From Candidatus Yanofskybacteria bacterium CG10_big_fil_rev_8_21_14_0_10_36_16 (GTDB lineage: Bacteria; Patescibacteriota; Minisyncoccia; 2-02-FULL-40-12; IGHO2-01-FULL-4-A): a DNA stretch of 64,000 nucleotides. The position numbers and the translations under genes are program-made. The notes beneath the pieces were generated by a model that saw nothing but the letters and a program-made list of their open reading frames with translations, was not told the DNA's origin and did not search any database. The stretch is taken from positions 24,533-88,532 of the forward strand of contig PCXQ01000006.1 in the NCBI GenBank assembly GCA_002794035.1, in the 5' to 3' direction. Shown here piece by piece: positions 1-64,000 of this stretch. How positions within the stretch are numbered: the first letter of the stretch is position 1; every line of letters starts with the position of its first letter.

Positions 1-1082
1 TTGTCGGTGTTGTTATAACCTTTTCTCTTTTGCTTATTTTTAATCTCATTTTACCTTCAATGTTTGATAACTCAGAATTTATATCTCTGGGAGCATTGTT
101 TATGCTGCCATTTATCACATTTACTTTTTATTCCATAACAAAACGTCAATTCCTTGATGTAAAAATAATAGCTACTGAAATCTTTGCAATTGTACTATCT
201 ATAATAGTTTTGTTTGATGTAATTGTCGCTAAAGATCTTGGAACAGTAATTCTAAGATCCGGTATTTTCTTAATAGTCCTATCATTTAATATTTTAATTG
301 TAAAAAGCGTTTGGAACGAGGTTAAACAAAAAGAAAAACTTGAAATATTGGCTAAAAAATTACAATCAACAAACGACAGGCTTAAGGAACTAGACATGCT
401 CAAATCTCAATTTTTGTCTTTTGCTTCCCATCAAGTCAAAGCACCAATGGCCATTGTAAAAGGATATGCTGATTTAATAGCCAAAGGAGATTATGGCGAA
501 GTACCTGAAGAAGTCAAAAACACAGCAAATAAAATCAAGAACTCAGCCGACAAAATGATAAGTCTCGTAGAAGAACTTCTGAACCTCAGAAAAATAGAAG
601 AAGGGAAAATAGAATACGACATGAAAACAAAAGATATAACATTTATAATAAAAGAGGTGGTAGACGAGCTACAAACATTGGCAGATGACAAGAAACTACA
701 CCTAAACTTTGAAACACCTACCAAACAATTCAATGCAAAAATTGATGAGGGCAAATTCAAGCAAATCATCCAAAACTTAGTTGAGAACTCAATCAAATAC
801 ACTGAGGAAGGCTGGATAAAAGTAACTATTGAAGAAAAAGATGACAGTGCCTTAATAACAGTTTCCGATTCAGGTATTGGCATGAGCAAAGAAACAACAA
901 ATGATCTTTTTGAACAATTCCATCGCGGTTCTGGAAAAAGCAGATCTATTAAAGGCACAGGGCTTGGTCTTTATATAGCAAAAAAGATGATAGAAGCACA
1001 CAACGGCAAGGTGTGGGCAGAATCTGAAGGCGAAGGAAAAGGATCTCAATTTCATGTTCAGCTACCGTTAGAATATTCGTAG
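1..1082 (+). CDS. Membrane sensor histidine kinase (HisKA + HATPase_c), 5-prime end probably truncated by the window edge
   Basis: The reading frame is open back to position 1 (TTG at 30 is only the first in-frame start). The N-terminus is hydrophobic. H-box SFASHQVKAPM; ATP-binding G-boxes SDSGIGM and GTGLGLYIAKKMIEAHNGKVWAESEGEGKGSQF. Confidence 0.8.
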   Translation, partial: VGVVITFSLLLIFNLILPSMFDNSEFISLGALFMLPFITFTFYSITKRQFLDVKIIATEIFAIVLSIIVLFDVIVAKDLGTVILRSGIFLIVLSFNILIVKSVWNEVKQKEKLEILAKKLQSTNDRLKELDMLKSQFLSFASHQVKAPMAIVKGYADLIAKGDYGEVPEEVKNTANKIKNSADKMISLVEELLNLRKIEEGKIEYDMKTKDITFIIKEVVDELQTLADDKKLHLNFETPTKQFNAKIDEGKFKQIIQNLVENSIKYTEEGWIKVTIEEKDDSALITVSDSGIGMSKETTNDLFEQFHRGSGKSRSIKGTGLGLYIAKKMIEAHNGKVWAESEGEGKGSQFHVQLPLEYS

Positions 1083-1218
1083 TTTGCCGCTTATTATATA
1101 TCCCCAAAAAACATGGAGCGTATTCTATGTTTTTTTATTTTTAAATACTTAGGCATTATTACTTATTTTTAATCCCAGCTGTGGCTAATTCAATTTTTTG
1201 TTGTGTTATAATGATTTT

Positions 1219-1647
1219 ATGGAAAATCAATTAAAACAAACTATACTTATCGTTGATGACGAAAAAGATTTTAGGGAAATTTTAGTTACCAAACTAAAAA
1301 CATTGGGCGTTAACATAGTAGAAGCCGAAAATGGAGAAGAAGCGCTTGTAAAGCTTAAGGAGATCAAGCCTGATTTAATCATGCTAGACGTAAACATGCC
1401 AAAAATGAATGGGCCAGAAACGCTTTCCCAAATTAAAGCAAACCCTGAATGGGCAGACTTAAAGATAGTTTTTTTAACCAACTATGGTGAACCGCAACAA
1501 GAAGTTGCATGGACTGATGAAAGACTGGCCCGCGAAGCTGGGGCAATGGACTATATAAGAAAAAGTGATGACCTTGATACTATCATTGGAGAGGTAATAC
1601 CCCTTATCAGCCCGTCACAATTAGACGGCCCTGAAAATAACGGATAA
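1219..1647 (+). CDS. Single-domain response regulator (CheY-like REC)
   Basis: ILIVDDEKDF...LIMLDVNMPKMNG... carries the receiver-domain DD/D/T/K signature. ATG at 1219 lies in frame inside the longer TTG ORF (1198). A TATAAT-like box lies just upstream. Confidence 0.8.
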   Translation: MENQLKQTILIVDDEKDFREILVTKLKTLGVNIVEAENGEEALVKLKEIKPDLIMLDVNMPKMNGPETLSQIKANPEWADLKIVFLTNYGEPQQEVAWTDERLAREAGAMDYIRKSDDLDTIIGEVIPLISPSQLDGPENNG

Positions 1648-1759
1648 AATCAAAGACAAAATGTTAAATAACAAATATTTTCTAATTCAAATTTTAAAAA
1701 TTTGAGTTTTTAACATTGGATCTCAGTTTAATGCTTGTCCTAAATTTTAATTTGTAAAC

Positions 1760-3502
1760 ATGGCAAAAGATGTAAGTAAAACAATTTTAATAATAGACGA
1801 CAACCCTTTCATGGTTGAGATTTTAGCGAACGAACTTAAAAACTCAGGATTCAACATAGAAAAAGCTGACAGTGGAGAAAAAGGTATTAAAAAAATAAAG
1901 GATTCAAAACCTTCATTGCTTATACTTGATATGCCCCTGCCTGACAAAGCCGATGGATTTAAAACATTAAAAGAGATCAAAGAAAATTCTAAAGACTTGC
2001 CAATATTAATTGTTTCCAACAACGATACTGTAGAATTTAGAAAAAAGGTATTGGAGGAAGGTGTAAACGGATACTTAATAAAAGCATTTGCAGGAAAAGA
2101 CGAGGTCATACAAGCAGTTAATGAAATCATGGCAGGTAAAGTTATCATGCCATCTATGGAAGAACAACCGGCATCAGAAAAAACAAAAGATGAATCAGGT
2201 GAATCGGAAGGTAAGGATGAAAATAAAATTAAATACAAAAGCCCCTTCAGCTCAACAAGTATTAACATTGGGGTTCCACCAAAAATAAAAGCAAAAATAG
2301 AAAAAGCTTTAGTTTCACCACGTGCCGAGTTATCAATAATAAACCTTGTAAATGACTTGATAGAATACGCTTACCATGCTCGTGCATCAGATATTCACCT
2401 TGAGCCATACAGTGATAGATTTATTGCAAGAATGAGAATTGATGGCATACTTCATGATGTATTTTCACTTCCCAAAAATACACAATCAGAAATTATAGCC
2501 AGAATAAAAGTTCTTGCCGGAATGAGAACCGACGAACACCAAACCGCCCAGGATGGCAGATTTAAAGCAACAATAAAAAGCCCGCCCAAACAATTTGATA
2601 TTCGTGTTTCAATAGTACCAACATATTACGGAGAAAACTCTGTTCTTAGGCTTTTGGCCGAACAATCATCCATAAAAACCATAGAGGACTTGGCATTCTC
2701 ACCAGAAGACAAAGAAAGAATAAAACGTGCAATTAAAAAACCTTACGGCATGATACTTGTCACAGGACCAACTGGTTCAGGTAAATCAACCACTCTCTAT
2801 ACTGTAATTAGAGAATTAAACAAACGTTCAGTATCAATAATCACCATCGAAGATCCAGTGGAATACTCAGTAGAAGGAATAGACCAAATACAGGTAAACA
2901 CCCGAACAGGATTAACTTTTGCAACAGGATTAAGATCAATACTAAGACAAGACCCCAATGTCATTATGGTAGGAGAAATACGAGACAAGGAAACAGCATC
3001 TATTGCGGTTAATGCGGCCCTAACAGGCCACAAACTTCTTTCGACACTTCATACGAATGACGCCGCAACGACACTGCCTCGATTGTTGGACATGGAGGTC
3101 GAACCTTTCTTAATTGCCTCAACTGTTAATGTTGTGATAGGTCAGCGTCTTGTTAGAATGTTGTGCACAAAATGCAAGAAAAAAAGAAAAATGACTGAGA
3201 CCGAGCTAAAGAACCTCACCAAGAGCATCCCCGAAAAAATATTAGGCAATCATAAAGAATTTTATGAAGTAGGCGGATGTGAAGTTTGTGGCGATACCGG
3301 ATACTTTGACAGAATGGGCATTTATGAAATTTTAGAAATGAATGATGAAATAAGAAGCGCAATATTAAGAAGAGCGGACTCAAGTGAAATAAACGAAATA
3401 GCAACAAAAAGCGGAATGAGTACTCTGCTTGAAGACGGATTTAAAAAAGTCGTTTCGGGACTGACAACGATTGAAGAATTATTAAGAGTTGTCAAAGAAT
3501 AA
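1760..3502 (+). CDS. Type IV pilus/T2SS assembly ATPase (PilB/GspE family) with an N-terminal REC receiver domain in place of the usual N1 domain
   Basis: N-terminus ILIIDDNPFMVEIL...SLLILDMPLPDKADGF...ILIVSNN...GYLIK is a complete REC domain with the acceptor Asp. C-terminal half has Walker A GPTGSGKSTT, the His box LLSTLHTNDAA, and a tetracysteine CTKC...CEVC motif typical of GspE/PilB. Confidence 0.85.
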   Translation: MAKDVSKTILIIDDNPFMVEILANELKNSGFNIEKADSGEKGIKKIKDSKPSLLILDMPLPDKADGFKTLKEIKENSKDLPILIVSNNDTVEFRKKVLEEGVNGYLIKAFAGKDEVIQAVNEIMAGKVIMPSMEEQPASEKTKDESGESEGKDENKIKYKSPFSSTSINIGVPPKIKAKIEKALVSPRAELSIINLVNDLIEYAYHARASDIHLEPYSDRFIARMRIDGILHDVFSLPKNTQSEIIARIKVLAGMRTDEHQTAQDGRFKATIKSPPKQFDIRVSIVPTYYGENSVLRLLAEQSSIKTIEDLAFSPEDKERIKRAIKKPYGMILVTGPTGSGKSTTLYTVIRELNKRSVSIITIEDPVEYSVEGIDQIQVNTRTGLTFATGLRSILRQDPNVIMVGEIRDKETASIAVNAALTGHKLLSTLHTNDAATTLPRLLDMEVEPFLIASTVNVVIGQRLVRMLCTKCKKKRKMTETELKNLTKSIPEKILGNHKEFYEVGGCEVCGDTGYFDRMGIYEILEMNDEIRSAILRRADSSEINEIATKSGMSTLLEDGFKKVVSGLTTIEELLRVVKE

Positions 3503-3580
3503 AATTAAATAATTAAATAATTTAAATTGAAAAAATTTAACCTACAAAAACTATTTCTTCATATCTCCCTAAAGGAGCAA

Positions 3581-4600
3581 ATGCTTTTTGCTAAACACAT
3601 GTCAGTAATGATAGGTTCCGGCATGCAAGTCATACAAAGCTTAAACACACTTAAGGAACAGGTGGACTCTCGTTCATTTAAAATGATTTTGGATGATTTA
3701 ATAAATGACACAAAAAGCGGGCAATTTTTGTCCACCAGCTTAGAAAAATACAAAAATGTATTCAGTGAATTTTTTATAAACGTAATAAGGGTCGGAGAAG
3801 CAAGCGGAACACTGCCTGAAAACTTTAAATACCTTGCCGAAGAACTTAAAAAACGACAAGAACTAGCAAACAAAATAAAAGGTGCGATGGTTTACCCAGT
3901 AATAATATTGATAGCAACATTTGGCATAACAGGATTGCTGGTATTTTTCATATTTCCCAAGATACTCCCCGTGCTTAAAAGCATAGATGTAGAACTGCCT
4001 GTTTTGACAGTATATTTTATTTCAATATCTGAATTCACCTTCAAATATGGTTACTGGTTATTTGGCGGTGTGATTGCCCTAATTATAGGAATATGGGGCA
4101 TATTAAGAATCAGGCCTGTAAAATTTTTGTGGCATAAAATAATACTAAAAATACCCATAGTTAACAAAATGTCACAAGCTATAAACATGATAAAATTTTC
4201 AAGAACCCTGGGACTTCTTTTAAAAAGTGACGTAAAAATAGTGGAATCACTAAACATCACATCAAACACTATCAGTAATCTGGTTTATCAAAAAGCAATC
4301 AGAGAAACTGCTAACAGTGTTCGTATGGGTGATCAAATATCAAAATATTTAGCGACAAAGCCGCATCTTTTCCCAAAACTTTCAACCCAGATGATATCAG
4401 TCGGGGAAAACACAGGAAAATTAGATGAATCAGCTTTTTATCTGGCTGATTTCTATGAAAGCGAATTGAATGAAACCACCAAAACTCTTTCAAATGCAAT
4501 AGAGCCCATCCTTCTTCTGGCAATGGGACTTATCGTAGGATTTGTGGCACTAGCTATAATAACTCCTATATATAAAATAACACAAACATTGTCCCGTTAA
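3581..4600 (+). CDS. PilC/GspF-type inner-membrane platform protein (short, ~340 aa)
   Basis: GspF-family sequence pattern (MIGSGMQVIQSL..., GEASGTLPENFKYLAEEL) with hydrophobic segments. ATG at 3581 is preceded by AAGGAG; the longer TTG ORF from 3527 is less likely. Confidence 0.8.
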   Translation: MLFAKHMSVMIGSGMQVIQSLNTLKEQVDSRSFKMILDDLINDTKSGQFLSTSLEKYKNVFSEFFINVIRVGEASGTLPENFKYLAEELKKRQELANKIKGAMVYPVIILIATFGITGLLVFFIFPKILPVLKSIDVELPVLTVYFISISEFTFKYGYWLFGGVIALIIGIWGILRIRPVKFLWHKIILKIPIVNKMSQAINMIKFSRTLGLLLKSDVKIVESLNITSNTISNLVYQKAIRETANSVRMGDQISKYLATKPHLFPKLSTQMISVGENTGKLDESAFYLADFYESELNETTKTLSNAIEPILLLAMGLIVGFVALAIITPIYKITQTLSR

Positions 4601-4727
4601 TGATAAAAATTAACAAAAATACCAGTTTTACCAAAAATACCAATGAGTATTTTGTTTTTTCTCATAAAAATAAGGGATTCACCCTGCTCTTGTTAAATGG
4701 TTTATTAACTAAATTTTTAAATTAGTC

Positions 4728-7421
4728 GTGAAATTTAAAATAGCAAAAATATTTTCTTATGATAATTTTCCCTTTTCAAGGGCGGGGTTCACAATCTTGG
4801 AAACTCTTATTGCTGCTGCACTATTTGTTATCATTGGCGGAGGTATATATTTAGCCTACTCAAATATACTTGAAATAATCACTAGGGGACGGCTTGATGC
4901 TGAAGCCGCTTTTATTTTGGAAAAAGAAATAGAAATAGTAAGGAACATGTCTTATGAAAATATTGGAACCACAACAGGAGCACCATTTGGCAAATTAAAA
5001 AGTGAAAAAACTGTAATAGCAGGTAATATACCTTTTGTTTTAAGAACTACTGTCAGAAACATAGACCATATTTTTGACGGCAAATTAAAAGGCAAGAATA
5101 ATATAGCCAATCTAGATGTAGGTGCTCAAGTTGGAGAAGGAGGGTTAAGAATGGAAAACCAATCTAAAATAATAGGGGATGTGTTTTCAAACGGCGACAT
5201 AATTGGAACCGGTAATTCTAATATTACAGGGAGTGCATGGGCTGCAGGATCTAGCAAAATTGATACAGTCAATGTGGCTAATGATGTTCATGCAAATACT
5301 ATACTTAACAGCTTTGTGGGAAGAGATGCTTATTACAAAAACATTTCCAATACAACTGTAGTTGGTAATTTGTTTTCTAATGTCCCGGATATTGAACCCC
5401 AAGAGCTTCCAATATCACCCCAACAACTGGCTGAATGGAAAACACTCGCTGCTGAAGGAGGCACTATCCCGACCCAAACCATAAGCGGATCCAATATTGT
5501 TCCTCTTGGACCAATTAAGATAAACGGAAATCTTACCATAAGAAATTCCGGACGCTTAATAATAACAGGGGTAATCTGGGTCACAGGAGATATTCTTATG
5601 CAAAATGATGCGGTAATTGAGATCGATCCGTCATTTGGAATGTTAAGCGGTCTGATAATCACAGACGGCAGTGTAATGATAAGAAATGAATCTGCCATAT
5701 GCGGGTCTGAGGGTTATAACACTTCAACCCAGACATGTAACCCGCCTGACTCAAGCTTTGTTTTCATAGTTTCAACAAAAGAAACCCTTGAAGATCCGGC
5801 TATAACAATAAATAACGCATCTGACTTAAGAACTCTTGTACATGCCAACAACGGAACAATAAATTTAAAAAATGCTATCCAACTAGTTAATGCTACGGGT
5901 TATTCAATTTTATTAGAAAACACCGCGTCAGTTATATATGACGAGGATTTGGATGATGTAGAATTTGGTTTTGGATCATTGGCATCAGTCCAAGAAGATC
6001 TGGCGCCAGGGGACTACAAACTGGTGGAAATTGAAATAAGCTGTCCTGAATGCACACTACCATTCACACCCAAAAAAGTTACCGCCACCGTAGCTCCACA
6101 GGGCCTTGAAACAGTAAGTAGAAATGGATCATTGTTTATTAATGCAATTGATGCATCGGGTGACTCCACAGCAAATGCTACTGTGCATGTTGTTAATAAT
6201 TCTGCCAATCCTCCAATTGACATCACTGATGTAACCGGCTCTGATGGCAAACTCCAGATCATTGATGTAGCCACAGGATCTTTTACATATGAAATTATTG
6301 TTTCTAAAGCAGGATATTCCACCGAACAAACATATCTGCCAGGGGAACCATCGAACCCCAATCCTGTTAAACCTCATGCAACGGTAGCAGAACAAGACGT
6401 AACTGAAATTACTTTCGTCATAGACAGAACTAGCACCATGAACCTAACCACAAGCGATTACATATGTTCTCCTGTGGCTGACATTAATTTCCTACAGGAA
6501 GGAAGCAAGCTCATAGGCCAAAGCCCAGATGTATTAAAATATTCTGAGAACCTTTCAACAGACACGAACGGAAATTACACAAACAACTCACTGGAATGGG
6601 ATACATACAATTTATCTCTAACTGATTCCGGATTTGACCTGGCTGGAACTGATATTCTTATGCCTTTGGTTATTAACCCAAACACCAACAGAAATATCAC
6701 CTGGACAGTAAAGCCCAAATTTTCTAATTCACTTCTCGCTGTAGCAAGAGACACAAACGGAAATTTTGTAAACGATGCCGAGGTTACAGTATCAGGCCCA
6801 GAAACCAAATCTGCTTTTACTGGTCTGGCATCCATATCTTATACTGACTGGTCGGGGGGCAATTATGACTCTCAAAGCGGAGGAATCGCAACAACGCCTG
6901 CGGGACAGCTAACCTTGGTTGATTTAGGAGGAAACAAATATGCTTCAAACAGTGAGGAGTGGTTAATTTCCAACACTATTGATTTTGGAACATCAACAAT
7001 ATTTTATGGAAAAATTGATTGGGACCCCAAAAACCAGCCAGCTCAAACTGGAGCAAATAGCTTAAAATTCCAAATAGCAGCAAACAACGATAACAACACC
7101 TGGAATTTTGTAGGACCTGATGGTTCCTCAAACACTTATTACACGACCGCAAAAACCGATATTTACAGTCAGCATGATGGGAATAGATATCTAAGATATA
7201 AGGCATATCTACAAACAGTAGACCAAGGGTTCACCCCATTATTAGATAAGATAATCATAGAGTTTAACTCAAGCTGTGTTCCTGAAGGGCAAGCCCTTCT
7301 AAACAATTTACCGAATGGATCATACAACATAACAATAGATCACCCGGGTTATAAAACATACAATGACAACATAAATATAAACAGCGAGTGGCAAGAATAT
7401 AGAGCCATTTTGGTTCCATAA
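4728..7421 (+). CDS. Giant (897 aa) pilin-like protein: class III signal peptide, N-terminal pilin helix, large beta-rich adhesin-like body
   Basis: GTG start. Leader MKFKIAKIFSYDNFPFSRAG|FTILETLIAAALFVII has G at -1, F at +1 and E at +5 (prepilin peptidase site). Body contains beta-helix-like G/N/S-rich repeats and carboxypeptidase-regulatory-like segments (GSLFINAIDASGDSTANATVHVVN...KAGYSTEQTY; ITIDHPGYKTYN). Confidence 0.7.
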   Translation: MKFKIAKIFSYDNFPFSRAGFTILETLIAAALFVIIGGGIYLAYSNILEIITRGRLDAEAAFILEKEIEIVRNMSYENIGTTTGAPFGKLKSEKTVIAGNIPFVLRTTVRNIDHIFDGKLKGKNNIANLDVGAQVGEGGLRMENQSKIIGDVFSNGDIIGTGNSNITGSAWAAGSSKIDTVNVANDVHANTILNSFVGRDAYYKNISNTTVVGNLFSNVPDIEPQELPISPQQLAEWKTLAAEGGTIPTQTISGSNIVPLGPIKINGNLTIRNSGRLIITGVIWVTGDILMQNDAVIEIDPSFGMLSGLIITDGSVMIRNESAICGSEGYNTSTQTCNPPDSSFVFIVSTKETLEDPAITINNASDLRTLVHANNGTINLKNAIQLVNATGYSILLENTASVIYDEDLDDVEFGFGSLASVQEDLAPGDYKLVEIEISCPECTLPFTPKKVTATVAPQGLETVSRNGSLFINAIDASGDSTANATVHVVNNSANPPIDITDVTGSDGKLQIIDVATGSFTYEIIVSKAGYSTEQTYLPGEPSNPNPVKPHATVAEQDVTEITFVIDRTSTMNLTTSDYICSPVADINFLQEGSKLIGQSPDVLKYSENLSTDTNGNYTNNSLEWDTYNLSLTDSGFDLAGTDILMPLVINPNTNRNITWTVKPKFSNSLLAVARDTNGNFVNDAEVTVSGPETKSAFTGLASISYTDWSGGNYDSQSGGIATTPAGQLTLVDLGGNKYASNSEEWLISNTIDFGTSTIFYGKIDWDPKNQPAQTGANSLKFQIAANNDNNTWNFVGPDGSSNTYYTTAKTDIYSQHDGNRYLRYKAYLQTVDQGFTPLLDKIIIEFNSSCVPEGQALLNNLPNGSYNITIDHPGYKTYNDNININSEWQEYRAILVP

Positions 7422-7432
7422 TAAACAAAACC

Positions 7433-7567
7433 ATGAATCTTCATAAAGTTTTAAAAAAATTACTTAGCAATATATCTCCCTCTTCAAGGGCGGGGTTTAC
7501 CCCGCTCTTGAAGATGGATGCGCCTTTTTATCTAATATTTATCAGTAATCACCCTGTTAGCTCATGA
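7433..7567 (+). pseudogene. Truncated duplicate of a pilin 5-prime end (44-codon ORF MNLHKVLKKLLSNISPSSRAGFTPLLK...); its TGA stop overlaps the ATG of the next pilin gene (ATGA)
   Basis: Nucleotides 7433-7500 nearly repeat 7564-7632. It encodes the same leader as the downstream pilin, then diverges. An embedded hairpin tcttcaagggcgggg-ttta-ccccgctcttgaaga is present. Confidence 0.45.
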
Positions 7568-8199
7568 ATCTTCTTAAAGTTTTAAAAAAAATACTTAGCA
7601 ATATATCTCCCTCTTCAAGGGCGGGGTTTACATTAATAGAAATAGTAATCGGATTGGCCATAATGTCTATTATAGTTATTTTAATCGGGTCTTTTGGGCT
7701 TGATATTTTAAGCTCTCAAACATCATTTAGTAGAACACTTGAAATACAAAGCGAAATAAATCAAACATTCAAAGAAATTATACCCGAAATTCGCTCAATG
7801 GAAGAATCAGAAAATGGAGCTTACCCAATTATTTCGGCATCATCGGATTCATTTGAATTTTATAGTGATGTGGATAGCAACGGAACAGTAGACAAAGTAA
7901 GATATTTTGTTGATGGAAGTGAGATGAAAAGAGGAACAACAAAACCCTCAGGCAACCCGCCTGTTTATGATCCGTCTGATGAAAAAATTAAAAGATTAAT
8001 TTCTGATTTAACTTTAACATCAGCGGGCATGTTTAAATATTACGATAAAAATTTCACGGGATCCGAAAACTCATTGGCAGTTCCCGTAAGCATACCGGCA
8101 ATAAGATTAATCAGAATTGAAGCAATAGTTGACCCCAAAATACCGGGCTCATCAAATTTTGTTTCATCAATGCAGGCAACGCCCCGTAATTTACGCTAA
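7564..8199 (+). CDS. Minor pilin / pseudopilin (prepilin-type N-terminus)
   Basis: Leader MNLLKVLKKILSNISPSSRAG|FTLIEIVIGLAIMSIIVIL with F at +1 and E at +5; 211 aa. Confidence 0.7.
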   Translation: MNLLKVLKKILSNISPSSRAGFTLIEIVIGLAIMSIIVILIGSFGLDILSSQTSFSRTLEIQSEINQTFKEIIPEIRSMEESENGAYPIISASSDSFEFYSDVDSNGTVDKVRYFVDGSEMKRGTTKPSGNPPVYDPSDEKIKRLISDLTLTSAGMFKYYDKNFTGSENSLAVPVSIPAIRLIRIEAIVDPKIPGSSNFVSSMQATPRNLR

Positions 8200-8223
8200 A
8201 ATAAAATTTTAGAGTTTAGAATT

Positions 8224-9651
8224 ATGAAATTAAAAATTAAAAATTTGGAAGCAGGCCAACTTTCCCTCTATGTTTTAATTTTCGGCTCTGTAGCTATTGT
8301 TATACTGTCTGGATTTATACTTTGGGCTGACTTAAGCTTTAAAGCAGCAATAAGACAAACAGATCGGCTTTTGGCGCTTGAAATTGCTGAATCAGGCATT
8401 GAATACTACCGCTGGCATTTAGCTCATGTCCCCGATGATTTTCAGGATGGAACAGGAGAACCAGGACCATATGAACATGATTTCTTTGATAAAAACGGGA
8501 ATATTATTGGCAAGTTTACGCTTGAAATAACTCCGCCCTCAGAATCCTCGGGAGTTGTAATTATAAAATCTACAGGAACCGTTGATGTTGATGATAGTAT
8601 TGAAAGAATAGTTGAAGCTCGACTAGCTCTGTCGTCTCTTGCGGGATATGCCATTGTTTCAAATGACAGCATACACATAGGGCAAGGCGCGGAAGTGTTT
8701 GGACCAATACATTCAAATGGAGGTATAAGCTTTAACGGGATTGCACACCATATTGTAACCAGCACCAGAGAAACATATGACGACCCCGCTCACGCAGGAG
8801 TGGAAGAATATGCAGTACACACCCACATAAACCCTGCTGACCCTCTACCCCCAAATCCATTACAAAAAAGACCTAGTGTTTTTAAAGCAGGGCGTGATTT
8901 CCCTGTTCCGGCGGTTGACTTTGATGGCATTGCCAGAGATTTGTCAGATATAAAAACCGGCGCTCAAGCTAGTGGATCATATTTTGGACCCTCAAGTGCT
9001 GAAGGTTATCGTGTAGTCCTGAAAACAAATGATACTTTTGATTTGTATAAAGTTAATTCACAAATTGCACCGCCTGCCGGATGCACCAACGACTTAAGCG
9101 AATCAGACTGGGGGACATGGAGTATCGATTCTGAAACATTTTTAAATAATTATGCACTTCCTTCAAACGGACTTATTTTTTTTGAAGATAACGCATGGAT
9201 TGAAGGTGAAATTGACGGTGAGCGTCTCACCTTGGCTACGGGTATTTTTCCTGAATCACCTGGTAATTACAAGCATATTATAGTAAACAATAATCTAACT
9301 TATTCTAATATTAATGCCCGAGACAAACTGGGCCTGGTAACACAAGGCAATATTATTATAGGAATGGAAAGCACTGGCGACTTGCGTATTGATGCAGCAA
9401 TAGTGGCTAAAAACGGGCGGGTAGGCAGGTTTTATTACAATCCAAGCTGTTCTCCGTACCACAACAGACAATCCTTAACAATTTATGGAATGATAGCAAC
9501 TAACGAAAAATATGGTTTTGCCTATACAGACGGTACAGGATATCAGCAACGATCCATTACATATGACCCAAGATTACTGTCTGATCCGCCTCCGGGGTTT
9601 CCTTCTGATGCCGGATTTTATGAAATTATAAGTTGGAAAGAATTAAAATAA
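8224..9651 (+). CDS. Pilus-associated protein with a PilX-N-like N-terminus (475 aa)
   Basis: N-terminal hydrophobic helix followed by ...DRLLALEIAESGIEYYRW, resembling the PilX N-terminal motif. Located inside the pilus operon. Confidence 0.55.
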   Translation: MKLKIKNLEAGQLSLYVLIFGSVAIVILSGFILWADLSFKAAIRQTDRLLALEIAESGIEYYRWHLAHVPDDFQDGTGEPGPYEHDFFDKNGNIIGKFTLEITPPSESSGVVIIKSTGTVDVDDSIERIVEARLALSSLAGYAIVSNDSIHIGQGAEVFGPIHSNGGISFNGIAHHIVTSTRETYDDPAHAGVEEYAVHTHINPADPLPPNPLQKRPSVFKAGRDFPVPAVDFDGIARDLSDIKTGAQASGSYFGPSSAEGYRVVLKTNDTFDLYKVNSQIAPPAGCTNDLSESDWGTWSIDSETFLNNYALPSNGLIFFEDNAWIEGEIDGERLTLATGIFPESPGNYKHIIVNNNLTYSNINARDKLGLVTQGNIIIGMESTGDLRIDAAIVAKNGRVGRFYYNPSCSPYHNRQSLTIYGMIATNEKYGFAYTDGTGYQQRSITYDPRLLSDPPPGFPSDAGFYEIISWKELK

Positions 9652-9754
9652 TATTTACTGTGGATAAAAGCCCTTAAAAACCTAGGGTTTTAGTGCTAAC
9701 CTAAAGCTATGAAATAGGTCGATAAAAAGCCCAAAAAATAGTTTGGGCAAAATA

Positions 9755-9772
9755 TAAACTGAGCTCAGTTTA
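9755..9772. promoter_or_regulatory. Perfect 18-bp palindrome TAAACTGAGCTCAGTTTA upstream of the major pilin gene (candidate operator)
   Basis: Perfect dyad seen in the sequence 30 bp upstream of the pilA-like ATG. It is preceded by the hairpin gcccaaaaaatagtttgggc at 9729-9748. Confidence 0.4.
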
Positions 9773-9803
9773 TTTTATTAATTAAAATCAACTAAACTAA
9801 AAA

Positions 9804-10274
9804 ATGAGTAAATTATTTAAGACGAAGAAATCACAGGCAGGGTTCACTCTTATTGAATTATTGGTTGTAATAGGTATTATTGCCATTTTGGCAGCGGTAG
9901 TTATTATCGCCATAAACCCAGCCCGTCAGTTCGCACAAGCCAGAAATACCCAGAGGTGGTCAAATGTTAACGCCATCTTAAATGCTATCGGCCAAAACAT
10001 GGCTGATAACCGTGGTGTATTTAACTGTGGTGTTGCATTGCCAGCATCAGCATCGGTTATGTCTAACACAGGATACAATATATACACCTGTATAGTTCCT
10101 ACTTATATATCAACCTTACCAGTGGATCCTTCAGTTGGAGTTAACAATTCTCCAACAGACTACAATACTGGCTACACTGTAGCAAGAGATGCTTCAACAG
10201 GTAGAATTACTGTTAGTGCTCCTGAAGGATTAAACGAAACCGCAGTTCCAGAAAACATTGGCGTAACTAGGTAG
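9804..10274 (+). CDS. pilA: Type IV major pilin (PilA-like)
   Basis: MSKLFKTKKSQAG|FTLIELLVVIGIIAILAAVVIIAI is the classic type IVa prepilin N-terminus. 156 aa. A strong terminator follows directly. Confidence 0.85.
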   Translation: MSKLFKTKKSQAGFTLIELLVVIGIIAILAAVVIIAINPARQFAQARNTQRWSNVNAILNAIGQNMADNRGVFNCGVALPASASVMSNTGYNIYTCIVPTYISTLPVDPSVGVNNSPTDYNTGYTVARDASTGRITVSAPEGLNETAVPENIGVTR

Positions 10275-10293
10275 TAATTCATATCACAAAACT

Positions 10294-10318
10294 AAAAACC
10301 GCCCACAAGGCGGTTTTT
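10294..10318 (+). terminator. Rho-independent terminator after the major pilin
   Basis: aaaaaccgcc-cacaa-ggcggttttt. Confidence 0.75.
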
Positions 10319-10430
10319 AGTTTTGTGCAATTTAATTTGTGAATATAAAAATTTAAAAATAATGGTATCATTAAAAAAAGACTAAAGATTTCTAACCAAC
10401 TTCTCCTAATTTAAAAAATGGGATTTGAAA

Positions 10431-10466
10431 TTTGATTAGAAATTAGAAATTAGAAATTAGAAATTT
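10431..10466. repeat. Tandem heptamer repeat (TTAGAAA) x4 in a promoter region
   Basis: gattagaaattagaaattagaaattagaaattt. Similar repeats occur at 22560-22590, and (AAAATCC)n at 18039-18072. Confidence 0.7.
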
Positions 10467-10710
10467 AAACATATCAAAAATAAATATAGCAATATTAATT
10501 TCAACAGTACTTCTGGGTATAGCTATATTTCCATATACTGCTAAAGCCCAAGATGTAAAAACATACGAATTTAATCCCGATAAATCTTGGAGATTTATAT
10601 ACCCAAGCGCAGAAACAGTATCTCTCAAATTCCAACCATCAAACGATGCCGTAAACGGTTTTGATCTTTGGATAAACAATGGAGGAAGCCAAGGCCAGGC
10701 AACTTTTGTT

Positions 10711-12192
10711 TTGCGTAATTCATTCGGTACTGTTTTAGCTCAAAAAAATAATGTATTCATAAATCCTATACCTCTAAAGGAAGGCGGTACGCGTTTTCAT
10801 ATAAACCTGCCCGCCCAAGTTCCATTAAACATTAATGAGGTATATGAACTTGAAATAATAAGCGACATGGGAGGATTGGGCCTTTACTATGGAGCGAGCG
10901 TTGAAATACTTCAACACGACTCCGAATACAACATAAGCTATATCCCGGGCAAAGCTGTGATTGATAATGAAGAACAAAGCTGGACCTTTAAGTATGCAAC
11001 CTATGAGAGTCAGGATGCTCAGCCGCCAGAACTATCAAACATTTCAGCAACAGTAACAAACTCAAATACAGTAGAGATAAATTTCAATGCCAACGAGCCT
11101 GTTGACTGGTCAATTCTTTGGGGCTTTGAAGGCCAGGACTATAACCAGCAAACAGGATTTAAAAATTATTACACCTCATGTTTACCCGGTATAGGAACAT
11201 GCAATACACCTCTCCAAGTTAACCCAAATACTGCATATGATTACCAAATCATTGCCAAAGACGAATGGGGAAATATAAGCCAAAGAACAGGCTCTTTTAA
11301 CAGCGCGGTGGTTGATACCGAACCAACACCAACAGGATCACCCGAATCAACACCACCGCCTCAAGAAGTATTCTCAACTCCTCCTGCAATATCAGGCACA
11401 ACAATATCGGAATTAACAGATGATTATGTAAAAATAACCTGGCAAACAAATAAAGCCGCCAACTCCAGCTTGTTGATCAGCCTTGATCAAGACGGGAACA
11501 GTGTTGTTGCTAATGTGGGAGATGCAACTTATGAATTAGCTCACTCGCTAAGCGTCTCGGGTCTTGAACCAAACACTGAATACTTTGCAAGAATAACTTC
11601 AACAAATCCGGGGGTAGCATTCGTAGTCAGCAAAAATCTAGCCACAATAATATCAAGCAGTAACAACGATACATCCTCATGGCAAATATTAACATTCAAA
11701 ACCGCAGAAGCACCCCTACCCGATGAAGCCCCGAACAACGAACAACCCAGCAATAACGAAATTGAAACAAGTCAGGAAACAGATGGGATTGAATCAACTG
11801 TAAATATAAGCTGGCAGGCTCCTTCGGGCGGTGAACCCACGGGCGGATACAGAGTAGATGTTTTTGATGAAAATAATATTTTAGTAAAACAGATAACAGT
11901 TCCCGCAGGCGAGCACAGCACAACGGCCGAAGATTTGCCAAGAGGCGATTACACAGTAGTTGTTTATGAAGACAACGAAGGAACACTAGATAAAATTGCG
12001 CCTCCTGCAATAAGCCGTGCGCCAGAACCATCAATAACAAATACTCAAGTTGTAATAATTGGAATTTTGATTCTTGTCTTGGCAGGACTTATAAAGATCT
12101 GGCTAAGTGTAAGGAAGAAAAATAAGTTCAAAAAAACTATTACACCCCCTTCCTCAGATTCTTCAAGCGGAATAGAGCTTGGACAAATTTAA
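10711..12192 (+). CDS. Cell-surface protein with Fn3-like repeats, Thr/Pro-rich linker and a C-terminal TM anchor; the true start is probably upstream (about 10471), where the frame encodes a signal peptide
   Basis: The frame is open back to the stop at 10450 and encodes KINIAILISTVLLGIAIFPYTAKA|QD, but contains no ATG/GTG/TTG there. Fn3-like segments (VEINFNANEPVDWSILWGF; VKITWQTNKAANSSLLISL; VNISWQAPSGGEPTGGYRVDVFD). C-terminus VVIIGILILVLAGLIKIWLSVRKKNKFKK. Confidence 0.6.
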   Translation: MRNSFGTVLAQKNNVFINPIPLKEGGTRFHINLPAQVPLNINEVYELEIISDMGGLGLYYGASVEILQHDSEYNISYIPGKAVIDNEEQSWTFKYATYESQDAQPPELSNISATVTNSNTVEINFNANEPVDWSILWGFEGQDYNQQTGFKNYYTSCLPGIGTCNTPLQVNPNTAYDYQIIAKDEWGNISQRTGSFNSAVVDTEPTPTGSPESTPPPQEVFSTPPAISGTTISELTDDYVKITWQTNKAANSSLLISLDQDGNSVVANVGDATYELAHSLSVSGLEPNTEYFARITSTNPGVAFVVSKNLATIISSSNNDTSSWQILTFKTAEAPLPDEAPNNEQPSNNEIETSQETDGIESTVNISWQAPSGGEPTGGYRVDVFDENNILVKQITVPAGEHSTTAEDLPRGDYTVVVYEDNEGTLDKIAPPAISRAPEPSITNTQVVIIGILILVLAGLIKIWLSVRKKNKFKKTITPPSSDSSSGIELGQI

Positions 12193-12196
12193 TGTT

Positions 12197-12710
12197 ATGT
12201 TTAAACAAAAAGTATTAAAAATTGTGTCTAATATTCCCAGGGGTCAAACCTTGAGTTATAAAGATGTTGCCCGCCTTGCCGGTTCACCCAACGCCTATAG
12301 AGCAGTCGGCAGCATACTGAACAAAAACTATAATAGGGGGTGCAGAATACTAATTATTATCGCTTGAGAAGTCCAAAAACGAAATGATTTCGAGGCGCGA
12401 TGACGAAGATGTAGATTCTACATCAAGGAGGAGTAACAAAAAAAATCATTCATTTTTGGACTTCCCTATGGGCGGGCTGATTTTAACCTTATTCTTTGTT
12501 GTTCGTCATTCATGTACCATCAAGTACACATCATTCCTCATGCCTCGAATAAGATTAAAATCAGCTACGCTCAAATGATAATAATTAGTATTCCGCACCC
12601 CCAACATACCCTGTCATCGTGTAATTAAATCAAATGGCATGCTTGGCGGTTACAACAAAGGCCTCGCACTAAAAACAGAAACTCTAAAAAAAGAAGGATA
12701 CATAAAATAG
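12197..12710 (+). pseudogene. MGMT/alkyltransferase-like gene (DNA-binding domain with PCHRV active site) split by a 268-bp inserted element
   Basis: Upstream part ...YKDVARLAGSPNAYRAVGSILNKNYN. After the insert the frame resumes NIPCHRVIKSNGMLGGYNKGLALKTETLKKEGYIK*. Removing 12335-12602 restores one continuous ~88-aa ORF. Confidence 0.65.
12335..12602. mobile_element. MITE-like insertion (268 bp) with 26/27-bp terminal inverted repeats and nested internal inverted repeats
   Basis: Left end AGGGGGTGCAGAATACTAATTATTATC; right end GATAATAATTAGTATTCCGCACCCCC (1 mismatch). Internal inverted repeats gaagtccaaaaa/tttttggacttc and ttcgaggc/gcctcgaa. No transposase ORF. Confidence 0.6.
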
Positions 12711-12846
12711 ATATTTTTTGCTTCTTATAAGCCCCAAAATAAAGCAATAGGGGGTTGACAATCTGCCAATAAAATGCTAAGAATATACTATAGAACCTCA
12801 TCTTCGGATAAGGTTTTTGTTTTTTAAAAAATAAATAAGGGGGAGA

Positions 12847-13890
12847 ATGATTCTAAACTTAAAGAAACCAAGGATTTGTGTTTTAATCCCGGCACATAAC
12901 GAAGAATTAACTTTGGGCAGGTCCATAAAAAGCCTGTTTGAATCTGGGATTGACCCTTCTGACATATACGTGATAAACGATTATTCAACAGACAACACTG
13001 CGAATGTTGCTACAAAACTTGGAGTTAATATTTTAAACAATATTAAAAACATAGGGAAAGGAGGCAGTATTGAACATGGCATAAAAGAGCTCAAAATTTG
13101 TACAAATTATGAGTTCGCGCTCTTTTTAGATGCTGATACCGTGATTGATAAGGACTATTTTTACTGGACCATGGAAAGGTTTGGTTCTGATTATAGCATT
13201 GTTGCCGTACCCGGTCAGCCCAAAAGCATTCAACACAATTGGCTGACGGCCCACAGAGCTTTGCAATATTTTACGTCATGTTCAATCTATAAAGGCGGGC
13301 AATCAGCAATGGGTGTTATAACTGTTGCACCTGGTTGTTCTACAACATTTAAGACTAAGGTTTTGCCTGAACTTAACTGGAATAACGGAACACTGGTAGA
13401 AGACATGGATGTTACCATGCAAATCTATCGTAAAAAACTGGGTAAAATAGCATACGAACCAAAAGCTGTGGTACACACCCAAGACCCAATGACCATAAGT
13501 GACTACTGGAAACAAATGAACCGATGGTATTGCGGAACTTGGCAGGTTGCAAAAAACCATAACGTACCATTCGGTTTTTCTAGAATTGATATTGAGTTGT
13601 TATTTCTTTTAGCCGAAGGAATGATCTTCGGATTATTGTTTACAGCCATACCCTTAATAGCCATAATCTATCCAAATCTAATAAGTCTTCTTATTATAAC
13701 TGACCAAACCATCTTATTGTTGTTTGCTTTAATGCTGGGAATTAGGGACAAAAGATCAGATGTTCTAAGGTTTTTTTGGTCTTTTATATTTCTAAGATTT
13801 GTTGATTGTTTTGTTTTGTTATTAAGTTTTTGGAAAATCATCATACAAGACAAGAAAAGAATTGGGTGGTTTAGCCCTGCCAGATATTAA
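12847..13890 (+). CDS. Processive family-2 glycosyltransferase (cellulose/chitin/PNAG-synthase-like) with C-terminal TM helices
   Basis: RBS AAGGGGGAG. ICVLIPAHNEE; DxD in FLDADTV; ED in TLVEDMDV; Q(M)NRW matches the QxxRW motif; four C-terminal hydrophobic segments. Confidence 0.8.
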   Translation: MILNLKKPRICVLIPAHNEELTLGRSIKSLFESGIDPSDIYVINDYSTDNTANVATKLGVNILNNIKNIGKGGSIEHGIKELKICTNYEFALFLDADTVIDKDYFYWTMERFGSDYSIVAVPGQPKSIQHNWLTAHRALQYFTSCSIYKGGQSAMGVITVAPGCSTTFKTKVLPELNWNNGTLVEDMDVTMQIYRKKLGKIAYEPKAVVHTQDPMTISDYWKQMNRWYCGTWQVAKNHNVPFGFSRIDIELLFLLAEGMIFGLLFTAIPLIAIIYPNLISLLIITDQTILLLFALMLGIRDKRSDVLRFFWSFIFLRFVDCFVLLLSFWKIIIQDKKRIGWFSPARY

Positions 13891-13912
13891 ATATAGTGAA
13901 GAAGGAGGAGAA

Positions 13913-14365
13913 ATGTTTAAAAAAATCTTTTTGTTCATTATGCTGATGATTTGGGTTAAGTCATTTCTTTTTGCTCAAAGACTTGGAGAAGATTATATTG
14001 TACACAATCTTCATAATCCATATATCTTATTCTTAATTGTAAGCACAATTATTTTAATTATTGTACTTACATTTCGGCTTATCTCTTACATATCAAAATG
14101 GTCAGGTAGACCGGTTCTAAAAATGTTAGAGCCAATAATGGTTAACCCTACATTAAACGATCTAAAGAATAAAAAAAAGCCCGTAGATATACTTCTAACT
14201 CTAAACCGAGAACGTAAGACTGTAAGGTGTATAGTAGCTGAAAACCCAAGAGGTAATGATTTGCCTCCTGTAGTTTATTTCGAAGGATCTAACCATCCTG
14301 TAAGCTGGGAAAAAAGAAAATTAGGCGCAGCCCAAACCCTACCTAAAAGTTCCAAAACGTTTTAA
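13913..14365 (+). CDS. Small membrane protein of unknown function (possible accessory subunit of the synthase)
   Basis: ATG preceded by GAAGGAGGAG. Two TM segments followed by a soluble C-terminus. Confidence 0.5.
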   Translation: MFKKIFLFIMLMIWVKSFLFAQRLGEDYIVHNLHNPYILFLIVSTIILIIVLTFRLISYISKWSGRPVLKMLEPIMVNPTLNDLKNKKKPVDILLTLNRERKTVRCIVAENPRGNDLPPVVYFEGSNHPVSWEKRKLGAAQTLPKSSKTF

Positions 14366-14436
14366 TGTTGTGATATTGTAATTAGCCTGAATATAGTTTT
14401 TATTGTCACGACCAATCTGTTAACACTAACAAAAAC

Positions 14437-14543
14437 TTCATTGCCCTTCACCGGGGATGATCACGAGTGTTTAGTGTTCGGCCAAATAAGTTTTAACTAA
14501 AGAAAATGGACGGTTCATTGCCCTTCACCGGGGATGATCACGA
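14437..14543. repeat. Two copies of a 30-bp direct repeat TTCATTGCCCTTCACCGGGGATGATCACGA separated by 47 bp
   Basis: Exact copies at 14437-14466 and 14514-14543, lying between the synthase cluster and the LysM gene. Confidence 0.6.
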
Positions 14544-14668
14544 AAATTTTCTGGAGTTACTGCACTTCACAGGCTAATTACCAATTGTTGCAACAACAAA
14601 ACATTCAGGACAAACAACGAATATTAAGAAAGATTTCTTAATTTAGACAAGACAAAGGAGGAAACACC

Positions 14669-16165
14669 ATGAGAAAGCATCGGGAGATCAAAATCGCTGT
14701 TGTGGCTTTGGCCATATTAGCTGTTGTAGTATTTTTTGGTCGCGCATGTTCTTGGACATTAGATAAGTCTGAGTCAGAAAATACAACCTTAAATAATCAG
14801 GAAGAAACGCGAATTTCTTCAATGGAAGCAACGATAAAGAGTCTTGATGAGGAAAGGGCGAAATTAATTATTGAATTAAATCAGGAAAAAAATCGTACCA
14901 AATGCGGTAACAAACCCTGTGATGGAAGATGTTATGGCGTTCAAAGAGGCGATAATCTATCGTCCATCGCCCTTCGTTTTTACGGCAAAGTGTCTGCACT
15001 TAAAAAAATTGCTGAAGTTAATGGAATTAAAAACTCTGATGAGATTTTTGCTGAGTCATGCATCTGTCTGCCGGCTGAAGTTGAAGGAAGTAAACTAAAT
15101 GACAAAAACACAAAAAAGAAAGCAACTAGAGTCGGCCACGCAAAAACTGATCGGCCTTATTGGAGCTTGATGTATCCCACAATACCGACTCCTATTGTGG
15201 TTGTAGAATCTCCGAAACAACTTGCTGTGGCAAAACTGCCTAGGGTTGAAACAAAAGTTATTGAAAATAAACCCGTTGAAGAAGTTGGCCAAGCACCCAG
15301 CATTAGACCGGGTTTGCTAATGGAACAAAAAGCTCAAACAGCCTTAGCATTAATGCATGCGTTGCCACCTAAACCAAGCACACCCCAAGAACAGCCAGCA
15401 AAAACTGAGGGGACGCAAAAACCAAAGACAAATCCTCCTCTTGTTCTTCCAGGAAGCGCTTGGAATTCAAGCGGTAACTTATCACCTGTTGAAGAAGGCA
15501 ATTTTCAAAATTATTCTTATGTAGAACAAGGAATAACAGTTTGGAGAAACAATAAGTGGTCTCTGGTTCCTTATGTTTCAGTTTCAAACTCTGTAGATAC
15601 AAAGGGTTATAGCTGGAATAACAGAATCACTGGTCAGTTGGGAACCAAGATGGTAAAAAGTTTTGGCAACGGACTGGTTCAATTCGGTGGCGGATACATG
15701 CACGAAAATCGACGTGTCTCCGATCAAAATGAAGGTCAAGCTTTTGGCTTCGGGAGTTACTGGTTTGGATGGGATACACCAAGCTCCAATAAGGCCGAAG
15801 GGCTTTTCTCTGCATTTCCCGGTTCAAGCTGGGGAATGATAGGGAACACTTCTCCCGCTGAAGAAAATAATATTATTGGCACTGTTTATTTACAGCAGGG
15901 CGTTACCTTGGCAAAAATTAATCGAGTATCATTAATACCTTTTGTTGAAAACACCGTCAGTTTTGACACTAAAGATTACGCATGGAACAACAGAAACACA
16001 TGGGGAGCAGGCATCAAAGCATCTGTTCCTGTAAAATCCGGAATAGTTGAAATTGGGGCTAAACACTTAGATGAATATCGCTGGCAAGTTGGAAAACGTG
16101 CCAGTGGAGTAACAGGTTTTGTTAATCTGTGGTTTGGTTGGAATCCACCCTGGAAAAATCAATAA
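14669..16165 (+). CDS. LysM-domain protein with N-terminal TM/signal, Pro/Thr-rich linker and an internally duplicated ~110-aa C-terminal domain
   Basis: RBS AAGGAGGAAACACC-ATG. LysM: YGVQRGDNLSSIALRFYGKVSALKKIAEVNGI. Two repeats share ...NNR(I/N)TG..G.K..V.....V..G..H..E.R......A.G.TGF.N.WFGW. Confidence 0.7.
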   Translation: MRKHREIKIAVVALAILAVVVFFGRACSWTLDKSESENTTLNNQEETRISSMEATIKSLDEERAKLIIELNQEKNRTKCGNKPCDGRCYGVQRGDNLSSIALRFYGKVSALKKIAEVNGIKNSDEIFAESCICLPAEVEGSKLNDKNTKKKATRVGHAKTDRPYWSLMYPTIPTPIVVVESPKQLAVAKLPRVETKVIENKPVEEVGQAPSIRPGLLMEQKAQTALALMHALPPKPSTPQEQPAKTEGTQKPKTNPPLVLPGSAWNSSGNLSPVEEGNFQNYSYVEQGITVWRNNKWSLVPYVSVSNSVDTKGYSWNNRITGQLGTKMVKSFGNGLVQFGGGYMHENRRVSDQNEGQAFGFGSYWFGWDTPSSNKAEGLFSAFPGSSWGMIGNTSPAEENNIIGTVYLQQGVTLAKINRVSLIPFVENTVSFDTKDYAWNNRNTWGAGIKASVPVKSGIVEIGAKHLDEYRWQVGKRASGVTGFVNLWFGWNPPWKNQ

Positions 16166-16177
16166 GGAGGAGAACAT

Positions 16178-16604
16178 GTACATACCTGGAGTCGGAAGCT
16201 GTTCAACATTTATTCATTTAATTGCACAATATCCTAAAGTCGCAGCCGGAATAGGTCTGCTGGCAACAATTGGCATTGTTACATCACCCGTAGGACCCGG
16301 TAAGTACGCAGGGTCAGAAAAAATATTAGAGAATTATGAAATATCTCTCGTGTCCGGCAACTTAGCCATGGACGAGACCAAGATTAATGATGTATTTGAA
16401 AGTGTTGCAAGCCAACACAATATTTCAAATGAGAATATTGCTCACATCCTTAAAACTTGTGAGAAATGTTCCGACATTGAATTAGAAAATGTATTAGCGG
16501 ACGATAATTTATACAAAAAAGTCGCCTACCTATATTTCTTGGACCTTGTCCATAAAAATGACGGCAACTTGGAAAAAGCCGCTAAAGCATTCCTCATTAA
16601 ATAA
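16178..16604 (+). CDS. Hypothetical protein (142 aa)
   Basis: ATG with RBS AAGGAGGAG; a terminator follows. No recognisable motifs. Confidence 0.5.
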
Positions 16605-16644
16605 AAACAGCTCTTTTAACAGTTCTTTTTAGAAAAACAAAACA

Positions 16645-16672
16645 AAGACCTCGCCTTGGCGGGGTCTTTTTT
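16645..16672 (+). terminator. Rho-independent terminator
   Basis: agacctcgcc-ttgg-cggggtcttttttt. Confidence 0.6.
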
Positions 16673-16674
16673 AT

Positions 16675-16700
16675 CCCCACACTCATGCATGAGTGTGGGG
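16675..16700. repeat. Palindromic element CCCCACACTCATG|CATGAGTGTGGGG (member of a CCCCAC...GTGGGG hairpin family)
   Basis: Perfect 26-bp palindrome. Related elements at 22372-22387 and 24344-24396. Confidence 0.6.
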
Positions 16701-16846
16701 ATTTATTTATGTTGGAATTAGCTTTATTTTATGTTAATTTATAAACAACATGTCCCATTAACAATACACGAGGTGATTAACCTATAACAATTATCAAATT
16801 GTGATTGAATTAATTCAGTTACAATAATTATTTGTTATAAATTAAT

Positions 16847-17059
16847 TTGATAGATTTAACCTCAACAGAAAATCAGTTTATTTTGATTCTGCTTATTGTA
16901 TGGACCTTACCATGGAAAGGCCTTGCATTGTGGAAGTCTGCCCAAAGAAAAGAAAAATGGTGGTTTATTGCCATGTTATTAACCAATACTCTTGGGGTAT
17001 TGGAAATACTTTATCTATACATCTTCAGCAAAAGAAACGATAAGCAAAAAGTGGATTAA
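16847..17059 (+). CDS. Small two-TM membrane protein (short conserved-hypothetical type)
   Basis: TTG start. ILILLIVWTLPWKGLALWKSAQRKEKWWFIAMLLTNTLGVLEILYL. Confidence 0.4.
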   Translation: MIDLTSTENQFILILLIVWTLPWKGLALWKSAQRKEKWWFIAMLLTNTLGVLEILYLYIFSKRNDKQKVD

Positions 17060-17166
17060 TTTTAATTTATTTTGTGATAACATTAAAAATAGTTTTCAAG
17101 TTATAGTTAATAGCTTATAGTTTCCACAATAAGAAACTACTAGGGTAAAGACTATAGCCTTACAGT

Positions 17167-17439
17167 ATGCCTGATTTAGAACAATACAAAGCTCTTATGA
17201 GTGACATTATTAGCAAACAAGCCGTAATATTAGGTCCTGATATTGCTGTTTTACGTGCTCGTAACGTTGAGGGCTTGGAAGTTTCGAATGAAGGAAGGGT
17301 GACAGACATCAAGGGCGATCCAGGCCAATCCTTGGAACAGTTGGTTGATGAGTATGTAAGCTTATCCGGCCAAATTGTAAAAAGTGCACTGGGGTCGGTA
17401 TTTGAAAAACATCCGGACATAAAAAACGTTATTCAATAA
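17167..17439 (+). CDS. Hypothetical protein (90 aa)
   Basis: ORF only; weak RBS. Confidence 0.3.
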   Translation: MPDLEQYKALMSDIISKQAVILGPDIAVLRARNVEGLEVSNEGRVTDIKGDPGQSLEQLVDEYVSLSGQIVKSALGSVFEKHPDIKNVIQ

Positions 17440-17508
17440 CGTTAGACTATTTAATACACGGAACTTCTCAGTTTCAAAATTGGCGATATTGATTTCGGTT
17501 GGCAACCC

Positions 17509-17973
17509 ATGTACCCAAATGGGAACAAGGATAATCTTCTCGAAATCATACAAGAAATGCCTAAAACAATTTACAAAAAAATGTCAGCTTCTCATATTAT
17601 TACAGCATCTTTTATTATGGGTTTCCCTATGTATGCAGCAGCTGCCCAGCAATCAATAAACAAAGGGGCAGAATCAGCTTTCATCAATATGATACCAGGC
17701 TGGATATCTCTAGCTGGGGGGATTATTGTCTTGGTATTGGCATTCAAGTACATGAAGGGGGGGAGTCTGGCAAAGCCCTTTGCGCTTATTGGTATAGGTG
17801 CCTTAATTGATTCATTTGGACAAATTTTAGACTCTTTAGCCACAACAAATTTAATAGCTTCACCTGACTACCTAACCCAGATCGTATGGTTTGCGAGTTT
17901 AATATTTAGGTTCTCTGTAGTAATGGGCGTCGTGTGGATAGCTAATGTATTTGGCGTGCTAAGAAGCAGATAA
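17509..17973 (+). CDS. Hypothetical membrane protein
   Basis: Multiple hydrophobic segments; the start is uncertain (internal ATGs at MPKT..., MSAS...). Confidence 0.4.
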   Translation: MYPNGNKDNLLEIIQEMPKTIYKKMSASHIITASFIMGFPMYAAAAQQSINKGAESAFINMIPGWISLAGGIIVLVLAFKYMKGGSLAKPFALIGIGALIDSFGQILDSLATTNLIASPDYLTQIVWFASLIFRFSVVMGVVWIANVFGVLRSR

Positions 17974-18036
17974 ATAAAAATCATTAGATTCATTGTGCAC
18001 AGCAACATTTTTTGTTTTGGAATTATTTTTTTTAAA

Positions 18037-18170
18037 CTCAAAATCCAAAATCCAAAATCCAAAATCCAAACCAATTTTTAATTTCAAAATCCAAATTTTT
18101 GAACAACAATTTAAAATTTTTGGATTTTAGATTTAGTTTGATTTTTGAGTTTTGGGTTTTGGATTTTTTA
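18037..18170. repeat. (AAAATCC)n tandem repeat with an inverted partner, forming a long imperfect AT-rich dyad upstream of the histidine kinase gene
   Basis: caaaatccaaaatccaaaatccaaaatccaaacc at 18039-18072; inverted copy ttttgagttttgggttttggatttttt at 18136-18168. Confidence 0.6.
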
Positions 18171-18192
18171 AATATTAAACGCTATTTAAAAA

Positions 18193-19962
18193 ATGGGTAA
18201 CATTATAATAATAATCTTGGGTATTTTCGGCTTGTTTGTCGGTTTTTTGTCTTACCTTAAAAGCAGAGAACTTAAAACAAAGCTTCAAACCCACATCTCG
18301 CTTGATACAGCAAGAGAAGAGGAGCTCAGCCAAAGAGTTTTTGAGCTATCCATATTAAAAGAGCTAGGAGAACGAGTAGGTTATTCTTTGGACGTCCAAA
18401 AAATTGTGGATGTAATTACTGGCTCCTTGCACCAATTTATAGAGTACAGCGCGGTATCATATATGTTTCTTGAGCCGGAAAAGATTGTATTTAAAATTCA
18501 TCTTGAGAAATCAGTGGACAGAAAATTCATTGATAATGTACGCGACAGAATGTTGCAGTCCTTATCGGCATTAATGAACAAGGAATTCGACAAAAGCCAA
18601 GTTGAAGAGTTTCTTTCAGGCGCCATACTTGTAGAAGATTTAAAACAACCAGTAAGGTCATTTTTCAATATTCCTATAGTAATCGCCAACAAAGTCATGG
18701 GAATATTAACTATCGCCCATACGGAAATAGGACTATACAAAGAAAAAGAAATGAGCATGCTTTATCGCATAATGCAGCAAGCATCAAGTGCTGTAACTCG
18801 TTTGCAAGAAGTAGTTGAAATAGAACAAAGGAAATTAAACTCAATGGTTGAAAGCATGACAGAGGGGGTTATTATGACCGACAAAGATTACAGAATCTTG
18901 GTAGCTAATCCTGCAGCTAGATCCGCAGTTGGACTAGAACAAGAAAAAGAAGTAACAATTTTTGATTTCATTGATAAATTAGGGGATAAGCTAGACATAA
19001 AAAATAAACTTGAGGAAAGCATACGTTTAGACAAGGTTCTTGAAGTAGAAGAGTTGCTTATAAATGACAAATTTTTTCAAGTTTTTGTATCTCCGGTCAA
19101 AAGCAAACAGGGCATTGAGAAAGGCAAAATCCTCGGAGGCGTTGTTATATTCCATGACATAACAAATGAAAAAGAAGTTGAGAAATTAAGAGAAGACTTC
19201 ACTTCTATAATGGTTCACGAATTAAGAGCTCCTCTTGATGGAATAAAAAAGAGAGCCGAGGTACTTAAAGAAGGATTGGGTATGGCAAAAGACCAAGCAG
19301 GCAAAGACGAAATCATGTCTGTTATTTATCAAAATGCCTCCCACATGCTAGAATTGGTTAATGACCTTCTTGATGTAGCTAAAATTGAAGCAGGTAAATT
19401 TGAACTTCGTAGAGAACCTTCGAATATTAAACAGATAATGAAAGAAAGGGTCAACTTCTTCAAAATTCTAGCCGAAGATGCTAAAATTGACTTGAGTTTT
19501 CAAGCCGCAGAAAACGTACCCGACGATCTGAATTTTGACCCATTAAGAATAGAACAAGTTTTAAATAATCTTATTTCAAATGCAATAAAGTTTACTGATG
19601 CAGGCGGAAGAGTGGTCGTACAAGCATTGATTCATCAAAATGGAAACAACATATCAGAGGAAGCAATCAGCAGTGGCATTGAGTGGCTAATTGATCCAAA
19701 TGATCCCAAATTAAAAAATTATCCCGATTCTTTAATTGTTGCTGTTACCGATACGGGAATCGGATTATCAAAAGAAAACATAATCCAGCTTTTCAATAAG
19801 TTCAAACAACTCCAATCATCCGCAAAAAGGAAAGAAAAGAAAGGCACAGGTCTTGGTTTGGTCATAGCAAAAGGAATTGTTGAAAGCCACAATGGAGTCA
19901 TTGGGGTAGGTTCTGAGGAAGGAAAGGGGAGCACATTTTACTTTACAATACCTATCAATTAA
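18193..19962 (+). CDS. Sensor histidine kinase (TM, GAF-like, PAS-like, HisKA, HATPase_c)
   Basis: H-box MVHELRAPLDG; G-boxes TDTGIGLS and GTGLGLVIAKGIVESHNGVIGVGSEEGKGSTFYFTIP. Confidence 0.8.
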   Translation: MGNIIIIILGIFGLFVGFLSYLKSRELKTKLQTHISLDTAREEELSQRVFELSILKELGERVGYSLDVQKIVDVITGSLHQFIEYSAVSYMFLEPEKIVFKIHLEKSVDRKFIDNVRDRMLQSLSALMNKEFDKSQVEEFLSGAILVEDLKQPVRSFFNIPIVIANKVMGILTIAHTEIGLYKEKEMSMLYRIMQQASSAVTRLQEVVEIEQRKLNSMVESMTEGVIMTDKDYRILVANPAARSAVGLEQEKEVTIFDFIDKLGDKLDIKNKLEESIRLDKVLEVEELLINDKFFQVFVSPVKSKQGIEKGKILGGVVIFHDITNEKEVEKLREDFTSIMVHELRAPLDGIKKRAEVLKEGLGMAKDQAGKDEIMSVIYQNASHMLELVNDLLDVAKIEAGKFELRREPSNIKQIMKERVNFFKILAEDAKIDLSFQAAENVPDDLNFDPLRIEQVLNNLISNAIKFTDAGGRVVVQALIHQNGNNISEEAISSGIEWLIDPNDPKLKNYPDSLIVAVTDTGIGLSKENIIQLFNKFKQLQSSAKRKEKKGTGLGLVIAKGIVESHNGVIGVGSEEGKGSTFYFTIPIN

Positions 19963-20044
19963 ATTTTATGCGCTATAAGGCATCGCTGTACATATCGTAA
20001 AACGATACGAGCTGCGCCACCGTATACCGCAATATGAATAACAA

Positions 20045-20431
20045 ATGTCTAAAAAAATACTTGTCGTTGATGACGAAGAATTTGTATTAAAAGCATTGTC
20101 TGACAAGCTTCAACAGTCAGGATTTGAGGTGTTTGAAGCATCAGACGGCGAAGAAGGTCTTGATGCAGCATTCAAAAACCATCCAGATCTAATTTTGCTT
20201 GATGTTGTAATGCCAAAAATGGACGGCATTGAGGTCATGAAAAAACTAAGGCAAGACAACTGGGGCAAGGATGTGCCATTGATTCTTCTTACCCGTCTTG
20301 AACCAGACGATAATATGCTTCAGGAAATTATCGCTAATAAACCCACTTACTACTTAGTTAAAAGCAATTACAGAATAGAGGACGTAGTAAATAAAGTAAA
20401 AGAAAAACTCGGAATGCCTGTGGAAGAATAA
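20045..20431 (+). CDS. Single-domain response regulator (CheY-like REC)
   Basis: ILVVDDEEFV...LILLDVVMPKMDG...LILLTRLEP. Confidence 0.8.
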   Translation: MSKKILVVDDEEFVLKALSDKLQQSGFEVFEASDGEEGLDAAFKNHPDLILLDVVMPKMDGIEVMKKLRQDNWGKDVPLILLTRLEPDDNMLQEIIANKPTYYLVKSNYRIEDVVNKVKEKLGMPVEE

Positions 20432-20443
20432 AAGACACTATAT

Positions 20444-20476
20444 AAAAAAACAGACGTATTAATGTCTGTTTTTTTA
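20444..20476 (+). terminator. Rho-independent terminator
   Basis: aaaaaaacagacg-tattaa-tgtctgttttttt. Confidence 0.7.
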
Positions 20477-20531
20477 TATAAGTCATATTTATTCTCTTGA
20501 TATAATGCCAAAAATATAGTAATATAAAAAT

Positions 20532-20608
<77 letters not shown>

Positions 20609-20696
20609 TTTTAAGCGTAAAAATTGCGTCGAAATGAGCACATTTCAACGTACTTAAAAAATACCCATTTGGGTATTTTTTGTTTCAACTAATTAT

Positions 20697-20778
20697 GCGG
20701 TAGGATTTGAACCGCGGGTCGCAGGCGAAGCCGTAGATGCCGAGTACTCTCGGCGTCAAATCCTACCCCCGCAACCAT
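20697..20778. repeat. Inverted plus direct partial copies of the tRNA-Met 3-prime end (about 20 nt each) flanking a small hairpin-rich spacer
   Basis: 20757-20778 gtcaaatcctacccccgcaacca matches the tRNA 3-prime end including CCA. 20700-20718 gcggtaggatttgaacc is the reverse complement of the T-arm region. Confidence 0.45.
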
Positions 20779-21063
20779 CCTACGCCAAAACCGCCTAAAA
20801 GGCGGTTTTGGCTTCGGAATGGTTCTGCGAGAATAGCATTCCGAAAGTTTACTGAAGGATACCCCACAATTGAGCGAGGGCGACCTAAGGAAGCCCCGCG
20901 GGGCGAAAACGTACTGAGGTCAATAGACCGAATGTGCAACAAACGAACGGATGTGGAGGGGCAAATATTGATCCCGCCCTTGAATCTCAAGAGCGGGATT
21001 GACAGAATAGTATATTTTTGCTATTCTGTTTTTAGTTATTTAAGAATAAGGAGATTGGCAACG

Positions 21064-21642
21064 ATGAGCAGAGAAACGCGGCAAAAATCTAGGTTTGAGC
21101 TTATCGAAAGCAAAAAAACTTTTCTTGTAGGACATTATGTTTATTCTAACGGTCTTGATTCACCGGACATTGTTTCCTTAAGTTCAGGCAGAATTATACT
21201 TAACTTGGCAGAACAAGAGAACCTTGTTGCAGATGAAGAGAAGCAAGAAATATTAGCCCAGCTTGAAAATTCTGGGCTCCCAGAAAACGATCCCGCAAGG
21301 TTTGAACTTTGCGATTGTCCAAATACTATACCCCCTGGATATTTCTATACTTCTAAAGGAAACGTGTCATGTGTTATATTTTCCCTAAGTTTGGGCAGGC
21401 AAGTCCTTAAAATGGGACAAGAAATTCCAATTTTTTTGAATGAGGATGCTGAGGTAATGCTAACTCAGCTAGAAGCATCAGGTCTTCCAGAAAACGATCC
21501 CAGCCCAGAAGAAATCCGGAATGCAAATAAAAAAGCCCAAGAAGTTGAATTTGAAAAAATGTTGTTGAAAGATATGGGCATTCCCAAGAATGAAATCGAA
21601 GCTTTTCTGTCAGGAGGTCTCCCTGACACAGAAGAAAACTAA
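21064..21642 (+). CDS. Hypothetical protein with an internal repeat (L.QLE.SGLPENDP twice)
   Basis: ATG with RBS AAGGAG. The longer ORF from 20737 overlaps the tRNA-like fragment and a GC-rich structured region and is rejected. Confidence 0.5.
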   Translation: MSRETRQKSRFELIESKKTFLVGHYVYSNGLDSPDIVSLSSGRIILNLAEQENLVADEEKQEILAQLENSGLPENDPARFELCDCPNTIPPGYFYTSKGNVSCVIFSLSLGRQVLKMGQEIPIFLNEDAEVMLTQLEASGLPENDPSPEEIRNANKKAQEVEFEKMLLKDMGIPKNEIEAFLSGGLPDTEEN

Positions 21643-21660
21643 GTTCACATAAAACCACAG

Positions 21661-21686
21661 CCCCGCCGTAGCGGGGTTATTTTATT
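21661..21686 (+). terminator. Terminator hairpin ccccgc-cgta-gcgggg + T-run (one of a convergent pair)
   Basis: Seen in sequence. The mirror hairpin at 21708-21734 serves the minus-strand gene. Confidence 0.6.
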
Positions 21687-21754
21687 TTTAATTATAGAAT
21701 TTTTCATACAAAAACCCCGCTACGGCGGGGTTTTAATGTTTTCAATTATTACTA

Positions 21755-21949
21755 CTATCTTAGAAAAATAACCTGAGATGCAACCATAGCTGATGACAAC
21801 AAATCAATTGTGTTAACCATGTGACTGAACACGGCAAGCATTATGCCTGCAAACGTAGCAACAAACATATGATAAATCATACTCATACCAGCTGCTTGTT
21901 TTTGCTTTCTAGAAACCTTCAAAACCTTACTATGTTTTTTTGAAGCCAT
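21755..21949 (-). CDS. Small membrane protein (64 aa; basic N-terminus plus one TM)
   Basis: On the minus strand, AGGAGGG lies 8 nt before the ATG; a terminator hairpin follows. Confidence 0.5.
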   Translation of the reverse strand: MASKKHSKVLKVSRKQKQAAGMSMIYHMFVATFAGIMLAVFSHMVNTIDLLSSAMVASQVIFLR

Positions 21950-22261
21950 GTTTATAATTCCCTCCTATTAATTACAAACTATGAAGCGCGAATTGCACTC
22001 TTAGTAACTAAATAGTGTATTTATTGCTAGTTTAGGAGTGCAGAGCCCAAATAATAAGAGTTTGGATTCTGTACTTTTATTATTATACCACCTTGAAATA
22101 CATAGGAAAATACGATATTATCAACATTAGAATTAATCGTTCTAAAAATATAAAAATTACCAATTGCCGGTGTAGTTCAACGGCTACCTGCCCGCCAATC
22201 GCCTGACGGCTCAAGCCAGATGGCAGGCGGGGAACGAAGGACTCATGCTACTCAATTTTTT

Positions 22262-22335
22262 GGCAGGGTAGCTCAGCTGGTTAGAGCGAGGGACTCATAA
22301 GCCCTAGGTCGCGGGTTCGAATCCCGCCCCTGTCA
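22262..22335 (+). tRNA. tRNA with CAU anticodon (elongator Met or lysidine-modified Ile2)
   Basis: Acceptor ggcaggg/ccctgtc (one G-U), D-arm gctc-agctggtta-gagc, anticodon loop cuCAUaa, T-arm gcggg-ttcgaat-cccgc. No CCA encoded. Confidence 0.75.
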
Positions 22336-22402
22336 CTGCCAAAAAATTGAGTAACTAAACAAACCTAGACACCCCACCATGGTGGGGTCATCGATGCTAT
22401 AT

Positions 22403-22456
22403 ATGAAATCCCTATGGTTTTCCGCACGGAAAATCATAGGGATTTCATTTTTATTT
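22403..22456 (+). terminator. Long-stem rho-independent terminator (22-bp stem)
   Basis: atgaaatccctatggttttccg-cac-ggaaaatcatagggatttcat followed by ttttattt. Confidence 0.7.
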
Positions 22457-22590
22457 AATTTTCATATATACTAGGTTAGGCAATTAATTTTACAATTTTC
22501 AATTTTTAATTTTCAACAAATAAATTTTAACATTAAAAAATATAATATTAGTAAATTTAGTTTAGAAATTAGAAATTAAAAATTTTTATT

Positions 22591-24093
22591 GTGTTTAGAG
22601 GTAAAACTTTCAAAGACTTCTTAATACGTCCGCAAAAAAGCGTAATAATCTCCAGAAGAAAAGGAGTGGATTTGTCGTTGCCGTTATCAAGCAACATAAC
22701 GCTTCAATTGCCTATTGTTGGTGCCAACATGGATACAGTTTCCGGACCCAAATCTGCTAAAGCAGCAGCCATGGAAGGCGGAATAGTTTTCTTACCCCGC
22801 AATTGTTCCATAAAAAAACAAGCTGGATGGGTTAGGGAGGTAAAAAGACAACATGCTTTTGTTGTTGACAATCCAGTAAGCGTTGAAAAAGACATGACAA
22901 TAGAAGAAGCAAAAGAAATCATTGATAAACACAAACAGGAAGGACTACGCATAAGCGGACTACTAGTTGAACAATCAAAAAATAGCAATAAGCTGTCGGG
23001 TATATTAACTGACAGAGATATTAAATATGGACTAAGCCACAAAAACAACAACATGAGAAAAGTGAGTGATTTTATGACTTCGTTTAAAGACGGAAGGCTC
23101 ATAACTGCAACTCCCGGTATTAATATAGAAGATGCCGAAAAAATAATGCTTGAGAGTCGCAAAGAAAAACTGCCCTTAGTAGATGAGGTTGGCAACATAA
23201 AGGGTCTTATAACCATGAGAGACATCACCACATTCAAAAACAAACCCTATTCAAATAGAGATAAGAAGGGGCGCCTTAGAGTAGGTGCAGCAATAGGGGC
23301 AAGAGGTGATTATCTTGAACGAGCCGAAGAACTCATCAAAGAAGGGGTGGACTGCATACTGATTGATATAGCTCACTTTGACTCAGAAGTAGGGCACAGT
23401 GCAGCAGTAGAGTTTAGAAAAAAATTCCCAGACACAGAGCTTGTATGTGGCAACATGGCAACATCAAAAGCAGTTGAAAGAGCATTAGAACTTGGAATAA
23501 ATATAAACGCAGTCAAAATAGGCATCGGACCCGGCAGAGGATGCAGAACCCGCCTTGAAACAAATTTTGGGGTACCACAGCTTCAAGCAATAAGAGAGGC
23601 ATATCTTGTAATACGCCGAGCCCAATTAACCGGAATGACAAATTACAATGTTCCCATAATTGCCGACGGGGGCATTAATTACAAGGGAGGAATCGCTCTG
23701 TCTTTACTTTGTGGAGCATCATCAGTAATGCTCGGAAGTATGCTTGCTGGCACGCGCGAAGCGCCGGGAATACTTTATAAAGATCCTAAAACAAAACAAC
23801 TTATGAAGATTTACAGAGGAATGACCTCCCCTGAAGCAGTAATTGACAGTCACGATGACGAAGGAGAAGCACTCGATGCCCTTGAAACTCCAGCCGAAGG
23901 GCAATCCGTTCCTGTTCAATATACAGGCCCCATGGAAGATCTCCTAAAAGAAATAAGAGGTGTATTGGCATCCGCAGTAAGTTATGCAGGAGAAGAAACC
24001 CTAGCCAATGCTCGAGAAAAGATATCCCAAAATCCAGAACGCTATATTGTGCCATTGTCTGAAGCATCGAAGCATGAATCTTTTGATAGATAG
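22591..24093 (+). CDS. guaB: IMP dehydrogenase family protein with CBS domains
   Basis: GTG start. KTFKDFLIRPQKS...LPIVGANMDTVSG...AMEGGIVFL; catalytic loop GIGPGRGCRT; CBS pair. Confidence 0.75.
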   Translation: MFRGKTFKDFLIRPQKSVIISRRKGVDLSLPLSSNITLQLPIVGANMDTVSGPKSAKAAAMEGGIVFLPRNCSIKKQAGWVREVKRQHAFVVDNPVSVEKDMTIEEAKEIIDKHKQEGLRISGLLVEQSKNSNKLSGILTDRDIKYGLSHKNNNMRKVSDFMTSFKDGRLITATPGINIEDAEKIMLESRKEKLPLVDEVGNIKGLITMRDITTFKNKPYSNRDKKGRLRVGAAIGARGDYLERAEELIKEGVDCILIDIAHFDSEVGHSAAVEFRKKFPDTELVCGNMATSKAVERALELGININAVKIGIGPGRGCRTRLETNFGVPQLQAIREAYLVIRRAQLTGMTNYNVPIIADGGINYKGGIALSLLCGASSVMLGSMLAGTREAPGILYKDPKTKQLMKIYRGMTSPEAVIDSHDDEGEALDALETPAEGQSVPVQYTGPMEDLLKEIRGVLASAVSYAGEETLANAREKISQNPERYIVPLSEASKHESFDR

Positions 24094-24287
24094 AACTTAC
24101 GCGGTAAAAAATATGAACCCCTAAAAAAATGGGGCTTACATATTTTTTACCCACAGGGGTTTGAAACAATTTCTTTGTTAAAATTTCCGCTTGGCACTCG
24201 ACGTACTATTTGTACGCCTCGTGCCAATGCTCTATTTTGCCTCGAAATTGCTCAAACGCGTAAAGTTCTAAAAACTGTTTTTTAATA

Positions 24288-24316
24288 TTGAATTTATTAT
24301 AAAAATGGGTTATAGT
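24288..24316 (+). promoter_or_regulatory. Candidate sigma70-type promoter for tRNA-Asp (TTGAAT-17-TATAGT)
   Basis: ttgaatttattataaaaatgggttatagt; the spacing matches the -35/-10 consensus. Confidence 0.35.
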
Positions 24317-24343
24317 GTTTTCATGATGTTGGGGGGGGTTATC

Positions 24344-24396
24344 CCCACACTCATTTGTCGCACATCATCTATGAAATCGACAAATTAGTGTGGGGG
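24344..24396. repeat. Palindromic hairpin CCCCACACTCATTTGTCG...CGACAAATTAGTGTGGGGG overlapping the 5-prime end of tRNA-Asp
   Basis: 18-bp stem with 1 mismatch. Shares the CCCCACACTCAT arm with the palindrome at 16675. Confidence 0.55.
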
Positions 24397-24465
24397 CGTA
24401 GCTCAACTGGTCAGAGCGCTGCCCTGTCACGGCAGAGGTTGCGGGTTCAAGTCCCGTCGCTCCCG
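24392..24465 (+). tRNA. tRNA-Asp (GUC)
   Basis: Acceptor gggggcg/cgctccc, anticodon arm ctgcc-cuGUCac-ggcag, T-arm gcggg-ttcaagt-cccgt. No CCA encoded. Confidence 0.8.
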
Positions 24466-24654
24466 CTTCAATAAATTAAAACGGCATAAATGCTGTTTTA
24501 ATTTGGTGCAATGTTTGAGAGTAAGGGGACTTGAACAGTCCCGCAAAGCGGGACAAGGTTCAGCTCAAATTTTTAACGCCCCGCTGTGTTTCGTAAACTC
24601 AACACAAAGCGGGACTAAATTTGAGGATTAAAGCCAAGCAGTTGGCTTTAATCG

Positions 24655-24708
24655 CCGTCGCTCCCGCTTCAATAAATTAAAACGGCATAAATGCTATTTT
24701 AATTTGGT
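24655..24708. repeat. 54-bp direct repeat of the tRNA-Asp 3-prime end plus downstream flank (second copy; first copy at 24454-24507)
   Basis: ccgtcgctcccgcttcaataaattaaaacggcataaatgct(g/a)ttttaatttggt appears twice, 53/54 identical, enclosing a 147-bp hairpin-rich segment. Confidence 0.7.
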
Positions 24709-24807
24709 ATAAATTATAGAAACAATTATTTTTTATTCATACAGCCCTTAAGAATTTCAAAGGCTAAGTTTGCCAAAAAAAACAGATACTGCTAAATTAA
24801 AGATAAT

Positions 24808-25965
24808 ATGGAAATTAAAATTGATTATGAGAAAGAAAAACAACTAAGAGAGGAGCTGTCTAAAAAAGACGATCCTGACAGCAAGCGCTTAAAGCGCTTT
24901 TTGGATATGCCAGACCTCACCCGCACGCCGGGCAGTCCTATACACGAAATAACAAAACGAATCATAGACCTGCCTGATTTTAAGGATTTTGATACCGTAG
25001 AAGCCCCTGAAATAGTACCGGCTGATATTAGCTTTGATCTCTTTAATTTCCCGGAAGATCACCCAGCCCGAAGCAAATCCGACACATACTATGCGGATGA
25101 CAAAAACATTCTCCGCACTCACACAACTGTCATGTGGTACTACTACCTTATGAATGAAAAGATAAGAGAAAGGATTAAAAATCTTGAATCAATAGGCTCT
25201 TTGTCTCATGGAAAAGTTTATCGAAAAGATGAAATAGACCGAAATCACATGAACGTTTTCCACCAAATGGATGGATGGTATTTAACACCCCGCGATAAAA
25301 AAGTCATCGGCATTGAAGATCTACAGGACGTTTTAGTAAAAATTGCACAGGCAGTTTTTGGTAAAGACATTAAATACAGATTTAACCAAGATGAGTTCCC
25401 ATACACAGATCCGAGCGTTGAAATGGAAGTTGAAGTTGGCCCTTCGACAAACTCAGGACAAGCTCGCTGGATTGAGGTGCTTGGCAGTGGAATAGTTAGG
25501 GGAGTCGTGCTTGAAAAACTAGACGTTGATTCAAAAATATACAACGGATGGGCTTTTGGGTTCGGTCTTGAGCGTTTGGCAATAATTAGCATGGACTTGC
25601 CCGATATTCGATTGCTTTGGTCAGATGATTCAAGAGTAAAAAAACAGCTTAAACTAGGCAAAAAATTCAAAGAAGTAAGCAAATACCCGCCAATCACAAG
25701 AGATATTTCGTTTATTGTTTCAAAAGATTTTGTACCAAATAATTACTTCGATTTAATAAGAGATTTAGGCGGAGATCTCATAGAGGAGGTACAGCTGATA
25801 GACAAATATGAAGATGACAGCAAGTTTGGTAAAGATAAAATGAGTTATACCTATCGCATAATCTACCGAAGCATGGAACGTACTCTCACAAACGAAGAGG
25901 TAGATGAAATAAATGATAAAGTTTATGAGCAAACAAAATCTCAGTTCCAAGCTGAATTGAGATAG
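24808..25965 (+). CDS. pheS: Phenylalanine--tRNA ligase alpha subunit
   Basis: Class II motifs: FPEDHPARSKSDTYY, FHQMDGW, GFGLERLAIISMDLPDIRLL. Confidence 0.85.
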   Translation: MEIKIDYEKEKQLREELSKKDDPDSKRLKRFLDMPDLTRTPGSPIHEITKRIIDLPDFKDFDTVEAPEIVPADISFDLFNFPEDHPARSKSDTYYADDKNILRTHTTVMWYYYLMNEKIRERIKNLESIGSLSHGKVYRKDEIDRNHMNVFHQMDGWYLTPRDKKVIGIEDLQDVLVKIAQAVFGKDIKYRFNQDEFPYTDPSVEMEVEVGPSTNSGQARWIEVLGSGIVRGVVLEKLDVDSKIYNGWAFGFGLERLAIISMDLPDIRLLWSDDSRVKKQLKLGKKFKEVSKYPPITRDISFIVSKDFVPNNYFDLIRDLGGDLIEEVQLIDKYEDDSKFGKDKMSYTYRIIYRSMERTLTNEEVDEINDKVYEQTKSQFQAELR

Positions 25966-25972
25966 TACTTTA

Positions 25973-26443
25973 GTGGAAATATTACTGAAAAAATCATACT
26001 TAACAATGATTAAAAATAGCATAGGAACAAAAATGTTCCGAAATCTTTTTGCCTATTTAGAAAATGGTGAGGAAAAAGACATTTTACAAAACGGCAAAAA
26101 CTCCTGTGCTGTTTTTGTTTCTGCTGTGTTATATATGAGCAAATTAATTGAAAGCATGCACGCAACAGTTGCCAGCACAGTGAAAGATCTGGAAAAATCA
26201 GGATGGGGAAAGGTTGAAAATCCGAAATCAGGAGACGTTTTGGTTTGGGAACCATTTCTCTGGCCCGGAGATAAAGAAAAACATGAGCACATAGGTTTCT
26301 ATATTGGAGATGAAAAAGCCATAAGCAATGACTCCAAATCCGGCACACCACAAGAACATCACATCACATACGGCGAAGAAAGCGGTTCTCCTGTTAGAAA
26401 AATTACGGCAATTTATAGACATCCAAAAATAAATAGTAAATAA
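25973..26443 (+). CDS. Hypothetical protein with a possible papain-like (CHAP/NlpC-P60-like) Cys/His arrangement
   Basis: NGKNSCAVFVSAVL ... HEHIGFYIGD pattern only; no signal peptide; weak assignment. Confidence 0.35.
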   Translation: MEILLKKSYLTMIKNSIGTKMFRNLFAYLENGEEKDILQNGKNSCAVFVSAVLYMSKLIESMHATVASTVKDLEKSGWGKVENPKSGDVLVWEPFLWPGDKEKHEHIGFYIGDEKAISNDSKSGTPQEHHITYGEESGSPVRKITAIYRHPKINSK

Positions 26444-26464
26444 GTAGTATCTGGCACATCTAAA

Positions 26465-26498
26465 AAAGCCAATAAAACACGTTTTTGTTGGCTTTTTT
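26465..26498 (+). terminator. Rho-independent terminator
   Basis: aaaagccaa-taaaacacgttttt-gttggctttttt. Confidence 0.6.
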
Positions 26499-26669
26499 GC
26501 TTATTTTTGGGGGATAATTTAAGTTGATTATAATTGTCAAAAATGATAGTATAAAATAGTTAAGGGACCGCCCAATAACTCACATAATGGGTGGTCTATT
26601 TAGTAAACCATCAATTCCTCCGCCTTATAGTTCCACTAAATTAGGACCAGCGGATGAACCTTCAACAAG

Positions 26670-28766
26670 ATGCCCGAAGAAACAACAAAAACAAAAAAGG
26701 AATCTAACTATGGTGCCAAGGATATATATGTTCTAGAAGGTCTTGATCCTGTTAGAAAAAGACCAGGAATGTATATTGGTTCAACAGGCATAGATGGTCT
26801 TCACCACCTTATTTGGGAGGTAGTAGACAACTCTTTAGATGAAGCCATGGGTGGCTATGCCACAGAAATAGAAGTAAGCCTACTTCCTGAAGGCAGAGTT
26901 TCAGTTAAAGATGACGGACGAGGTATTCCTGTTGAAACGCACAAACAAACTGGCAAATCAGCCCTTGAGACAGTTATGACAACCCTTCATGCCGGAGGTA
27001 AGTTCGGTGGAGAATCATACAAAGTAGCAGCTGGATTACACGGCGTAGGTGTTTCTGTAGTAAACGCTCTTTCAACATACTTAAAAGCAGAAGTTTGCCG
27101 TGACGGAGCAATATATGAACAAGAATATGTAAGAGGCAAGGCAAAGAGAGCCTTAAAAAAAGTAGGTAAATGTAAAGGCACAGGAACAACTGTCACATTT
27201 GAACCTGATCCAGAAATATTCAAAGACCGAAAATTTGATTGGAATAGAATTTTGTCCCATCTGCGTCAACAAGCATACTTAACTAAGGGAGTTAAAATCA
27301 CAATAAATGACAAAAGAAACCCGGTAGAGATTGTGGGGGCAAAGGAAAATGACGGTCACGTACTCTATCCAACTCATACATTTTATTTTGAAGGAGGAAT
27401 TGTTTCTTATGTTCAATATTTAAATCGTCATGAAGACGTCAGACATTCTAATATTTTTTATGTTAATAAAGAACAAGACAACATACTAACAGAGGTAGCA
27501 TTTCAATACACCAACGACATTCAGGGCCATGAATTAAGCTTTGCTAACAATGTTCACACAATAGAGGGAGGCATGCATGTAACCGGTTTTAGAACAGCCA
27601 TAACAAGAACTCTTAACGACTATGCAAGAAAAAATAATTTCCTTAAAGAAAAAGATGATAATCTAACTGGTGAGGATATCAGAGAAGGATTAACAGTTAT
27701 AATCTCCGTTAAATTACAAGAACCTCAGTTTGAAGGCCAGACCAAAGCAAAACTAGGAACAACAGAAGCAAGAACTGTTGTTGAGTCAGTAGTAAGCTCG
27801 GAATTAGCTGATTGGCTAGATCGTCATCCAAACGATGCAAAAGAAATTCTAGGCAAAGTAATTCTTGCAGCAAAAGCCAGAGTTGCGGCAAAGGCAGCAA
27901 GAGATACCGTCATTAGGAAAGGAGCACTTGAGGGTTTTACATTGCCTGGGAAATTAGCTGATTGTTCTTCTAAAAAAGCAGAGGAGTCAGAACTGTTTAT
28001 TGTTGAGGGTGAATCAGCGGGTGGTTCATCAAAGCAAGGACGAGATCGCAGAACTCAAGCCATCTTACCTTTGAAAGGAAAGATTTTAAACGTTGAAAAA
28101 GCGCGCATAGACCGCATGCTTTCATCTCAGGAAATAAGATCTTTGGTCATAGCATTGGGTACAGCTATTGCAGATGAATTCAACATTGATAAACTAAGAT
28201 ACCACAAAATAGTGATAATGACTGACGCTGATGTTGACGGTGCTCACATAAGAACACTTTTACTTACACTATTTTTTAGATATTTCAAAGCGCTAATAGA
28301 GGGCGGCTACGTTTATATAGCACAGCCCCCACTTTACAGAATCCAAAAAGGCAAAGAAATCACATATGCCTACACAGAAAAACAAAAGATTCAAATATTA
28401 GCAAGATTAGCAGATGCACAAGAAAATAAAAAAGAAAAAACCGAAAAAAAGGCCAAAGGAAAGAGATCACAAGACGAGAAATGGGAAGTAACAGAACTTG
28501 GTTCTGATAACAATGATGAATCATTAGAAGATGAAACAAAAATTTCGGGAATCTCAATACAAAGATACAAAGGTTTGGGTGAAATGAACCCGAGCCAGCT
28601 TTGGGACACAACAATGAACCCTGAAAGCCGGATGTTATTAAGGGTTGATATTGAGGATGCGGAAGAAGCAGATAAAATATTTGATATTCTCATGGGTTCT
28701 GAAGTTTTGCCAAGGAAAAGATTTATAGAAACCCACGCAAAAGACGTAAAGAATTTAGATATATAA
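26670..28766 (+). CDS. gyrB: DNA gyrase subunit B
   Basis: GLDPVRKRPGMYIGSTG...HHLIWEVVDNSLDEAMGG; Toprim PLKGKILNVEKAR; 698 aa. Confidence 0.9.
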   Translation: MPEETTKTKKESNYGAKDIYVLEGLDPVRKRPGMYIGSTGIDGLHHLIWEVVDNSLDEAMGGYATEIEVSLLPEGRVSVKDDGRGIPVETHKQTGKSALETVMTTLHAGGKFGGESYKVAAGLHGVGVSVVNALSTYLKAEVCRDGAIYEQEYVRGKAKRALKKVGKCKGTGTTVTFEPDPEIFKDRKFDWNRILSHLRQQAYLTKGVKITINDKRNPVEIVGAKENDGHVLYPTHTFYFEGGIVSYVQYLNRHEDVRHSNIFYVNKEQDNILTEVAFQYTNDIQGHELSFANNVHTIEGGMHVTGFRTAITRTLNDYARKNNFLKEKDDNLTGEDIREGLTVIISVKLQEPQFEGQTKAKLGTTEARTVVESVVSSELADWLDRHPNDAKEILGKVILAAKARVAAKAARDTVIRKGALEGFTLPGKLADCSSKKAEESELFIVEGESAGGSSKQGRDRRTQAILPLKGKILNVEKARIDRMLSSQEIRSLVIALGTAIADEFNIDKLRYHKIVIMTDADVDGAHIRTLLLTLFFRYFKALIEGGYVYIAQPPLYRIQKGKEITYAYTEKQKIQILARLADAQENKKEKTEKKAKGKRSQDEKWEVTELGSDNNDESLEDETKISGISIQRYKGLGEMNPSQLWDTTMNPESRMLLRVDIEDAEEADKIFDILMGSEVLPRKRFIETHAKDVKNLDI

Positions 28767-28861
28767 AATCATCGTTCGAGGTTGACTTTAAAGGGCGTTT
28801 GATATATACTTGTATTATAAGTGAATGACGCCCCGGAAGGGGTTTTAAAATAGAAACATAT

Positions 28862-28952
28862 AACATCAATTCCAGTTAAGAACTCCCGATGCAAAGCATC
28901 GAGGTTCCTCAATAATCTAATCGAGGGACTCGAAAGATTTATCGGGATTTCG
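28862..28952 (+). promoter_or_regulatory. Conserved structured ~95-nt leader element, copy 1 (immediately upstream of secE)
   Basis: acatcaattccagttaagaactcccgatgc-aaa-gcatcgaggttcctcaataatctaatcgagggactcgaaagatttatcgggatttcg. Hairpins cgatgc/gcatcg, gagg/cctc, tcgag/ctcga, atcg/cgat. Copies at 29727-29800 and 34039-34134. Confidence 0.55.
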
Positions 28953-28957
28953 ATGAA

Positions 28958-29137
28958 ATGGACAAAGTCACTTCTTTTCTCAAAGATGTAAAATTAGAAA
29001 TGTCGAGGGTCAGCTGGCCCACAAAAGAACAAACCGTTAAATATACGGCCGTAGTTACGGTGATAAGTTTAATCGTGGCAGGATTTTTGGGAGGACTAGA
29101 TGTAATATTTCAATATATATTAAATAAAATAATTTAG
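28958..29137 (+). CDS. secE: Preprotein translocase subunit SecE (59 aa; below the ORF-track length cutoff)
   Basis: MDKVTSFLKDVKLEMSRVSWPTKEQTVKYTAVVTVISLIVAGFLGGLDVIFQYILNKII matches the SecE pattern (R..W P...E......VV). Sits directly before nusG. Confidence 0.75.
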   Translation: MDKVTSFLKDVKLEMSRVSWPTKEQTVKYTAVVTVISLIVAGFLGGLDVIFQYILNKII

Positions 29138-29175
29138 TTTAGGTTCAAATTGTTTTAACTTGAACCTTTGATGAG

Positions 29176-29721
29176 ATGCCTAAACAACAAGAAACAAAAG
29201 AAAAACAATGGTTTGCTATCCATACCTATTCAGGATACGAAGATAACGTTATGCAAAACCTCAAACAAAGAGTTGAATCTTTGGGTTATGAAGACAAAAT
29301 ATTTAATGTTGTAGTACCAAAAGAAAAAAAGGTTAAAATGAAAGGCGGCAAAAGATCGACTTTTGAAGAAAAAATATACCCGGGCTATGTTTTGGTTGAA
29401 ATGATAGTAACTGATGATTCATGGTATATAGTAAGAAACACACCAAATGTTACAGGATTTATAGGTGCAGGGACAACCCCAACACCTCTTGCCAAAGAAG
29501 AGATAGACAATCTCATGAAAAGAATGGGTGTTGAAGAACCTAAATATAAGATTGACGTAATGGTAGGTGATATGGTAAAAATCACCGACGGACCTTTCAA
29601 AGATTTTGATGGCCGTGTATCTGAAGTAGACATTGATAGAGGCAGAATAAAAGTTTTAGTAGCAATATTCGGAAGAGAAACACCCGTAGAATTGGATTTC
29701 CTCCAAGTTAAAAAACTATAA
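29176..29721 (+). CDS. nusG: Transcription antiterminator NusG
   Basis: WFAIHTYSGYEDNV...; KOW: VGDMVKITDGPFKDFDGRVSEVD. Confidence 0.9.
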   Translation: MPKQQETKEKQWFAIHTYSGYEDNVMQNLKQRVESLGYEDKIFNVVVPKEKKVKMKGGKRSTFEEKIYPGYVLVEMIVTDDSWYIVRNTPNVTGFIGAGTTPTPLAKEEIDNLMKRMGVEEPKYKIDVMVGDMVKITDGPFKDFDGRVSEVDIDRGRIKVLVAIFGRETPVELDFLQVKKL

Positions 29722-29726
29722 AAAAA

Positions 29727-29800
29727 ACTCCCGATGCAAAGCATCGAGGTTCCTCAATAATCTAATCGAGGGACTCGAAAGATTATCGGGTATTCAACGT
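29727..29800 (+). promoter_or_regulatory. Conserved structured leader element, copy 2 (in the rplK 5-prime UTR), followed by a long UUCG-capped hairpin
   Basis: Near identical to copy 1 (ctcccgatgcaaagcatcgaggttcctcaataatctaatcgagggactcgaaagattatcggg). Downstream: tcggtgat-tcaa-tcggc-at-ctctgc-TTCG-gcagag-gccg-atcaccga (29826-29873). Confidence 0.55.
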
Positions 29801-29964
29801 TTAACATCGATTCCAGCTAATATCTCGGTGATTCAATCGGCATCTCTGCTTCGCAGAGGCCGATCACCGACCATAGAATTGTTTTAAAGAAGCAAACCTC
29901 TCGGGAGGAAAGAAAGAACTTCTTTAAAACAATTCTACTGATATTAACTTGAACCTTCGATGAT

Positions 29965-30387
29965 ATGGCTAAAAAGATTAAAACAATTATAAAACTACAA
30001 GTAGAGGGGGGGAAGGCTACACCAGCTCCACCTGTGGGAACAGCATTGGGTCCTCATGGATTAAATATCCAGGAGTTTGTATTAAAATTCAACGAAGCAA
30101 CCAAAGATAAAGTAGGCGAAGTAACCCCTGTTGAATTAACTGTTTATGAAGATAGGACTTTTGATTTTAAATTAAAGACCCCGCCTGCTGCATTTTTACT
30201 GCGAAAAGCTGCTGGTATTGAAAAAGGTTCAGGTGAACCAAACAGAAAGAAAGTGGGCAAAGTTACAAAAGACCAAGTACGTCTAATAGCAGAACAAAAA
30301 ATGGCAGATTTAAATGCAAACGATATTGAAAATGCATCAAGGATAATAGAAGGGACTGCTCGCTCAATGGGAATTGAAATAAAATAA
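29965..30387 (+). CDS. rplK: 50S ribosomal protein L11
   Basis: [38 protein letters not shown]... Confidence 0.9.
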
Positions 30388-30412
30388 AATAAAAAAAAAT
30401 CTATTAAAATAA

Positions 30413-30446
30413 AAACCATCACGTTAATGCGTGATGGTTTTTATTT
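30413..30446 (+). terminator. Rho-independent terminator after rplK (no rplA follows)
   Basis: aaaaaccatcacg-ttaat-gcgtgatggttttt. Confidence 0.7.
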
Positions 30447-30581
30447 TAGTTTGTGTTGATAACAGCATGCTAAAACTAAGTTATAATATAAGTATATTTG
30501 GAGTTAACATTAAACAACTTAACGATATGATTATGTAAACAAAACCGCATGGTACGGTGTTTTTGGAATTTTTAATTTATT

Positions 30582-31151
30582 ATGCCAAATCAAGAACCGG
30601 GCAATATACAACTACTGCCCGCGACAAGAAAAGAAGTCAAAATAAAAAGGCGCAGAAGCTTTAAGGATTTTATAATACCAGCAGGTGCCATAGGAATTGT
30701 TTTGGCAATTTATGGCGGTTTATTTTATTACAAAAATACATTAATGAATCAACTGACAAACATTGACCAAGAAATTTTAGTAGTAGAAAGAAGCCGAGAC
30801 AAGGAACTTGAAAAGGAAATTTTGTCCCTTGAAAAACAACTAAGCATAGTAGGCCCCATGCTTAACAATCATATATTTTGGTCCAAGGGTTTAGAAAAAA
30901 TTGAATCTCTAATAAAACCCCAGATAGAAATTGAGACTCTTTCCATTGATACAGTAAAATCAGAAGTTTCTGTAAGTATTAACGCATTGAACTATTTGAT
31001 AATAGCAAAACAAATTGCTGCACTGTTTTCAGATGATGTTATTACCGCGGTTTCTTTAGGAGAAATGAGATTAGACCAAAACGGCAGAATAACCTCCTCC
31101 ATGAGAATAGGATTTGACGGCGACAAACTATTAAAACAAAGAGTGGAATAG
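30582..31151 (+). CDS. PilN-like pilus assembly protein
   Basis: N-terminal NIQLLPATRKE matches the PilN 'INLLP' motif; single TM; coiled-coil periplasmic region; 189 aa. Confidence 0.6.
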   Translation: MPNQEPGNIQLLPATRKEVKIKRRRSFKDFIIPAGAIGIVLAIYGGLFYYKNTLMNQLTNIDQEILVVERSRDKELEKEILSLEKQLSIVGPMLNNHIFWSKGLEKIESLIKPQIEIETLSIDTVKSEVSVSINALNYLIIAKQIAALFSDDVITAVSLGEMRLDQNGRITSSMRIGFDGDKLLKQRVE

Positions 31152-31194
31152 ATAATTTGCACTAAAAGTTTTTAATAAAAAATAAATTAATTTA

Positions 31195-31728
31195 ATGATA
31201 AGAAATATTTTACCTTCATTTTTAATTGGTGCTGCCTTCTTCGGGATTTTTGTGTTGGTACTACCTCAATATGATTCCATTAAAACTCTTTGGGGTGAAA
31301 TAGCATCAAGACAAGAAATATTAGACGAAAGACGAGAGGCCTTACAATCTGTAACAGCACTAGGAAGACAAATAAGGAATAGCGAAGAACTTGAAAGATT
31401 AGAGTTACTAGTCCCCACAAGCGCTAAAACAGAGGAAATAATTTCCAGCTTAGACAATATTGCTGCCCAATCAGGATTAACAATGAATAGTCTTACTGTT
31501 GCAGGCACTACAAACAACACAAAAAGAGGCGGCAGTTCCGGATATAAAAACGTACTAATAGACATTTCCCTCAATGGAAGCTACAACTCATTACTTAATT
31601 TCCTATCATTAATTGAACAAAACTTAAGGGTATACGACATAAATGAAATCTCTATGACAACTGATCGCGGTAGCTTCCTAATAAACCTAACCATTAACGC
31701 TTACCAATTAGAGGTACCCGAGGGCTAA
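31195..31728 (+). CDS. PilO-like pilus assembly protein
   Basis: Single N-terminal TM, coiled coil (EILDERREALQSV), C-terminal alpha/beta region; ordered directly after PilN. Confidence 0.5.
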   Translation: MIRNILPSFLIGAAFFGIFVLVLPQYDSIKTLWGEIASRQEILDERREALQSVTALGRQIRNSEELERLELLVPTSAKTEEIISSLDNIAAQSGLTMNSLTVAGTTNNTKRGGSSGYKNVLIDISLNGSYNSLLNFLSLIEQNLRVYDINEISMTTDRGSFLINLTINAYQLEVPEG

Positions 31729-31754
31729 TAAATAATTAATATTAAAATAATCTA

Positions 31755-32120
31755 ATGGCAAATTCTATAAGACAAAAAAGCTCTACTAAAACCATGCTAA
31801 TTATGATGGTATTTTTGGGTATAGCAGCGGGTTATATTTTTTATTTTCAAACGCTAAAAGACCAAGCGCTAAGCATTGCACCATTGCCAATTAGAACAGG
31901 CGATGATCTTACTAAGCTAAAAGATAAAAAACTTAATTTGACTGTTTTTAATAATAATATTTATAAAACCCTTCGTATTTTTGGAGAGGTTCCTGTAGAC
32001 CCAGGCATAGTTGGCAAAGAAAACCTTTTTGATCTAATAAGCGTACCAGAGGAAGCACTCCAGCCTTCTCCACAGCCTGAAGAATCTGCGCCACCAGAAA
32101 CAACCCCACAAGCTCAATAA
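31755..32120 (+). CDS. Small TM protein with a Pro-rich C-terminus (possible PilP-like component)
   Basis: Position in the operon; single TM; PSPQPEESAPPETTP tail. Confidence 0.35.
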   Translation: MANSIRQKSSTKTMLIMMVFLGIAAGYIFYFQTLKDQALSIAPLPIRTGDDLTKLKDKKLNLTVFNNNIYKTLRIFGEVPVDPGIVGKENLFDLISVPEEALQPSPQPEESAPPETTPQAQ

Positions 32121-32234
32121 CATTTAATAAAAATAAAAACTAATAAATCAGGCTATAGTACTAAAACCTTGAACAACCAAAACACGGGATATCTCAGACT
32201 TGGCACTTTTAGCTTATGGTTTATCTAAAAGTAA

Positions 32235-34025
32235 TTGCCCTATAAACAACCCACGTATCTAATAAGTGAGATAACAAAAAGGGGGCTCATAGCGCCCGAG
32301 GTTATTAGCATAGCAGAAACAGAAGCTGTTGAAGAAAACAAAGATTTAGGACAAATACTTGTTGAAAAAGAAGCTATTGATGATGACAATCTAGCAAAGT
32401 TAAAATCTGAAATATATCAACTCCCAATCGTTAATCTTCCTTCTGTTGAAGTCAAAAAAGAAGTAGCTCAATTAATTTCTGCTGATGTTATGGAATTTTA
32501 CCAGATAATCCCTTTTGCTATTGAAGGCGATATTTTAAAAGTTGCGATAGTAAACCCTGAAGACATAGATGCTCTTGAGGCATTAAAATTCATAGCAGCG
32601 GAAAAAGAGCTAACTACCGAGAAATACATAATAACATACAAGGATTTTGAAAACTTAAAAAGAAATTTAAGACCACTATCACGAGAAGTAGGCAAAGCCC
32701 TAGAATCATTCTCCCAAGAAACATCAAAAAAGGAGCTGGAGTTGGAAAAAGGAGGAGGTCTTGATGAAATCACCGTGGATGCTCCGGTAAGCAGGATAGT
32801 AGCAGCTATTGTAAAACATGCCGTTGATACAAGAGCATCAGACATACACGTAGAACCTTTTGAGGAAAGCGTACGGTTAAGATTTAGAATTGATGGTGTT
32901 ATGCAAATAATGCTATCTTTGCCAAAAAATCTTTTAGCACCGGTTGTGACTAGAATTAAAATATTATCTGAAATGAAAATAGATGAGACTCGCATACCTC
33001 AAGACGGCCGTTTCTCCACAGCTCTAGGAGATAGAAAGATAGACTTTCGTGTGTCAACAATACCAACAAGGAACGGAGAAAAAACCGTTATGAGAATTTT
33101 AGACCCGCTAGTGGGAGATATAAACCTAACGGAGCTTGGACTTGAAGGCCGCTCCCTAAAATTAGTAAGAGAAAACATAAACAAACCATTTGGTTCTATA
33201 TTAATAACAGGTCCTACAGGATCAGGAAAATCAACGACTCTTGCAGCAATATTAAGAGAAATAAACGATGAGGGCATTAACATCATAACCCTTGAAAACC
33301 CTATTGAATATTATGTAGAGGGCGTAAACCAATCTCAAATTCATGAAGAAGTAGGTTATACCTTCGCATCAGGTCTTAGACACATATTAAGGCAAGACCC
33401 AGATATAATAATGGTAGGTGAGATACGTGATGGTGAGACGGCTAATCTGGCAATTCAATCTGCCCTTACCGGTCACTTAGTATTGTCAACACTCCACACA
33501 AATGACACAATAGGCATAATACCCAGATTGGTAAACATGGGTGTTGAGCCATACCTTGTGGCCCCAACCTTAAACATAGGGCTTGCTCAGCGTCTTTTAA
33601 GAAAGTTATGCGATCAATGCAAAGCAGAAACAAAAGCTACTTCTTCTGAAGCCGAAATTATTAAACGAGCGCTTAAAAATATGCCAGAAGATGAGAAGAA
33701 AGATTTACAACAAGACAATTTCAAAATCTATAAAGCAGGCGAAGGATGCAAAGAATGCGGAGGCAAGGCATACAAAGGACGAATCGCCATATTTGAAACT
33801 CTTGAAATGACTGACCAGCTTGAAAAAATTATACTTGGAAAAATTTCAGAGCAAGCTTTTCGTGAAGAAGCTAAAAGACAAGGAATGATATCGGTGTTCC
33901 AAGATGGCATAAGAAAAGTCCTTCATGGCGTATCTTCCCTAGAAGAATTATTCACAGTAGCTCAAGAAGGACAAGAGAGCAGTGATAAAAATGAAAAAGA
34001 AATAACTAAAAATAATATAAATTAG
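32235..34025 (+). CDS. pilB: Type IV pilus assembly ATPase PilB (canonical; T2SS-E N-terminal domain present)
   Basis: N1 domain (ISEITKRGLIAPEV...LKVAIVNPEDIDALEALKF); Walker A GPTGSGKSTT; VLSTLHTNDT; tetracysteine CDQC...CKECGG. Confidence 0.85.
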   Translation: MPYKQPTYLISEITKRGLIAPEVISIAETEAVEENKDLGQILVEKEAIDDDNLAKLKSEIYQLPIVNLPSVEVKKEVAQLISADVMEFYQIIPFAIEGDILKVAIVNPEDIDALEALKFIAAEKELTTEKYIITYKDFENLKRNLRPLSREVGKALESFSQETSKKELELEKGGGLDEITVDAPVSRIVAAIVKHAVDTRASDIHVEPFEESVRLRFRIDGVMQIMLSLPKNLLAPVVTRIKILSEMKIDETRIPQDGRFSTALGDRKIDFRVSTIPTRNGEKTVMRILDPLVGDINLTELGLEGRSLKLVRENINKPFGSILITGPTGSGKSTTLAAILREINDEGINIITLENPIEYYVEGVNQSQIHEEVGYTFASGLRHILRQDPDIIMVGEIRDGETANLAIQSALTGHLVLSTLHTNDTIGIIPRLVNMGVEPYLVAPTLNIGLAQRLLRKLCDQCKAETKATSSEAEIIKRALKNMPEDEKKDLQQDNFKIYKAGEGCKECGGKAYKGRIAIFETLEMTDQLEKIILGKISEQAFREEAKRQGMISVFQDGIRKVLHGVSSLEELFTVAQEGQESSDKNEKEITKNNIN

Positions 34026-34038
34026 AGGTTTGCAATTA

Positions 34039-34134
34039 AACATCAATTCCAGTTAAAAACTCCCGATGCCTTGCATCGAGAATCCTCGATAATTAAATCA
34101 AGGAACTCGAAAAATTTATTGGGATTCCAACACA
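34039..34134 (+). promoter_or_regulatory. Conserved structured leader element, copy 3 (ends at the GTG start of pilT)
   Basis: acatcaattccagttaaaaactcccgatgc-ctt-gcatcgagaatcctcgataattaaatcaaggaactcgaaaaatttattgggattcc. Loop and stem substitutions keep the pairing (cgatgc/gcatcg; atcgag/ctcgat). Confidence 0.55.
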
Positions 34135-35205
34135 GTGGACTACCAAAAACAAATAAATGACTTGTTAATGGAAACAGCCCAAAAAAATGGGTCTGATTTG
34201 CATTTATCGCCTGGATATTATCCAACAGTTAGAATTGATGGCCGACTTATACCACTAACTGATTACAAGGTTTTAGATTCCCAAACACTGGAAAGCATGG
34301 CTTTTAGCATAATAGATGATTTTAAGAAAGACAGATTTAAAACAGAAAAAGAGCTTGATTTTACATACGAACTAAAAGGGCGAATAAGATTTAGATCTAA
34401 CTTTTATTTAACCAGAGGAAAAATAGCAGCTGCATTCAGGCTTATTCCTACTGAGATTAAAACTTTGGAGGAGTTAAGACTTCCGCCTATTCTAAAGATT
34501 TTTAGTAAGCTATCTCAAGGTTTTGTTCTTATTGTCGGACCAAACGGTCACGGGAAAACGACAACCTTGGCGGCACTAATAGATTCAATCAACAAAGAAA
34601 GGGCTGAAAAAATAGTTACCATAGAAGACCCGATTGAATATGTGTACACTCCCGACAAATGTATAATAGACCAAAGAGAGCTAGGTCAGGACACGCTTTC
34701 ATTCGGTAAAGCACTTAGATCAACTTTTAGAGAAAACGTAAACGTAATTATGGTAGGTGAGATGAGGGATTACGAAACAATGAGCGCAGCTGTAACAGCA
34801 GCTGAGACAGGGCACTTGGTATTTGGCACTCTTCACACCAATAATGCAGCTCAAACAATTCAAAGAATTGTTGATACTTTTCCGCCCTCACAACAAGCAC
34901 AGGTAATAGCACAGTTAGCAAATACTATCTCAGGAATTGTTTCTCAAAGATTAATACCTAGGATCAAAGGAGGTCAGATCCCGGCAGTAGAAGTTTTAAT
35001 AGCAAATTCTGCAGTAAGAACTTTGATAAGAGAAAGAAAATTCCAACAGTTAAACCTTGTAATAGATACGAGTTTTGAGAGCGGAATGATATCTTTGAAC
35101 AGATATCTTGCGAATCTTGTAAAGAATAAGGAAGTATCAAAAGAACAGGCAGAATTCTTCTCATTAAACCCAGAAGAATTAAAAGAATTAATGAAAAACT
35201 ATTAA
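34135..35205 (+). CDS. pilT: Type IV pilus retraction ATPase PilT
   Basis: GTG start. LHLSPGYYPTVRIDG; Walker A variant GPNGHGKTTT; GTLHTNNAAQTIQRIV; 356 aa. Confidence 0.85.
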   Translation: MDYQKQINDLLMETAQKNGSDLHLSPGYYPTVRIDGRLIPLTDYKVLDSQTLESMAFSIIDDFKKDRFKTEKELDFTYELKGRIRFRSNFYLTRGKIAAAFRLIPTEIKTLEELRLPPILKIFSKLSQGFVLIVGPNGHGKTTTLAALIDSINKERAEKIVTIEDPIEYVYTPDKCIIDQRELGQDTLSFGKALRSTFRENVNVIMVGEMRDYETMSAAVTAAETGHLVFGTLHTNNAAQTIQRIVDTFPPSQQAQVIAQLANTISGIVSQRLIPRIKGGQIPAVEVLIANSAVRTLIRERKFQQLNLVIDTSFESGMISLNRYLANLVKNKEVSKEQAEFFSLNPEELKELMKNY

Positions 35206-35233
35206 AACTTATAAATAGTTTCTAAGTTTATAA

Positions 35234-36448
35234 ATGGCAGAGTTTATTTACCAAGCAAAAAATCCAGCTGGTGAAACAGTTGAAGGGAAAATAGACGCAC
35301 CGTCAGAAAATGACGCCGTTAATTTTTTGCATGAAAGAAATTTTGTAATATTAAGCCTTGAAGAAGCACAAAAGAATATATTCAGCATAGACATTTCATC
35401 TCTATTTGAGCAGGCAAATACCAAAGACATCGTTATATTCACGAGGCAGCTAGCTACTCTACTAGGAGCTGATGTACCCTTAGTTGAAGGCATAAAAACA
35501 ATAGCAAGGCAAACAGAAAAAGAATCATTTAAAAAAATAATAAATGCCGTAGCTGCATCTGTCGAAGGAGGCGCAGCATTATCGGCTGCCTTATCTGAAT
35601 TTGGTGATATTTTTTCTGATTTTTACATCAGCTTGGTAAAAGCAGGTGAAGTTTCAGGCAAACTTAATGAAACCCTTAATTATCTAGCGGATTACCTTGA
35701 AAGAAAGGAAGGTATCAGCTCAACCATTCGAGGAGCAATGGCATATCCTGTTTTTGTTCTTATTGCCCTTGTTATTGTAATGATAATAATGATGATATGG
35801 GTTTTACCGCAACTATTGGCCATTATCAGTGATGCAGGGGTTAAAGAAATTCCCTTTACTACCAGGGTTATAATATTCACAACAGAATTTTTTAATAAAT
35901 ACATATTACTAATCGCCTTAGGAGCAATAATGGCTGGAATGGGCCTTTTTAGTTATTTAAAAACACCAGGGGGCAAGGTTTGGTTTGATGGATTTAAAAT
36001 TTCAATTCCAAGACTCGGAAGCATAATAAAAAGCTTTTATATCTCACGTTTCGCAGAAACCTTATCAACACTAATTAAAGCAGGAGTACCAATATTAAGA
36101 TCGTTACAGGTAACAGGAGATGTTGTCGGAAATTCGATTTACAAGGAATCTATAATGGAGGCTCATGAAAGCATAAAAACAGGAGGAACAATGTCTGAGG
36201 TATTCCAAAAATACCCCAATGAATTTCCGACATTAGTTACATCAATGTTATCCATTGGAGAAAAAACTGGAAGAACTGATTTTATGCTTGAAAACATATT
36301 TAATTTTTACAAAAAAGAAACCGAAAACAGCATAAACAGTTTATCTCAACTTCTTGAACCTGTAATGATTATGATTCTAGGTATAGGTGTAGCATTTTTG
36401 GTTTCGGGTATACTTTTGCCTATATACAGCTTGGTTGGATCAAATTAA
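35234..36448 (+). CDS. pilC: Type IV pilus platform protein PilC (full-length, two GspF repeats)
   Basis: 404 aa; GspF repeats (GEVSGKLNETLNYLADYL; GEKTGRTDFMLENIFNFY); three TM segments. Confidence 0.85.
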   Translation: MAEFIYQAKNPAGETVEGKIDAPSENDAVNFLHERNFVILSLEEAQKNIFSIDISSLFEQANTKDIVIFTRQLATLLGADVPLVEGIKTIARQTEKESFKKIINAVAASVEGGAALSAALSEFGDIFSDFYISLVKAGEVSGKLNETLNYLADYLERKEGISSTIRGAMAYPVFVLIALVIVMIIMMIWVLPQLLAIISDAGVKEIPFTTRVIIFTTEFFNKYILLIALGAIMAGMGLFSYLKTPGGKVWFDGFKISIPRLGSIIKSFYISRFAETLSTLIKAGVPILRSLQVTGDVVGNSIYKESIMEAHESIKTGGTMSEVFQKYPNEFPTLVTSMLSIGEKTGRTDFMLENIFNFYKKETENSINSLSQLLEPVMIMILGIGVAFLVSGILLPIYSLVGSN

Positions 36449-36621
36449 AGTTAATTTTTACTTTTTTAATATTTTATGTTTGATATTAATGTTGATAACA
36501 TTCTTGCTAGTAACCTATGATATAAAATATAATTAAATTAAATAGCTATAATATTAATTACAGCTTAAATTTTGTTTGACAGTTCGTTAGATAATAGTCG
36601 GATGTATCCGTCAATTGTCCA

Positions 36622-37284
36622 ATGTTAATTGTCAAATACCAATTCATCGTGTCGATTTTAAATAGTATAAAAAACCTTTTCGTTATAAGCCCAGACAGAA
36701 AGGGCCCCAAAGGTTTTACGTTGGTCGAGTTATTGGTTGTTATAGCCATCATTGGTATTTTGGCAACATTGTTATTGCTTCAATTGGCTGTTGCCAGAGG
36801 TAAGGCTAGAGACGTTAAAAGAATTGCCGATGTTAACCAAGTTAGAACCGCTCTTGAATTGTGGTTCGACGACAACGCAGCCCAATATCCAGCAACAATG
36901 GACTTGTATAGCGACATTGTTCCTAAATACATAGGACAATTACCACAAGATCCTCTTGCTGCTGGTGGTTGCAACACAGATGCAGGTGGCAATCCTAGGT
37001 ATGATGGAACTGCAGTTGGTACTGTTAACTGTTACGGTTATGCTTACCACCCCGATGGTGTTGCTTCAGATCCTATAAGATTCCAGGTATGGTCACAGCT
37101 TGAGCAATGGGCCCCTGCATTAGGTTCTGATGCTGACATTGACTCAACAGGTGCAGGTGTTAATGGTAACCCTTGGCCAGCTGCTGGAGCAGGAGCAACA
37201 GTAGAGGGTGGTTTGGATGATGTTACTGCCAACTGTGACGACGCCACCCCTGGAGATTGCATATACGACCAAGGAATTCTGTAA
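36622..37284 (+). CDS. Type IV pilin (start uncertain; likely an internal GTG about 36649)
   Basis: ...PDRKGPKG|FTLVELLVVIAIIGILATLLLLQLAVARGKARD; Gly/Ala-rich C-terminal region. Confidence 0.7.
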   Translation: MLIVKYQFIVSILNSIKNLFVISPDRKGPKGFTLVELLVVIAIIGILATLLLLQLAVARGKARDVKRIADVNQVRTALELWFDDNAAQYPATMDLYSDIVPKYIGQLPQDPLAAGGCNTDAGGNPRYDGTAVGTVNCYGYAYHPDGVASDPIRFQVWSQLEQWAPALGSDADIDSTGAGVNGNPWPAAGAGATVEGGLDDVTANCDDATPGDCIYDQGIL

Positions 37285-37300
37285 AATACTCTTAGTTAGT

Positions 37301-38128
37301 GTGATACAAAACAGTATTATCTTATTCATAATCGGTACAGTAATAGGAAGCTTCCTAAATGTTCTCATTTATAGAATACCGATAGGCAAAGATTTCATTT
37401 CGGGCAGGTCATCCTGCCCGAAATGTTATAAAGTGATACCGTGGTACGGTCTTTTTCCGGTTTTTAGTTATGTCTTTCAACGAGGAAAATGCTTGTTTTG
37501 CAAAGAAAAAATAAGCATTCAATATCCTGTCATTGAAACTATTTCAGGGCTGATTTTTGTTGGAACATCAATGTTTCTATACAGCCCTTTCTTATCAATA
37601 CCCGATTTAACTTATTGGCTTTTTTATATTGCAATAATTGAAATAACATTATTACTATTTGTTATAGACTTAAAACACTTCATACTCCCTGACTCACTGG
37701 TATTATCTCTTCTTGTTGCTTTCGGAGCTTATTACTTAACAACGCAAATTCTGGGAATATCTCCGGACTATGTCCAATCCTCTCTAACTATCCAAAACAG
37801 ACTCTTAGGAAGTCTAGTAATAGGCGGCGCTTTATTTCTGCTATGGTTTTTATCCAAGGGCAGGGCTCTGGGGTTTGGTGATGTAAAGTTAATGTCTGTG
37901 CTGGGTATAATTTTTGGCTTAAAAGGTGGTATAATAATATTTTACATGGCAATGTTTATCGGCTTAATTGTTGGCTTGTTTCTAATTTTTTTCAAACAGG
38001 CAGACCTAAAGACAAAAGTGCCATTCGGAACATTTATAGGATTGTCTGTCCTAACATACATATTTTTCTATAATCAAATTATATCCTATGTTAATTTTTT
38101 AATACTAAGAGCGTTCACAACAGTATAG
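37301..38128 (+). CDS. pilD: Prepilin peptidase (A24 family) PilD
   Basis: GTG at 37301 in frame. Zinc-binding pairs CPKC...CLFC; catalytic Asp motifs IDLKHFILPD and GFGDVKLMSVLG; polytopic. Confidence 0.8.
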   Translation: MIQNSIILFIIGTVIGSFLNVLIYRIPIGKDFISGRSSCPKCYKVIPWYGLFPVFSYVFQRGKCLFCKEKISIQYPVIETISGLIFVGTSMFLYSPFLSIPDLTYWLFYIAIIEITLLLFVIDLKHFILPDSLVLSLLVAFGAYYLTTQILGISPDYVQSSLTIQNRLLGSLVIGGALFLLWFLSKGRALGFGDVKLMSVLGIIFGLKGGIIIFYMAMFIGLIVGLFLIFFKQADLKTKVPFGTFIGLSVLTYIFFYNQIISYVNFLILRAFTTV

Positions 38129-38139
38129 TTTTATAACAA

Positions 38140-38589
38140 ATGGAGTATCAAACAAAAAATCAAAAGGTTTTATTTATCTCATCTTTAATATTGTTAATTG
38201 CTTCTTTAATATACTTAAATTTTAATAACTTAAAAAACCTAATAGAAAATCGGTTCAATCTTAGTTCCCCAATTTCATCCTCAAAAACTTCGGCACTAAT
38301 CATCGATTATGGGAACGGCAGACAAAGAATGTTTGAAGGACCCGTAACAGACAACATGGATGTATTTGAAGCAATTCTTGCAGCAAAAAATGGGGGAGGT
38401 TTTAATATTTTATATCATGCCAACTCCAACAAAGAGCCCGTAGCAATTTCTTCCATAGATGAAATTGAAAGCGACCCCTTTGGAAAAAAATGGTATGTCT
38501 ACATCAACAACAACCTCATTGAACAAGGATTTGATGCTTTGTCTTTATTAATAGAAACGGGGGATTTAATTGTTTTAAAATACGAATAA
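38140..38589 (+). CDS. Hypothetical membrane-anchored protein
   Basis: N-terminal TM; ...KKWYVYINNNLIEQG; no confident family. Confidence 0.4.
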   Translation: MEYQTKNQKVLFISSLILLIASLIYLNFNNLKNLIENRFNLSSPISSSKTSALIIDYGNGRQRMFEGPVTDNMDVFEAILAAKNGGGFNILYHANSNKEPVAISSIDEIESDPFGKKWYVYINNNLIEQGFDALSLLIETGDLIVLKYE

Positions 38590-38862
38590 AATTATTTTAA
38601 AATCTTATCAAGACAAAGAAAAAATACACTTAAATTTAATTTCTTATTTATATAAAGACAACATAGAACTCTATCAATCGATGGCTTGCCCCGTTTTTAA
38701 AAAAGGAAATGTTGCTAATAACCTTCGCCCACAAGTTGCCAAATTGATGAAGCTCGGTGTTAACAAAATTTCATTTAAAAATATTCCTCCTTTTTAAAGA
38801 GCGGGTTTGCCTTGAAGTGAGATTTCTGATTGCTTTTGGGGACTAATTTAAATTTATAAATT

Positions 38863-39477
38863 ATGTTAGGCAAATTATCAAAAATAAAACAACCTGCCTT
38901 ATCTTTTATTTCCAGTAGGAAATATTTCGGGAATTCTAATTCGGGTTTTAGTTTGATTGAAGTATTGCTTGTTACTACTATTTTATCCATTTTATCAACG
39001 GTTTTAATTTTGACCTTTAGAAGTGATACATCTAATCAAGTATCGAGGATAAGGGCTGCGAAAGTAATAGCAACTGACATTAGAAGAATCCAATCATTGG
39101 CTCTTTCTACAACCTCTTATGATGGCGAAACAACATGCGGCTATGGCATGCTAAAACAAAATAGCAATACTTATATTTTATATGCCGGACTATCTGGTGG
39201 TATAACATGTCAGTCCAAACCAAAAAATTATCAAGCTGGTATAGACAAAATAATTGAGGTTAAACAAATAATTAACTCAAATCTTAAATTTCAAAACAAT
39301 TTTAAAGACATATTTTTTAAACCACCTGACCCAATAGTATACTTCCAAAACACGCACAACATCAACGCCCAGCCCGAGGAAATAAAAATAATAAAAAAGA
39401 GTGAAAACACTTGCGCTCAATCACCTTGCACAATTGTTAAAGTTTATGTAAGTGGAAAAGTAGAAATAGTACCTTAA
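38863..39477 (+). CDS. Minor pilin / pseudopilin
   Basis: ...FGNSNSG|FSLIEVLLVTTILSILSTVLILTF. Confidence 0.6.
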   Translation: MLGKLSKIKQPALSFISSRKYFGNSNSGFSLIEVLLVTTILSILSTVLILTFRSDTSNQVSRIRAAKVIATDIRRIQSLALSTTSYDGETTCGYGMLKQNSNTYILYAGLSGGITCQSKPKNYQAGIDKIIEVKQIINSNLKFQNNFKDIFFKPPDPIVYFQNTHNINAQPEEIKIIKKSENTCAQSPCTIVKVYVSGKVEIVP

Positions 39478-39591
39478 TGCTTTATCTTCATAAAAAAAGG
39501 CTTAATTCATACAATCTGAAACCACTGGAAGATAGTGGTGGTTTTACCCCACTCTTGAACAGCTTGTTTCTACTATTCGTTTAATTAAAAT

Positions 39592-40143
39592 ATGAAATTT
39601 AAATTAATAAAGACATTGTTTAACAATGATTTTCCTTATTCAAGGGCGGGGTTTACTCTGGTTGAAGTTGCAATATCAACCGTAATTTTGGGTATTTTTA
39701 TGTCTGCACTTCTGTTTATTTTATCTTTAAGCATATCCAGTGCCACTACTGTAAAAAATAATTTTGTTGCAGCATTTTTGGCCCAAGAAGGTGTAGAACT
39801 AATGAACAATCTGAGACACGAAGACTGGATTCAAGGAAGAGAATTCGGGTCTTTTGGAAGTATTCTAGGTGCCGTAAGTGACGGTGAATACCGTATTCAA
39901 TGGGACTCACTTGAACTCATGTCTCTAAACGGAAATCCACAATTACTAATTGATGATTCGACTGGATTGTATGGATACTCTGATGGAGGAATAGTTGGTG
40001 GAAATTCTGGTTTTTATAGAAAAGTAATAGTTGAAACTGTTGTTCCAGATATAGAAAAAAGGGTTACAGTAAGAATAGAATGGTCTGATGATGGAAATGC
40101 AAAACAAATAAACACGGAGTGGCATGCATTTAATTGGAAGTAA
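39592..40143 (+). CDS. Minor pilin (SRAG|FT leader class)
   Basis: MKFKLIKTLFNNDFPYSRAG|FTLVEVAISTVILGIFMSALLFIL. Confidence 0.65.
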   Translation: MKFKLIKTLFNNDFPYSRAGFTLVEVAISTVILGIFMSALLFILSLSISSATTVKNNFVAAFLAQEGVELMNNLRHEDWIQGREFGSFGSILGAVSDGEYRIQWDSLELMSLNGNPQLLIDDSTGLYGYSDGGIVGGNSGFYRKVIVETVVPDIEKRVTVRIEWSDDGNAKQINTEWHAFNWK

Positions 40144-40243
40144 ACAATGACTAATTTTTGTTAATCAATTTTTAAAAAACTAATGCAATTAAAACCAACA
40201 AAACAATTATTTAATAGTACTTTTTCACTCTCCTCAAGAGCAA

Positions 40244-40364
40244 GGTTTACCCCACTCTTGAACAGCTCGTTTCTACTATTCGTTTAATTAAAATATGAAA
40301 TTTAAATTAATAAAGACATTGTTTAACAATGATTTTCCTTATTCAAGGGCGGGGTTTACCGTAT
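40244..40364 (+). repeat. ~120-bp near-identical duplicated block (upstream region plus first 23 codons) shared by the two tandem minor pilin genes; the other copy is 39541-39661
   Basis: From tttaccccactcttgaacagct through caagggcggggtttac the two copies differ at a single position; downstream mature-protein coding diverges completely. Confidence 0.75.
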
Positions 40365-40852
40365 TTGAAATGTTAACTGCGGGCACAATATTTACCATTG
40401 CTCTTGTTGTTGTTACGGGGTCGTTTGTGCAATCTCTAAGAACAGAAAGGCGTGCCGATAATATAAAGATAGTACAAGAAGATGCTCTGTTTGTTATGGA
40501 AGTTATAAGCAGAGAAATCAGGGTAGCTGAAATCCAAAATAGAACGGGTGATCCTGACTGCCCAGACGATCAGCCAGCATTAGTGCTTTGCATAATTCAC
40601 CCTGTAAATGGCGACATCGTATATTCAATTTCTAATAATCAAATACACAGGAACGTTAATGGTAAAGACACCATATTAAGTTCAGACAATATTGAGTTTA
40701 CAAAACTAGAATTTTACCATTCAGGACTTGAAGCTGGTGATGGCTTGCAGCCCCGAATAACAATTTTAGCAACAGTAAAAAGCGTGGGTCCAAATGAAAC
40801 TGTCGAAATAAAAGTACAAACAACAGTATCTCAAAGATTATTACAAAGCTAA
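40295..40852 (+). CDS. Minor pilin (SRAG|FT leader class; tandem paralog of 39592)
   Basis: MKFKLIKTLFNNDFPYSRAG|FTVFEMLTAGTIFTIALVVV. Confidence 0.65.
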   Translation: MKFKLIKTLFNNDFPYSRAGFTVFEMLTAGTIFTIALVVVTGSFVQSLRTERRADNIKIVQEDALFVMEVISREIRVAEIQNRTGDPDCPDDQPALVLCIIHPVNGDIVYSISNNQIHRNVNGKDTILSSDNIEFTKLEFYHSGLEAGDGLQPRITILATVKSVGPNETVEIKVQTTVSQRLLQS

Positions 40853-41826
40853 TGAAATATTATAAAAACAATTCTGGAATTGCCTTATTGCTAACCATAG
40901 TTTTTGTTACAGCAATGATCACTGTTATGATAGCTCTAATTGCAACATTCTTACCGAGAATAAAAACCTCATTTGATGTTAAAAATTCGGTAAATGCTCT
41001 ATACGCCGCGGATACAGGGATTGAATATTGTTTATATGTTAGAAAAGCAATACTCACAGGAAGCAGATTGTATTGGAAATTTAATGAGGGTAACGGTAAT
41101 AAAGTTTATGACTCAACAACAAGTAGCAATGACGGCAATATTTTTGGAAACAGAATTTGGACCATAGGTTTTTCAGGCAATGCGCTCCAATTTGACGGAG
41201 CTGGGGATTATATACTACACGAAAACGGAAGCACCGGGAGGCCGACATCACTCGCCAACAACCCTCTAAGTTTTACCGCTTGGATAAAAACACTCTCAAC
41301 AGAAGGACTGATCATGCAACAAGGTTCTACAGATGCCGGAATGATGCTTGCCATAAGAGGCGGTAGGGCCGAATTTACATACAGGTGGAGCGCCTCAAGC
41401 CTTACAACACTTACAGGGACAACCTTTGTTAATGATAACAATTGGCATCTTTTAGTCGGAACCATAGATGGATCGGGTAATATGAGGTTGGTGGTTGATA
41501 ATCAAACACAGGGTACAGGATTAGCGACCCTATCTACAACCGAACCAACTTATGGTTTTCTGGTAGGATCTGCAGTGGCAATATCAGGAGGAGTTATAAA
41601 CCCCACAGCTGATTTTAATGGAACAATCGATGATGTAAGAATATATGCCAAAGATTTGACTCCTGATATAATTGAAATTATATATAATGGTTTTACTCTA
41701 CCAGTCTTTCAAAACGATTCTGAATTTACCCTCAATCCACCAGATTGTACAACAGAACCTCTTATATCAGTAGGCTCCTCTGGAACCTTTAGAGGAGTAA
41801 ACAGGGCTTTTGAAATAAGTTTTTAA
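40852..41826 (+). CDS. Pilus-associated protein: PilX-N-like N-terminus fused to a concanavalin-A/LamG-like lectin domain
   Basis: N-terminal TM plus ...NALYAADTGIEYCLYV (PilX-N-like). LamG signature ...GTIDDVRIYAKDLTPDIIEIIYNG (compare DEVRIYNRALSAAEI). Confidence 0.6.
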   Translation: MKYYKNNSGIALLLTIVFVTAMITVMIALIATFLPRIKTSFDVKNSVNALYAADTGIEYCLYVRKAILTGSRLYWKFNEGNGNKVYDSTTSSNDGNIFGNRIWTIGFSGNALQFDGAGDYILHENGSTGRPTSLANNPLSFTAWIKTLSTEGLIMQQGSTDAGMMLAIRGGRAEFTYRWSASSLTTLTGTTFVNDNNWHLLVGTIDGSGNMRLVVDNQTQGTGLATLSTTEPTYGFLVGSAVAISGGVINPTADFNGTIDDVRIYAKDLTPDIIEIIYNGFTLPVFQNDSEFTLNPPDCTTEPLISVGSSGTFRGVNRAFEISF

Positions 41827-41919
41827 CATTGAATAGTTTTTATTTTATGTATTAAAAAACGCCATTTTTAGTGCGTTTTTTAATTGAAAATATCAATTAG
41901 AAGTGGTTAAATTATATTA

Positions 41920-43974
41920 ATGAACGACAAAAACCCAACAAAACAAGAGGCAAAAGAAAGAATAGAACAGCTTAAAAAACTTATTAAAAAATACCGTTAT
42001 AGCAGATTAACTCTAGACAAACCGTTGGCGGAAGAACAGGTTGAGGACTCCTTAAAAAAGGAACTTTTTGATTTGGAACAACAATATCCTGATTTAATTA
42101 CTCCTGATTCTCCCAGCCAAAGAGTAGGAGGAAAACCGCTTGATAAATTTGAAAAATTTAAACACCCTCGCCCCATGTTGTCATTTAATGATGCTTTTAA
42201 TCAAAACGACATGGAAGATTGGCAGGATAGAATTGCAAGGGTCTTAAACGTAGAAATCCCAAAAGATGGACATGCCCGCTCAAATTTTGCAGAGCAAAAA
42301 CTAGGTGGGTATTATTGCGAATTAAAACTTGATGGGCTTGCAATTGAGTTGGTTTATAAAGATGGCAAATTAGAAGTTGGTTCAACAAGAGGAGACGGAT
42401 TGGTAGGTGAAAATGTGACTCAAAATTTAAAAACAATAGAATCAATTCCTTTGTCTTTGATAGCAGACCCCAACAACAAAGAGGTGGTGGTTAGAGGAGA
42501 GGTCTTTATTAATAAGAAAGATTTTGAAAAAATAAACAAAAAATACGAAAAGGAAGTTAAAAAAACATATGCCAATCCAAGAAACCTTGCTGCGGGCTCT
42601 GTTCGACAGCTAAACTCTAAGATTACAGCCGAAAGAAATCTAGATTTCTTTGCTTATGATTTAATAACAGATTTTGGTCAAAAAACCCACGAAGACAAAC
42701 ATGATATTTTAAAAAATATGGGCTTCCCAACAAACCCCAACAACAAATTCTGCAAAAACTTAAAAGAAGTCCAAACATTTAGAGATCAATGGGAAAAACA
42801 AAAAGAAAAATTACCCTATCAAATAGATGGTGTAGTTGTTCAAATAAACGATAATAAATTATTTGAAAAATTAGGAGTTGTTGGAAAATCACCTCGCGCC
42901 GCAATTGCTTATAAGTTTTCGCCTGAGCACGGAACTACAAAGGTTAAAGACATCATAATAAGCGTAGGCAGAACTGGAACACTAACCCCTGTGGCAATAC
43001 TTGAACCAGTTGAAATTGGAGGTACAACCGTAAGCAGAGCTACTTTACATAACGAGGATGAAATAGATCGTCTTGGCATAAAAATAGGCGATACAGTAGT
43101 AGTAGGCAGAGCAGGAGACGTTATACCAGACATATTAGAAGTCATTAAGGACCTAAGAACAGGCAAAGAAAAAACGTTTAGATTCCCCGAGCAATGCCCA
43201 ATTTGTGGCAACAAAACTGAACGCGCAAAAGGTGAAGCCGCCCACAAATGTGTAAATAAAAATTGCCCTGCAATAAAAAGAAGGGGCATGTATCATTTTG
43301 TATCAAGAGGAGCATTAGATATCGAAGGATTGGGACCTAAAATCATAGATCAACTATTAGATGCGGGACTAATTAAAGATTCCGCTGATTTATACAATTT
43401 AAAAAAAGAAGATCTCTTAAACCTTGAACGTTTTGCTGAAAAATCTGCCGAGAATACCATAAACGCAATACAAGACAGAAAAAAAATACCGCTTGATCGT
43501 TTTATATATGCACTAGGTATTCCAAATGTTGGTTCTGAAACAGCGCTGGATCTTGCAAGAAAATATGGAACATTAGAAAAATTATCTAAAGCCAACTTTG
43601 AAGAACTGGAAAAAATAAAGGACATCGGCAATGTAGTCGCCAAAAGCATAGACAACTGGTTCACTGATCCTTACCACAAAAACTTGCTCAATAAATTTAA
43701 AGAATCTGGAGTTAAAGCACTAGAACAAAAAACATCACAAAAATCTTCTAAACTAAAAGATCTCACATTTGTTTTCACGGGAACGCTAGAGTCAATAACT
43801 CGAGAAGATGCTGAGGAACTAGCACGAGAAAATGGAGGCAACACATCATCATCTGTTTCAAAAGCAACAGATTACCTTGTAACAGGTGAAAGCCCTGGTT
43901 CAAAGTATGACAAAGCTCAAAAATTAGGCATCAAAATAATAAGCGAGGAAGAATTCATAAAATTGTTAAAGTAA
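41920..43974 (+). CDS. ligA: NAD-dependent DNA ligase
   Basis: KLDGLAIELVYKDG (KxDG); zinc finger CPICGN...CVNKNCPA; HhH region; C-terminal BRCT domain. Confidence 0.9.
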   Translation: MNDKNPTKQEAKERIEQLKKLIKKYRYSRLTLDKPLAEEQVEDSLKKELFDLEQQYPDLITPDSPSQRVGGKPLDKFEKFKHPRPMLSFNDAFNQNDMEDWQDRIARVLNVEIPKDGHARSNFAEQKLGGYYCELKLDGLAIELVYKDGKLEVGSTRGDGLVGENVTQNLKTIESIPLSLIADPNNKEVVVRGEVFINKKDFEKINKKYEKEVKKTYANPRNLAAGSVRQLNSKITAERNLDFFAYDLITDFGQKTHEDKHDILKNMGFPTNPNNKFCKNLKEVQTFRDQWEKQKEKLPYQIDGVVVQINDNKLFEKLGVVGKSPRAAIAYKFSPEHGTTKVKDIIISVGRTGTLTPVAILEPVEIGGTTVSRATLHNEDEIDRLGIKIGDTVVVGRAGDVIPDILEVIKDLRTGKEKTFRFPEQCPICGNKTERAKGEAAHKCVNKNCPAIKRRGMYHFVSRGALDIEGLGPKIIDQLLDAGLIKDSADLYNLKKEDLLNLERFAEKSAENTINAIQDRKKIPLDRFIYALGIPNVGSETALDLARKYGTLEKLSKANFEELEKIKDIGNVVAKSIDNWFTDPYHKNLLNKFKESGVKALEQKTSQKSSKLKDLTFVFTGTLESITREDAEELARENGGNTSSSVSKATDYLVTGESPGSKYDKAQKLGIKIISEEEFIKLLK

Positions 43975-44044
43975 AAAACATAATAATAATCATGATAAAA
44001 CTTAGGTTTTTTTAATATTTTGTGTTAATTTATGAATATAACTT

Positions 44045-44356
44045 ATGTCAAAAATAACTAAAATTGAAGTAACAAATATTGCAAATCTTGCTCGAATCGA
44101 TTTAACAGACAAAGAAAAAGAAAAAATGGCCAAAGAGCTTGGTTCGGTTTTGGAATATATTGATCAGCTTCAAGAAGTTGATACTAGCAAAGTCCAAGCG
44201 GACATTAACCCCCATCACGAACTTATTAATATTTTAAGAGAAGATGATAAATTAAGTCATGAACCCGCTGAAAATACGGATAAATTATTAAAAGAAGCTC
44301 CTGAAACAAAAGATGGTTTCATTAAGGTTAAATCCGTATTTAATAAAGATAAATGA
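44045..44356 (+). CDS. gatC: Glu/Asp-tRNA amidotransferase subunit C
   Basis: KIEVTNIANLARIDLTDKEKEKMAKELGSVLEYIDQL; overlaps gatA by 4 nt. Confidence 0.8.
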   Translation: MSKITKIEVTNIANLARIDLTDKEKEKMAKELGSVLEYIDQLQEVDTSKVQADINPHHELINILREDDKLSHEPAENTDKLLKEAPETKDGFIKVKSVFNKDK

Positions 44357-45762
44357 CAAAAGAAAACACAATTAAATCAATTCACGAAAGCCTTGAGAAA
44401 GGAGAATTTAGTGCAGAAGAAATTTTTAAACATTACCATGACAAGATAAACAAAAAGAATAAGGAACTAAACGCTTATCTTTCTGTGTTTAAAGACCCTC
44501 AAATTGAAGGCTCACGTCCTTCAGTTCTTTCAGGCATACCCTCAGCAATCAAGGACAATATTTTAATTGAAGGTGAAAAATGTACCGCAGCATCTAAAAT
44601 CCTAGAAAATTACACTGCAACATATGACGCAGGTGTTATATCAAAACTAAAAAAATCAGGTGTTCAATTTTTAGGAAAAACGAACATGGATGATTCCGCA
44701 ATGGGTGCATCTGGAGAAAGTTCAGCTTTTGGTCCAACAAAAAATCCTCATGACTTATCTAGAGTGCCCGGTGGTTCATCAAGCGGTTCAGCTGCTGCTG
44801 TAGCTGCTGACCTTGCTGTTTTTGCTTTGGGCTCAGACACAGGAGGATCAATCAGGTGCCCAGCATCGTTTTGTGGGATTGTAGGATTAAACCCAACATA
44901 TGGCAGAGTATCGCGCCATGGTTTAATAGCTATGGCATCAAGTTTAGACCAGATAGGGCCTCTTACAAAAAATGTAGAAGATGCAGCTCTGATTTTAAAT
45001 GCCATATCAGGACATGACGAGATGGATGCAACTTCAGCAAAAAAAGAAGTGCCTGACTTTACCAAAAACTTAGACAAGCCACTAAAAGGATTACGTGCCG
45101 CAGTACCAAAAGAATTTATGGGGGAAGGATTAGAAGAAAACGTAAAACAATTAGTATTAAAAACCATAGCAAAGCTTGAATCGCTTGGTGTTCACGTGGA
45201 TCAAGTTTCTATGCCTCACTTAAAATATTCCATAGCTGTTTATTATATTATTGTACCTTCCGAGGTTTCTGCTAACTTAGCAAGGCTTGATGGCATAAGA
45301 TACGGCTTATCTGAAAAAGCTGACAATTTATTCGATGTTTATGCAAAATCAAAAGAAAAAGGATTTGGTCCGGAAATCAAAAGAAGGATAATGCTTGGAA
45401 CCTATGCGTTATCTTCTGGTTATTACGATGCCTATTACAAAAAAGCACAAAAGGTGCGAACTGTTATAAGACATGATTTTGATAAGGTTTTTGAAGATTT
45501 TGACATTATTGTTGGTCCAACAATGCCCACTCCCGCATTTAAACTAGGAGAAAAATCAGAGGATCCTCTATCTATGTATTTAGCAGATATATTTACATGT
45601 CCTTCTAAGCTTGCTGGATTACCTGCTATTTCTGTGCCTTGCGGTATCACGAATAAACTACCAGTAGGATTTCAAATAATAGGCAGACATTTTGATGAAT
45701 ACACCTTATTAAGGGTAGGTCACCAACTAGAAAAAGAAGGGATAAAAAACCAGACGGTTTAA
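44353..45762 (+). CDS. gatA: Glu/Asp-tRNA amidotransferase subunit A
   Basis: Amidase signature GGSSSGSAAAVAADLAVFALGSDTGGSIRCPASFCG. Confidence 0.9.
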   Translation: MTKENTIKSIHESLEKGEFSAEEIFKHYHDKINKKNKELNAYLSVFKDPQIEGSRPSVLSGIPSAIKDNILIEGEKCTAASKILENYTATYDAGVISKLKKSGVQFLGKTNMDDSAMGASGESSAFGPTKNPHDLSRVPGGSSSGSAAAVAADLAVFALGSDTGGSIRCPASFCGIVGLNPTYGRVSRHGLIAMASSLDQIGPLTKNVEDAALILNAISGHDEMDATSAKKEVPDFTKNLDKPLKGLRAAVPKEFMGEGLEENVKQLVLKTIAKLESLGVHVDQVSMPHLKYSIAVYYIIVPSEVSANLARLDGIRYGLSEKADNLFDVYAKSKEKGFGPEIKRRIMLGTYALSSGYYDAYYKKAQKVRTVIRHDFDKVFEDFDIIVGPTMPTPAFKLGEKSEDPLSMYLADIFTCPSKLAGLPAISVPCGITNKLPVGFQIIGRHFDEYTLLRVGHQLEKEGIKNQTV

Positions 45763-45772
45763 TTAATAAACA

Positions 45773-46399
45773 ATGGCCATTGCTCAAGCTAATAATTTAA
45801 ATTTCACATCGAGTACTGATGCAGCACAAAATGTCGGACCCAACTTAGGTCCAGCAATTGCTCAAATAGCAACTCGGGCCTTTGATTTTGTGCAAAATTT
45901 TGATTATGTAGGGCTTTTATCTACCTTAAGATTTATTTCTTACATATTTACAGTTATATTTGTTTTAATTCTGGGATATATACTTTATAAAGTAAGCCAA
46001 TTGTCATCAAAAGGAACAGGAAGTAGTATGCCACTAGAGGGCATCAAAGACGAGCTCTCACCACCCCAGCCAGCTCAAAGTGCCTACGATGCAAGATGGA
46101 AAGAAATTAAGAAACATGCCGAATCATTCAATGTTGCCGAGTGGAAATTTGCCGTAGTTGAGGGAGACAAACTTGTTCATGACACCTTAAAGAAAGCAGG
46201 TTTTGGTACTGGGTCAATGGGAGACATTCTAGAATCAACATCACATGATCAGTTGCCTGAAATAGGAAACCTGTGGGATGCTCACAAACTAAGAAATCTA
46301 TTAGTTCATGATTCAGATTATGAACTAACCCACAACCAAGCCTTGGCTGCAATAAATGTTTTTGAAAGGGTATTAAAAGAATTAGGCGCAATAAACTAA
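45773..46399 (+). CDS. Membrane-anchored protein with a C-terminal DUF4145/HEPN-like domain
   Basis: TM segment LRFISYIFTVIFVLILGYILY. C-terminus ...LWDAHKLRNLLVHDSDYELTHNQALAAINVFERVLKEL fits the R-N-x-x-x-H (Rx4-6H) HEPN motif. Confidence 0.45.
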   Translation: MAIAQANNLNFTSSTDAAQNVGPNLGPAIAQIATRAFDFVQNFDYVGLLSTLRFISYIFTVIFVLILGYILYKVSQLSSKGTGSSMPLEGIKDELSPPQPAQSAYDARWKEIKKHAESFNVAEWKFAVVEGDKLVHDTLKKAGFGTGSMGDILESTSHDQLPEIGNLWDAHKLRNLLVHDSDYELTHNQALAAINVFERVLKELGAIN

Positions 46400-46462
46400 A
46401 AGATTAAGCATGATTGCTCACAGCTAACATTCATGTTATTCTGGGAGTGCACAACACAAACT

Positions 46463-47755
46463 ATGAATCAAAATCACAATCATTATCATTACCACACTTA
46501 CTCCAACGGCTTACGATTAATAACCGTGCCAATGGAAAGCACCAAGACAGTTAACGTCTTGGTTTTGGTTGGAACTGGATCTCGCTATGAAACAAAGGAC
46601 ATTAACGGGATTTCACATTTTCTTGAACATATGATGTTCAAAGGTACAAAAAAAAGACCCGGGGCATTAGACATAAGCCAAGAGCTTGATTCAATTGGAG
46701 CTGAATATAACGCCTTCACATCAAAAGAGTACACGGGTTATTACATAAAAGCAGCTAGTTCAAAATTTGATCTAACGCTTGATGTAATATCAGACATATT
46801 CCAAAATTCAAAACTTGATGAAAAAGAAATAGACAAAGAAAGAGGAGTAATTATAGAAGAAATAAATATGTACTTTGACATGCCTCGCCGAGATGTCCAT
46901 GATGTTTTTGAAGGACTTCTTTATGGCGATCAGCCACTGGGCTGGAATATTGCAGGAGAAAAAGAAAACATAAACAACATACAAAGACATCAATTTGTAG
47001 ATTATTTTAATAGCCACTATTTTGCAGGCAATACTATTGTTGCTGTATCTGGCAACGTTACACCTGATGAAGTAAAAGAAAAGGTTGAAAAAAGTTTCAA
47101 TAACATAAGGGAACATGAAAAATTAACAGCCCTTCCAACTCATGAAAAACAAGACAAACCGGCACTTAAAACAAAGGAAAAGAAGACCGACCAAACAAAC
47201 TTTATATTGGGCTGTCGTGCTTACAACATGTTTGATGATCACAACTTGAACACAGCTGAGGTGCTATCTGTAATTTTGGGAGGTAACATGAGTTCACGCT
47301 TATTTACCGAGGTTAGAGAAAAAAGAGGGTTGGCATATTCAGTAGCAAGTTGGGCTGATGCATTTACAGATGTCGGCTATTTCGGCACTCAATCAGGAAC
47401 TGACAATAGTCGTTTTCTTGAAGCATTAAAGGTTGTGTTAGATGAGTATAAAAAAATAGCAAACGAAAAAATACCCGAAAAAGAACTCAAAAAAGCTATT
47501 GAATACATAAAGGGCAAAACAGTTATAGGACTTGAGTCTTCGGATTCTATGGCTGTTTTTTATGCTGAACAAGAATTACTTAGAAAAGAAATCAAAACCC
47601 CAGAAGAAAAATTAAAAGAAATAGAAAAAGTTACGATTGATGATATACAAAAAATTGCTCAAGACATTTTTAAACCTGAAAAATTAAACCTCGCAGTAAT
47701 TGGGCCAGTTCAAGATAAGGAGGAGGAAATACAAAAAATACTCAATTCATGGTAA
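46463..47755 (+). CDS. M16-family (pitrilysin-like) zinc peptidase
   Basis: Inverted zinc motif HFLEHMMFKGT (HxxEH); ATG at 46463 preferred over the upstream TTG. Confidence 0.75.
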   Translation: MNQNHNHYHYHTYSNGLRLITVPMESTKTVNVLVLVGTGSRYETKDINGISHFLEHMMFKGTKKRPGALDISQELDSIGAEYNAFTSKEYTGYYIKAASSKFDLTLDVISDIFQNSKLDEKEIDKERGVIIEEINMYFDMPRRDVHDVFEGLLYGDQPLGWNIAGEKENINNIQRHQFVDYFNSHYFAGNTIVAVSGNVTPDEVKEKVEKSFNNIREHEKLTALPTHEKQDKPALKTKEKKTDQTNFILGCRAYNMFDDHNLNTAEVLSVILGGNMSSRLFTEVREKRGLAYSVASWADAFTDVGYFGTQSGTDNSRFLEALKVVLDEYKKIANEKIPEKELKKAIEYIKGKTVIGLESSDSMAVFYAEQELLRKEIKTPEEKLKEIEKVTIDDIQKIAQDIFKPEKLNLAVIGPVQDKEEEIQKILNSW

Positions 47756-47766
47756 TATTAACTTAG

Positions 47767-48849
47767 GTGAACAATAACCACTCATTAGAATTATCTACCT
47801 ATTCAATTTTTAAGGTTATCATAATAATCTTATTTTTTGCTTTCCTTTATTTTGTAAAAGACGTTATTTTAATATTACTTTTTTCAATTGTTATTGCTTC
47901 TGGGGTCAGCCCATTTGCTGATTGGCTTGAAAAAAAGAAGGTACCTCGTCTAGTGGGTGTATTATTGCTATACATTGCACTGTTTGGACTTTTTGCCTTT
48001 TTGATGTCCCTTGTTGTGCCAATAATTTCGGTTGAATTAAATCAATTAACTGAAACCCTGCCGCAACTTTTTGAAAAAATATCAGGCGCTCTTGAAAAAG
48101 CCCAGCAATCAAGCGCTGCTGGATATTTTGATTTTGTAAGCGAGATTCAAAATCTTCTTGATGCATTATCCCAATTTTTACATGTCTCATCTCAGTCAAC
48201 CATTAGTTTTTTGATTGGAATCTTTGGCGGTATATTTTCATTTCTAGCAATAATAGTAATTTCTTTTTATCTGTCGGTAACCAAAAACGGAATAATAAGC
48301 TTCATAGAATCAATACTTCCTGAAAAAAAAGAAGAGTATGTTATAGGCCTCATTAAAAGATCGGAAAAAAAAGTTGGAAGATGGCTTCAAGGACAACTCC
48401 TTTTGGCTCTTACAGTTGGCTTAACAGTATTTGTTGGTCTTTCTATTCTTGGAGTAAAATTTGCTTTATTGCTTGGTATAATAGCAATGATTCTTGAGTT
48501 AGTTCCTTTTGTTGGTCCTGTAATAGCTGCGGTTCCTGCTGTTGTTCTTGCTTTAACACAGGGTCCGGTATTTTCACTGTGGGTAGGATTGTTTTATATA
48601 GGAGTCCAACAAATTGAAAACAACATTTTAACACCGCTTATCCTTGGAAGAACCACGGGGCTAAACCCTGTTACAGTTATTCTTGCCCTGCTTATGGGAG
48701 GAAAATTAGCTGGTATACTAGGGTTTTTTTTAGCAATCCCAGTTACGGTTGTAATAGTTGAAATAATAGAAGATATGGCACAAAGAAGAGGAGAACACAA
48801 AGTAATACCGGAAGAAAAAGAAGGAATGCCAACAGCTGAAGCGTCTTGA
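47767..48849 (+). CDS. AI-2E family (UPF0118/PerM-like) transporter
   Basis: Eight predicted TM segments and an overall family-like pattern; 360 aa. Confidence 0.65.
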   Translation: MNNNHSLELSTYSIFKVIIIILFFAFLYFVKDVILILLFSIVIASGVSPFADWLEKKKVPRLVGVLLLYIALFGLFAFLMSLVVPIISVELNQLTETLPQLFEKISGALEKAQQSSAAGYFDFVSEIQNLLDALSQFLHVSSQSTISFLIGIFGGIFSFLAIIVISFYLSVTKNGIISFIESILPEKKEEYVIGLIKRSEKKVGRWLQGQLLLALTVGLTVFVGLSILGVKFALLLGIIAMILELVPFVGPVIAAVPAVVLALTQGPVFSLWVGLFYIGVQQIENNILTPLILGRTTGLNPVTVILALLMGGKLAGILGFFLAIPVTVVIVEIIEDMAQRRGEHKVIPEEKEGMPTAEAS

Positions 48850-48873
48850 TATTTAATAACTAATTGAAAACAA

Positions 48874-49533
48874 ATGAACTTGTACGTAGTCGCAACTCCC
48901 ATCGGAAATCTAAAAGACATGACATTTCGAGCCATTGAAACCCTGAAAGGGGTTGATTTAATACTGGCTGAAGACACAAGAGTTACCAGAAAACTCTTAG
49001 ATCACTATGGAATTAATACTCCGCTTGAAAGCTTCCACCAACATAGTGATTCTGAAAAAATTAATAACATTGTTGAACAGCTACAAAAAGGTAAAAATGT
49101 CGCCCTTGTTTCAGATGCCGGCACTCCTGGCATAAATGATCCCGGCGGAATCCTTGTAAACAAAATTATTGAATCAGGGCCTGAAATTAAAATCATTCCT
49201 ATCCCGGGGCCCAACGCTGCAATTACAGCTCTGAGTATTTCAGGAATTAACGCTGACAAATTTATTTTTCTTGGTTATCCTCCTCACAAAAAAGGCCGTC
49301 AAACATTCTTTAAAGAACTTTCTGAATCAAAGTGTCCATCAGTATTTTATGAATCTAGTCACAGAATTTTTAAAGCATTAACCCAATTATCTGAACTTGA
49401 AGGAACAAAAGAGAAACACATAATTGTCGCGCGTGAATTAACCAAAAAATTTGAAACAATTTACAGAGGTACAGCATCTGACATTTTAACCAAACTAGAA
49501 ACAAGAGGGGAGTTTGTGGTAATTGTAACTTAA
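48874..49533 (+). CDS. rsmI: 16S rRNA (cytidine1402-2'-O)-methyltransferase (tetrapyrrole-methylase fold)
   Basis: MNLYVVATPIGNLKDMTFRAIETLKGVDLILAEDTRVTRKLL. Confidence 0.8.
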   Translation: MNLYVVATPIGNLKDMTFRAIETLKGVDLILAEDTRVTRKLLDHYGINTPLESFHQHSDSEKINNIVEQLQKGKNVALVSDAGTPGINDPGGILVNKIIESGPEIKIIPIPGPNAAITALSISGINADKFIFLGYPPHKKGRQTFFKELSESKCPSVFYESSHRIFKALTQLSELEGTKEKHIIVARELTKKFETIYRGTASDILTKLETRGEFVVIVT

Positions 49534-49597
49534 TAAACTATATACCCCATAATTAAAAACCTTTATTTTTAGGGGTTTTTTTGGTATATTTTTAACA

Positions 49598-51088
49598 ATG
49601 CCAAACAAATTTTATATTACAACTGCTATAGATTATGTTAATTCAAAGCCTCATATTGGACATGCTTTGGAGAAGCTTCAAGCTGATGTTCTGGCTCGTT
49701 ATCATCGCTTAATCGGCGATGAAGTTTTCTTTTTGACCGGTACAGATGAGCATGGCGCAAAAATAGTAAAGGCAGCAGATAAAGCAGGTAAAACTCCGCG
49801 AGAATTCACAGATGAAATATCTGCCAGTTTTGTTGAACTTACAAAAAAATTAAACATTTCAAATGATGATTTTATCCGGACTACTGATCAAGAAAAACAT
49901 TGGCCCGGAGTTTATAAAATATGGAATGCTATCAAAGAAAACGAGGATTTATACAAAGACACTTATGAAGGTCTTTATTGCGTAGGACACGAAGCTTTTA
50001 TGAAAAAATCTGACCTAAAAGATGGCGAATGCCCCGATCACAAAACTAAACCCGAAAAAATAAAAGAGGAAAATTACTTTTTTAAACTATCAAAATACAA
50101 AAAAGACCTTGAGAAAGCATACCGAGATGGAGTTGTTAAAATATTTCCTGAAACAAGAAAAAATGAAGTACTTTCAATGCTTAAAGATTCAGAAGATATC
50201 AGTTTTTCAAGACCAAGCAAAGATTTAAAGTGGGGCATTCCCGTGCCAAACGACAAGGATCATACAATATATGTTTGGTCGGATGCCTTAACAAACTACC
50301 TTTCTGCTATAGGGTATGGAAGAAATGATGACTGGCTAAAATGGTGGCCAGCCAACACCCATGTAATAGGCAAGGATATTCTTCGTTTTCATGCTATCAT
50401 TTGGCCAGCAATGCTAATGTCAGCTGGCATTGATTTGCCAAAATCAATAGCTGTCCACGGTTTTATTACGGTAGAAGGAGAAAAAATGTCAAAAACAATC
50501 GGGAATGTTATAAGTCCCATAGATTTAATTGGAAAGCACGGCGTAGACCCAATCAGATATTTTCTTTTGCGGGAAATTCCCTCAACTCAAGACGGTGATT
50601 TTTCACAATCCAAACTTGAAGAAAGATATAATGGAGATCTTGCAAATAACTTGGGAAATCTTGTCAGCCGTACAGCTAAGTTAATAGAAACACGCCTGAG
50701 TGGAGAGTTGGATTTTAAAGATCATTTTGTTGATATTGACGCTCATAAAAAAGTGCAAGAAACATCTCAAAAATATGCAGTTGCACTCAATGATTTCAGA
50801 TTACATGACGCCCTGAGCGCTGTTTGGGAATTGCTTAGTTATGCCAATTCATATATCGATACTCGCAAACCTTGGGACAAAGATGCAGATGCCCAAAATA
50901 TTATGACAACTTTAACAACTGTTCTTGGCATCATATTGAATTCCGCATGGTTTTTAAAACCATTTATACCAGACACAGCAGATAAGATATTCAAGATGTT
51001 TGGAACAACAGAAGACCACACAAAATGGGTCGGCAATAAATTCGAAATTAATAAATTGGAACCTTTGTTTCCTAGAATAAAATCTTAA
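49598..51088 (+). CDS. metG: Methionine--tRNA ligase
   Basis: HIGH motif PHIGHAL; KMSKS motif KMSKTIGN. Confidence 0.9.
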   Translation: MPNKFYITTAIDYVNSKPHIGHALEKLQADVLARYHRLIGDEVFFLTGTDEHGAKIVKAADKAGKTPREFTDEISASFVELTKKLNISNDDFIRTTDQEKHWPGVYKIWNAIKENEDLYKDTYEGLYCVGHEAFMKKSDLKDGECPDHKTKPEKIKEENYFFKLSKYKKDLEKAYRDGVVKIFPETRKNEVLSMLKDSEDISFSRPSKDLKWGIPVPNDKDHTIYVWSDALTNYLSAIGYGRNDDWLKWWPANTHVIGKDILRFHAIIWPAMLMSAGIDLPKSIAVHGFITVEGEKMSKTIGNVISPIDLIGKHGVDPIRYFLLREIPSTQDGDFSQSKLEERYNGDLANNLGNLVSRTAKLIETRLSGELDFKDHFVDIDAHKKVQETSQKYAVALNDFRLHDALSAVWELLSYANSYIDTRKPWDKDADAQNIMTTLTTVLGIILNSAWFLKPFIPDTADKIFKMFGTTEDHTKWVGNKFEINKLEPLFPRIKS

Positions 51089-51099
51089 CTAAAAAATAT

Positions 51100-51846
51100 A
51101 TGATTATTGATTCACACTGCCATCCGCAGTTCCCACAATACAACAAAGATCGCGACGAGGTCATAAAACGTGCTTTAGATAATAAAGTAGAGATGATTTG
51201 TGTCGGTACTGATTTGGAAATGTCCAAAAAGGCTATTGAGCTTTCGGAAAAACACAAAGGAATATGGGCATCTGTAGGTGTTCACCCAACAGACGTAGAT
51301 GGAGGTATAAATGTTGAACCATTTGAAGAATTGTTGAGAAATAAAAAAGTTGTTGCACTTGGAGAAATAGGCCTAGATTATTACCATATTAAAGATGAAG
51401 CACTAAGAGAACACCAAAGGATAACTCTTATGCAATTCCTAGACATGAATGAAAAACATGGATTACCCCTAATAATACATTGCCGAGAAGCATATGAAGA
51501 CATGCTTAAAATTGTTGATTCTAGATTTAGGGGAGTAATACATTCTTGGACTGCCAACTGGGAAACAGCAAAGAAATTCGTTGATTTGGGTTTTTATATT
51601 GGCTTTAATGGTATCATCACCTTCACAGATCAATATAATGATACTGTTATAAATACCCCTCTTGAAAAAATCCTGATTGAAACCGATGCACCGTTTCTAG
51701 CACCAGTACCAAATAGAGGAAAAAGGAATGAGCCCTTGTGGGTTAAGCATGTAGCTGAAAAAATATCTGAACTTAAAAAGATAAGCATTGAAGAAGTCGG
51801 AAAACAAACAAAAGAAAATACAAAAAAATTGTTTAGAATAAAATGA
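51100..51846 (+). CDS. tatD: TatD-family metal-dependent hydrolase
   Basis: MIIDSHCHPQF...; GEIGLDYY; conserved His/Asp positions. Confidence 0.85.
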   Translation: MIIDSHCHPQFPQYNKDRDEVIKRALDNKVEMICVGTDLEMSKKAIELSEKHKGIWASVGVHPTDVDGGINVEPFEELLRNKKVVALGEIGLDYYHIKDEALREHQRITLMQFLDMNEKHGLPLIIHCREAYEDMLKIVDSRFRGVIHSWTANWETAKKFVDLGFYIGFNGIITFTDQYNDTVINTPLEKILIETDAPFLAPVPNRGKRNEPLWVKHVAEKISELKKISIEEVGKQTKENTKKLFRIK

Positions 51847-54767
51847 AATACAATCCTTCCAAAATAGAATCAAAATGGCAACGCAAATGGTCTAAAGACA
51901 AACTTTATATTGCGCGTGACACAAAAAAAGATAAAGAGAATTATTATCTTTTAACAGAATTCCCTTATCCTTCTGGCAACTTACACATAGGACACTGGTA
52001 TGCCTTTTCTGTGCCAGATATTTTTGGACGTTATGTGAGAATGAGAGGCAAAAACGTAATGTACCCCATAGGATTTGATTCATTTGGATTACCAGCCGAA
52101 AACGCCGCTATTAAAAGAGACCTTCAACCTGAAGATTGGACAAATCAAAATATTAAATACATGACTGGACAGCTTGAATCAATGGGGGCAAGTTTTGATT
52201 GGTCGCGTAAAGTAATAACATCTCACCCCGATTATTACAAATGGACTCAGTGGTTGTTTATACAATTTTATAAAAATGGGCTTGTGCGCAGAGATAACAC
52301 ATTAGTTAACTGGTGCCCAAGTTGTAAAACAGTTCTTGCAAATGAACAAGTTGTTGAGTCTAAGAAAAAAGAAGGAGTTGTAAATGTTTGTGAAAGATGT
52401 GGTACAGAAGTTCAACAAAGAGAAATGATCCAATGGATGCTTAAAACCACAAAATATGCAAAAGAATTAACAGACAGTCTAGAAAATGTTGACTGGCCAG
52501 AAGCTACGAAATTGGCTCAAAAAAATTGGATTGGCAAATCAGAAGGAACGGAAATAGAATTCAAAATAAAACACGCCTCAGTTGCTAAATCCAAGGAAAA
52601 CAAACAAATATTTAAGATAAAAGTCTTTACAACAAGACCAGATACTTTGTTTGGGGCAACTTATTTAGTATTGTCACCGGATCATAAATTAATCCAAAAC
52701 AACAATTTAGAGATACTAAACAAGGAAGAGGTTAATAAATATATTAAAAAATCAAAACAAAAAACAGAGCAACAAATAAAGGAAAGCAGAACCAAAACAG
52801 GAGTAGAACTAAAAGGAATCAAGGCGGTCAACCCGGCAAACAATGAAGAGATCCCGGTTTGGATTGCAGATTATGTAGTAAGTCACTACGGAACAGGAGC
52901 CATTATGGCAGTACCTGCCCACGATGAACGTGATTTTGAATTTGCAGTAAAACAAGGACTGCCCATAAGGGAAGTTGTTGTTCCTAATATAATCGATAAG
53001 CGTAATCCGCCAAAAGAGGGTAAAAAATCTAAAGAAAGAAAAAATGTACACGCCATAGTAAAGGACCCTAATACAGGACAATATTTGGCTTTGAAATGGA
53101 CAAAATTTGACTGGATAACATTCCCGATGGGCGGGATAGAGGAAGGCGAAGATGTTGTGACTGCAGCAAAACGAGAAGTAAAAGAAGAAACGGGTTTTTG
53201 CAATTTAAAATTAATTAAAGTTCTTGAAGGTCAAGCAAGGGCTGAGTATTTTGCTGCCCACAAAGACGAAAATAGAGTTTCATTTACTACAGCTGTTCTT
53301 TTCGAGTTAATTGACAACACACAATCTGACATTAGCAAAGAAGAAAAAGAAATGCATGAAGTTGTATGGATTGATAAAAACAAGTTAAACTATCAGGGCA
53401 TGACCCATGCAGAAATTGATCTTTGGGCACAAAAAATGCACTCTGAAAACCCGGCTTATACAAAGCATGGGATTTTAATAAACTCAGGAAAATTTAATGG
53501 CATGGATTCTGAAAAAGCCAAGTGGGAAATTACAAAATATGTAAAAGGCGAAAAGCAAACCAATTATAAACTACATGATTGGATAATTTCTCGTCAAAGA
53601 TATTGGGGAGTGCCAATACCAATGATTTATTGTCCAAACTGTGGATATAAGCCTGTAAAAGAAAAAGACCTACCCCTAAAACTGCCAAGATTGAATGATT
53701 TTAAACCAACAGATGATGGCAAATCACCCTTAGCCAAAGTTGCCAAATGGGTAAAAACAACATGCCCTCATTGTGGCAATGAAGCGGAAAGAGAAACAGA
53801 CACCATGGATACCTTTGTAGATTCTTCGTGGTATTTTTTGCGCTATTCTGATCCACAAAACAAAACAAAACCATTTGATGGTTCCAAACTTAAAAAATGG
53901 CTACCAGTTAATATGTACATTGGCGGAGCTGAACACAACACAATGCACCTATTGTATTCAAGGTTCTTTACCAAAGCAATGCACGAATTAAAATTAATTG
54001 ATTTTGATGAGCCTTTTGCCTCGAGACGAAACCATGGAATAATATTGGGGCCCGATAGCCAAAAAATGTCTAAATCAAGAGGAAATGTTATTGATCCCGA
54101 TGATTTAGTAAAACAGTTTGGAGCTGACACAGTAAGAATATATCTAGCCTTTATGGGGCCATATGACCAAGGAGGTCCTTGGAGCCCTGGGGCAATAAAT
54201 GGAGTTTATAGATTTTTAAACAGAGTATGGAACCTTTTCGAGACTAAACACAAAATCCAAAATATAAAATCCAAGACAAATTCCAAAACCCAAAGCAATA
54301 AAAAATTGGAACAATTACTGCATAAAACCATTAAAAAAGTAGGAGAAGATATCGAGGAAATGAGATTCAACACTGCTGTTAGTGAGTTAATGAAACTTCT
54401 TAATGAAATTGAGGCTTCAGAAAACCAATTAACAAATACGGATTATGAATTATTTGCCAAAATCATTGCTCCTTTTGCCCCTCATCTTGCAGATGAAATT
54501 TGGCATGAATTGTTAGGCAGAAAAAAATCTATCCATCTTGAAAAATGGCCAAAATATAATTCAAACCTTGTTAAAGAACATTCGGTTGAATTTATAATAC
54601 AGATCAATGGAAAACTTAGAGATACGGTAGAATTGCCCATAGATTCCCCAGAAGAAACAGTGAAACAATTTGCACTAAAAAGCGAAAATGTAAGGAAACA
54701 CATGGGAAACCAACAATACAAAAAAGCCATATTTGTGCCGAATAAACTAATAAATTTTGTATTGTAA
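51843..54767 (+). CDS. leuS: Leucine--tRNA ligase carrying an inserted NUDIX hydrolase domain (974 aa)
   Basis: HIGH: PYPSGNLHIGHW; KMSKS: KMSKSRGNVIDP; editing-domain motifs. Inserted block about nt 52990-53460 has a perfect Nudix box GGIEEGEDVVTAAKREVKEETGF. Confidence 0.9.
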   Translation: MKYNPSKIESKWQRKWSKDKLYIARDTKKDKENYYLLTEFPYPSGNLHIGHWYAFSVPDIFGRYVRMRGKNVMYPIGFDSFGLPAENAAIKRDLQPEDWTNQNIKYMTGQLESMGASFDWSRKVITSHPDYYKWTQWLFIQFYKNGLVRRDNTLVNWCPSCKTVLANEQVVESKKKEGVVNVCERCGTEVQQREMIQWMLKTTKYAKELTDSLENVDWPEATKLAQKNWIGKSEGTEIEFKIKHASVAKSKENKQIFKIKVFTTRPDTLFGATYLVLSPDHKLIQNNNLEILNKEEVNKYIKKSKQKTEQQIKESRTKTGVELKGIKAVNPANNEEIPVWIADYVVSHYGTGAIMAVPAHDERDFEFAVKQGLPIREVVVPNIIDKRNPPKEGKKSKERKNVHAIVKDPNTGQYLALKWTKFDWITFPMGGIEEGEDVVTAAKREVKEETGFCNLKLIKVLEGQARAEYFAAHKDENRVSFTTAVLFELIDNTQSDISKEEKEMHEVVWIDKNKLNYQGMTHAEIDLWAQKMHSENPAYTKHGILINSGKFNGMDSEKAKWEITKYVKGEKQTNYKLHDWIISRQRYWGVPIPMIYCPNCGYKPVKEKDLPLKLPRLNDFKPTDDGKSPLAKVAKWVKTTCPHCGNEAERETDTMDTFVDSSWYFLRYSDPQNKTKPFDGSKLKKWLPVNMYIGGAEHNTMHLLYSRFFTKAMHELKLIDFDEPFASRRNHGIILGPDSQKMSKSRGNVIDPDDLVKQFGADTVRIYLAFMGPYDQGGPWSPGAINGVYRFLNRVWNLFETKHKIQNIKSKTNSKTQSNKKLEQLLHKTIKKVGEDIEEMRFNTAVSELMKLLNEIEASENQLTNTDYELFAKIIAPFAPHLADEIWHELLGRKKSIHLEKWPKYNSNLVKEHSVEFIIQINGKLRDTVELPIDSPEETVKQFALKSENVRKHMGNQQYKKAIFVPNKLINFVL

Positions 54768-54938
54768 ATTGTGCCACCAATAAATGAAACCTTTTTCTCT
54801 AAAAAACGTCTTATTAAGAGCCTGCCTAAACCCTTTATTCTATTCTCTAACTAATTTTCTCACCAAAGGGGGTCTAGGCAGGCCTTCTTACAAAACTGCC
54901 CAGTTGTTTTATTAAGTACAAAGAATATAATTGTATTA

Positions 54939-55490
54939 ATGAAGGAAACTCTAAAAAATCTTGATAACTTTGAACAAATTGTGGTTCAATACCAGCGCGA
55001 TATAATAAATTTTCATTACCGTTTTACCGGTAATCGTTTTGAAGCTGAAGATTTAGCTCAAGAAACATTTATTAAAGCGTACAAGAAATTGCACACACTT
55101 AAGGAACATGACAAGTTCAAAAGCTGGCTTTTTCATATTGCCCGAAATACAGCCGTTGATTTCTTCCGTAAAAACAAAAACAGGGCTATACCTGTTGATC
55201 ACGAGATATTAGCCAGCTTAGCGAGTATGTCTGATTCACCGAATTATGAAAAGCTTGTCGAACAAAACAACATAAGCAAGCAAATAAAGAATTGCGTTAA
55301 TTTATTAAAAGAAGAAGAAAAATTACTAATAAAACTTCTTTATTACCATGATTTCTCATACGCCCAAATATCTAAAATGCTTAACATCAACCAAAACACT
55401 CTTAAAAGCCGTTTGCGCCGAGCAAGAATGTCTTTGTTTGATATTATAAAAAGCAAAGGTTTGATGGAGGAGCTAGCTCTATCAATATAA
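54939..55490 (+). CDS. ECF-type sigma-70 family RNA polymerase sigma factor
   Basis: Region 2 (EDLAQETFIKAYKKL...WLFHIARNTAVDFFRK) and region 4 (FSYAQISKMLNINQNTLKSRLRRAR). Confidence 0.75.
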   Translation: MKETLKNLDNFEQIVVQYQRDIINFHYRFTGNRFEAEDLAQETFIKAYKKLHTLKEHDKFKSWLFHIARNTAVDFFRKNKNRAIPVDHEILASLASMSDSPNYEKLVEQNNISKQIKNCVNLLKEEEKLLIKLLYYHDFSYAQISKMLNINQNTLKSRLRRARMSLFDIIKSKGLMEELALSI

Positions 55491-55494
55491 TGTT

Positions 55495-55893
55495 ATGGCA
55501 ATTCACTTAGAAGACAACAAAATGGATGAAATTATAAAAACACACATCGGTAATAAAAAAGCCTTTGGCTTTTATGATATAGATCCGTCATCAGATTTTA
55601 CCAAAAATGTTATGATAAAATTACACAATTTTAAAAAAATGCAAAATTGGATGTCTAAACTAGCCGTAATTGCTGTTAGCTTATCCCCATTTTCTATAAG
55701 AATAATTTGGGACTATGTCAGAGGAGATTATTTTTCCGTATCTTCAATGCCTCTTGGTAATTATCTGTACCAGGCCTACCACGTGCTAATGACAAGCATG
55801 GCCGCCTACTCAATGTTTGCACTAGGTATTGTCGCAGCATTCTTATTCCTTAATAAAAACAAGATTACTCAAAATATTTTCACCAAAGGATAA
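55495..55893 (+). CDS. Putative anti-sigma factor / membrane protein (by position)
   Basis: Immediately downstream of the ECF sigma; two TM segments; no motif evidence. Confidence 0.35.
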   Translation: MAIHLEDNKMDEIIKTHIGNKKAFGFYDIDPSSDFTKNVMIKLHNFKKMQNWMSKLAVIAVSLSPFSIRIIWDYVRGDYFSVSSMPLGNYLYQAYHVLMTSMAAYSMFALGIVAAFLFLNKNKITQNIFTKG

Positions 55894-55986
55894 ACAAATA
55901 GTAGACCACCGAACAGCTAGAGACAAGCTGTTTTTTATTTACAAAAGTGATAGCATGTTAACGTATTAAAATAAGTTTTAATCAAT

Positions 55987-57825
55987 ATGTGTGGAATAAT
56001 AGGTTATGCAGGCAATAAAAATCCCATGCCAATACTCATTGGCGGTTTAAAGCGCTTGGAATACCGCGGTTATGATTCAGCAGGCATAGCGATATTAAAT
56101 GCGAAAAAATTTTATGTCCAAAAAAGTGTGGGCAAAATTGAGCAACTCGTAAAAAAAATATCATATAGACAAAATATTGAAGGCGGTGTGGGTATTGGCC
56201 ATACAAGATGGGCAACACATGGAAAACCAACCTTAACAAATGCACATCCCCATAATTCCTGTGATAACAAAATATGGGTAGCACACAATGGCATTATCGA
56301 AAATTATAAGGATATAAAAAATCAGCTTATTGCCAAAGGCCACAAATTTAAATCAGAAACAGACACAGAAGTGATTCCACACTTAATAGAGGAGTATTCA
56401 AAAAAAGGTTTTGATTTTAAAAAATCTGTTAGACTTGCCATGTCTGACATTAAGGGAACTTATGCTTTAACAATAATCAACTCGGATGAACCGGATAAAT
56501 TAATAGCGGTAAAAAATTCCAGTCCACTTCTTATAGGAATTACAAAAAACGGCCAGTATTTTGCTGCGTCTGATGCCACAGCTTTATTGACCCATACCAG
56601 AGAAATTATTTATCTCAATGATAAAGAAATGGCCGTTTTGAATGGTACAGGGTATCAAATAGAAACTATTAGTGGCCAATCAATTAATAAAAAGATTGAA
56701 GTATTGAAAGAAAAAGAAGAGTCAATTCAAAAAAGCGGATTCCCTCATTTTATGCTTAAGGAAATTTTTGAAGAACCTGAAGCGGTAGAAAATGCAATAA
56801 ATGGACGCCTTATATACAAAGAGGGCACTGCAAAACTTGGTGGCATTGAAACTATAAAAAATGAACTAAGCAAGATTAACCACTTAACAATAACAGCATG
56901 TGGAACAGCTTATCTTGCCGGACAAATTGGCGAATATCTAGTAGAAGAATTATCCGGCGTTAGCTCAAAGGTAGAATATGCTTCTGAATTCAGATATAAA
57001 AACCCGGTTATTAAAAACAACTCTGCCATATTAGCAGTAAGCCAGTCAGGAGAAACTGCCGATACCTTAGCAGCGCTTTATGAAGCAGAAAGAAAAAACT
57101 GTTTAACCTTAGGCATAGTCAATGTCGTTGGATCTTCAATCGCCAGACAAACTCACGCTGGCATATATAATCATGCAGGACCTGAAATAGGTGTTGCATC
57201 AACCAAAGTTTTTGTTTCTCAGCTTTCTGTTTTGATTTTATTGGCTTTATTTTTAGGTCGCCAGCGGAATCTTTCCCTAACAGAAGGCAAGAAAATAATA
57301 ATGGAGCTTTCGTCTTTGCCAAAAAAAATGCGTCAGATTTTAAAGCAAGCACCTTTGATCAAAAAAATGGCACGTAAATATTCAAAATTTGACAACTTCC
57401 TTTATCTTGGCAGAAAATACAATATGCCTATTGCATATGAAGGGGCTTTGAAACTTAAAGAAATTTCATATGTACATGCTGAAGGATATGGAGCAGGCGA
57501 GATGAAACACGGACCAATTGCAATGATAAATAAAAATTTTCCTTCTGTGGCAATAGCTACCACCAACAGTGTTTATGAAAAAATGGAATCAAATATTGAA
57601 GAAATAAAGGCTAGAAACGGAAGGGTTTTGGCTATAGCAACAAAGGGCAACAAAAAAATAACAAAGTTGGCTGATGATGTTATTTATATTCCCAAAACTC
57701 TAGAACCGCTTGAGCCCATACTAACTGTTTTACCATTACATCTTTTTGCATACTACTTTGGAGTATTGCGAGGTTTTGATGTAGACAAACCCCGCAATTT
57801 AGCCAAATCAGTTACAGTAGAATGA
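55987..57825 (+). CDS. glmS: Glutamine--fructose-6-phosphate aminotransferase
   Basis: N-terminal MCGIIGY (Ntn Cys); two SIS domains; 612 aa. Confidence 0.9.
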   Translation: MCGIIGYAGNKNPMPILIGGLKRLEYRGYDSAGIAILNAKKFYVQKSVGKIEQLVKKISYRQNIEGGVGIGHTRWATHGKPTLTNAHPHNSCDNKIWVAHNGIIENYKDIKNQLIAKGHKFKSETDTEVIPHLIEEYSKKGFDFKKSVRLAMSDIKGTYALTIINSDEPDKLIAVKNSSPLLIGITKNGQYFAASDATALLTHTREIIYLNDKEMAVLNGTGYQIETISGQSINKKIEVLKEKEESIQKSGFPHFMLKEIFEEPEAVENAINGRLIYKEGTAKLGGIETIKNELSKINHLTITACGTAYLAGQIGEYLVEELSGVSSKVEYASEFRYKNPVIKNNSAILAVSQSGETADTLAALYEAERKNCLTLGIVNVVGSSIARQTHAGIYNHAGPEIGVASTKVFVSQLSVLILLALFLGRQRNLSLTEGKKIIMELSSLPKKMRQILKQAPLIKKMARKYSKFDNFLYLGRKYNMPIAYEGALKLKEISYVHAEGYGAGEMKHGPIAMINKNFPSVAIATTNSVYEKMESNIEEIKARNGRVLAIATKGNKKITKLADDVIYIPKTLEPLEPILTVLPLHLFAYYFGVLRGFDVDKPRNLAKSVTVE

Positions 57826-58511
57826 AAGCCATTATCCTAGCAGCAGGCAAAGGCACTCGAATGCAACCCCTAACAGAAAAAGTGCCCAAACCTCTCATAA
57901 AAGTTATGGGCAAACCCTTAATAAAGCACATATTAGATTCTTTGCCCCCAGCAATAGACGAACTTATTATAGTAATAGGGTATAGAGGAGATCAAATTCG
58001 TGAATTTTTAGGAAATAAACACAATGGAATTAATATAAAATATATTTTTCAAAAAAACACTTCAGGGACAGCTCACGCCCTTTTATTATGTAGACCATTT
58101 CTGGGCAAAGAAAAATTTTTGGTTCTATTTGCTGATGACATTCATGGTTCTGATGGATTAAAAAATGTCATTAAGCATGAGTTAGCACTAGTTGTAAGCA
58201 AATCAAAAAATCCTGAAAAATTCGGAGTTATTATTACAGACAATGAAAACAGAGTGATCGATTTTGAAGAAAAACCTCAAAAACCAAAGTCCAATTTGAT
58301 ATTCACAGGAATAGGAATTTTAGATCATAGGATTTTTAACTACAAAAGTTCTAAAAATATAACGCTTGGTGAATACTATCTAACAGATATGATAAATCAA
58401 TTAATACGGGATCACAAAGTTATCGCTGAACCAGCATCTCTTTGGATTCCTGTAGGATATCCCAGAGATATAAAAAGGGCAGAAAAAATATTAAAAAACA
58501 AAAATGACTAA
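57822..58511 (+). CDS. Sugar-phosphate nucleotidyltransferase
   Basis: MKAIILAAGKGTRMQPLTEKVPKPL (G-x-G-T-R nucleotidyltransferase motif). Confidence 0.75.
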   Translation: MKAIILAAGKGTRMQPLTEKVPKPLIKVMGKPLIKHILDSLPPAIDELIIVIGYRGDQIREFLGNKHNGINIKYIFQKNTSGTAHALLLCRPFLGKEKFLVLFADDIHGSDGLKNVIKHELALVVSKSKNPEKFGVIITDNENRVIDFEEKPQKPKSNLIFTGIGILDHRIFNYKSSKNITLGEYYLTDMINQLIRDHKVIAEPASLWIPVGYPRDIKRAEKILKNKND

Positions 58512-59445
58512 AAAGATTACTGTCATGGGCGGAGGAACAGGCGTTTACACTGTTTTGTCTTCTCTCAAAAATAAAAACTTAGAACTATCTGCGATAGTTT
58601 CAATGTGTGACGATGGTGGTTCAACCGGACGCCTTCGTGATGATTACGGGGTGTTGCCACCGGGGGATATACGAAGATCTTTAGTGGCCCTTTCATCAGC
58701 TGAAAACCAGCTAAGAAAATTGTTCGAGCATCGATTTGCAAATGGAGGTCTTGCGGGACACAACTTTGGCAATATTTTTTTAGCAGCACTTGAAAAAACA
58801 TCAGGCAATTTTTATAACGGCGTTAAGTTGGCTTCTCAAATTCTTTCTGTAAAAGGAAATGTCGTGCCAGTAACATTAGACGATGTCCGACTATATGCAA
58901 AGCTTGAAAATGGTAAAATAATAAAAGGAGAGACCAACATAGATATACCAAAACATAATCCCAAACTAAAAATAACCTCTATTTACACAAAACCCAGAGG
59001 AAAGGCCAACCCAGATGCTATAAAAAAAATACTAGAGGCTGATTTTATCATAATTGGTCCCGGAGATCTTTATACCAGTATTCTGCCTAATCTTTTAATT
59101 TCAGGGGTGTCGAATGCCCTAAGAAAAACAAAAGCCAAAAAAATATACATCTGTAATTTAATGACAAAAAAAGGAGAAACAAATAAGTACACTGGAAAAG
59201 ACTTTGTAGAGAATTTAGAAAATTATTTAGGTAAAAATGTTTTGGACTACGTATTGATCAACAACAAAAAACCAGGCAGAACAAGATTACAAAAATACTC
59301 AAAACAAAGGTCTGAAATTGTAATAATGCCACGAGGATTCAAACCCAAAGGATTAATAAAATCAGACTTAATAACAAATAAAGGTTTTATAAGGCATGAT
59401 ACAAAAAAATTAGGAAGATTAATTTTAAAAATAATAAATACCTAA
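58504..59445 (+). CDS. YvcK/UPF0052 (CofD-like) family protein
   Basis: ITVMGGGTGVYTVLSSLK...DDGGSTGRLRDDYGVLPPGDIRRSLVALS. Confidence 0.7.
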   Translation: MTKKITVMGGGTGVYTVLSSLKNKNLELSAIVSMCDDGGSTGRLRDDYGVLPPGDIRRSLVALSSAENQLRKLFEHRFANGGLAGHNFGNIFLAALEKTSGNFYNGVKLASQILSVKGNVVPVTLDDVRLYAKLENGKIIKGETNIDIPKHNPKLKITSIYTKPRGKANPDAIKKILEADFIIIGPGDLYTSILPNLLISGVSNALRKTKAKKIYICNLMTKKGETNKYTGKDFVENLENYLGKNVLDYVLINNKKPGRTRLQKYSKQRSEIVIMPRGFKPKGLIKSDLITNKGFIRHDTKKLGRLILKIINT

Positions 59446-59552
59446 AATTGACAAATACCCAAAATCAATTTATATTATTCAATACGTGCCCAAACATCAT
59501 ATTCATAAAAACCGTAACCACAAATCAGGCAAACACCAACTAGGCCTTAATA

Positions 59553-60203
59553 ATGAAAACGTTAAAAATAAACCTCGCAGAGGATTATTCTTCAAAAATA
59601 AATGATATTATAAAAGTTCTTAAAAAGGGCGGTGTTATAATTTACCCAACAGATACCGTCTATGGGCTAGGAGTAAATGCAATTAATGAGAAGGCGGTAG
59701 AAAAATTATTTAAAACAAAAGAACGTCACGCAACAAAACCATTGCCTATAATTGCGAAGAATATGAAGTGGGTAAAAGAGTTAGCATATGTACACCCCAA
59801 ATTAGAAGACAAACTTCCTAAAATTTGGGAGTTAGGCCCTGTCACTATAATACTACCCAAAAAGGAACTGGTGCCGGATATTGTAACCTCAAAGCAACCG
59901 AATATTGCTATAAGAATTCCTTCTTTTGATTTCACAGACAAACTATTGGGAAAATTCGGTTACCCTCTAGTTGCAACTTCCGCCAATATTTCGGGTCTTA
60001 AAGAATCAGGCAAAATTGATAGAGTAAAAAAAATGTTCTGGATGTACAGAACATGGAAACCAGATTTAATAATTGATGCAGGGGACTTGCCTGAGTTAAA
60101 ACCATCAACCATACTTGATTTAACGACTATTATGCCTAAAATACTAAGAAAGGGAGCGATAGATGAAAAAAAGATATGGGAAATATTGGGAATTAAAAAT
60201 TAA
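59553..60203 (+). CDS. tsaC: L-threonylcarbamoyladenylate synthase (YrdC/Sua5 family)
   Basis: GGVIIYPTDTVYGLGVNAINEKAVEKLFKTKERHATKPLPII. Confidence 0.8.
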   Translation: MKTLKINLAEDYSSKINDIIKVLKKGGVIIYPTDTVYGLGVNAINEKAVEKLFKTKERHATKPLPIIAKNMKWVKELAYVHPKLEDKLPKIWELGPVTIILPKKELVPDIVTSKQPNIAIRIPSFDFTDKLLGKFGYPLVATSANISGLKESGKIDRVKKMFWMYRTWKPDLIIDAGDLPELKPSTILDLTTIMPKILRKGAIDEKKIWEILGIKN

Positions 60204-60219
60204 TTTTTAAATCAAAATT

Positions 60220-61368
60220 ATGTCTATAAAACAACTAATTAAAAAAGAAGAGTCTCGACAAAAAAAAGTAATAAATCTTATTGCGTCTGAAAATTATGCA
60301 TCTAAAAATGTTTTGGAGGCTCTAGGATCCTCTTTGGTCAATAAGTACGCTGAAGGATACCCAGGTAAACGATATTATTTCGGCAATAAAATAGTTGATG
60401 AAATTGAAAGCCAAACCAAAGAATTGGCAACCAAGGTGTTCGGTCTATCTTCTCAAATGTGGAATGTTAATGTTCAACCGTATTCAGGAAGCAGTGCCAA
60501 TCTTGCCGCCTATTTAGGCTCAGTGGGGCCGGGATCTAAAATATTAGCAATGTCTTTAGAGCATGGCGGGCACTTAACTCATGGGCACCAAGTTAGTTGG
60601 ACTGGTAAATTATTTAATTTCAAACACTATGGAGTTGATAGAAACGGATTGATTGATTACGAGGAAGTTTCAAAAATAGCAAAAGATTTTAATCCTGACA
60701 TAATAGTATGCGGAGCAACGGCATATCCTAGAATACTTGATTTTGAAAAATTTGGTGAAATAGCAAAATCCGTAAATTCATTATTAATGGCAGACATCTC
60801 TCACATTGCAGGACTTATTGCGGGAGAAGTTCACCCATCTCCATTCCCACATGCTGATATTATTACCTCAACCACACAAAAAACACTTCGCGGGCCAAGA
60901 GGTGCATTTATTATTGCTAAAAAAGAACTAATGGAAAATATTGATAAATCTGTTTTCCCGGGTCTTCAAGGTGGACCGCATTTACACACCATTGCTGCCA
61001 TGGGAGTAATGTTTGAGGAAGCATTAAAACCAAGTTTTAAAAAATATGCAAAACAAATAGTAAAAAATGCTAAGACATTAGCAGACGAACTGCAAAATTT
61101 GGGCCTAAAGGTTATCACAGGCGGTACCGATAATCATTTGATGCTTGTTGATGTTACATTTCTTGGCTTAACAGGAAAACAGGCAGGGGAATTGTTGGAA
61201 AGCAAAAACATTATAGTTAATAAAAATATGATACCCTTTGACCCACGGAAACCTTGGGATCCATCAGGAATTAGATTGGGAACCTCAGCTGTCACCTCTC
61301 AGGGCATGACCGAAAAAGACATGGTTAAAATAGCTCAGAAAATTTATACTATTTTAACCAAAAAATAA
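60220..61368 (+). CDS. glyA: Serine hydroxymethyltransferase
   Basis: LIASENYASKNVLEALGSSLVNKYAEGYPGKRYY...; PLP-lysine region SSTTQKTLRGPRG. Confidence 0.85.
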   Translation: MSIKQLIKKEESRQKKVINLIASENYASKNVLEALGSSLVNKYAEGYPGKRYYFGNKIVDEIESQTKELATKVFGLSSQMWNVNVQPYSGSSANLAAYLGSVGPGSKILAMSLEHGGHLTHGHQVSWTGKLFNFKHYGVDRNGLIDYEEVSKIAKDFNPDIIVCGATAYPRILDFEKFGEIAKSVNSLLMADISHIAGLIAGEVHPSPFPHADIITSTTQKTLRGPRGAFIIAKKELMENIDKSVFPGLQGGPHLHTIAAMGVMFEEALKPSFKKYAKQIVKNAKTLADELQNLGLKVITGGTDNHLMLVDVTFLGLTGKQAGELLESKNIIVNKNMIPFDPRKPWDPSGIRLGTSAVTSQGMTEKDMVKIAQKIYTILTKK

Positions 61369-61371
61369 TTA

Positions 61372-62208
61372 ATGATATTAGTTGACGGTAAAAAAATAGC
61401 AAATAATATTCTTGATAATTTAAAATCAAAAACAAACCAAAAGCTAAAATTGGCGGCAATTTTAGTCGGCGATATAAGTAATGCTAAAAAATTCCTTGAG
61501 GTAAAACAAAAAGCAGCTGAAAGAGCTGGGATAGGTTTTGAGATTTATGAATTTAGTGAAAATATTGAACAAAACAAACTTGAAGAAGAAATTAAAAAAA
61601 TAGTTGATGATAATAATAATTCAGGAATTATTATTGAATTGCCCATACCTAGCCATTTGGAAACACAAAAAATACTCAATCTTATACCAAAGGAAAAGGA
61701 TCCTGACGTATTGTCCAACGACGCTCAGAATGAATTTTTAAAAGGCAATTATATTGTTTTGCCTCCGGCAGTCGAAACCATAAAACAAATTTTTGAAAAT
61801 TATAAAATATCACTTAAAAACAAAAAAGTGGCGATATTTGGCCACGGAATTCTTGTAGGAAAACCAACTGCATCGTGGCTGACAAAAAGCGGTGCTCAAG
61901 TACAAACAATTGATGAGTTCACGCCAAAAAAAGAAGCAGCCGAACATTCTCTTGAAGCTGATATTATAATATCGGGGGTAGGAAAGTCCGATTTAATAAA
62001 TTCAGAAATGATAAAAGATGGTGCAATACTTATTGATTTTGGTTTTAACCCTTCGACAAATAGCTCAGGGCAAGCAAAAATAGTAGGAGACGTAAGCCCT
62101 AGAGCGCTAGAAAAAGCATATCTTGCCACACCAGTGCCTGGAGGTGTTGGTCCAATTGTTGTCGCAACTGTTTTTAAAAATTTAATTACACTAAACACAA
62201 GGAGATAA
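61372..62208 (+). CDS. folD: Bifunctional methylene-THF dehydrogenase / methenyl-THF cyclohydrolase
   Basis: LAAILVGDISNAKKFLEVKQKAAERAGI...; VPGGVGPIVVATVFKN. Confidence 0.85.
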   Translation: MILVDGKKIANNILDNLKSKTNQKLKLAAILVGDISNAKKFLEVKQKAAERAGIGFEIYEFSENIEQNKLEEEIKKIVDDNNNSGIIIELPIPSHLETQKILNLIPKEKDPDVLSNDAQNEFLKGNYIVLPPAVETIKQIFENYKISLKNKKVAIFGHGILVGKPTASWLTKSGAQVQTIDEFTPKKEAAEHSLEADIIISGVGKSDLINSEMIKDGAILIDFGFNPSTNSSGQAKIVGDVSPRALEKAYLATPVPGGVGPIVVATVFKNLITLNTRR

Positions 62209-62263
62209 AATAAAGCCCTTACACTCATACTTGAATGCAAGGGCGCAACCCCACTTGGGATTT

Positions 62264-63385
62264 TTAATTAATATAGTGAAACTTATCCGGACGTTTAAGA
62301 ACAGGGGGTTTATCTTCTTCCTTTTCACCGCCATCTTTGCTTTCAGGCTCTATAACATCATCATTTTTTCTACGAAGTTTTGGTCTACTATCATCATATT
62401 CCTTGTCTTTACGCCTAAACTCCTCATTTAATGTGACAAGTCGATCTTTAACCGATCTAAACTCGGCGGTATTTAAAACATACTGGTCTTTATTTGGTAA
62501 GCACTGCATTAAATCTTGTATGGTTCCCGCACGTTTGCTATTGGGCGGGTGACTGGAAAAAACCTTAGCTAAAGTACCTTTTTTCCTTTTTTCCAAAGCA
62601 GCCAATTTTTCAAAAACATCTACCATAGAACTTGGATCATATCCGGTAGCCCATAAATATTGCAGTCCCAGCCAGTCAGCCTCTGTTTCAAAATTTCTTG
62701 AAAACTTTAGAAAGGTCATGGGAATAGCAAGACTAGCACCTTGATATATCGCATAACCTGCCCATCCGCCACCAGTCATAATCATTAAGGGTATACTTGC
62801 CAAATTAGCTATCTGACCACGAGTTGCCTGCTTAACTCCATGACGCGAAGTTACATGCGCAATTTCATGAGCCATTACACTAGCCATTTCAGATTCATTG
62901 TCTACATTCAACACTAACCCTGAATTAATAAAAAAGAAGCCTCCCGGTAAAGCAAAGGCATTAATTTCAGGACTATCAATCATTTTTATAGTAAATGGAA
63001 CCTTGGCGTCTGAATTTCTAACTAAGTTTTGCCCAACCCTATTAACATATTCAGAAATAACCGGATCATCTATAATTTTTGCATATTCTTCTACCTCTTT
63101 AGCCATTTGACTGCCTAGGGCAATTTCTTTCTCAATGGAATAAAAATTTAACCCTTGACCCACATCTCTTGCTCCAATTTCATCAAAATTAAAATATTCA
63201 CCCTTACAGCTAATACTTACTTTGTTTTTCTGAACATTATCAAGATCAGATTTTTGTGTTTCCTTGTTGCTATTTGATGGTGCAGGAGGAACATCTGTTG
63301 AACCAGCGTTGTCTTTAGCTGCACATGAACACAGAAACAAACAAATTAAAACAAAATGAGCCATGCCAGACATTTTTTTTGTCAT
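62264..63385 (-). CDS. M48-family zinc metallopeptidase lipoprotein
   Basis: Lipobox LFLCSC|AAK; HEIAHVTSRHG (HExxH). Confidence 0.75.
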   Translation of the reverse strand: MTKKMSGMAHFVLICLFLCSCAAKDNAGSTDVPPAPSNSNKETQKSDLDNVQKNKVSISCKGEYFNFDEIGARDVGQGLNFYSIEKEIALGSQMAKEVEEYAKIIDDPVISEYVNRVGQNLVRNSDAKVPFTIKMIDSPEINAFALPGGFFFINSGLVLNVDNESEMASVMAHEIAHVTSRHGVKQATRGQIANLASIPLMIMTGGGWAGYAIYQGASLAIPMTFLKFSRNFETEADWLGLQYLWATGYDPSSMVDVFEKLAALEKRKKGTLAKVFSSHPPNSKRAGTIQDLMQCLPNKDQYVLNTAEFRSVKDRLVTLNEEFRRKDKEYDDSRPKLRRKNDDVIEPESKDGGEKEEDKPPVLKRPDKFHYIN

Positions 63386-63840
63386 CTTTCTCTCCTTTCT
63401 TTCAATTTTTCAACTGCATACTTGGCGTATCTACTAGTGGGATATTGTTTTATTATCAACCAAAGAGGATCGTCTTTATCAAACCATGTTCCCATATAAT
63501 AAAGTGCTGCAGCAGCTGTCATTTCACTTGTTTGATGAGGATTATTGTAAATAAGGCCGTCTTTTTGTCTGGGTTCAACAAAAACAAAATATTTATCACG
63601 AGGATAATTTTTAATTACATTTTTTAAGTATTTTTTTGTTTTTTTCTCCCAATTTTTGTCATATAAGGAAGGCGAGTAGTAAGGACTTTGCTGGTCAAAT
63701 TTATCCTCAATACCAAGCTGTCTATGAAATCCGGCCATCATTAATTCTACCTCTGCAATAAAATTGCTTTTAGGATTATCCTTAACAAAATCATCTAGAC
63801 AGCTTATTAAGCTTTTCAATGTACCCATTTGATCAACCAA
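63382..63840 (-). CDS. Hypothetical protein (may extend beyond the annotated start towards the window end)
   Basis: ORF only; overlaps the M48 gene by 4 nt. Confidence 0.35.
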   Translation of the reverse strand: MVDQMGTLKSLISCLDDFVKDNPKSNFIAEVELMMAGFHRQLGIEDKFDQQSPYYSPSLYDKNWEKKTKKYLKNVIKNYPRDKYFVFVEPRQKDGLIYNNPHQTSEMTAAAALYYMGTWFDKDDPLWLIIKQYPTSRYAKYAVEKLKERRER

Positions 63841-64000
63841 GGTTAAAGATTTCTCGCGAGGAATAAATGGCCTTAGATAATATTGAACACAAAAATATAC
63901 TTCAAAAAATTCTTTTTTTTGGTCATAATTTAAATATTCAGTTTTAGAACTGGGGTCTCCCTTATTTAAATATTGTCCAAAAGATATTTGGCCAAAACAA

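Follow-up and report, generated by a model that had tools for sequence, protein, structure and literature searches.

The window analysed here is a stretch of 64,000 nucleotides; its host, Candidatus Yanofskybacteria, is an uncultured groundwater bacterium. All features of the window described below lie on the + strand, and an ORF check placed every reading frame where the original prediction had put it. The window begins within a gene for a membrane histidine kinase, of which the C-terminal 359 codons (1-1082) are present and the first 187 codons fall outside. A stand-alone, single-domain response regulator of 142 aa (1219-1647) follows, and then a single continuous ORF (1760-3502) for a 580-aa protein in which a receiver (REC) domain is joined to an ATPase of the PilB/GspE type. 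Genes for a pilus lie downstream.

Three segments can be distinguished in the fusion protein: a REC domain (1760-2134, residues 1-125), delimited by Pfam, alignment, an AlphaFold2 model and motif reading; a disordered linker of ~43 aa rich in Ser, Lys and Glu (2135-2263, residues 126-168); and an N1-less PilB/GspE-type ATPase made up of N2 and the catalytic CTD (2264-3502), recognized by Pfam, PDB, NCBIfam and Foldseek searches and by its motifs. Pfam searches matched Response_reg (PF00072) over residues 9-120 with 90.3 bits against a cutoff of 30.2 (E 1e-25), and T2SSE (PF00437) over residues 192-576 with 407.6 bits against a cutoff of 24.9 (E 5e-122), the latter match spanning profile positions 7-370 of 370 and so both N2 and CTD. 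Chance cannot account for these E-values. Searches of PDB sequences matched residues 6-134 to REC proteins (E ~1e-15) and residues 189-578 to PilB/PilF (E ~1e-103). No MshEN match was found in the protein with Pfam or NCBIfam, and only residues ~182 to 579 align to the PilB/GspE equivalogs.

Reading of the sequence located a complete receiver pocket, with the acidic pair D13-D14, the acceptor D57 within LLILDMPLPD (codon 1928-1930), and K108; S86 and Y105 stand at the switch positions. In the ATPase half, Walker A reads GPTGSGKSTT (2765-2794), the Asp box/Walker B LRQDPNVIMVGEIRDK and the His box LTGHKLLSTLHTND; a motif test for the last two found DPNVIMVGEIRD and TGHKLLSTLHTND present. A tetracysteine motif, Cys469/472/507/510 (3164-3289), corresponds to the Zn motif typical of extension rather than retraction ATPases. 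The motifs for catalysis are thus intact, and the ATPase half is predicted to be a pilus or secretion motor.

An AlphaFold2 monomer model of the fusion protein had a mean pLDDT of 82.6. Residues 8-124 were modelled as a (beta-alpha)5 REC fold of five strand-helix pairs (pLDDT ~88-91), and the model was disordered at 134-170, with linker pLDDT values of 32-55. No confident docking of the REC on the ATPase was seen in this monomer model, in which the two are connected by a flexible tether only. When the model was compared with known structures using Foldseek, Geobacter PilB (5tsh, 44% identity) gave an E-value of 5e-43 for the top-ranked chain C, and a target-normalized TM score of up to 0.91 with an rmsd of 2.5 A for chain E. 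The domain searches and the model therefore uphold what had been claimed for both parts, namely that residues 1-120 are a REC domain and that the remainder carries the hallmarks of PilB/GspE.

The kinase upstream of the fusion gene is of the classical HisKA plus HATPase_c kind. Its full gene (L001, 7680-9323) encodes 547 aa, in which HisKA spans residues 322-389 and HATPase_c residues 436-545; the H-box reads SFASHQV, a hydropathy scan detected ~7-8 TM segments in the N-terminal part, and orthologues of the kinase match HisKA_7TM (PF16927). The stand-alone REC (Response_reg E 3e-24, Pfam) carries the canonical DD, D, T and K residues. Searches with Pfam and NCBIfam revealed no output domain in the stand-alone REC and no DNA-binding output domain in either it or the kinase. 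Domains of CheA, CheW and MCP were not detected in the locus, so that, given its classical kinase, the system is not of the Pil-Chp type.

A short PilC/GspF-type platform gene (3527-4600; 357 aa, or 339 aa from an alternative start), with two T2SSF domains, starts 24 nucleotides 3' of the fusion gene, and three N_methyl proteins come after it. The platform is followed by an 897-aa prepilin-leader protein (4728-7421; G|FTILE, CarboxypepD_reg/PEGA-like), a putative large minor pilin or adhesin whose orthologues are ~585-600 aa long; a 211-aa minor prepilin (7564-8199; G|FTLIE); a 475-aa protein (8224-9651) with a hydrophobic N-terminus lacking Glu5 (G|QLSLY); and a 156-aa major-pilin candidate (9804-10274; G|FTLIELLVV), the two prepilins being assigned by domain search and motif reading. 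Domain searches thus agree with the gene neighbourhood given in the original prediction, a kinase and a stand-alone REC upstream and a short PilC and pilins downstream. The 475-aa protein, described there as PilX-like, resembles GspK/PilX in operon position and N-terminus; it has no Pfam or NCBIfam match. A perfect 19-bp stem-loop directly 3' of the pilin gene (10285-10327) is the probable terminator of the operon. The next gene described (10711-12192) encodes an fn3-domain protein of 493 aa that is anchored by a C-terminal TM segment, and relatives show synteny of this gene with the pilus operon. A promoter scan returned 50 matches, compared with 42 +/- 6 in shuffled sequence; as this does not exceed expectation, no conclusion on promoters was drawn. 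Rfam matches in the 64-kb window were limited to three tRNAs.

The fusion is not confined to this genome. An identical 580-aa protein was found on five contigs, which come from ENA, Logan and other sources, and the survey of relatives that had been proposed for REC-PilB fusions recovered the REC-linker-ATPase architecture in at least 119 protein clusters with 55-69% identity. Linkers within this family are 47-68 aa long, variable in length and poorly conserved, while the residues of Walker A, the Asp box, the His box and Cys4 are nearly all invariant among 119 homologues, the remainder being conservative. The neighbourhood is also kept: in 8 of 9 fused loci the gene order is 7TM-HK ... REC, REC-T2SSE, T2SSF, ~585-aa prepilin, ~200 aa, ~480 aa and ~150-aa pilin, and in three loci (L083, L086 and L087) the first 8 nucleotides of the fusion gene also belong to the stand-alone REC gene. 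The ninth locus, L088, is an orphan: its contig, 5.5 kb long, carries neither a kinase gene nor genes for PilC or pilins. These data establish the fusion protein as a genuine, conserved single polypeptide, composed of a REC, a flexible linker and an N1-less hexameric assembly ATPase of the PilB/GspE type, that defines a conserved Parcubacteria family.

A neighbour-joining tree built from the ATPase domain united all 121 fused ATPases in one clade within the Parcubacteria-group Patescibacteria, with short N1-less ATPases as its sister, which indicates that the REC-ATPase fusion arose once. The nearest relatives of the ATPase half are short Patescibacteria ATPases of ~405-450 aa (57-66% identity). 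Because these relatives have no N1 either, the REC was most likely added to a short motor that already lacked N1. The original prediction, with a REC in place of the usual N1, needs correction here, as replacement of N1 is not supported. A local 42% match between the fused and stand-alone RECs in this genome had hinted at duplication of the neighbouring gene, but this origin is not supported either: across eight loci, fused and stand-alone RECs average 26% identity, no closer than the 29% between fused RECs and unrelated Patescibacteria RECs. Locus L073 was considered as a split or frameshifted fusion and rejected, since the REC upstream there is orthologous to the stand-alone one and the ATPase of this locus falls outside the fused clade.

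A second, canonical type IV pilus cluster, also foreseen in the original prediction, was identified by domain search at 31195-38128. It encodes PilO (31195-31728), a PilB with MshEN (32235-34025), PilT (34135-35205), PilC (35234-36448), a pilin (36622-37284) and the prepilin peptidase PilD (37208-38128). A regular expression for the published c-di-GMP motif was not matched in the MshEN of this PilB. The operon of the fusion gene itself contains no PilT, PilM/N/O or PilD, and within this compact set of a short PilC, three minor pilins (the large adhesin-like protein among them) and a major pilin the fusion ATPase is the sole motor. Judged by domain content (CarboxypepD_reg, fn3), the most likely product of this operon is a pilus for adhesion that is put out when required, probably under control of its own, apart from the canonical, retractile PilB/PilT pilus of 31-38 kb.

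An alternative is that the operon builds a short pseudopilus for Com-like DNA uptake or T2SS-like secretion, and that the two-component system and REC switch on competence or secretion. An N1-less ATPase with a short PilC is also found in ComGA/ComGB, the HMMs of which match here with E-values of 3e-76 and 3e-35, and the operon has, as noted, neither PilT nor PilMNO. The highest NCBIfam score of the fusion protein, moreover, is to the T2SS GspE equivalog (TIGR02533). That score is nonetheless below threshold (505.4 against a cut-off of 630.25), as are those to the type IVa PilB equivalog TIGR02538 (482.2 against 675.65) and the competence ATPase ComGA, NF041000 (255.9 against 300), and that of the short PilC to ComGB (122 against 240). 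Minor pilins as large as those of 897 and 475 aa are atypical of Com and T2SS operons, as is the fn3 surface protein encoded in synteny, and no secretin, GspL/M or ComE genes were found in the pilus operon. We consider this alternative unlikely.

The second question is whether the fused REC receives a phosphoryl group. It could be a phosphorylation-independent pseudo-receiver, serving the motor in dimerization, localization or docking in the manner of the receiver-like domain of TadZ/CpaE, with the kinase signalling through the stand-alone REC only. A precedent is FimX, whose REC lacks the acceptor Asp but still directs localization (PMC11656802). Two features of the family point the same way. 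The Thr/Ser switch position is occupied by Phe in 106 of 119 members, making canonical Thr-Tyr coupling impossible in most of the family, and the fused REC is far less conserved than the ATPase (~41% against ~65% identity). True pseudo-receivers usually lose the acceptor Asp, the acidic pair and the Lys, whereas here D57 and K108 are each kept in 118 of 119 members and the metal-binding acidic pair (E/D-D) is near-invariant, being present in every member that possesses the N-terminus (119 compared). Y105 is kept in 92 of 119, and the window protein retains both Ser86 and Tyr105. The kinase, furthermore, keeps its syntenic place at 8 of the 9 fused loci and is missing from unfused sister loci, where an HK or REC is almost never present. 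A pseudo-receiver is thus improbable.

It is also conceivable that the fused REC acts mainly as a phosphate sink or decoy at the base of the pilus, the stand-alone REC being the effector on the motor or platform, or that these roles are reversed. Every complete locus has one kinase beside two output-less RECs, the stand-alone RECs retain the canonical Thr/Ser that most fused RECs have lost, and PilH has been proposed to be such a sink in Pil-Chp (PMC11656802). A sink, however, has no need to be fused to a motor; the covalent link argues for direct action, and a clade of at least 119 clusters has stably retained the fusion. We judge this reading quite improbable, although sequence data alone cannot separate it from control of the motor by its own REC. 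The remaining explanation, an artefact of frameshift, misassembly or a merged gene call of REC and short ATPase genes, is already refuted: separate REC and short ATPase genes do occur in succession, as at L073, and the linker is of low complexity, but the reading frame is continuous, it recurs on five contigs from different sources and in 119 clusters that form a monophyletic fused clade, and the REC of L073 is not the orthologue of the fused REC.

Control of the motor by phosphorylation from the adjacent kinase is, as inferred from sequence, the most likely mechanism. The 7TM-type kinase would sense a membrane or envelope signal and phosphorylate D57 of the tethered REC, the phosphorylation state of which would control the motor post-translationally. 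Changed REC-REC or REC-ATPase contacts could then affect hexamer assembly, ATP turnover or engagement of PilC, much as RECs govern the ring ATPases of NtrC-type regulators and as PilB is stimulated in trans by free REC proteins. That phosphorylation activates, rather than inhibits, the fused motor is a guess. The stand-alone REC would form a second branch of the same kinase. Our guess is that it either drains phosphate and so sharpens the signal, or diffuses to the motor or the platform as a partner. As a whole, the explanation that a genuine REC-ATPase motor of a compact operon is controlled by the adjacent kinase through phosphorylation and drives an adhesive pilus seems to us moderately probable. 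More tentatively, and with slightly less than even confidence, we propose a wholly post-translational circuit in Parcubacteria-group episymbionts, in which a 7TM kinase acts on a free REC and a motor-tethered REC to gate extension of a dedicated, non-retractile adhesion pilus.

The conserved arrangement of a fused motor beside its own sensor kinase suggests direct phosphorylation control, and no route from a signal to a filament would be shorter than through a motor equipped with a phospho-receiver of its own. If the model holds, the fusion protein would be the first example of a response regulator doubling as the motor of a type IV filament, and the Phe that takes the place of the Thr switch in most family members would suggest non-canonical receiver signalling. 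The kinase core, the REC-ATPase and the free REC together offer a clean in vitro system for studying how a REC is coupled to a PilT-like hexamer. Cultivated Patescibacteria/CPR are obligate episymbionts in which pili are implicated in host binding (bioRxiv 10.1101/2024.11.25.624915). Since their genomes contain few regulators, a dedicated kinase on a second pilus motor marks a testable, signal-dependent step in attachment. No published description of a REC-PilB/GspE fusion, in any architecture, was found in the literature searched, and a 2024 review of PilB control names no covalent REC-PilB (PMC11656802). The arrangement is conserved yet unstudied.

To our knowledge, the characterized inputs to such motors are either fused small-molecule sensors (MshEN, c-di-GMP) or separate binders (PilZ/FimX, PilG/PilH, DrdR and PatA-type proteins). 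PilB, PilF, MshE and GspE with an MshEN (T2SSE_N, N1) resemble the fusion protein in their motor of N2 and CTD, which likewise bears the Walker A, Asp box, His box and Cys4 Zn motifs, and in the logic of a sensory domain N-terminal to the motor. The sensor of the fusion protein differs in being a two-component receiver joined by a disordered linker; such a receiver would take phosphorylation as its input, unlike MshEN, which binds c-di-GMP (PMC5013675). The short N1-less ATPases of Patescibacteria have the same downstream order of short PilC, ~600-aa prepilin, ~200 aa, ~480 aa and pilin, but are without a REC, and almost none lies beside a kinase or REC. ComGA/ComGB of Firmicutes are the characterized analogue of a short ATPase with a short PilC, with the ComGA score below cut-off as given above.

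REC proteins that control the extension motor post-translationally are known from Pil-Chp (PilG/PilH), Xanthomonas (DrdR) and Synechocystis (PatA-type PixG/PixE). DrdR, which has the architecture REC-REC, increases the ATPase activity of PilB and PilT, both of which it binds (PMC13507683), and PatA-type regulators bind PilB1 and PilC (bioRxiv 10.1101/2021.06.11.447907). The original prediction had the CheY-like proteins of known systems acting on PilB in trans, which accords with this searchable literature, review included. All of these are separate polypeptides, mostly fed by chemosensory kinases of the CheA type, whereas the REC described here is covalently attached and has as its neighbour a 7TM-sensor kinase of the classical HisKA class.

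Other REC/T2SSE fusions, all uncharacterized, comprise REC-MshEN-T2SSE proteins of ~690 aa in Endomicrobiia and Armatimonadetes MAGs, MshEN-T2SSE-REC proteins of 700-880 aa, and the architectures REC-x-T2SSE-REC and MshEN-T2SSE-REC-REC-REC. These differ in retaining MshEN or in having the REC C-terminal, and belong to separate lineages; no PilC or pilins were found beside the gene in the two such loci inspected. Among the REC/T2SSE fusions found, only the Parcubacteria family sits in a complete pilus operon with a kinase. TadZ/CpaE of Tad pili, in which a receiver-like domain is fused to a ParA/MinD ATPase, likewise combine a receiver fold with an ATPase of a type IV filament system. TadZ, however, is not a T2SSE motor, and its receiver lacks phospho-acceptor chemistry and acts in localization, whereas the pocket of the fused REC is intact. 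In the NtrC family, an N-terminal REC controls the assembly or activity of a hexameric P-loop ring ATPase within the same polypeptide. Homology to the fusion protein is confined to the REC, and an AAA+ sigma54 activator serving transcription is set against a PilT-like ASCE secretion ATPase serving filament assembly, but by analogy these REC-AAA+ proteins offer the best mechanistic guide to how a tethered receiver could govern a pilus motor.

The 580-aa product of the ORF at 1760–3502 is a type IV filament assembly ATPase built as a response regulator. Proteins of this kind are conserved across a Parcubacteria clade, carried in databases under generic names (the window's own protein is 100% identical to a hypothetical protein from a Candidatus Yanofskybacteria MAG; Parcubacteria group, Patescibacteria/CPR) and undescribed in the literature searched. 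In Pfam searches, residues 9–120 matched Response_reg at 90 bits (E 1e-25) and residues 192–576 matched T2SSE at 408 bits (E 5e-122). The receiver (REC) residues D13-D14, acceptor D57 (LLILDMPLPD), S86, Y105 and K108 could be read from the sequence, as could the ATPase motifs, namely Walker A GPTGSGKSTT, the Asp box, the His box and four cysteines. The original prediction that REC and ATPase form one protein is borne out, and an artefactual join is rejected: the ORF is uninterrupted, the identical protein is present on five contigs of different sources, at least 119 clusters share the architecture (119 of the 120 best database matches, at 55–69% identity and 97–100% coverage), and the linker, variable in length among the 119 members (47–68 residues in the stretch bounded by reference positions 125 and 190), never breaks the frame. 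Those of the 119 that are named all belong to Yanofskybacteria, Paceibacterota, Minisyncoccia or Patescibacteria.

An AlphaFold2 monomer model of the fusion protein was built from a 119-sequence alignment (mean pLDDT 82.6, pTM 0.67). Residues 8–124 form a canonical (beta-alpha)5 receiver (pLDDT about 88–91), followed by a linker rich in Ser, Lys and Glu (134–170) that is modelled as low-confidence coil (block-mean pLDDT 32–55, and below 50 for 134–155); the N2 and CTD domains of the motor core begin at around residue 174. In Foldseek comparisons, the modelled ATPase half superposed on Geobacter PilB (TM up to 0.91, 44% identity), and also on Thermus PilF and Vibrio GspE. A sequence search of the PDB matched the ATPase half to PilB/PilF (E about 1e-103) and the REC half to REC proteins (about 1e-15), with no solved chain spanning both. 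The highest NCBIfam scores, 505 bits for GspE and 482 bits for PilB, were below their equivalog cut-offs because the fusion protein lacks the N1 region (the N-terminal MshEN/T2SSE_N domain of the usual PilB); the ComGA score was likewise below its cut-off.

The window has a G+C content of about 36% and bears nearly all of its genes on the plus strand; every predicted ORF was found where it had been placed. Upstream of the fusion gene, Pfam identified a HisKA/HATPase_c kinase, its 5' part cut by the start of the window, and a 142-aa single-domain REC (free REC, 1219–1647), and downstream a T2SSF platform protein and three N_methyl prepilins of 897, 211 and 156 aa; a 475-aa protein, also downstream, had no Pfam match. 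In a longer public contig (L001) the kinase is complete (7680–9323, 547 aa), with about 7–8 predicted TM segments before HisKA, and its orthologues match Pfam HisKA_7TM. Eight of nine fused loci have the gene order 7TM kinase, free REC, REC-ATPase, T2SSF and a prepilin/pilin set, sometimes with one to several genes inserted between kinase and free REC. The pilin part runs from a CarboxypepD_reg prepilin of about 585 aa through proteins of about 200 and 480 aa to a pilin of about 150 aa, and the series often closes with an fn3 protein (about 550 aa). The free REC and fusion genes share 8 nt in three relatives' loci (L083, L086 and L087), one family member is an orphan gene between infC and rpe, and a kinase or REC is almost never found near unfused sister loci. 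A perfect 19-bp hairpin lies 3' of the major pilin gene (10285–10327), consistent with a single transcription unit ending there. For domain content and gene context the original reading is supported; its mechanism is an inference. No PilT, PilM/N/O or PilD gene was found in the REC-ATPase operon. The large CarboxypepD_reg and fn3 proteins hint that the filament could serve adhesion. It could instead be a Com- or T2SS-like pseudopilus.

Within the operon, a 69-nt direct repeat (7432–7500 and 7563–7631, 97% identity) copies the start of the gene for the 211-aa minor pilin, prepilin leader included. The upstream copy immediately follows the stop of the 897-aa gene, starts a 44-codon ORF (7433–7567) and overlaps a GC-rich hairpin. 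Just past the operon, on the opposite strand, three relatives carry a Peptidase_C39_2 gene (L083 17047–17613, L086 16854–17405, L087 16871–17410), which is absent from the matching position in the window. Another set of genes recurs immediately 5' of the 7TM kinase gene, both in L001 (2473–7597, before the window start) and in the relatives' loci L087 (613–5919), L084 and L085; it encodes an aromatic amino-acid lyase, a ~480–495-aa unknown protein, and ThiF/E1-like and nitroreductase-like proteins. Its products might synthesise or modify a small molecule; any connection with the signal of the kinase is speculative.

A second, canonical PilB with PilT and PilC had also been predicted, and was found at 31–38 kb in a cluster comprising PilO, an MshEN-bearing PilB, PilT, PilC, a pilin and PilD, the window's sole prepilin peptidase. 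Downstream of PilD are two further prepilins (38863–39477 and 39592–40143) and a 324-aa Laminin_G_3/ConA-like lectin-fold protein (40852–41826), a possible pilus-associated adhesin. A second two-component pair at 18193–20431 consists of a PAS-HisKA-HATPase_c kinase (18193–19962) and a single-domain, output-less REC (20045–20431); with the two at the pilus locus, the region therefore holds three RECs, none with a DNA-binding domain. Elsewhere, a 385-aa protein (24808–25965) has a PheRS alpha catalytic core (tRNA-synt_2d) with an FDX-ACB anticodon-binding domain C-terminal to it, the layout of a single-chain PheRS of the mitochondrial type, and the next ORF (25973–26443) has no Pfam match. The 974-aa leucyl-tRNA synthetase (51843–54767) has an unusual NUDIX insertion (PF00293, E 1e-13) at residues 399–516, just past the editing domain (227–385).

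Across the 119 homologues, hardly any substitutions occur in Cys4 or in the catalytic motifs of the ATPase. The REC acceptor Asp and the Lys are each kept in 118 members, the acidic pair is conserved, and the aromatic switch Tyr is present in 92; judged by this conservation, selection clearly acts on the phospho-acceptor pocket. In 106 members Phe occupies the Thr/Ser switch position. Ser or Thr persists only in the window protein and a handful of others (3 Ser, 1 Thr); in a neighbour-joining tree built on ATPase domains, the window protein belongs to a small basal subclade. On this pattern, downstream conformational coupling in most of the family presumably cannot be of the textbook kind.

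Relatives of the ATPase half were sought by scanning one genome per GTDB species. The nearest (57–66% identity) are short ATPases of about 405–450 aa without an N-terminal domain, all from Patescibacteria-type MAGs, whose genes are followed by a short PilC and then by either the large minor pilins of this operon or two to three small pilins. In the ATPase-domain tree, whose topology is only indicative because it is distance-based, the 121 REC-fused proteins group together as a single clade, to the exclusion of every unfused one, with the short ATPases as its sister group. With N1-less closest relatives and a single fused clade, the most likely course is that a motor already lacking N1 gained REC in one event; the proposal that it stands in place of the usual N1 was not supported. 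No special relationship appears between the fused REC and its free neighbour, which share 26% identity on average, versus 29% to other Patescibacteria RECs.

A search with residues 1–330 of the fusion protein against 1.84 billion representatives shows that REC–T2SSE fusion as such is not unique to the Parcubacteria clade. The matches listed included about a dozen clusters of REC-MshEN-T2SSE proteins (about 690 aa) from MAGs of Endomicrobiia and Armatimonadetes, MshEN-T2SSE-REC fusions of 700–880 aa, and REC-x-T2SSE-REC and MshEN-T2SSE-REC-REC-REC forms. All are uncharacterised and from uncultured organisms. One locus, in an unrelated MAG (L090 4781–12051, GCA_028278255.1), encodes two tandem MshEN-T2SSE-REC ATPases of 709 and 778 aa followed by REC, CheC-like, REC and REC genes; it is a different, likewise undescribed, REC-coupled T2SSE ATPase system, and neither PilC nor pilins are adjacent here or at the second locus inspected among these other fusion types. 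Full-text literature searches found no description of a REC-PilB/GspE-type fusion: the modes of PilB regulation treated in a 2024 review (PMC11656802) include c-di-GMP/MshEN, PilZ/FimX and Pil-Chp, with covalent REC-PilB absent, and the MshEN paper mentions REC-MshEN combinations, not REC-ATPase motors (PMC5013675).

In domain architecture, the REC-ATPase joins an intact acceptor pocket to an intact motor through a flexible tether, and its linkage to a classical kinase and a second, output-less REC is conserved. From this arrangement we infer phosphorylation control: the kinase would phosphorylate D57 of the fused REC and thereby alter REC–REC or REC–motor contacts, which would change hexamer assembly, ATP turnover or PilC engagement, and the free REC may act as a sink or second effector. 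Pfam and NCBIfam profile searches detected no DNA-binding domain in either regulator, so the motor itself would be the circuit's only evident output. By analogy, direct control of PilB by a REC is plausible because there are precedents acting in trans: DrdR binds PilB and PilT and stimulates both ATPase activities (PMC13507683), and PatA-type regulators bind PilB1 and PilC (bioRxiv 10.1101/2021.06.11.447907).

Follow-up and report, generated by a model that had tools for sequence, protein, structure and literature searches.

The gene considered here occupies positions 4728..7421 of the + strand of the window, by which we mean the whole 64,000-nucleotide stretch of Candidatus Yanofskybacteria DNA that was analysed. 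Its reading frame, taken from the ORF list and translation, opens with a GTG (the leading M of the product is a V codon read as start), closes with a stop codon at 7419-7421, follows an in-frame stop at 4710-4712 and encodes 897 residues, position and length being those of the original prediction. The product is identical to the NCBI entry "hypothetical protein COV29_03815" of a Candidatus Yanofskybacteria MAG. All the neighbours described below lie on the + strand as well. Sequence motifs of the translations suggest a histidine kinase at 30-1082 and a single-domain response regulator at 1198-1647, and this pair (30..1647) stands upstream of the pilus genes. The latter begin with an assembly ATPase of the PilB/GspE family bearing an N-terminal REC domain (1760..3502; NCBIfam GspE/PilB; Pfam T2SSE 407.6 bits and Response_reg 90.3 bits) and a platform protein PilC/GspF (3527..4600; NCBIfam; Pfam T2SSF 179.5 bits). 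Downstream of the 897-aa gene come a 211-aa minor pilin with the leader ...SSRAG/FTLIE, the slash marking the predicted cleavage site (7564..8199; Pfam N_methyl 27.3 bits, TIGR02532), a 475-aa PilX/GspK-like protein whose signal ...LEAG/QLSLY is devoid of Glu at +5 (8224..9651), and a 156-aa pilin with KSQAG/FTLIE (9804..10274; Pfam N_methyl 36.7 bits, TIGR02532), which is likely the major subunit of the PilB/PilC-cluster system. The assignment of the 475-aa protein comes from hhalign against the PilX-like family profile (probability 91%, E = 1e-6, residues 1-172) and makes it a candidate for the top-most cap subunit; BLASTP found no similarity between it and the 897-aa protein. A strong terminator-like hairpin with a 19-bp stem (10285..10327, consensus scan) closes the operon, whose order is REC-PilB, PilC, 897-aa gene, 211-aa pilin, 475-aa PilX-like gene, 156-aa pilin and terminator. 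The same scan returned no comparable hairpin in the + strand gaps flanking the 897-aa gene, and a promoter scan gave no more matches than expected from shuffled sequence.

This gene order is shared well beyond the window. Homologues of the 211-aa and 475-aa proteins follow the homologue of the 897-aa protein in all 80 related loci, the 211-aa one directly; PilC is present in 71 and PilB in 68 of them, nearly always directly upstream, and a homologue of the 156-aa pilin in 47. A 41-aa ORF at 4600-4725, whose KNKG/FTLLLL resembles a prepilin signal, has no counterpart in these 80 loci, and we regard it as a chance frame or a remnant. PilT and PilM/N/O genes are missing from the first cluster; PilT sits in a second pilus cluster of the window together with the prepilin peptidase PilD (peptidase A24; 37208..38128, + strand; Pfam A24_N_bact 102.5 bits, Peptidase_A24 47.8 bits).

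The 897-aa protein begins with MKFKIAKIFSYDNFPFSRAG/FTILETLIAAALFVIIGGGIY, that is, with a class III signal of the form ...SRAG/FTILE. The 20-residue leader MKFKIAKIFSYDNFPFSRAG (4728..4787) ends with Gly at -1, the predicted cut falls before Phe21, and the mature N-terminus FTILE, with Glu at +5, opens the alpha1 helix (residues 21-72; 4788..4943). AlphaFold renders alpha1 as one continuous helix of about 50 residues (23-72 or 18-72), hydrophobic first and amphipathic after, and so bears out the long pilin N-terminal helix that had been proposed. The prepilin call from this sequence alone would be weak: the Pfam N_methyl match (residues 18-41, 16.7 bits) lies below the cut-off of 21.2, and the NCBIfam scan returned no family and no TIGR02532 match (the pilin signal goes under PF07963, TIGR02532 and IPR012902). 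The family alignment confirms it. In an alignment of 136 relatives, all 122 with a residue at -1 have either Gly (116) or Ala (6) there. Phe occupies +1 in 83 relatives, the residue being otherwise M, L, T, Y, I or V; 122 relatives have Thr or Ser at +2; and at +5, 131 of 132 have Glu (125) or Asp (6) and one has His. Gly-1 and Glu+5 are thus nearly invariant, which is not what an ordinary Sec signal, with no conservation of a +5 Glu, would display. Several homologues have a precomputed PF07963 match, one is named by NCBI [quoted passage not shown], and the same leader class occurs on three other minor pilins within the window. A leader with Gly at -1, Phe at +1, Glu at +5 and a predicted helix of about 50 residues are accordingly all present, as are genes for PilD, PilB and PilC.

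Behind alpha1, the first half of a pilin globular module (residues 73-118; 4944..5081; AlphaFold model 1 and alignment A1) comprises strands 93-98 and 101-112 and closes with the family motif RNIDxxFDG; this region is 65% identical to the N-terminus of the relative P0003 and holds invariant columns in A1. The chain then departs into an inserted beta-helix cassette (residues 119-417; 5082..5978), with a confident beta-helix at about residues 125-415 (AlphaFold, pLDDT 90-98 over about 130-405), flanked by a single alpha-helix (231-243) and provided with a Cys325/Cys337 loop. The pilin module resumes at residues 418-464 (5979..6119), a segment that adjoins the N-terminal part in insert-free homologues and carries strands 430-438 and 449-455 (model 1), the motif APxDYKLVEI and Cys439-x-x-Cys442, both cysteines being kept in at least 90% of 99 relatives. 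Strands 430-455 are presumed to pack onto the pilin strands 93-112. A beta-helix had been rightly announced, and is predicted with high confidence in the model, but it lies inside the pilin module and is no part of a C-terminal body.

The body proper starts with a CarboxypepD_reg (transthyretin/CnaB-like) beta-sandwich (residues 465-555; 6120..6392; Foldseek and Pfam PF13620, the latter at residues 474-553 with 49.8 bits against a cut-off of 32.3) and continues with a second, Ig-like sandwich of nine predicted strands (residues 556-665; 6393..6722), to which the Pfam scan assigned no family and whose Cys580 is kept in at least 90% of the relatives. Residues 666-705 (6723..6842; four strands in model 1, Big_1 matching weakly at 666-710) probably form the first half of a CarboxypepD_reg/PEGA-like sandwich that is split. 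Between this and the C-terminus lies a conserved beta-rich domain (residues 706-852; 6843..7283), in which 90% or more of the 99 relatives agree at 17 of 147 columns (motifs W708, GPDG 796-799, RY 823-824, TP 836-837 and Cys850) and for which neither Pfam nor PDB gave a match. The C-terminal half-domain (residues 853-897; 7284..7418) corresponds to the second half of the CarboxypepD_reg/PEGA profiles: it reaches 21.2-21.6 bits with Pfam PEGA and aligns only to profile positions 37-70 of CarbopepD_reg_2/CarboxypepD_reg. From the strand counts and this half-domain match, residues 666-705 and the C-terminal half-domain may together make up one split sandwich. The carboxypeptidase-regulatory-like modules that had been claimed are hence found above the Pfam threshold at 474-553 and as a partial, PEGA-like second copy at 857-887.

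Because the pTM of the AlphaFold model of the 897-aa protein is 0.43, its domain arrangement is undefined. Foldseek with the whole model gave only generic tandem-sandwich matches of low TM-score, among them Gram-positive pilus adhesins with stalks of tandem CnaB/Ig domains (TIE 6fwv, E = 2e-9, PitA, SpaA, SpaC) as well as phage tail adhesins; this resemblance of the body speaks for an adhesin. Sequence searches of the PDB with the protein and two profiles gave nothing significant. For the beta-helix, Foldseek found no significant neighbour (best E = 0.017), the best structural ones being the non-enzymatic DUF3494 ice-binding proteins and tapirins. Conservation is spread evenly over the body among the 99 relatives, with no hypervariable tip domain. 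Host-specific adhesins less typically show this pattern, which would also agree with a structural role or one in partner binding.

A typical member of the family has about 590 aa and no beta-helix, the cassette being an insertion of about 296 residues within the pilin module that is missing from most homologues and occurs in about 4% of loci; longer members (720-1443 aa) bear other modules. The insertion falls between RNIDxxFDG and APxDYK, motifs that are contiguous in the ~590-aa homologues, and all four insert-bearing proteins carry it in this same loop (4/4). Over about 290 residues the insert is 38-44% identical (E down to 1e-76) to the beta-helix of free-standing PilX-like proteins, the PF14341 PilX_N / PF23981 DUF7305 proteins of Patescibacteria. 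When the core-family profile was compared by hhalign with the PilX-like protein P0191, nothing similar appeared outside the insert, and we dropped the idea of a detectable homology between the two pilin modules. As the homology to the PilX-like family is confined to the insert, the 897-aa protein is a chimera and not a member of that family. Global MAFFT alignments of the target and core family with the beta-helix family or its fragments (A2, A3) misplaced the beta-helix onto the C-terminal body and were discarded; alignments A1 and A4 were used, each separately.

We put at about 70% the probability that the product is a modular minor pilin of a type IV pilus, acting in the following manner. 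The N-terminal hydrophobic helix would insert the protein in the membrane, where PilD (37208-38128) would cut after Gly20 and methylate Phe21. Together with the 211-aa protein and the 475-aa PilX/GspK-like protein without Glu5, it would form a priming complex on the PilC platform, beneath which the REC-fused PilB ATPase, probably controlled by the upstream kinase and response regulator, would polymerise the 156-aa pilin. The priming complex would reach the filament tip, and the 897-aa protein would there expose some 800 residues, with the beta-helix in the pilin-module loop followed by the beta-sandwich stalk and the conserved beta-rich domain. Patescibacteria have neither an outer membrane nor a secretin, so that such a bulky subunit could be extruded. 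As Glu5 is present in the 897-aa protein and missing from its 475-aa neighbour, the former is predicted to belong to the tip complex without being its top-most subunit. Most likely the protein is displayed as an adhesin within the tip complex of the pilus, with attachment to a surface or to a glycan or protein of a host cell as its most likely role. Unusually large for a type IV pilus subunit, and encoded by an ultrasmall (CPR/Patescibacteria) bacterium, it would then probably be a pilus-tip attachment protein of a kind already known.

Modular pilins are indeed an established class, defined by a pilin module joined to at least one domain non-specific to pilus biology (Raynaud et al. 2021, PMC8179133), and here PF13620 and the predicted sandwiches and beta-helix are such domains. 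[quoted passage not shown] As in PilB (pilin and vWA) and PilC (pilin and lectin) of Streptococcus sanguinis, a class III signal is combined with bulky modules in a monoderm-like host without secretin; unlike these pilins, with which it shares no sequence homology, the protein carries five or six extra units instead of one, and its beta-helix interrupts the pilin module instead of following it. It is in this respect an unusual nested variant of the modular minor pilin.

Domains inserted in the pilin beta-sheet have been described for ComZ and GspK (PMC8179133). ComZ of Thermus thermophilus (PDB 6QVI) is a minor pilin with a large beta-solenoid in the pilin module, proposed to be exposed at the tip, and the analogy with it that the original prediction had drawn holds for the architecture, a beta-solenoid in a pilin-module loop, but not for homology (Foldseek E = 2.1, TM 0.25, probability 0.11; no sequence match). 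Our protein differs further in being acidic whereas ComZ is proposed to bind DNA, in the additional C-terminal body of about 430 residues and in an insert that is optional in the family. With the GspK/PilX-type cap pseudopilins and the GspI-J-K (PilV-W-X) tip complex it has in common that three minor-pilin-like genes lie together beside the machinery and that one of them, here the 475-aa neighbour, is without Glu5; GspK, too, has a domain inserted in the pilin beta-sheet, but since our protein retains Glu5 it is not the GspK equivalent, and its pilin module, unlike the inserted beta-helix, has no profile similarity to the PilX-like family.

In the cultivated patescibacterium Nanosynbacter lyticus TM7x (Saccharibacteria), which has two distinct pili with PilT and PilD in only one of the systems, the minor pilins PilX1 and PilX2 bear large accessory domains and are proposed to be tip adhesins (PMC11623550). 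The likeness, which was compared by description, extends to the 897-aa protein, although this comes from Paceibacteria and the accessory folds of the TM7x pilins are jelly-roll or beta-propeller. PilY1/PilC tip adhesins, large proteins held at the pilus tip via minor pilins, are a functional analogy only: PilY1 does not belong to the pilins, and its defining feature is a C-terminal beta-propeller, of which neither the Pfam scan nor the Foldseek matches of the 897-aa protein gave any sign. The initiator minor pilins CofB and TcpB of type IVb pili are also large and tip-located, with a long leader peptide and C-terminal beta-repeat/beta-sandwich domains on a linker; in this case, however, no PDB chain matched by sequence, both were absent from the top 50 Foldseek matches, and the machinery is of PilB/PilC type, with other type IVb markers absent.

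Other readings of the locus have to be weighed against a tip adhesin. The prepilin signal might serve only as a membrane anchor or build a very short pseudopilus, leaving the body on the cell surface instead of a long filament, in the manner of the archaeal class III-signal "bindosome" proteins or of T2SS pseudopilins. A very large subunit could impede polymerisation, the cluster is without PilT or PilM/N/O, and the T2SS profiles GspE, GspF and GspG/H score about as strongly as the type IV pilus profiles on the neighbours (NCBIfam). We nevertheless consider this unlikely: the operon has a small pilin of its own and ends in a strong terminator, PilB and PilC keep their place in the gene order, Glu5, which is required for packing between pilin subunits, is conserved, and the PilT-less system of TM7x does build a thin filament (PMC11623550). 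The reading as an ordinary Sec-secreted or lipid-anchored protein with a prepilin likeness by chance could invoke the sub-threshold N_methyl match and a 20-residue leader longer than classical type IVa leaders. It is effectively refuted by the conservation of Gly-1, Phe+1 and Glu+5 across 136 relatives, by the three bona fide minor pilins of the window with the same leader class and by the invariant order with the pilus machinery genes.

Two further proposals concern what the beta-helix would do. Patescibacteria probably rely on nucleic acids taken in from outside, which would suit a ComZ-like DNA receptor for natural transformation, in which the tip of a competence-type pilus would catch extracellular DNA by means of the beta-solenoid. 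The insertion topology is that described for ComZ (PMC8179133), the cluster itself lacks a retraction ATPase, PilT being in the second cluster, and in one related locus (L001) the homologue has a ComEC-type gene about 10 kb away. The charge of the protein speaks a different language: with a pI of 4.4 for the mature protein, and 13 K+R against 32 D+E (pI 4.2) in the beta-helix, this acidity argues against DNA uptake and for adhesion. Since, moreover, about 96% of the family do without the beta-helix while the operon is conserved nonetheless, and ComZ is similar neither in sequence nor significantly in fold (E = 2.1), a DNA receptor seems improbable to us. More doubtful still is an enzyme delivered by the pilus, a polysaccharide lyase or hydrolase acting on the host cell wall with the sandwiches as carbohydrate-binding modules. 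Pectate lyases and many phage depolymerases fold as right-handed beta-helices, descriptions of PF13620 speak of a carbohydrate-binding-like fold, and pectin methylesterase and polygalacturonase occur among the Foldseek matches; these last, however, have E > 1 and probability < 0.1, the Pfam and NCBIfam scans yielded no catalytic family, and the better neighbours, DUF3494 proteins and tapirins, are non-enzymatic.

Most Patescibacteria are uncultivated and the cultivated ones live attached to host cells. Within the Paceibacteria branch, the conserved three-gene minor-pilin set recurs in at least 386 species-level genomes, and the family of the 897-aa protein offers a testable candidate for a pilus-tip attachment device in this large uncultivated group. 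No concept is changed by it, given that modular pilins, ComZ-type insertions and large tip pilins of Saccharibacteria are already described; its nested domains, a beta-helix inside a pilin module, would represent an extreme of modular-pilin design free of the limit that a secretin sets on size.

The history of the cassette deserves a word. The insert-bearing proteins are scattered in the tree of the body, with insert-free nearest neighbours, and the four inserts are monophyletic in 1.5% of 200 bootstrap replicates, in trees built by neighbour-joining only and with distances near saturation. The cassette was thus probably gained more than once, the alternative being a single gain followed by many precise losses. 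A diversity-generating retroelement was considered on account of a bAvd-like gene adjoining one homologue (L002) and rejected, the sole repeat there being an internal duplication of PilC on a contig too short to speak to a reverse transcriptase farther away. It is tempting to speculate, though we hold the idea as tentative and somewhat short of even odds, that the RNIDxxFDG-APxDYK loop is a recurrent "plug-in" site into which the PilX-like cassette was transplanted independently in several Paceibacteria lineages. If true, the tip complex of these episymbionts would be an evolvable recognition device working by cassette swapping, like the exchange of modules among phage tail fibres. The usual home of the beta-helix cassette is the PilX-like cap protein of the other pilus system.

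The 897-aa protein under study is read from a GTG start codon on the + strand (4728-7421), and an in-frame stop at 4710-4712 makes a longer reading impossible. Its sequence is identical to the NCBI entry 'hypothetical protein COV29_03815' (Candidatus Yanofskybacteria bacterium CG10_big_fil_rev_8...; a Patescibacteria/CPR MAG), the G+C content of the window is about 36%, and translation returns the N-terminus MKFKIAKIFSYDNFPFSRAG|FTILETLIAAALFVIIGGGIY exactly as the original prediction had written it. Taken alone, this protein gives weak profile support for a prepilin signal: Pfam N_methyl reaches 16.7 bits against a threshold of 21.2, and a NCBIfam scan produced no match. An exhaustive HMMER search retrieved 431 cluster representatives at E <= 1e-30, and 136 relatives could be aligned over the first 118 residues. 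Of these, 116 have G and 6 have A at position -1, 83 have F at +1, and 122 have T or S at +2; at +5, 125 carry E, 6 carry D and one carries H. The sequences lacking the motif are mostly N-terminally truncated gene calls. AlphaFold2 predicts a single unbroken helix over residues 23-72 (18-72 in model 2), which matches the length expected of a pilin alpha1. At the level of sequence, conservation across the family settles that the prepilin signal is real, as the proposed class III signal with Glu at +5 had anticipated, and the chance that the N-terminus is instead an ordinary Sec signal is, against this conserved motif, negligible.

Two AlphaFold models were used to delineate the architecture, one of the whole protein from a 14-sequence alignment (mean pLDDT 80.5, pTM 0.43) and one of residues 1-470 with 32 homologues of the insert; the pTM of the former leaves the arrangement of domains undefined. 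Following alpha1, model 1 places strands at residues 93-98 and 101-112, a beta-helix with one flanking helix (231-243) at 133-403, two strands (430-438 and 449-455) bearing the conserved Cys439-x-x-Cys442, and from there beta-sandwich domains to the C-terminus. The beta-helix that had been proposed from the repeats is thus borne out by prediction, with pLDDT values of 90-98 in model 2. The carboxypeptidase-regulatory-like modules were likewise recovered: Pfam assigns CarboxypepD_reg to residues 474-553, while at residues 857-887 the match to the CarboxypepD_reg/PEGA profiles is confined to their second half. Together with the strand counts, this half-profile match points to a last sandwich made of two separated parts (666-705 and 853-897), with a conserved beta-rich domain of no assigned family (706-852) lying between them. 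Among 99 relatives, cysteines 439, 442, 580 and 850 are conserved in at least 90%, and conservation runs evenly along the body, with no hypervariable domain. The mature protein consists of 35% N+S+T+G and is acidic (pI 4.4, and 4.2 for the beta-helix).

The typical family member of about 590 aa aligns in two pieces only, at residues 20-118 (65% identity to the homologue P0003) and 415-897 (55%), so that the present protein carries an insertion of about 296 residues. The beta-helix of another patescibacterial family, with proteins of 420-450 aa, shares 38-44% identity with this insert. Members of that family have a PilX_N-type N-terminus (PF14341; also DUF7305) without Glu5, and JGI labels one of them 'Tfp pilus assembly protein PilX'. 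In its longer members, additional domains (LVIVD repeats, DUF5649/DUF4082) lie within the helix; one of these, P0191, is encoded by the final gene of a minor-pilin set adjoining PilM, a position corresponding to the LamG-bearing PilX-like gene of the second pilus cluster of the window. In the core family, the insert occurs in only 4 of 158 retrieved proteins and in 3 of 80 genomic loci, always in the same loop between RNIDxxFDG and APxDYK. Neighbour-joining of the body scatters the proteins that carry the insert, and those closest to them are insert-free (P0002 lies at a distance of 0.23 from insert-free P0010). In a tree of the inserts, all four form a single clade in 1.5% of 200 bootstrap replicates, and P0002 and P0043 pair in 100%. 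These trees are suggestive only, distances being near saturation and the method simple, of two or three independent acquisitions. Other members of the family (P0045, P0055, P0069, P0083, P0103 and others; 720-1443 aa) match our protein in three or four separate stretches, which indicates that modules other than the beta-helix have also been inserted or appended in this family.

The gene lies in a co-directional row (30-12192) made up of a histidine kinase (30-1082), a receiver-only response regulator (1198-1647), a PilB/GspE ATPase with a fused REC domain (1760-3502), PilC/GspF (3527-4600), the giant pilin itself, a 211-aa minor pilin with the junction SSRAG|FTLIE (7564-8199), a 475-aa protein without Glu at +5 whose first 172 residues match a PilX-like profile (8224-9651; hhalign 91%), a 156-aa pilin (9804-10274), a terminator-like hairpin with a 19-bp stem (10285-10327) and a 493-aa fn3 protein with a C-terminal transmembrane anchor (10711-12192). 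A kinase, a stand-alone receiver and a receiver fused directly to PilB, all upstream (30-3502), suggest that pilus assembly is switched by phosphorylation. A 41-aa ORF (4600-4725) overlaps the stop codon of PilC (TAATG) and encodes MIKINKNTSFTKNTNEYFVFSHKNKGFTLLLLNGLLTKFLN, with a prepilin-like 'G|FTLL' lacking both Glu5 and a globular part; a search of 80 related loci turned up no counterpart, which makes a chance ORF or a decayed remnant the probable explanation. Rfam matches in the window are confined to three tRNA genes, two of them for Met (CAT) and one for Asp (GTC) (20532-20606, 22262-22336 and 24392-24466).

Scanning one genome per GTDB species yielded 386 relatives, the best 80 of which served for neighbourhood counts; they are titled Yanofsky-, Wolfe-, Lipton-, Taylor-, Giovannoni-, Harrison-, Komeili-, Portnoy- and Magasanikbacteria, with generic Patescibacteria/Paceibacteria titles and a few implausible ones. 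Homologues of the 211-aa and 475-aa proteins lie directly downstream in all 80 loci. PilC (71 loci) and PilB (68) are directly upstream in nearly all cases; the 156-aa pilin is found nearby in 47, and REC is fused to PilB in 14, as it is next to P0003 (L004). Most loci lacking PilB or PilC end at a contig boundary, and in the insert-bearing loci L005, L006 and L064 both genes lie downstream on the opposite strand. The giant pilin and its neighbours form a fixed cassette whose adjacency is not due to chance, and our protein belongs to a very conserved three-gene set of Paceibacteria. The fn3 gene accompanies the cassette in 32 of the 80 loci and sometimes stands between the giant pilin and 211-aa pilin genes. 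Records for L005, L006, L076 and many TPA_asm loci bear the names 'uncultured Gammaproteobacteria', 'Candidatus Aenigmatarchaeota archaeon' or 'Candidatus Saccharibacteria'; on Paceibacteria-type operons these are probably placeholder or mis-binned labels rather than a sign of occurrence outside Patescibacteria. On the contig of P0002 (L002, 1888-2256), a 122-aa gene matching bAvd and 23S_rRNA_IVP sits between PilC and the pilin gene. bAvd is an accessory protein of diversity-generating retroelements; neither a template/variable repeat pair nor a reverse transcriptase was seen in this 7-kb contig.

Several other readings of the protein were weighed. A surface-anchored protein that never polymerises is unlikely, fitting poorly with the conserved Glu5 and with a dedicated pilin in the operon. 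A ComZ-like DNA receptor is less probable still, given the acidic composition, an insert that is optional within the family and the lack of homology to ComZ; the N-terminal model matches ComZ (6qvi) at E = 2.1. Tests of homology to ComZ, PilY1, CofB and GspK/PilX were all negative. That the beta-helix might be an enzyme, for which fold class is the sole argument, appears very improbable. Structure searches with the N-terminal model gave no match at E <= 0.001; among the best were DUF3494 ice-binding beta-helices (6eio, probability 0.99, E = 0.045) and tapirin C-terminal domains at E = 0.2-0.8. With the whole model, Foldseek retrieved surface proteins and sortase pilins of Gram-positive bacteria that contain tandem CnaB/Ig-type domains (TIE of B. 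anthracis, 6fwv, at 2e-9; PitA, SpaA, SpaC and BcpA), at low TM-scores as expected of flexible multi-domain chains, and a viral library gave phage baseplate and tail adhesins made of similar domain strings. PDB sequence searches with the protein and its family profiles found no related chain.

The most likely reading is a modular minor pilin. The conserved motif, the predicted folds, the operon with its conservation and the PilD gene are shown here; that the protein is processed, enters a filament, sits at its tip and serves adhesion is inferred. GspI-J-K and PilV-W-X are tip complexes, and by analogy the Glu5-less 475-aa protein would cap the filament, with the giant pilin and the 211-aa pilin directly beneath, while REC-controlled PilB acting on PilC would polymerise the 156-aa pilin under these tip subunits. 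The bulky body would be carried outward, which is possible as there is neither outer membrane nor secretin; the sandwich domains that form its stalk and the conserved domain at 706-852 would contact a ligand, joined in this lineage by the beta-helix.

The class of modular pilins has been described before: a global survey ranks N_methyl plus PF13620 with the 15 commonest architectures, many of its examples coming from CPR, and cites ComZ and GspK as pilins whose beta-sheet has taken in inserted domains (PMC8179133). Our protein falls within the definition of a modular pilin, and is an uncharacterised one in which an internal insertion is combined with a C-terminal graft of several domains. The window also contains a second type IV pilus cluster (30582-41826), more complete than the first, which comprises a PilO-like gene (31195-31728), PilB (32235-34025), PilT (34135-35205), PilC (35234-36448), a 220-aa pilin (36622-37284), the peptidase A24 PilD (37208-38128), three minor pilins (38863-39477, 39592-40143 and 40295-40852) and a PilX-like protein bearing a lectin-type LamG/Laminin_G_3 domain (40852-41826). 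Like the window, TM7x (Nanosynbacter lyticus, a cultivated Saccharibacteria) possesses two pilus systems with PilT and PilD in one only; in that bacterium a thin pilus that binds the host is built by the system without PilT, and large minor pilins with accessory domains are proposed as tip adhesins (PMC11623550). The giant pilin is a good candidate for host attachment in an uncultivated radiation, a proposal unlikely to surprise a specialist.

The SRAG|FT junction is shared with three further minor pilins of the window, two of which share nearly the whole 20-residue leader MKFKLIKTLFNNDFPYSRAG; all four genes have the same 14-nt core TCAAGGGCGGGGTT, which encodes SRAGF. Two adjacent minor pilin genes of the second cluster are near-identical over about 95 nt (39564-39694 and 40267-40397), a stretch that takes in the entire leader MKFKLIKTLFNNDFPYSRAGFT and 28 nt 5' of its ATG, after which the two genes diverge; this pattern suggests recent duplication or gene conversion limited to the 5' end. 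The called N-termini of homologues P0004 and P0006 contain tandem prepilin-like motifs (e.g., ...KAGFTPLEAHKLLTGFTLLETIV), which may reflect starts mis-called upstream or duplicated leader segments.

Follow-up and report, generated by a model that had tools for sequence, protein, structure and literature searches.

Why do four type IV pilin genes of a Patescibacteria (CPR) genome carry an odd, long leader ending in SRAG|FT, and why is each preceded by a short stretch of DNA that encodes part of a pilin start? The DNA analysed here, 64,000 nt of a single contig and referred to as the window, has a GC content of 36% and genes almost entirely on the + strand, and a domain and open reading frame (ORF) scan places two type IV pilus clusters in it. 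Cluster 1 comprises a histidine kinase, a response regulator, PilB, PilC, pilin A (897 aa), pilin B (211 aa), a 475-aa protein and a pilin at 9804, and cluster 2 comprises PilB, a PilT-like ATPase, PilC, a pilin at 36622, a prepilin peptidase (peptidase A24; 37208–38128, + strand; PF06750, 1.3e-29; PF01478, 2.1e-12), a pilin at 38863 and pilins C and D. Pilins A–D all have a prepilin N-methylation motif at the predicted cleavage site, matched by PF07963 or TIGR02532 at SRAG|FT in A, B and C and recognised by eye only in D, and all four show the features of a class III signal peptide, namely Gly, Phe and Glu at positions −1, +1 and +5 together with a hydrophobic helix, cleavage itself being predicted. 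Gly(−1) is a requirement of prepilin peptidases, and both the episymbiotic lifestyle of Patescibacteria and their DNA uptake probably depend heavily on type IV pili.

The first-pass annotation had placed pilin-like segments upstream of these four genes and proposed that they are recombination scars, a translationally coupled leader peptide or an RNA element. The segments are present where it placed them, far above chance. The 17-mer TCAAGGGCGGGGTTYAC occurs exactly at 4776, 7484, 7615, 39640 and 40343 and, allowing up to three mismatches, has nine matches in the window against 0.11 expected, whilst the upstream segment TTYACCCCRCTCTTGAA lies at 7496, 39543 and 40246, and at 4678 with three mismatches, giving 10 window matches against 0.64 expected. 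Each pilin cleavage site of the four has a near reverse complement of TCAAGGGCGGGGTTYAC 100–130 nt upstream of it. The 44-codon ORF at 7433–7567 likewise ends as described, its TGA overlapping the ATG of the 211-aa pilin at 7564; the statement that the other three fragments have no start codon was mistaken, each lying in an open frame with an ATG (4600–4725, 39477–39584 and 40183–40287).

The arrangement is very probably the result of a MITE-like, non-autonomous element of 27–127 nt having inserted in the prepilin cleavage-site codons of the four pilin genes. The apparent pilin remnants are the original gene starts, displaced upstream by the insertion. Each locus reads in the same order: an old ATG with a leader ending GG-TTYA, then CCCCRCTCTTGAA, a spacer of 30–50 nt, a new ATG or GTG, a leader of 20–21 codons ending TTCAAGGGCGGGG, a second TTYA, and finally C and the mature pilin. 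The four pilin-locus blocks are 105–127 nt long with 13-nt terminal inverted repeats (CCCCRCTCTTGAA ... TTCAAGGGCGGGG), and the consensus of the inverted repeats of the window copies is (C/T)CCCRCYCTTGAA, with 0–3 arm mismatches over 13 nt in all five copies. Perfect 4-nt direct repeats flank every window copy (TTCA once, TTTA three times and TTGA once), with C the next base each time.

At locus A the old start and leader (MIKINKNTSFTKNTNEYFVFSHKNKG|FT...; 4600–4725, + strand) form a 41-codon uORF that reads through the left repeat, its ATG overlapping the PilC stop (TAATG). The 106-nt element (4682–4787, + strand), with left repeat CCCTGCTCTTG at 4682–4692 and right repeat TTCAAGGGCGGGG at 4775–4787, is flanked by TTCA at 4678–4681 and 4788–4791 and brings GTG 4728 together with the leader MKFKIAKIFSYDNFPFSRAG. 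At locus B an older leader copy (7433–7567, + strand), 65/67 identical to the current leader, forms the 44-codon uORF whose TGA overlaps ATG 7564, and contains an older right repeat at 7483–7495. The 127-nt element there (7500–7626, + strand) has left repeat CCCCGCTCTTGAA at 7500–7512 and right repeat at 7614–7626, lies between TTTA at 7496–7499 and 7627–7630, and brings ATG 7564; a perfect 15-bp hairpin at 7481–7514 is made by the older right repeat with the new left one (−32.5 kcal/mol, z −7.0). At locus C the old start and leader (MLYLHKKRLNSYNLKPLEDSGG|FT...; 39477–39584, + strand) form a 35-codon uORF whose ATG overlaps the stop of the upstream pilin (TAATG), and the 105-nt element (39547–39651, + strand; left repeat CCCCACTCTTGAA at 39547–39559, right repeat at 39639–39651), between TTTA at 39543–39546 and 39652–39655, brings ATG 39592 and the leader MKFKLIKTLFNNDFPYSRAG. 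At locus D the older leader (MQLKPTKQLFNSTFSLSSRAR|FT; 40183–40287, + strand), in a 34-codon uORF, is a decayed copy of an element-type leader (old and new leaders 48/67 identical), and the 105-nt element (40250–40354, + strand), between TTTA at 40246–40249 and 40355–40358, brings ATG 40295. In all four relic ORFs the pilin-like part ends G-F-T and continues P-L-L..., and the stop lies 0–7 nt before the annotated start: 2, 0 (an ATGA overlap), 7 and 7 nt at loci A, B, C and D, respectively. Loci A, C and D have a common homologous interior that includes the start codon.

The motif also occurs outside pilin genes, as a minimal 27-nt copy with the same arms at 20972–20998 (TCCCGCCCTTGAA tc TCAAGAGCGGGA) between TTGA at 20968–20971 and 20999–21002; a terminator-like hairpin lies immediately downstream of this copy. 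Five copies are thus found in ~75 kb of window and contig flanks, four of them in pilin genes, and a search of the ~10 kb of additional source-contig flank gave no further copies.

Deleting in silico each pilin-locus block together with one copy of the flanking repeat restored, at all four loci, a continuous prepilin frame running from the old ATG to the unchanged stop (903, 211, 185 and 186 codons at A, B, C and D). Blocks C and D are identical at 104/105 positions exactly between their TTTA copies, whereas the 60-nt flanks agree at 29–32/60 positions, which is background. For scars left by gene conversion or cassette shuffling among the 5′ ends of paralogous pilin genes it can be said that four of the five window copies are in pilin genes, that the neighbouring paralogues C and D have 5′ blocks that are nearly identical, and that old and new leaders stand in tandem at loci B and D. 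However, the identity blocks stop exactly at the inverted repeats and 4-nt duplications, a precision not expected of a conversion tract, so that the sharp edges of C and D speak against gene conversion. Inverted terminal repeats and target duplications are, moreover, not products of homologous recombination, and conversion accounts neither for the non-pilin copy nor for the TTNA-flanked copies of a sister family in unrelated contexts (see below). We therefore regard conversion as a very improbable source. Of the three original proposals recombination scars came closest, in that scars do exist, but they very probably stem from transposition and not from shuffling of cassettes.

Upstream of the current element, loci B and D retain an older leader of the element type but no recognisable older left repeat, so their history needs an extra step of deletion or decay; insertion has struck pilin 5′ ends repeatedly, with part of the record erased. 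Mobility is indicated indirectly, by the 104/105 identity of the C and D blocks at different sites and by a nested insertion in one relative (L038, below).

No transposase or recombinase domain was found among the ~55 long window ORFs scanned, which fits a non-autonomous element, and the window copies, at 27–127 nt, have no room for a transposase gene. A search for a parent insertion sequence with matching ends, among repeat pairs 250–3500 nt apart in ~1 Mb of fetched loci, gave none, the matches being ordinary genes bracketed by separate copies. The missing recombinase domain also bears on a phase-variation switch, in which a site-specific recombinase would invert the ~100-nt segment with start codon and leader and so turn the pilin on or off. 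Pilus genes are classical targets of inversion switches (fim and piv systems), and in four pilin genes the inverted repeats enclose precisely the segment with start codon and leader. Against this, two other, independent assemblies of the source genome are base-identical over loci A and B, with neither an orientation variant nor a polymorphic empty site seen; many family members have loops of a few nt that cannot invert; and flanking duplications are not a known feature of inversion switches. A switch of this kind is thus the least credible of the readings weighed here.

Relatives have both empty and filled sites. The pilin A orthologue of L041 has an empty site, GGCTTTAC|CCTGGTTGAA (MIKKEKRPFSG|FTLVE), and at precisely this junction its close orthologue L038 has 114 nt added, which are bounded by CCCCGTTAGAAGC and GCTTCTAACGGGG and enclose a further, nested small hairpin. 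A minimal insertion of 36 nt occupies the pilin A orthologue site in L039 and L040. The closest relatives of the window genes (L162 and L164) have short leaders, and sites that are filled in the window are empty in them. The overlap of PilC stop and pilin start at locus A recurs at the orthologous loci L038 and L041. Among PilC-anchored loci from 37 MAGs, the architecture of the window loci, with different self-pairing arms and the whole block in frame, was found in two MAGs, giving the leaders MTKAKGFTPLNAESSGSYSRNLTG|FTLIE in L009 and MRSGFTPLETKNRKYLLTRQKRVRFLTG|FTLVE in L024; together with L038 and L039 these make four MAG pilin copies that are read through in frame.

Nearly all of 66 pilin C homologues have short leaders, whilst two of them (P0049 and P0067) have 'GFTP...G|FT' leaders matching other arm families seen in the loci. 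No further 'SRAG|FT' leader turned up when 1.84 billion representatives were searched exhaustively with HMMER, one match (P0042) being rejected as a spurious, eukaryote-like repeat protein, and a word-indexed search of proteins with the N-terminus of pilin C as query returned no match. The window arm variant CCCCGCTCTTGAA was seen in the source genome only.

A sister family with other arms is numerous. Scanning metagenome contigs with the pattern CCCCGTTAGAA-N(1–61)-TTCTAACGGGG (at least 120 stretches) recovered at least 133 copies, and the element type appears widespread in Patescibacteria-type metagenome contigs; a scan of viral contigs for the element architecture gave no match. Among the matches listed, the copies are 26–81 nt long, a size bounded by the search pattern, and 84/133 have perfect 4-nt flanking direct repeats against ~0.5 expected, the commonest being TTTA (42), TTCA (14), TTGA (10) and CTTG (5). 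A pyrimidine (C or T) follows the right repeat in 69 of the 76 oriented copies listed, and in all 21 comparable pairs listed the orientation of the interior follows that of the oriented target. A 5-nt duplication (TTTAC) was considered and rejected, since only 46 of the 76 oriented copies among the matches listed fit it.

Of the 133 sister copies listed, four are at pilin cleavage sites and the rest are non-pilin, some of them inside long open frames. The window variant, with four of five copies in pilin genes, is thus more pilin-biased than the sister family (4/133 among the matches listed), and this bias may reflect either spread of the variant between pilin genes by recombination or selection for its copies. 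The added length (element plus 4 nt) is divisible by 3 in 77 of the 133 sister copies listed, in 17 of the 18 listed placements where one frame spans the element with at least 50 codons on each side, and in all four metagenome pilin copies listed, whose frames are open. This preservation of reading frame among spanned copies is a signature of selection. In-frame copies within ordinary proteins include one in a P-type ATPase and one in a 354-aa protein in L107.

The same copies bear on the proposal that the paired arms are a selected cis-regulatory RNA, in which a helix between a 5′-UTR segment and the leader-coding segment encloses the start and controls whether minor-pilin mRNAs are translated, processed by RNase III or terminated prematurely. 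The pairing reported in the first-pass annotation (11 Watson–Crick pairs, one G-U and one mismatch) is correct, and loci A, B and D are predicted to adopt the long-range helix as their MFE fold (z −1.95, −3.38 and −3.12, respectively). Arm mismatches are mostly sense-strand G-U pairs (two at locus A, one at each of the other three), the arms vary between genomes but keep pairing, and the codons AGG GCG GGG are GC-rich and unusual for a 36% GC genome. Pairing arms are, however, the expectation for any inverted-repeat element, and here they are terminal inverted repeats with no compensatory change in the window, where C and D have an A-C mismatch and locus C lacks the helix fold (z −0.29). The same arms with 4-nt duplications occur outside pilin genes, both at 20972–20998 and in most of the at least 133 sister copies, whilst the orthologous pilin genes of relatives lack the element, and a helix leaves the direct repeats beside the arms unexplained. 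Rfam gave no match to the element: a window scan at gathering thresholds returned three tRNAs only, and a permissive scan of 20600–21100 returned only noise. Regulation by a selected RNA is thus improbable, though the pairing itself is real. The condition that the first-pass annotation set for its own refutation, a generic repeat unrelated to pilin genes, holds by half: the element is generic, yet a genuine association with pilin genes exists, and there is a mechanistic reason for it.

That reason lies in the target of the inserted element. The target duplication is 4 nt of the form TTNA, usually followed by C, and the codons GGN-TTY-ACN of Gly-Phe-Thr include TTYA followed by C; pilin genes are hit because these codons hold the target. 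Once the element is in place, its right end gives TCA AGG GCG GGG + TTY A + CN, that is S-R-A-G|F-T, and the insertion is tolerated because the terminal GGGG and the duplicated target rebuild Gly(−1) and Phe(+1). GGG-TTY-ACN is restored in the pilin frame regardless of element length. The window copies in pilin genes add 109–131 nt, not a multiple of 3, and supply their own in-frame ATG or GTG, whilst the original start still serves where the addition is a stop-free multiple of 3 (L009, L024, L038, L039, L063, L067, L144 and L153). This principle also applies in other Patescibacteria MAGs and in environmental contigs, where sister elements that add a multiple of 3 are read through within the leader and give the form GFTPLE...LTG|FT. 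The prepilin peptidase at 37208–38128 would then remove the whole element-encoded leader after the rebuilt Gly, and with the whole leader removed the mature pilin would be unchanged and the insertion nearly neutral.

Translation of the interrupted genes can be pictured along similar lines. Ribosomes arriving from the upstream gene would translate the relic ORF, which crosses the left repeat, and this translation would melt the repeat–repeat helix that encloses the new start; re-initiation at the new start after the relic ORF could then keep the chained stop–start coupling that is typical of the operon. No Shine–Dalgarno sequence precedes any of the four new starts, and a scan of the region of loci C and D found no promoter-like site inside the elements, the regional total being no higher than in shuffled sequence. 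The idea of a translationally coupled leader peptide thus survives as a likely consequence of insertion, the old leader having become a uORF that stops just before the new start.

Several known systems resemble this element in part. Bacterial MITEs (Correia/NEMIS, ERIC, RUP and Nezha) have been reviewed (PMC3184786, PMC10969869). Like them, the present elements are small, have terminal inverted repeats, a target duplication, multiple copies and no transposase gene, form a stable stem-loop in the transcript, occupy orthologous sites that are empty in one genome and filled in another, and are frequently fused to host reading frames. Unlike them, the repeat sequence and the 4-nt TTNA(Y) target match no identifiable family, insertion is orientation-specific with respect to the target, and the known hosts are Patescibacteria; no description of a MITE in CPR, Patescibacteria or Parcubacteria was found in the literature searched. 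Classical cut-and-paste (DDE-type) MITEs do not usually insert in a strict orientation relative to an asymmetric target, and orientation-specific insertion with a variable 4-nt duplication is a poor fit to any nameable insertion-sequence family. The hairpin-forming, orientation-specific PATEs of IS200/IS605 and the REP/REPIN-RAYT systems also lie beside TTNAY-type motifs (the targets of IS608 and ISDra2 are TTAC and TTGAT), but are not known to make a target duplication. An IS200/IS605-type insertion next to TTAC was rejected, as the flanking 4-mer varies and is duplicated (TTTA, TTCA, TTGA and CTTG pairs), and none of the window ORFs scanned had a Y1 transposase domain.

Rickettsia palindromic elements (RPEs) insert in frame in protein-coding genes and are tolerated there (Ogata et al. 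2000, summarised in PMC10969869). The sister family is alike in keeping the frame in 17/18 spanning open frames among the matches listed. The present elements are shorter and no sequence relationship was found; moreover, the peptide at the pilin site lies in a leader that is presumably cut off, whereas the RPE peptide stays in the mature protein. NCBIfam holds RPE domain models, and the proteins carrying the insertion gave no NCBIfam match to one. The Neisseria repeat REP2 supplies an initiation codon and expression signals to the downstream gene (PMC3184786), and in both cases a repeat gives the downstream gene its start codon. REP2, however, has no terminal inverted repeats and lies upstream of genes, whereas the present element lies inside the coding region and lacks both a promoter-like site (in the scan of loci C and D) and a Shine–Dalgarno sequence.

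The kind of element is therefore known, from MITEs, RPEs and start-codon-bearing repeats (PMC3184786, PMC10969869), whilst the literature searched appears to contain no description of this family, of its abundance in Patescibacteria-type contigs or of its 'safe landing' in a leader that would be discarded. A further step, which we offer tentatively as a possibility that falls short of probable, is that the window subfamily is a mobile pilin 'leader cassette' homing to Gly-Phe-Thr codons and that the CCCCG... elements form a large, hitherto undescribed RPE-like superfamily of Patescibacteria. Such a cassette would rebuild the site with its terminal GGGG, bring a portable start codon and class III leader, and keep translational coupling by way of the relic ORF. 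Were this so, the prepilin peptidase would erase the element's product, a self-removal at the protein level with a logic like that of inteins. Were the superfamily real, many proteins would be littered with in-frame FTPLE...LTGF or NPVRN...SNGV peptides.

For annotation, the insertions account for the unusually long leaders of the forms 'SRAG|FT' and 'GFTPLE...LTG|FT', and for the small ORFs before pilin genes of Patescibacteria, which can mislead both the calling of start codons and protein-family alignments. The prepilin cleavage site emerges as a spot within a coding region where a mobile element could land at almost no cost, because the leader would be discarded and the end of the element rebuilds the essential glycine. 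Insertions that rewire the translation of minor pilins could matter for pilus expression, and elements so abundant in metagenome contigs, often in frame in ordinary enzymes, are relevant to the evolution of very small genomes.

In the window, the PilB-type assembly ATPase of the first type IV pilus cluster (1760-3502) carries an N-terminal response-regulator receiver domain. Its gene is preceded by genes for a histidine kinase and for a stand-alone receiver, and the same receiver-PilB fusion is found in the relative L162. In this closest relative, the site filled by the MITE-like element in the window counterpart is empty, and PilC is separated from the pilin A orthologue by a 685-nt gap (L162 5317-6000) containing several GC-rich hairpins. 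L164, a further relative with an empty site, has a gene for a bAvd/23S-rRNA-IVP family protein (1888-2256) between PilC and a large pilin-like gene; proteins of this type are accessories of diversity-generating retroelements.

A nested insertion was present in the pilin leader of L038, the filled-site pilin A orthologue (3592-3701), where the loop of a larger element contains a small hairpin (CCCGTTTAGAGAT..ATCTCTAACGGG) with TTTAT on one side and TTTAAT on the other, the two together still being in frame. Within the 897-aa pilin gene of the window, GGGTTCACCCCATTATTAGA (7228-7250) encodes the peptide QGFTPLLDK and is similar to the element's left end (TTCA + CCCC). A matching right arm was looked for and none was found, and this stretch may be a chance resemblance or a decayed element copy.

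Elsewhere in the window, a GC-rich stretch of ~360 nt (20610-20970) lies 3' of tRNA-Met and runs up to where the minimal, 27-nt copy of the element is followed by a strong terminator hairpin. No convincing ORF start is present, and Rfam gave no match, permissive thresholds included; the stretch may represent a structured RNA that is divergent or not yet described. The leucyl-tRNA synthetase (51843-54767) contains a NUDIX hydrolase domain (residues 399-516) that adjoins or sits within the editing-domain region.

Directly after an intrinsic-terminator-like hairpin (~16648-16672) is a 28-nt palindromic element (16674-16701) with the arm TCCCCACACTCAT, unlike the arms of the pilin-gene element, and with TTTA on both sides. 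Its presence suggests that (C/T)CCC... elements with TTNA duplications form a superfamily.

Related elements of the sister family occur in frame in ordinary proteins (L107 42-1049 and 1694-2758, and loci L042-L160 generally), a P-type ATPase among them, leaving the peptide marks FTPLE...LTGF or NPVRN...SNGV according to reading frame, which was preserved by 58% of copies (all copies among the matches listed). Insertion of this family was orientation-specific, the interior direction being constant relative to the asymmetric target TTNA-Y in 21/21 pairs (oriented copies in L042-L160, among the matches listed). Such a fixed orientation is unusual for classical MITEs and hints at an unusual transposition mechanism.

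Follow-up and report, generated by a model that had tools for sequence, protein, structure and literature searches.

A 267-nt non-coding palindromic element (12336-12602), in which terminal inverted repeats and two inner hairpins form a Y-shaped fold, interrupts an MGMT gene of Candidatus Yanofskybacteria bacterium CG10_big_fil_rev_8_21_14_0_10_36_16, an ultra-small groundwater organism. With moderate confidence, we regard it as a REPIN- or MITE-like (foldback-like) non-autonomous mobile DNA palindrome of Parcubacteria/Paceibacteria-type bacteria of the Candidate Phyla Radiation (CPR) that inactivated this gene. The window in which it lies is the whole stretch of DNA analysed here, 64,000 nucleotides on one strand, and positions are counted from its first letter unless another contig is named. 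The element belongs to a low-copy family that was previously undescribed, with nothing like it in Rfam 15 or in the literature searched. From the unrelated contexts of the copies in four genomes, the two copies and one relic that probably share a single genome, and an orthologue of the gene that is uninterrupted, we infer that the element is mobile and reached the gene by insertion.

The interrupted MGMT gene

As the original prediction had stated, the open reading frame from the ATG at 12197 (+ strand) encodes MFKQKVLKIVSNIPRGQTLSYKDVARLAGSPNAYRAVGSILNKNYN, runs to ...AVGSILNKNYN and stops inside the repeat, where ten foreign codons precede the stop codon at 12365-12367. The 5' part of the gene (12197-12334, +) comprises codons 1-46, as given by the translation and by alignment to homologue residues 1-46. 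On the 3' side of the element, NIPCHRVIKSNG...GYIK carries on the MGMT domain up to a stop codon, and this 3' part (12600-12710, +; PNIPCHRVIKSNG...GYIK, stop 12708-12710) lacks a start codon, as none follows the in-frame stops at 12576-12584. Since the protein is truncated after the ten foreign codons, the gene as read is broken and constitutes a null allele, and its function was presumably lost. Neither the homologue search nor exact look-ups of the ORFs returned an MGMT product from the source organism. Translation of the 3' half on its own was considered and rejected, as it lacks a start codon; translational bypass was rejected as well, since landing on the Asn codon AAC would leave the loop two residues short.

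Removal of 268 nt, the length first proposed, restores the frame and the PCHR motif and gives an 81-aa product that matches Pfam PF01035 (DNA_binding_1) over positions 2-80 of 81 (E = 1e-27, 96.2 bits) and shares 69-73% identity with short MGMT-family proteins of Patescibacteria. The reading frame and the motif thus stood, but the length did not. With 268 nt removed the loop before PCHRV is one residue short; five residues separate NKN from PCHRV in 117 of 120 homologues, six in three and four in none, and the inserted DNA is therefore taken to be 265 nt (12335-12599, +). The extra loop residue ahead of I-P-C-H-R is Pro in 75 of the 117, and CCC at 12600-12602 serves both as the Pro-47 codon in the 3' frame and as the last three bases of the terminal helix. 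Removing these 265 nt restores NYN/PNIPCHRV and yields NKNYNPNIPCHRV, which scores 99.2 bits against PF01035 instead of 96.2 (profile positions 2-80 of 81) and so falls within the 93-104 bits of intact homologues (n = 9). The protein so rejoined is a full-length match to PF01035 with the active-site PCHRV, and all 25 invariant MGMT residues are kept across the two gene halves. The unit to be removed is asymmetric: its left boundary lies one base beyond the helix (A12335) and its right boundary three bases within it, whereas removal of the 267 nt bounded by the helix causes a frameshift of the gene. The predicted empty junction reads AAAAACTATAAT/CCCAACATACCC, also written as AACAAAAACTATAAT/CCCAACATACCCTGTCATCG, and joins AAT/CCC.

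Relatives agree with this delimitation. A locus in GCA_030698885.1 (L220/L008) is syntenic with the window over more than 15 kb, including T2SS and pilin genes, an fn3 protein, MGMT, a GT2 glycosyltransferase and a LysM protein; its MGMT gene is intact, and the orthologous site reads AAT TAT GAC/CTT GCC ATA CCA TGC. MGMT was uninterrupted at the best 80 GTDB loci. The claim that an insertion split a once-continuous gene is thus borne out by the PF01035 match and by these uninterrupted relatives. The MGMT neighbourhoods of the close homologues P0004, P0005 and P0044 were non-syntenic and carried no element. As to the window as a whole, the ORFs taken as genes all lie on the + strand up to 62.2 kb (the listed - strand ORFs overlap them), followed by two - strand genes at the end, and two separate type IV pilus/T2SS gene sets occupy 1.7-10.3 kb and 31-41 kb.

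The glycosyltransferase adjacent to the interrupted gene shares 100% identity with a protein of "Candidatus Yanofskybacteria bacterium CG10_big_fil_rev_8..." from Crystal Geyser. The same insertion occurs on contigs of two ENA assemblies, one JGI metagenome and one Logan assembly, all with 100% identity over the shared bases; the datasets concerned are SRR6240789 (Crystal Geyser), JGI 3300004210, ERZ27293400 and ERZ27293414. The contigs from these four datasets represent one clonal population and supply no independent allele, and no empty-site allele was found among them. No pair of empty and filled alleles at the same site within one species was seen, and the ends of the insert are thus set by the MGMT reading frame only. 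Within the element, the Logan assembly is broken between 12472, where one contig ends, and 12487, where the next begins; the first base of the JGI contig is 12457. These break points are those expected of k = 31 and k = 61 graphs at a 74-nt stretch (12443-12516) that is identical in the window copy and in a second copy on another contig (L228, below). Assemblies of the same population also fragment between 7.5 and 14.5 kb of the window, and a 69-nt direct repeat (7432-7500/7563-7631, 97% identical) surrounds the start of a pilin-like gene at 7564-8199.

Further copies and their genomic contexts

The first further copy was found by blastn of the element against the loci fetched for MGMT homologues, as a match of 221 nt in L008 (73% identity, E = 4e-25) that lies 1.7 kb downstream of the best MGMT homologue. 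The element has a single stop-free frame, of 74 codons, and an exhaustive HMMER search with this frame then revealed the family: the search returned seven "proteins", 46-81% identical, which are translated further copies, two of them traced to DNA and five known from translation only. In total, the family comprises four full DNA copies in four contexts (an ORF, an rRNA leader, a 5'UTR and a convergent spacer), five translated copies and one relic. The four full copies are 266-292 nt long, 70-88% identical and alignable over their whole length.

The copy in L220/L008 (292 nt; nhmmer 1e-99) sits downstream of a promoter-like site and ahead of the AAGGAGG that precedes the orthologous GT2 gene, and hence in the 5'UTR of that gene. 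Between MGMT and this copy, L008 3413-4786 (equal to L220 8167-9540) encodes a 457-aa protein with an unbroken run of about 40 prolines that has no counterpart in the window. The second copy, on L228, a 218-kb contig from the same ENA sample as the window, measures 266 nt, is 88% identical to the window copy and lies between a TTGACT-17-TAATAT promoter and the 16S rRNA gene (5547-7138 by Rfam). On that contig the 16S rRNA gene (1335 bits with Rfam) is followed by a SpoU methylase gene rather than by 23S within 5547-7488, which makes it a split rRNA operon, and extra AT-rich segments at about 5985-6035 and 6200-6262 are typical of CPR. The third, of 272 nt, lies on a JGI contig (L230; 181 kb, 42% GC), where it is flanked by an operon of small ORFs and by a convergent TrmB gene. 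About 900 nt of the same contig (7050-8000) are GC-rich, strongly self-complementary and mostly without a called gene, match no Rfam family at gathering score and could be an undescribed RNA gene.

Run over 741 kb, a covariance model of the four full copies gave no other full copy and one relic hit (18.7 bits, E ~8e-4). This relic is a 55-nt intergenic hairpin on the + strand of the window itself (22029-22083; GGAGTGCAGAGCCCAAA-TAATAAGA-GTTTGGATTCTGTACT), about 180 nt upstream of tRNA-Met. It corresponds to the outer 17 bp of the two terminal-stem arms, the interior being deleted. The element had been thought single-copy in the window; it is the only full copy there, but the stem-only relic accompanies it. 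The original prediction was to fall if there were no other copies and no empty-site allele anywhere and the flanks were never continuous in relatives; copies do exist at unrelated loci, and the syntenic orthologue is uninterrupted. Density is low: the window contig has one full copy in 74 kb, and L220 has one in 21 kb. The window and L228 copies very probably share one genome, since the contigs come from the same two ENA samples, agree in tetranucleotide composition (r = 0.97-0.98, against at most 0.91 for other CPR loci) and break at the shared 74 nt. The source genome thus likely holds about two copies and the relic.

Other searches added nothing to the family. A concatenated six-frame peptide query against an index of 5.8 billion proteins found nothing, exact look-ups of the element ORFs returned no record, and blastn of the element against plasmids and phages, as well as searches of IMG/VR with inner-stem and conserved-block patterns, gave chance matches only. 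Nothing relevant on a MITE, intron or structured RNA of this kind in CPR was found in the literature search.

Palindromic architecture, conserved fold and age

The left end of the element, GGGGGTGCAGAATACTAATTATTATC (12336-12361), differs by one base from the reverse complement at 12577-12602, and this pattern occurs at only two sites in the 64 kb, where none is expected by chance. The 26-bp terminal inverted repeats first described are thus confirmed, and they extend to 33 nt (12336-12368/12570-12602; 30 of 33 positions, or 91%, complementary, with three mismatches that are all transitions). These arms form the terminal stem P1, which has 31 pairs in the four-copy alignment, 11 of them compensatory. 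Folding energy was -103.8 kcal/mol on the + strand (z = -10.6) and -118.2 on the - strand (z = -12.1). Inside the stem, hairpin A (12368-12464) has a stem at 12368-12390/12443-12464, an apical hairpin at 12408-12424 and two conserved purine boxes, GATGACGAA (12399-12407) and AAGGAGGAGT (12425-12434). The central junction (12465-12475; CCTATGGGCGG) contains a GGGCGGG block, unchanged among the four copies, for which 12565-12572 is a possible pairing partner. Hairpin B (12476-12565) has a stem at 12476-12494/12547-12565 with six covarying pairs, an apical hairpin at 12512-12529 and the boxes GTTGTTCGTCAT (12498-12509) and ATTCCTC (12533-12539). Stems A and B account for the nested internal repeats noted at the outset. 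Hairpins A and B have interiors that are imperfect reverse complements of each other (z = 3.2), and the unit is thus an inverted doublet of two hairpin modules. As to coding capacity, the element has stops in every frame but the 74-codon one; this frame is not kept between copies, where indels of 1-2 nt shift it, so that a real coding ORF was rejected and the earlier description of the element as non-coding holds.

Several other repeats were observed in the window. A 38-nt inverted repeat (15142-15179/15770-15807, 87% complementary, 590 nt apart) lies inside a 498-aa LysM-domain ORF (14669-16165) and could mark an invertible segment. A 32-nt palindromic hairpin, AAATTAAAACGGCATAAATGCTGTTTTAATTT, occurs twice, at 24473-24504 and 24674-24705, 200 nt apart and just after tRNA-Asp. 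Upstream of a histidine-kinase gene (18193-19962), AAAATCC heptamer repeats at 18040-18167 face their reverse complement (50-nt arms, 78% complementary).

The consensus fold of the four copies contains 94 pairs, with 96% of cells paired, and consists of a long closing stem, two long hairpins and small junction helices. Both sides had changed in 25 pairs, compared with 13.2 +/- 2.3 in column shuffles (0 of 500 reached this number), while controls with slid partners gave one to four. The covarying pairs fall in the terminal stem (11), stem B (6), stem A (3) and the apical hairpins (3), and near-invariant boxes occupy the loops: GA(T/C)GACGAA, AGGAGGAG, TTCGTC and TCCTC. A functional RNA made from one strand is expected to tolerate G.U but not A.C mismatches. 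In a strand-neutral set of pairs, 21 mismatches were G.U on the + strand and 26 were G.U on the - strand (G.T versus A.C), which is no bias, and the alifold consensus was equally good on both (-111 on +, -118 on -). This wobble symmetry points either to a constraint on DNA, which would form a cruciform or fold into hairpins when single-stranded, or to quasi-palindromes "repaired" by template switching, rather than to an RNA from one strand. Template-switch mutation in DNA palindromes can itself mimic compensatory change, and covariation alone is thus no proof of a selected structure.

These results bear on an unlikely alternative, namely that the element is a structured RNA module for processing, stability or leader function that was copied to transcribed places, the MGMT copy being an accident of its spread. 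Two of the four copies do lie between a promoter and a downstream gene (16S rRNA in L228, GT2 in L220), all four are sense, and the fold combines its 25 covarying pairs and conserved loop boxes with an SD-like AGGAGG and an anti-SD-like TCCTC that are able to pair. Long MITE hairpins are moreover known as RNase substrates (PMC3184786). Against such a module stand the lack of strand bias in the wobble pairs, a - strand that folds as well or better, and the failure of any Rfam 15 family to match the element even at E <= 10. The contexts are unrelated to one another (ORF, leader, 5'UTR, convergent spacer), a decayed relic exists, and 241 million metagenome records held no MGMT gene with a 250-280-nt insert at the same site (10 pattern hits, all intact genes).

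The window and L228 copies form a mosaic, with ~98% identity over ~160 nt of the right-hand interior and ~65% in the terminal arms, and the C.A mismatches of L228 fall exactly where a left part like L230 and L220 meets a right part like the window. To judge from this pattern, the mosaic looks like gene conversion between old paralogues. A recent insertion had been one of the two original readings, and the comparison does not show it to be recent, as the nearest known copy is only 88% identical. Were the copy in MGMT as old as these paralogues, undecayed gene halves would be unexpected for a pseudogene. Either the insertion is recent and its source was a copy not seen here whose arms are alike (P0245 translates to a near-identical terminal arm), or MGMT is still in use, for which the element would have to be removed precisely.

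We consider it quite unlikely that the palindrome is precisely removed, through HUH-type "peel-out" of single-stranded DNA or from mRNA, so that MGMT works while the module acts in transcripts at its other sites (16S leader, 5'UTR); a DNA peel-out could even respond to DNA damage. If true, this would be a seamless intervening element of a new kind, set within protein-coding genes of bacteria. Very unlikely is an intron-like or self-excising element, whose 265 nt would leave the mRNA, or the DNA in part of the population, to give functional MGMT. In its favour, the gene halves are undecayed though the element copies are old and diverged, and the terminal stem brings both junctions together. The insertion also falls precisely on a codon boundary, and joining the halves gives a product of consensus length. 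HUH-type elements (IS200/IS605) excise precisely and seamlessly, which we also count in favour of self-excision. On the other hand, the element matches no group I, group II or ribozyme family in Rfam. The RF00028 core, the U/G at the 5' splice site and the terminal G (omega) of group I introns were not seen, and the element ends in C under every in-frame boundary. GUGYG...AY ends and the domain V of group II introns, which exceed 400 nt, were likewise not seen in these 265 nt. Nor is there an archaeal-type bulge-helix-bulge with two 3-nt bulges and a 4-bp helix; the junctions lie at the base of a continuous helix and 3 bp inside it, and the host is a bacterium. With the 3' junction required 3 nt inside the helix, the cut would leave a 4-nt 5' overhang unlike that of RNase III, and an RNase III-type staggered cut was rejected. 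Replication slippage between direct repeats was rejected too, with only 0-1 nt of homology at the junctions. The other copies lie where splicing is not needed and show no strand bias. In the absence of an intron or ribozyme signature and of a strand bias, RNA splicing finds no support in the sequence.

Ends, mode of movement and related systems

The ends of the element bear on how it moved. No consistent direct repeat flanks the five copies (four full copies and the relic); AAA at L228 and TTA at the relic occur in AT-rich flanks only, and the reading frame of MGMT leaves no room for a target duplication. Duplications of 1, 2 (TA), 3, 4 and 5 bp, as well as a Tn3- or IS5-type end with its matching duplication, were considered and rejected from the sequence. 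The left flanks (TAAT, TTAA, GTAT, CCCT and AGTT) share no common word, and the terminal arms showed no similarity or complementarity to the flanks above shuffles, of the kind that would suggest a guide-like role. Promoter-like sequence was noted near several ends: TCGGCA-17-TATAAT (10 of 12 positions; 12306-12334) ends at the last base before the insertion, and a T/A-rich -10-like hexamer stands directly 5' of most other copies (TATTTA, GGTATT, TAGTTT). In the MGMT-GT2 spacer, AATAGGGGGTTGACAAT (12746-12762) abuts the -35 box of GT2 and shares 14 of 17 positions with the left junction AATAGGGGGTGCAGAAT; this may be due to chance or to the footprint of an earlier site, and the covariance model gives no hit there. 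The four full copies are all sense and run in the direction of the gene-rich strand. This strand has a positive GC skew (it is G-rich) in the window, L228 and L230, and it is the one exposed as lagging-strand template.

It is unlikely that the element is a classical MITE, an internally deleted IS moved by a DDE transposase that binds the 26-33-bp terminal repeats, with the MGMT copy a simple knock-out. It is small and non-coding, with long terminal repeats, a very stable fold and dispersed copies, all of which suits a MITE (cf. PMC3184786). The relic shows that internally deleted forms exist. The repeat core GGTGC(R)GAATA presumably resembles IS5-type ends, which we count for such an origin. 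Against it, none of the five copies shows a target duplication. The outermost bases differ among copies yet remain paired (GGGGGTGC/GCACCCCC, GGGAGCGC/GTGCTCCT, GGGGGAGC/GCTCCCCT, TAGAGTGC/GCACTCTG), unlike tips bound by a transposase, and the inner stems covary too. Excision of the 267 nt between the repeats shifts the MGMT frame, and excision of 268 nt leaves a loop length seen in none of the 120 homologues. No parent IS was found, and exact scans with 19-21-mers of the terminal repeat gave no hits in GTDB representatives, IMG/VR or JGI metagenome contigs, of which the last negative is weak because the collection lacks even the known 2-kb JGI contig. The original label of MITE fits only loosely: the element is small, non-coding, dispersed and bounded by terminal inverted repeats, but it has no target duplication, its tips covary, its three-way fold is conserved and its copy number is low.

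The reading that we prefer, a non-autonomous mobile palindrome, would work as follows. The doublet of inverted hairpin modules and the long terminal stem would let single-stranded DNA fold into a Y or clover, and a trans-acting enzyme most likely recognises this folded strand, as in the REPIN/RAYT and IS200/IS605 (HUH) systems. The element would have landed between codons 46 and 47 of the short MGMT gene, with GGG of the 5' AGGG tail of the inserted unit pairing with host CCC just 3' of the insertion. Such a single-strand mode is preferred over DDE cut-and-paste for three reasons: no target duplication was found, the covarying stems carry conserved loop boxes, and the inserted unit is asymmetric. 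Against this reading, there are far fewer copies than with REPINs or typical MITEs, and a REPIN is only a third to a quarter as long as the element. No transposase or recombinase domain was found in the window ORFs or in the gene tables of L220, L228 and L230.

First, the closest analogue is the REPIN, which is mobilised by RAYT tyrosine HUH transposases. REPINs are inverted doublets of hairpin units with an alternative clover fold, in which compensatory changes are common. On excision they form asymmetric intermediates whose 5' tail complements the 3' end; these point to pairing with the target, by a single-strand mechanism like that of IS200/IS608 (Bertels and Rainey, 2011, PMC3116915). Our element shares the non-coding inverted doublet, the choice between long hairpin and clover, the compensatory changes and the lack of target duplication, and its AGGG tail and host CCC, as deduced from the reading frame, reproduce the geometry of the REPIN 5' tail. 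It differs in size (266-292 nt versus ~70-110 nt), in having few copies per genome instead of hundreds, and in its CPR host; REPINs are extragenic, whereas this family has one copy in an ORF and one in an rRNA leader. A RAYT gene is usual near REPIN clusters, but none (Y1 HUH, PF01797) was seen in the window ORFs or loci gene tables, about 130 kb of element-bearing genomes. Second, bacterial MITEs (Correia/NEMIS, ERIC, RUP, Nezha) are often co-transcribed and sometimes lie in or are fused to ORFs (Delihas, 2011, PMC3184786). Small size (below ~500 bp), lack of coding capacity, terminal inverted repeats in all copies and very stable folds are shared with them; MITEs, in contrast, have target duplications (e.g., TA), and their termini are conserved and correspond to those of a parent IS, whereas the termini here are variable and covary. 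Third, PATEs, which derive from IS200/IS605, resemble the element in subterminal hairpins, lack of duplication and seamless insertion and excision, and their orientation is tied to the lagging-strand template, as the four copies here are co-oriented with the gene-rich strand. However, PATEs are without long terminal repeats and insert 3' of a fixed tetra- or pentanucleotide, whereas the left flanks here differ. Finally, Rickettsia palindromic elements (RPEs) are likewise mobile palindromes that occur within ORFs in a reduced genome. They keep the reading frame and become part of the translated protein; the present element carries stops in the MGMT frame.

To our knowledge, the mobile DNA of the CPR is almost undescribed. 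Such elements break assemblies (three contigs here) and hide genes from annotation, and the filled junction against the predicted empty one offers a concrete test case for precise excision. CPR genomes are tiny and gene-dense, and every insertion is thus costly. Nevertheless, a non-coding palindrome of ~270 nt persists in them at very low copy number, with a three-way fold kept by dozens of compensatory changes. The family lands in transcribed places, such as an rRNA leader and a DNA-repair gene, and exchanges sequence between its copies, and it would extend the REPIN/MITE theme to larger, rarer elements without a known enzyme.
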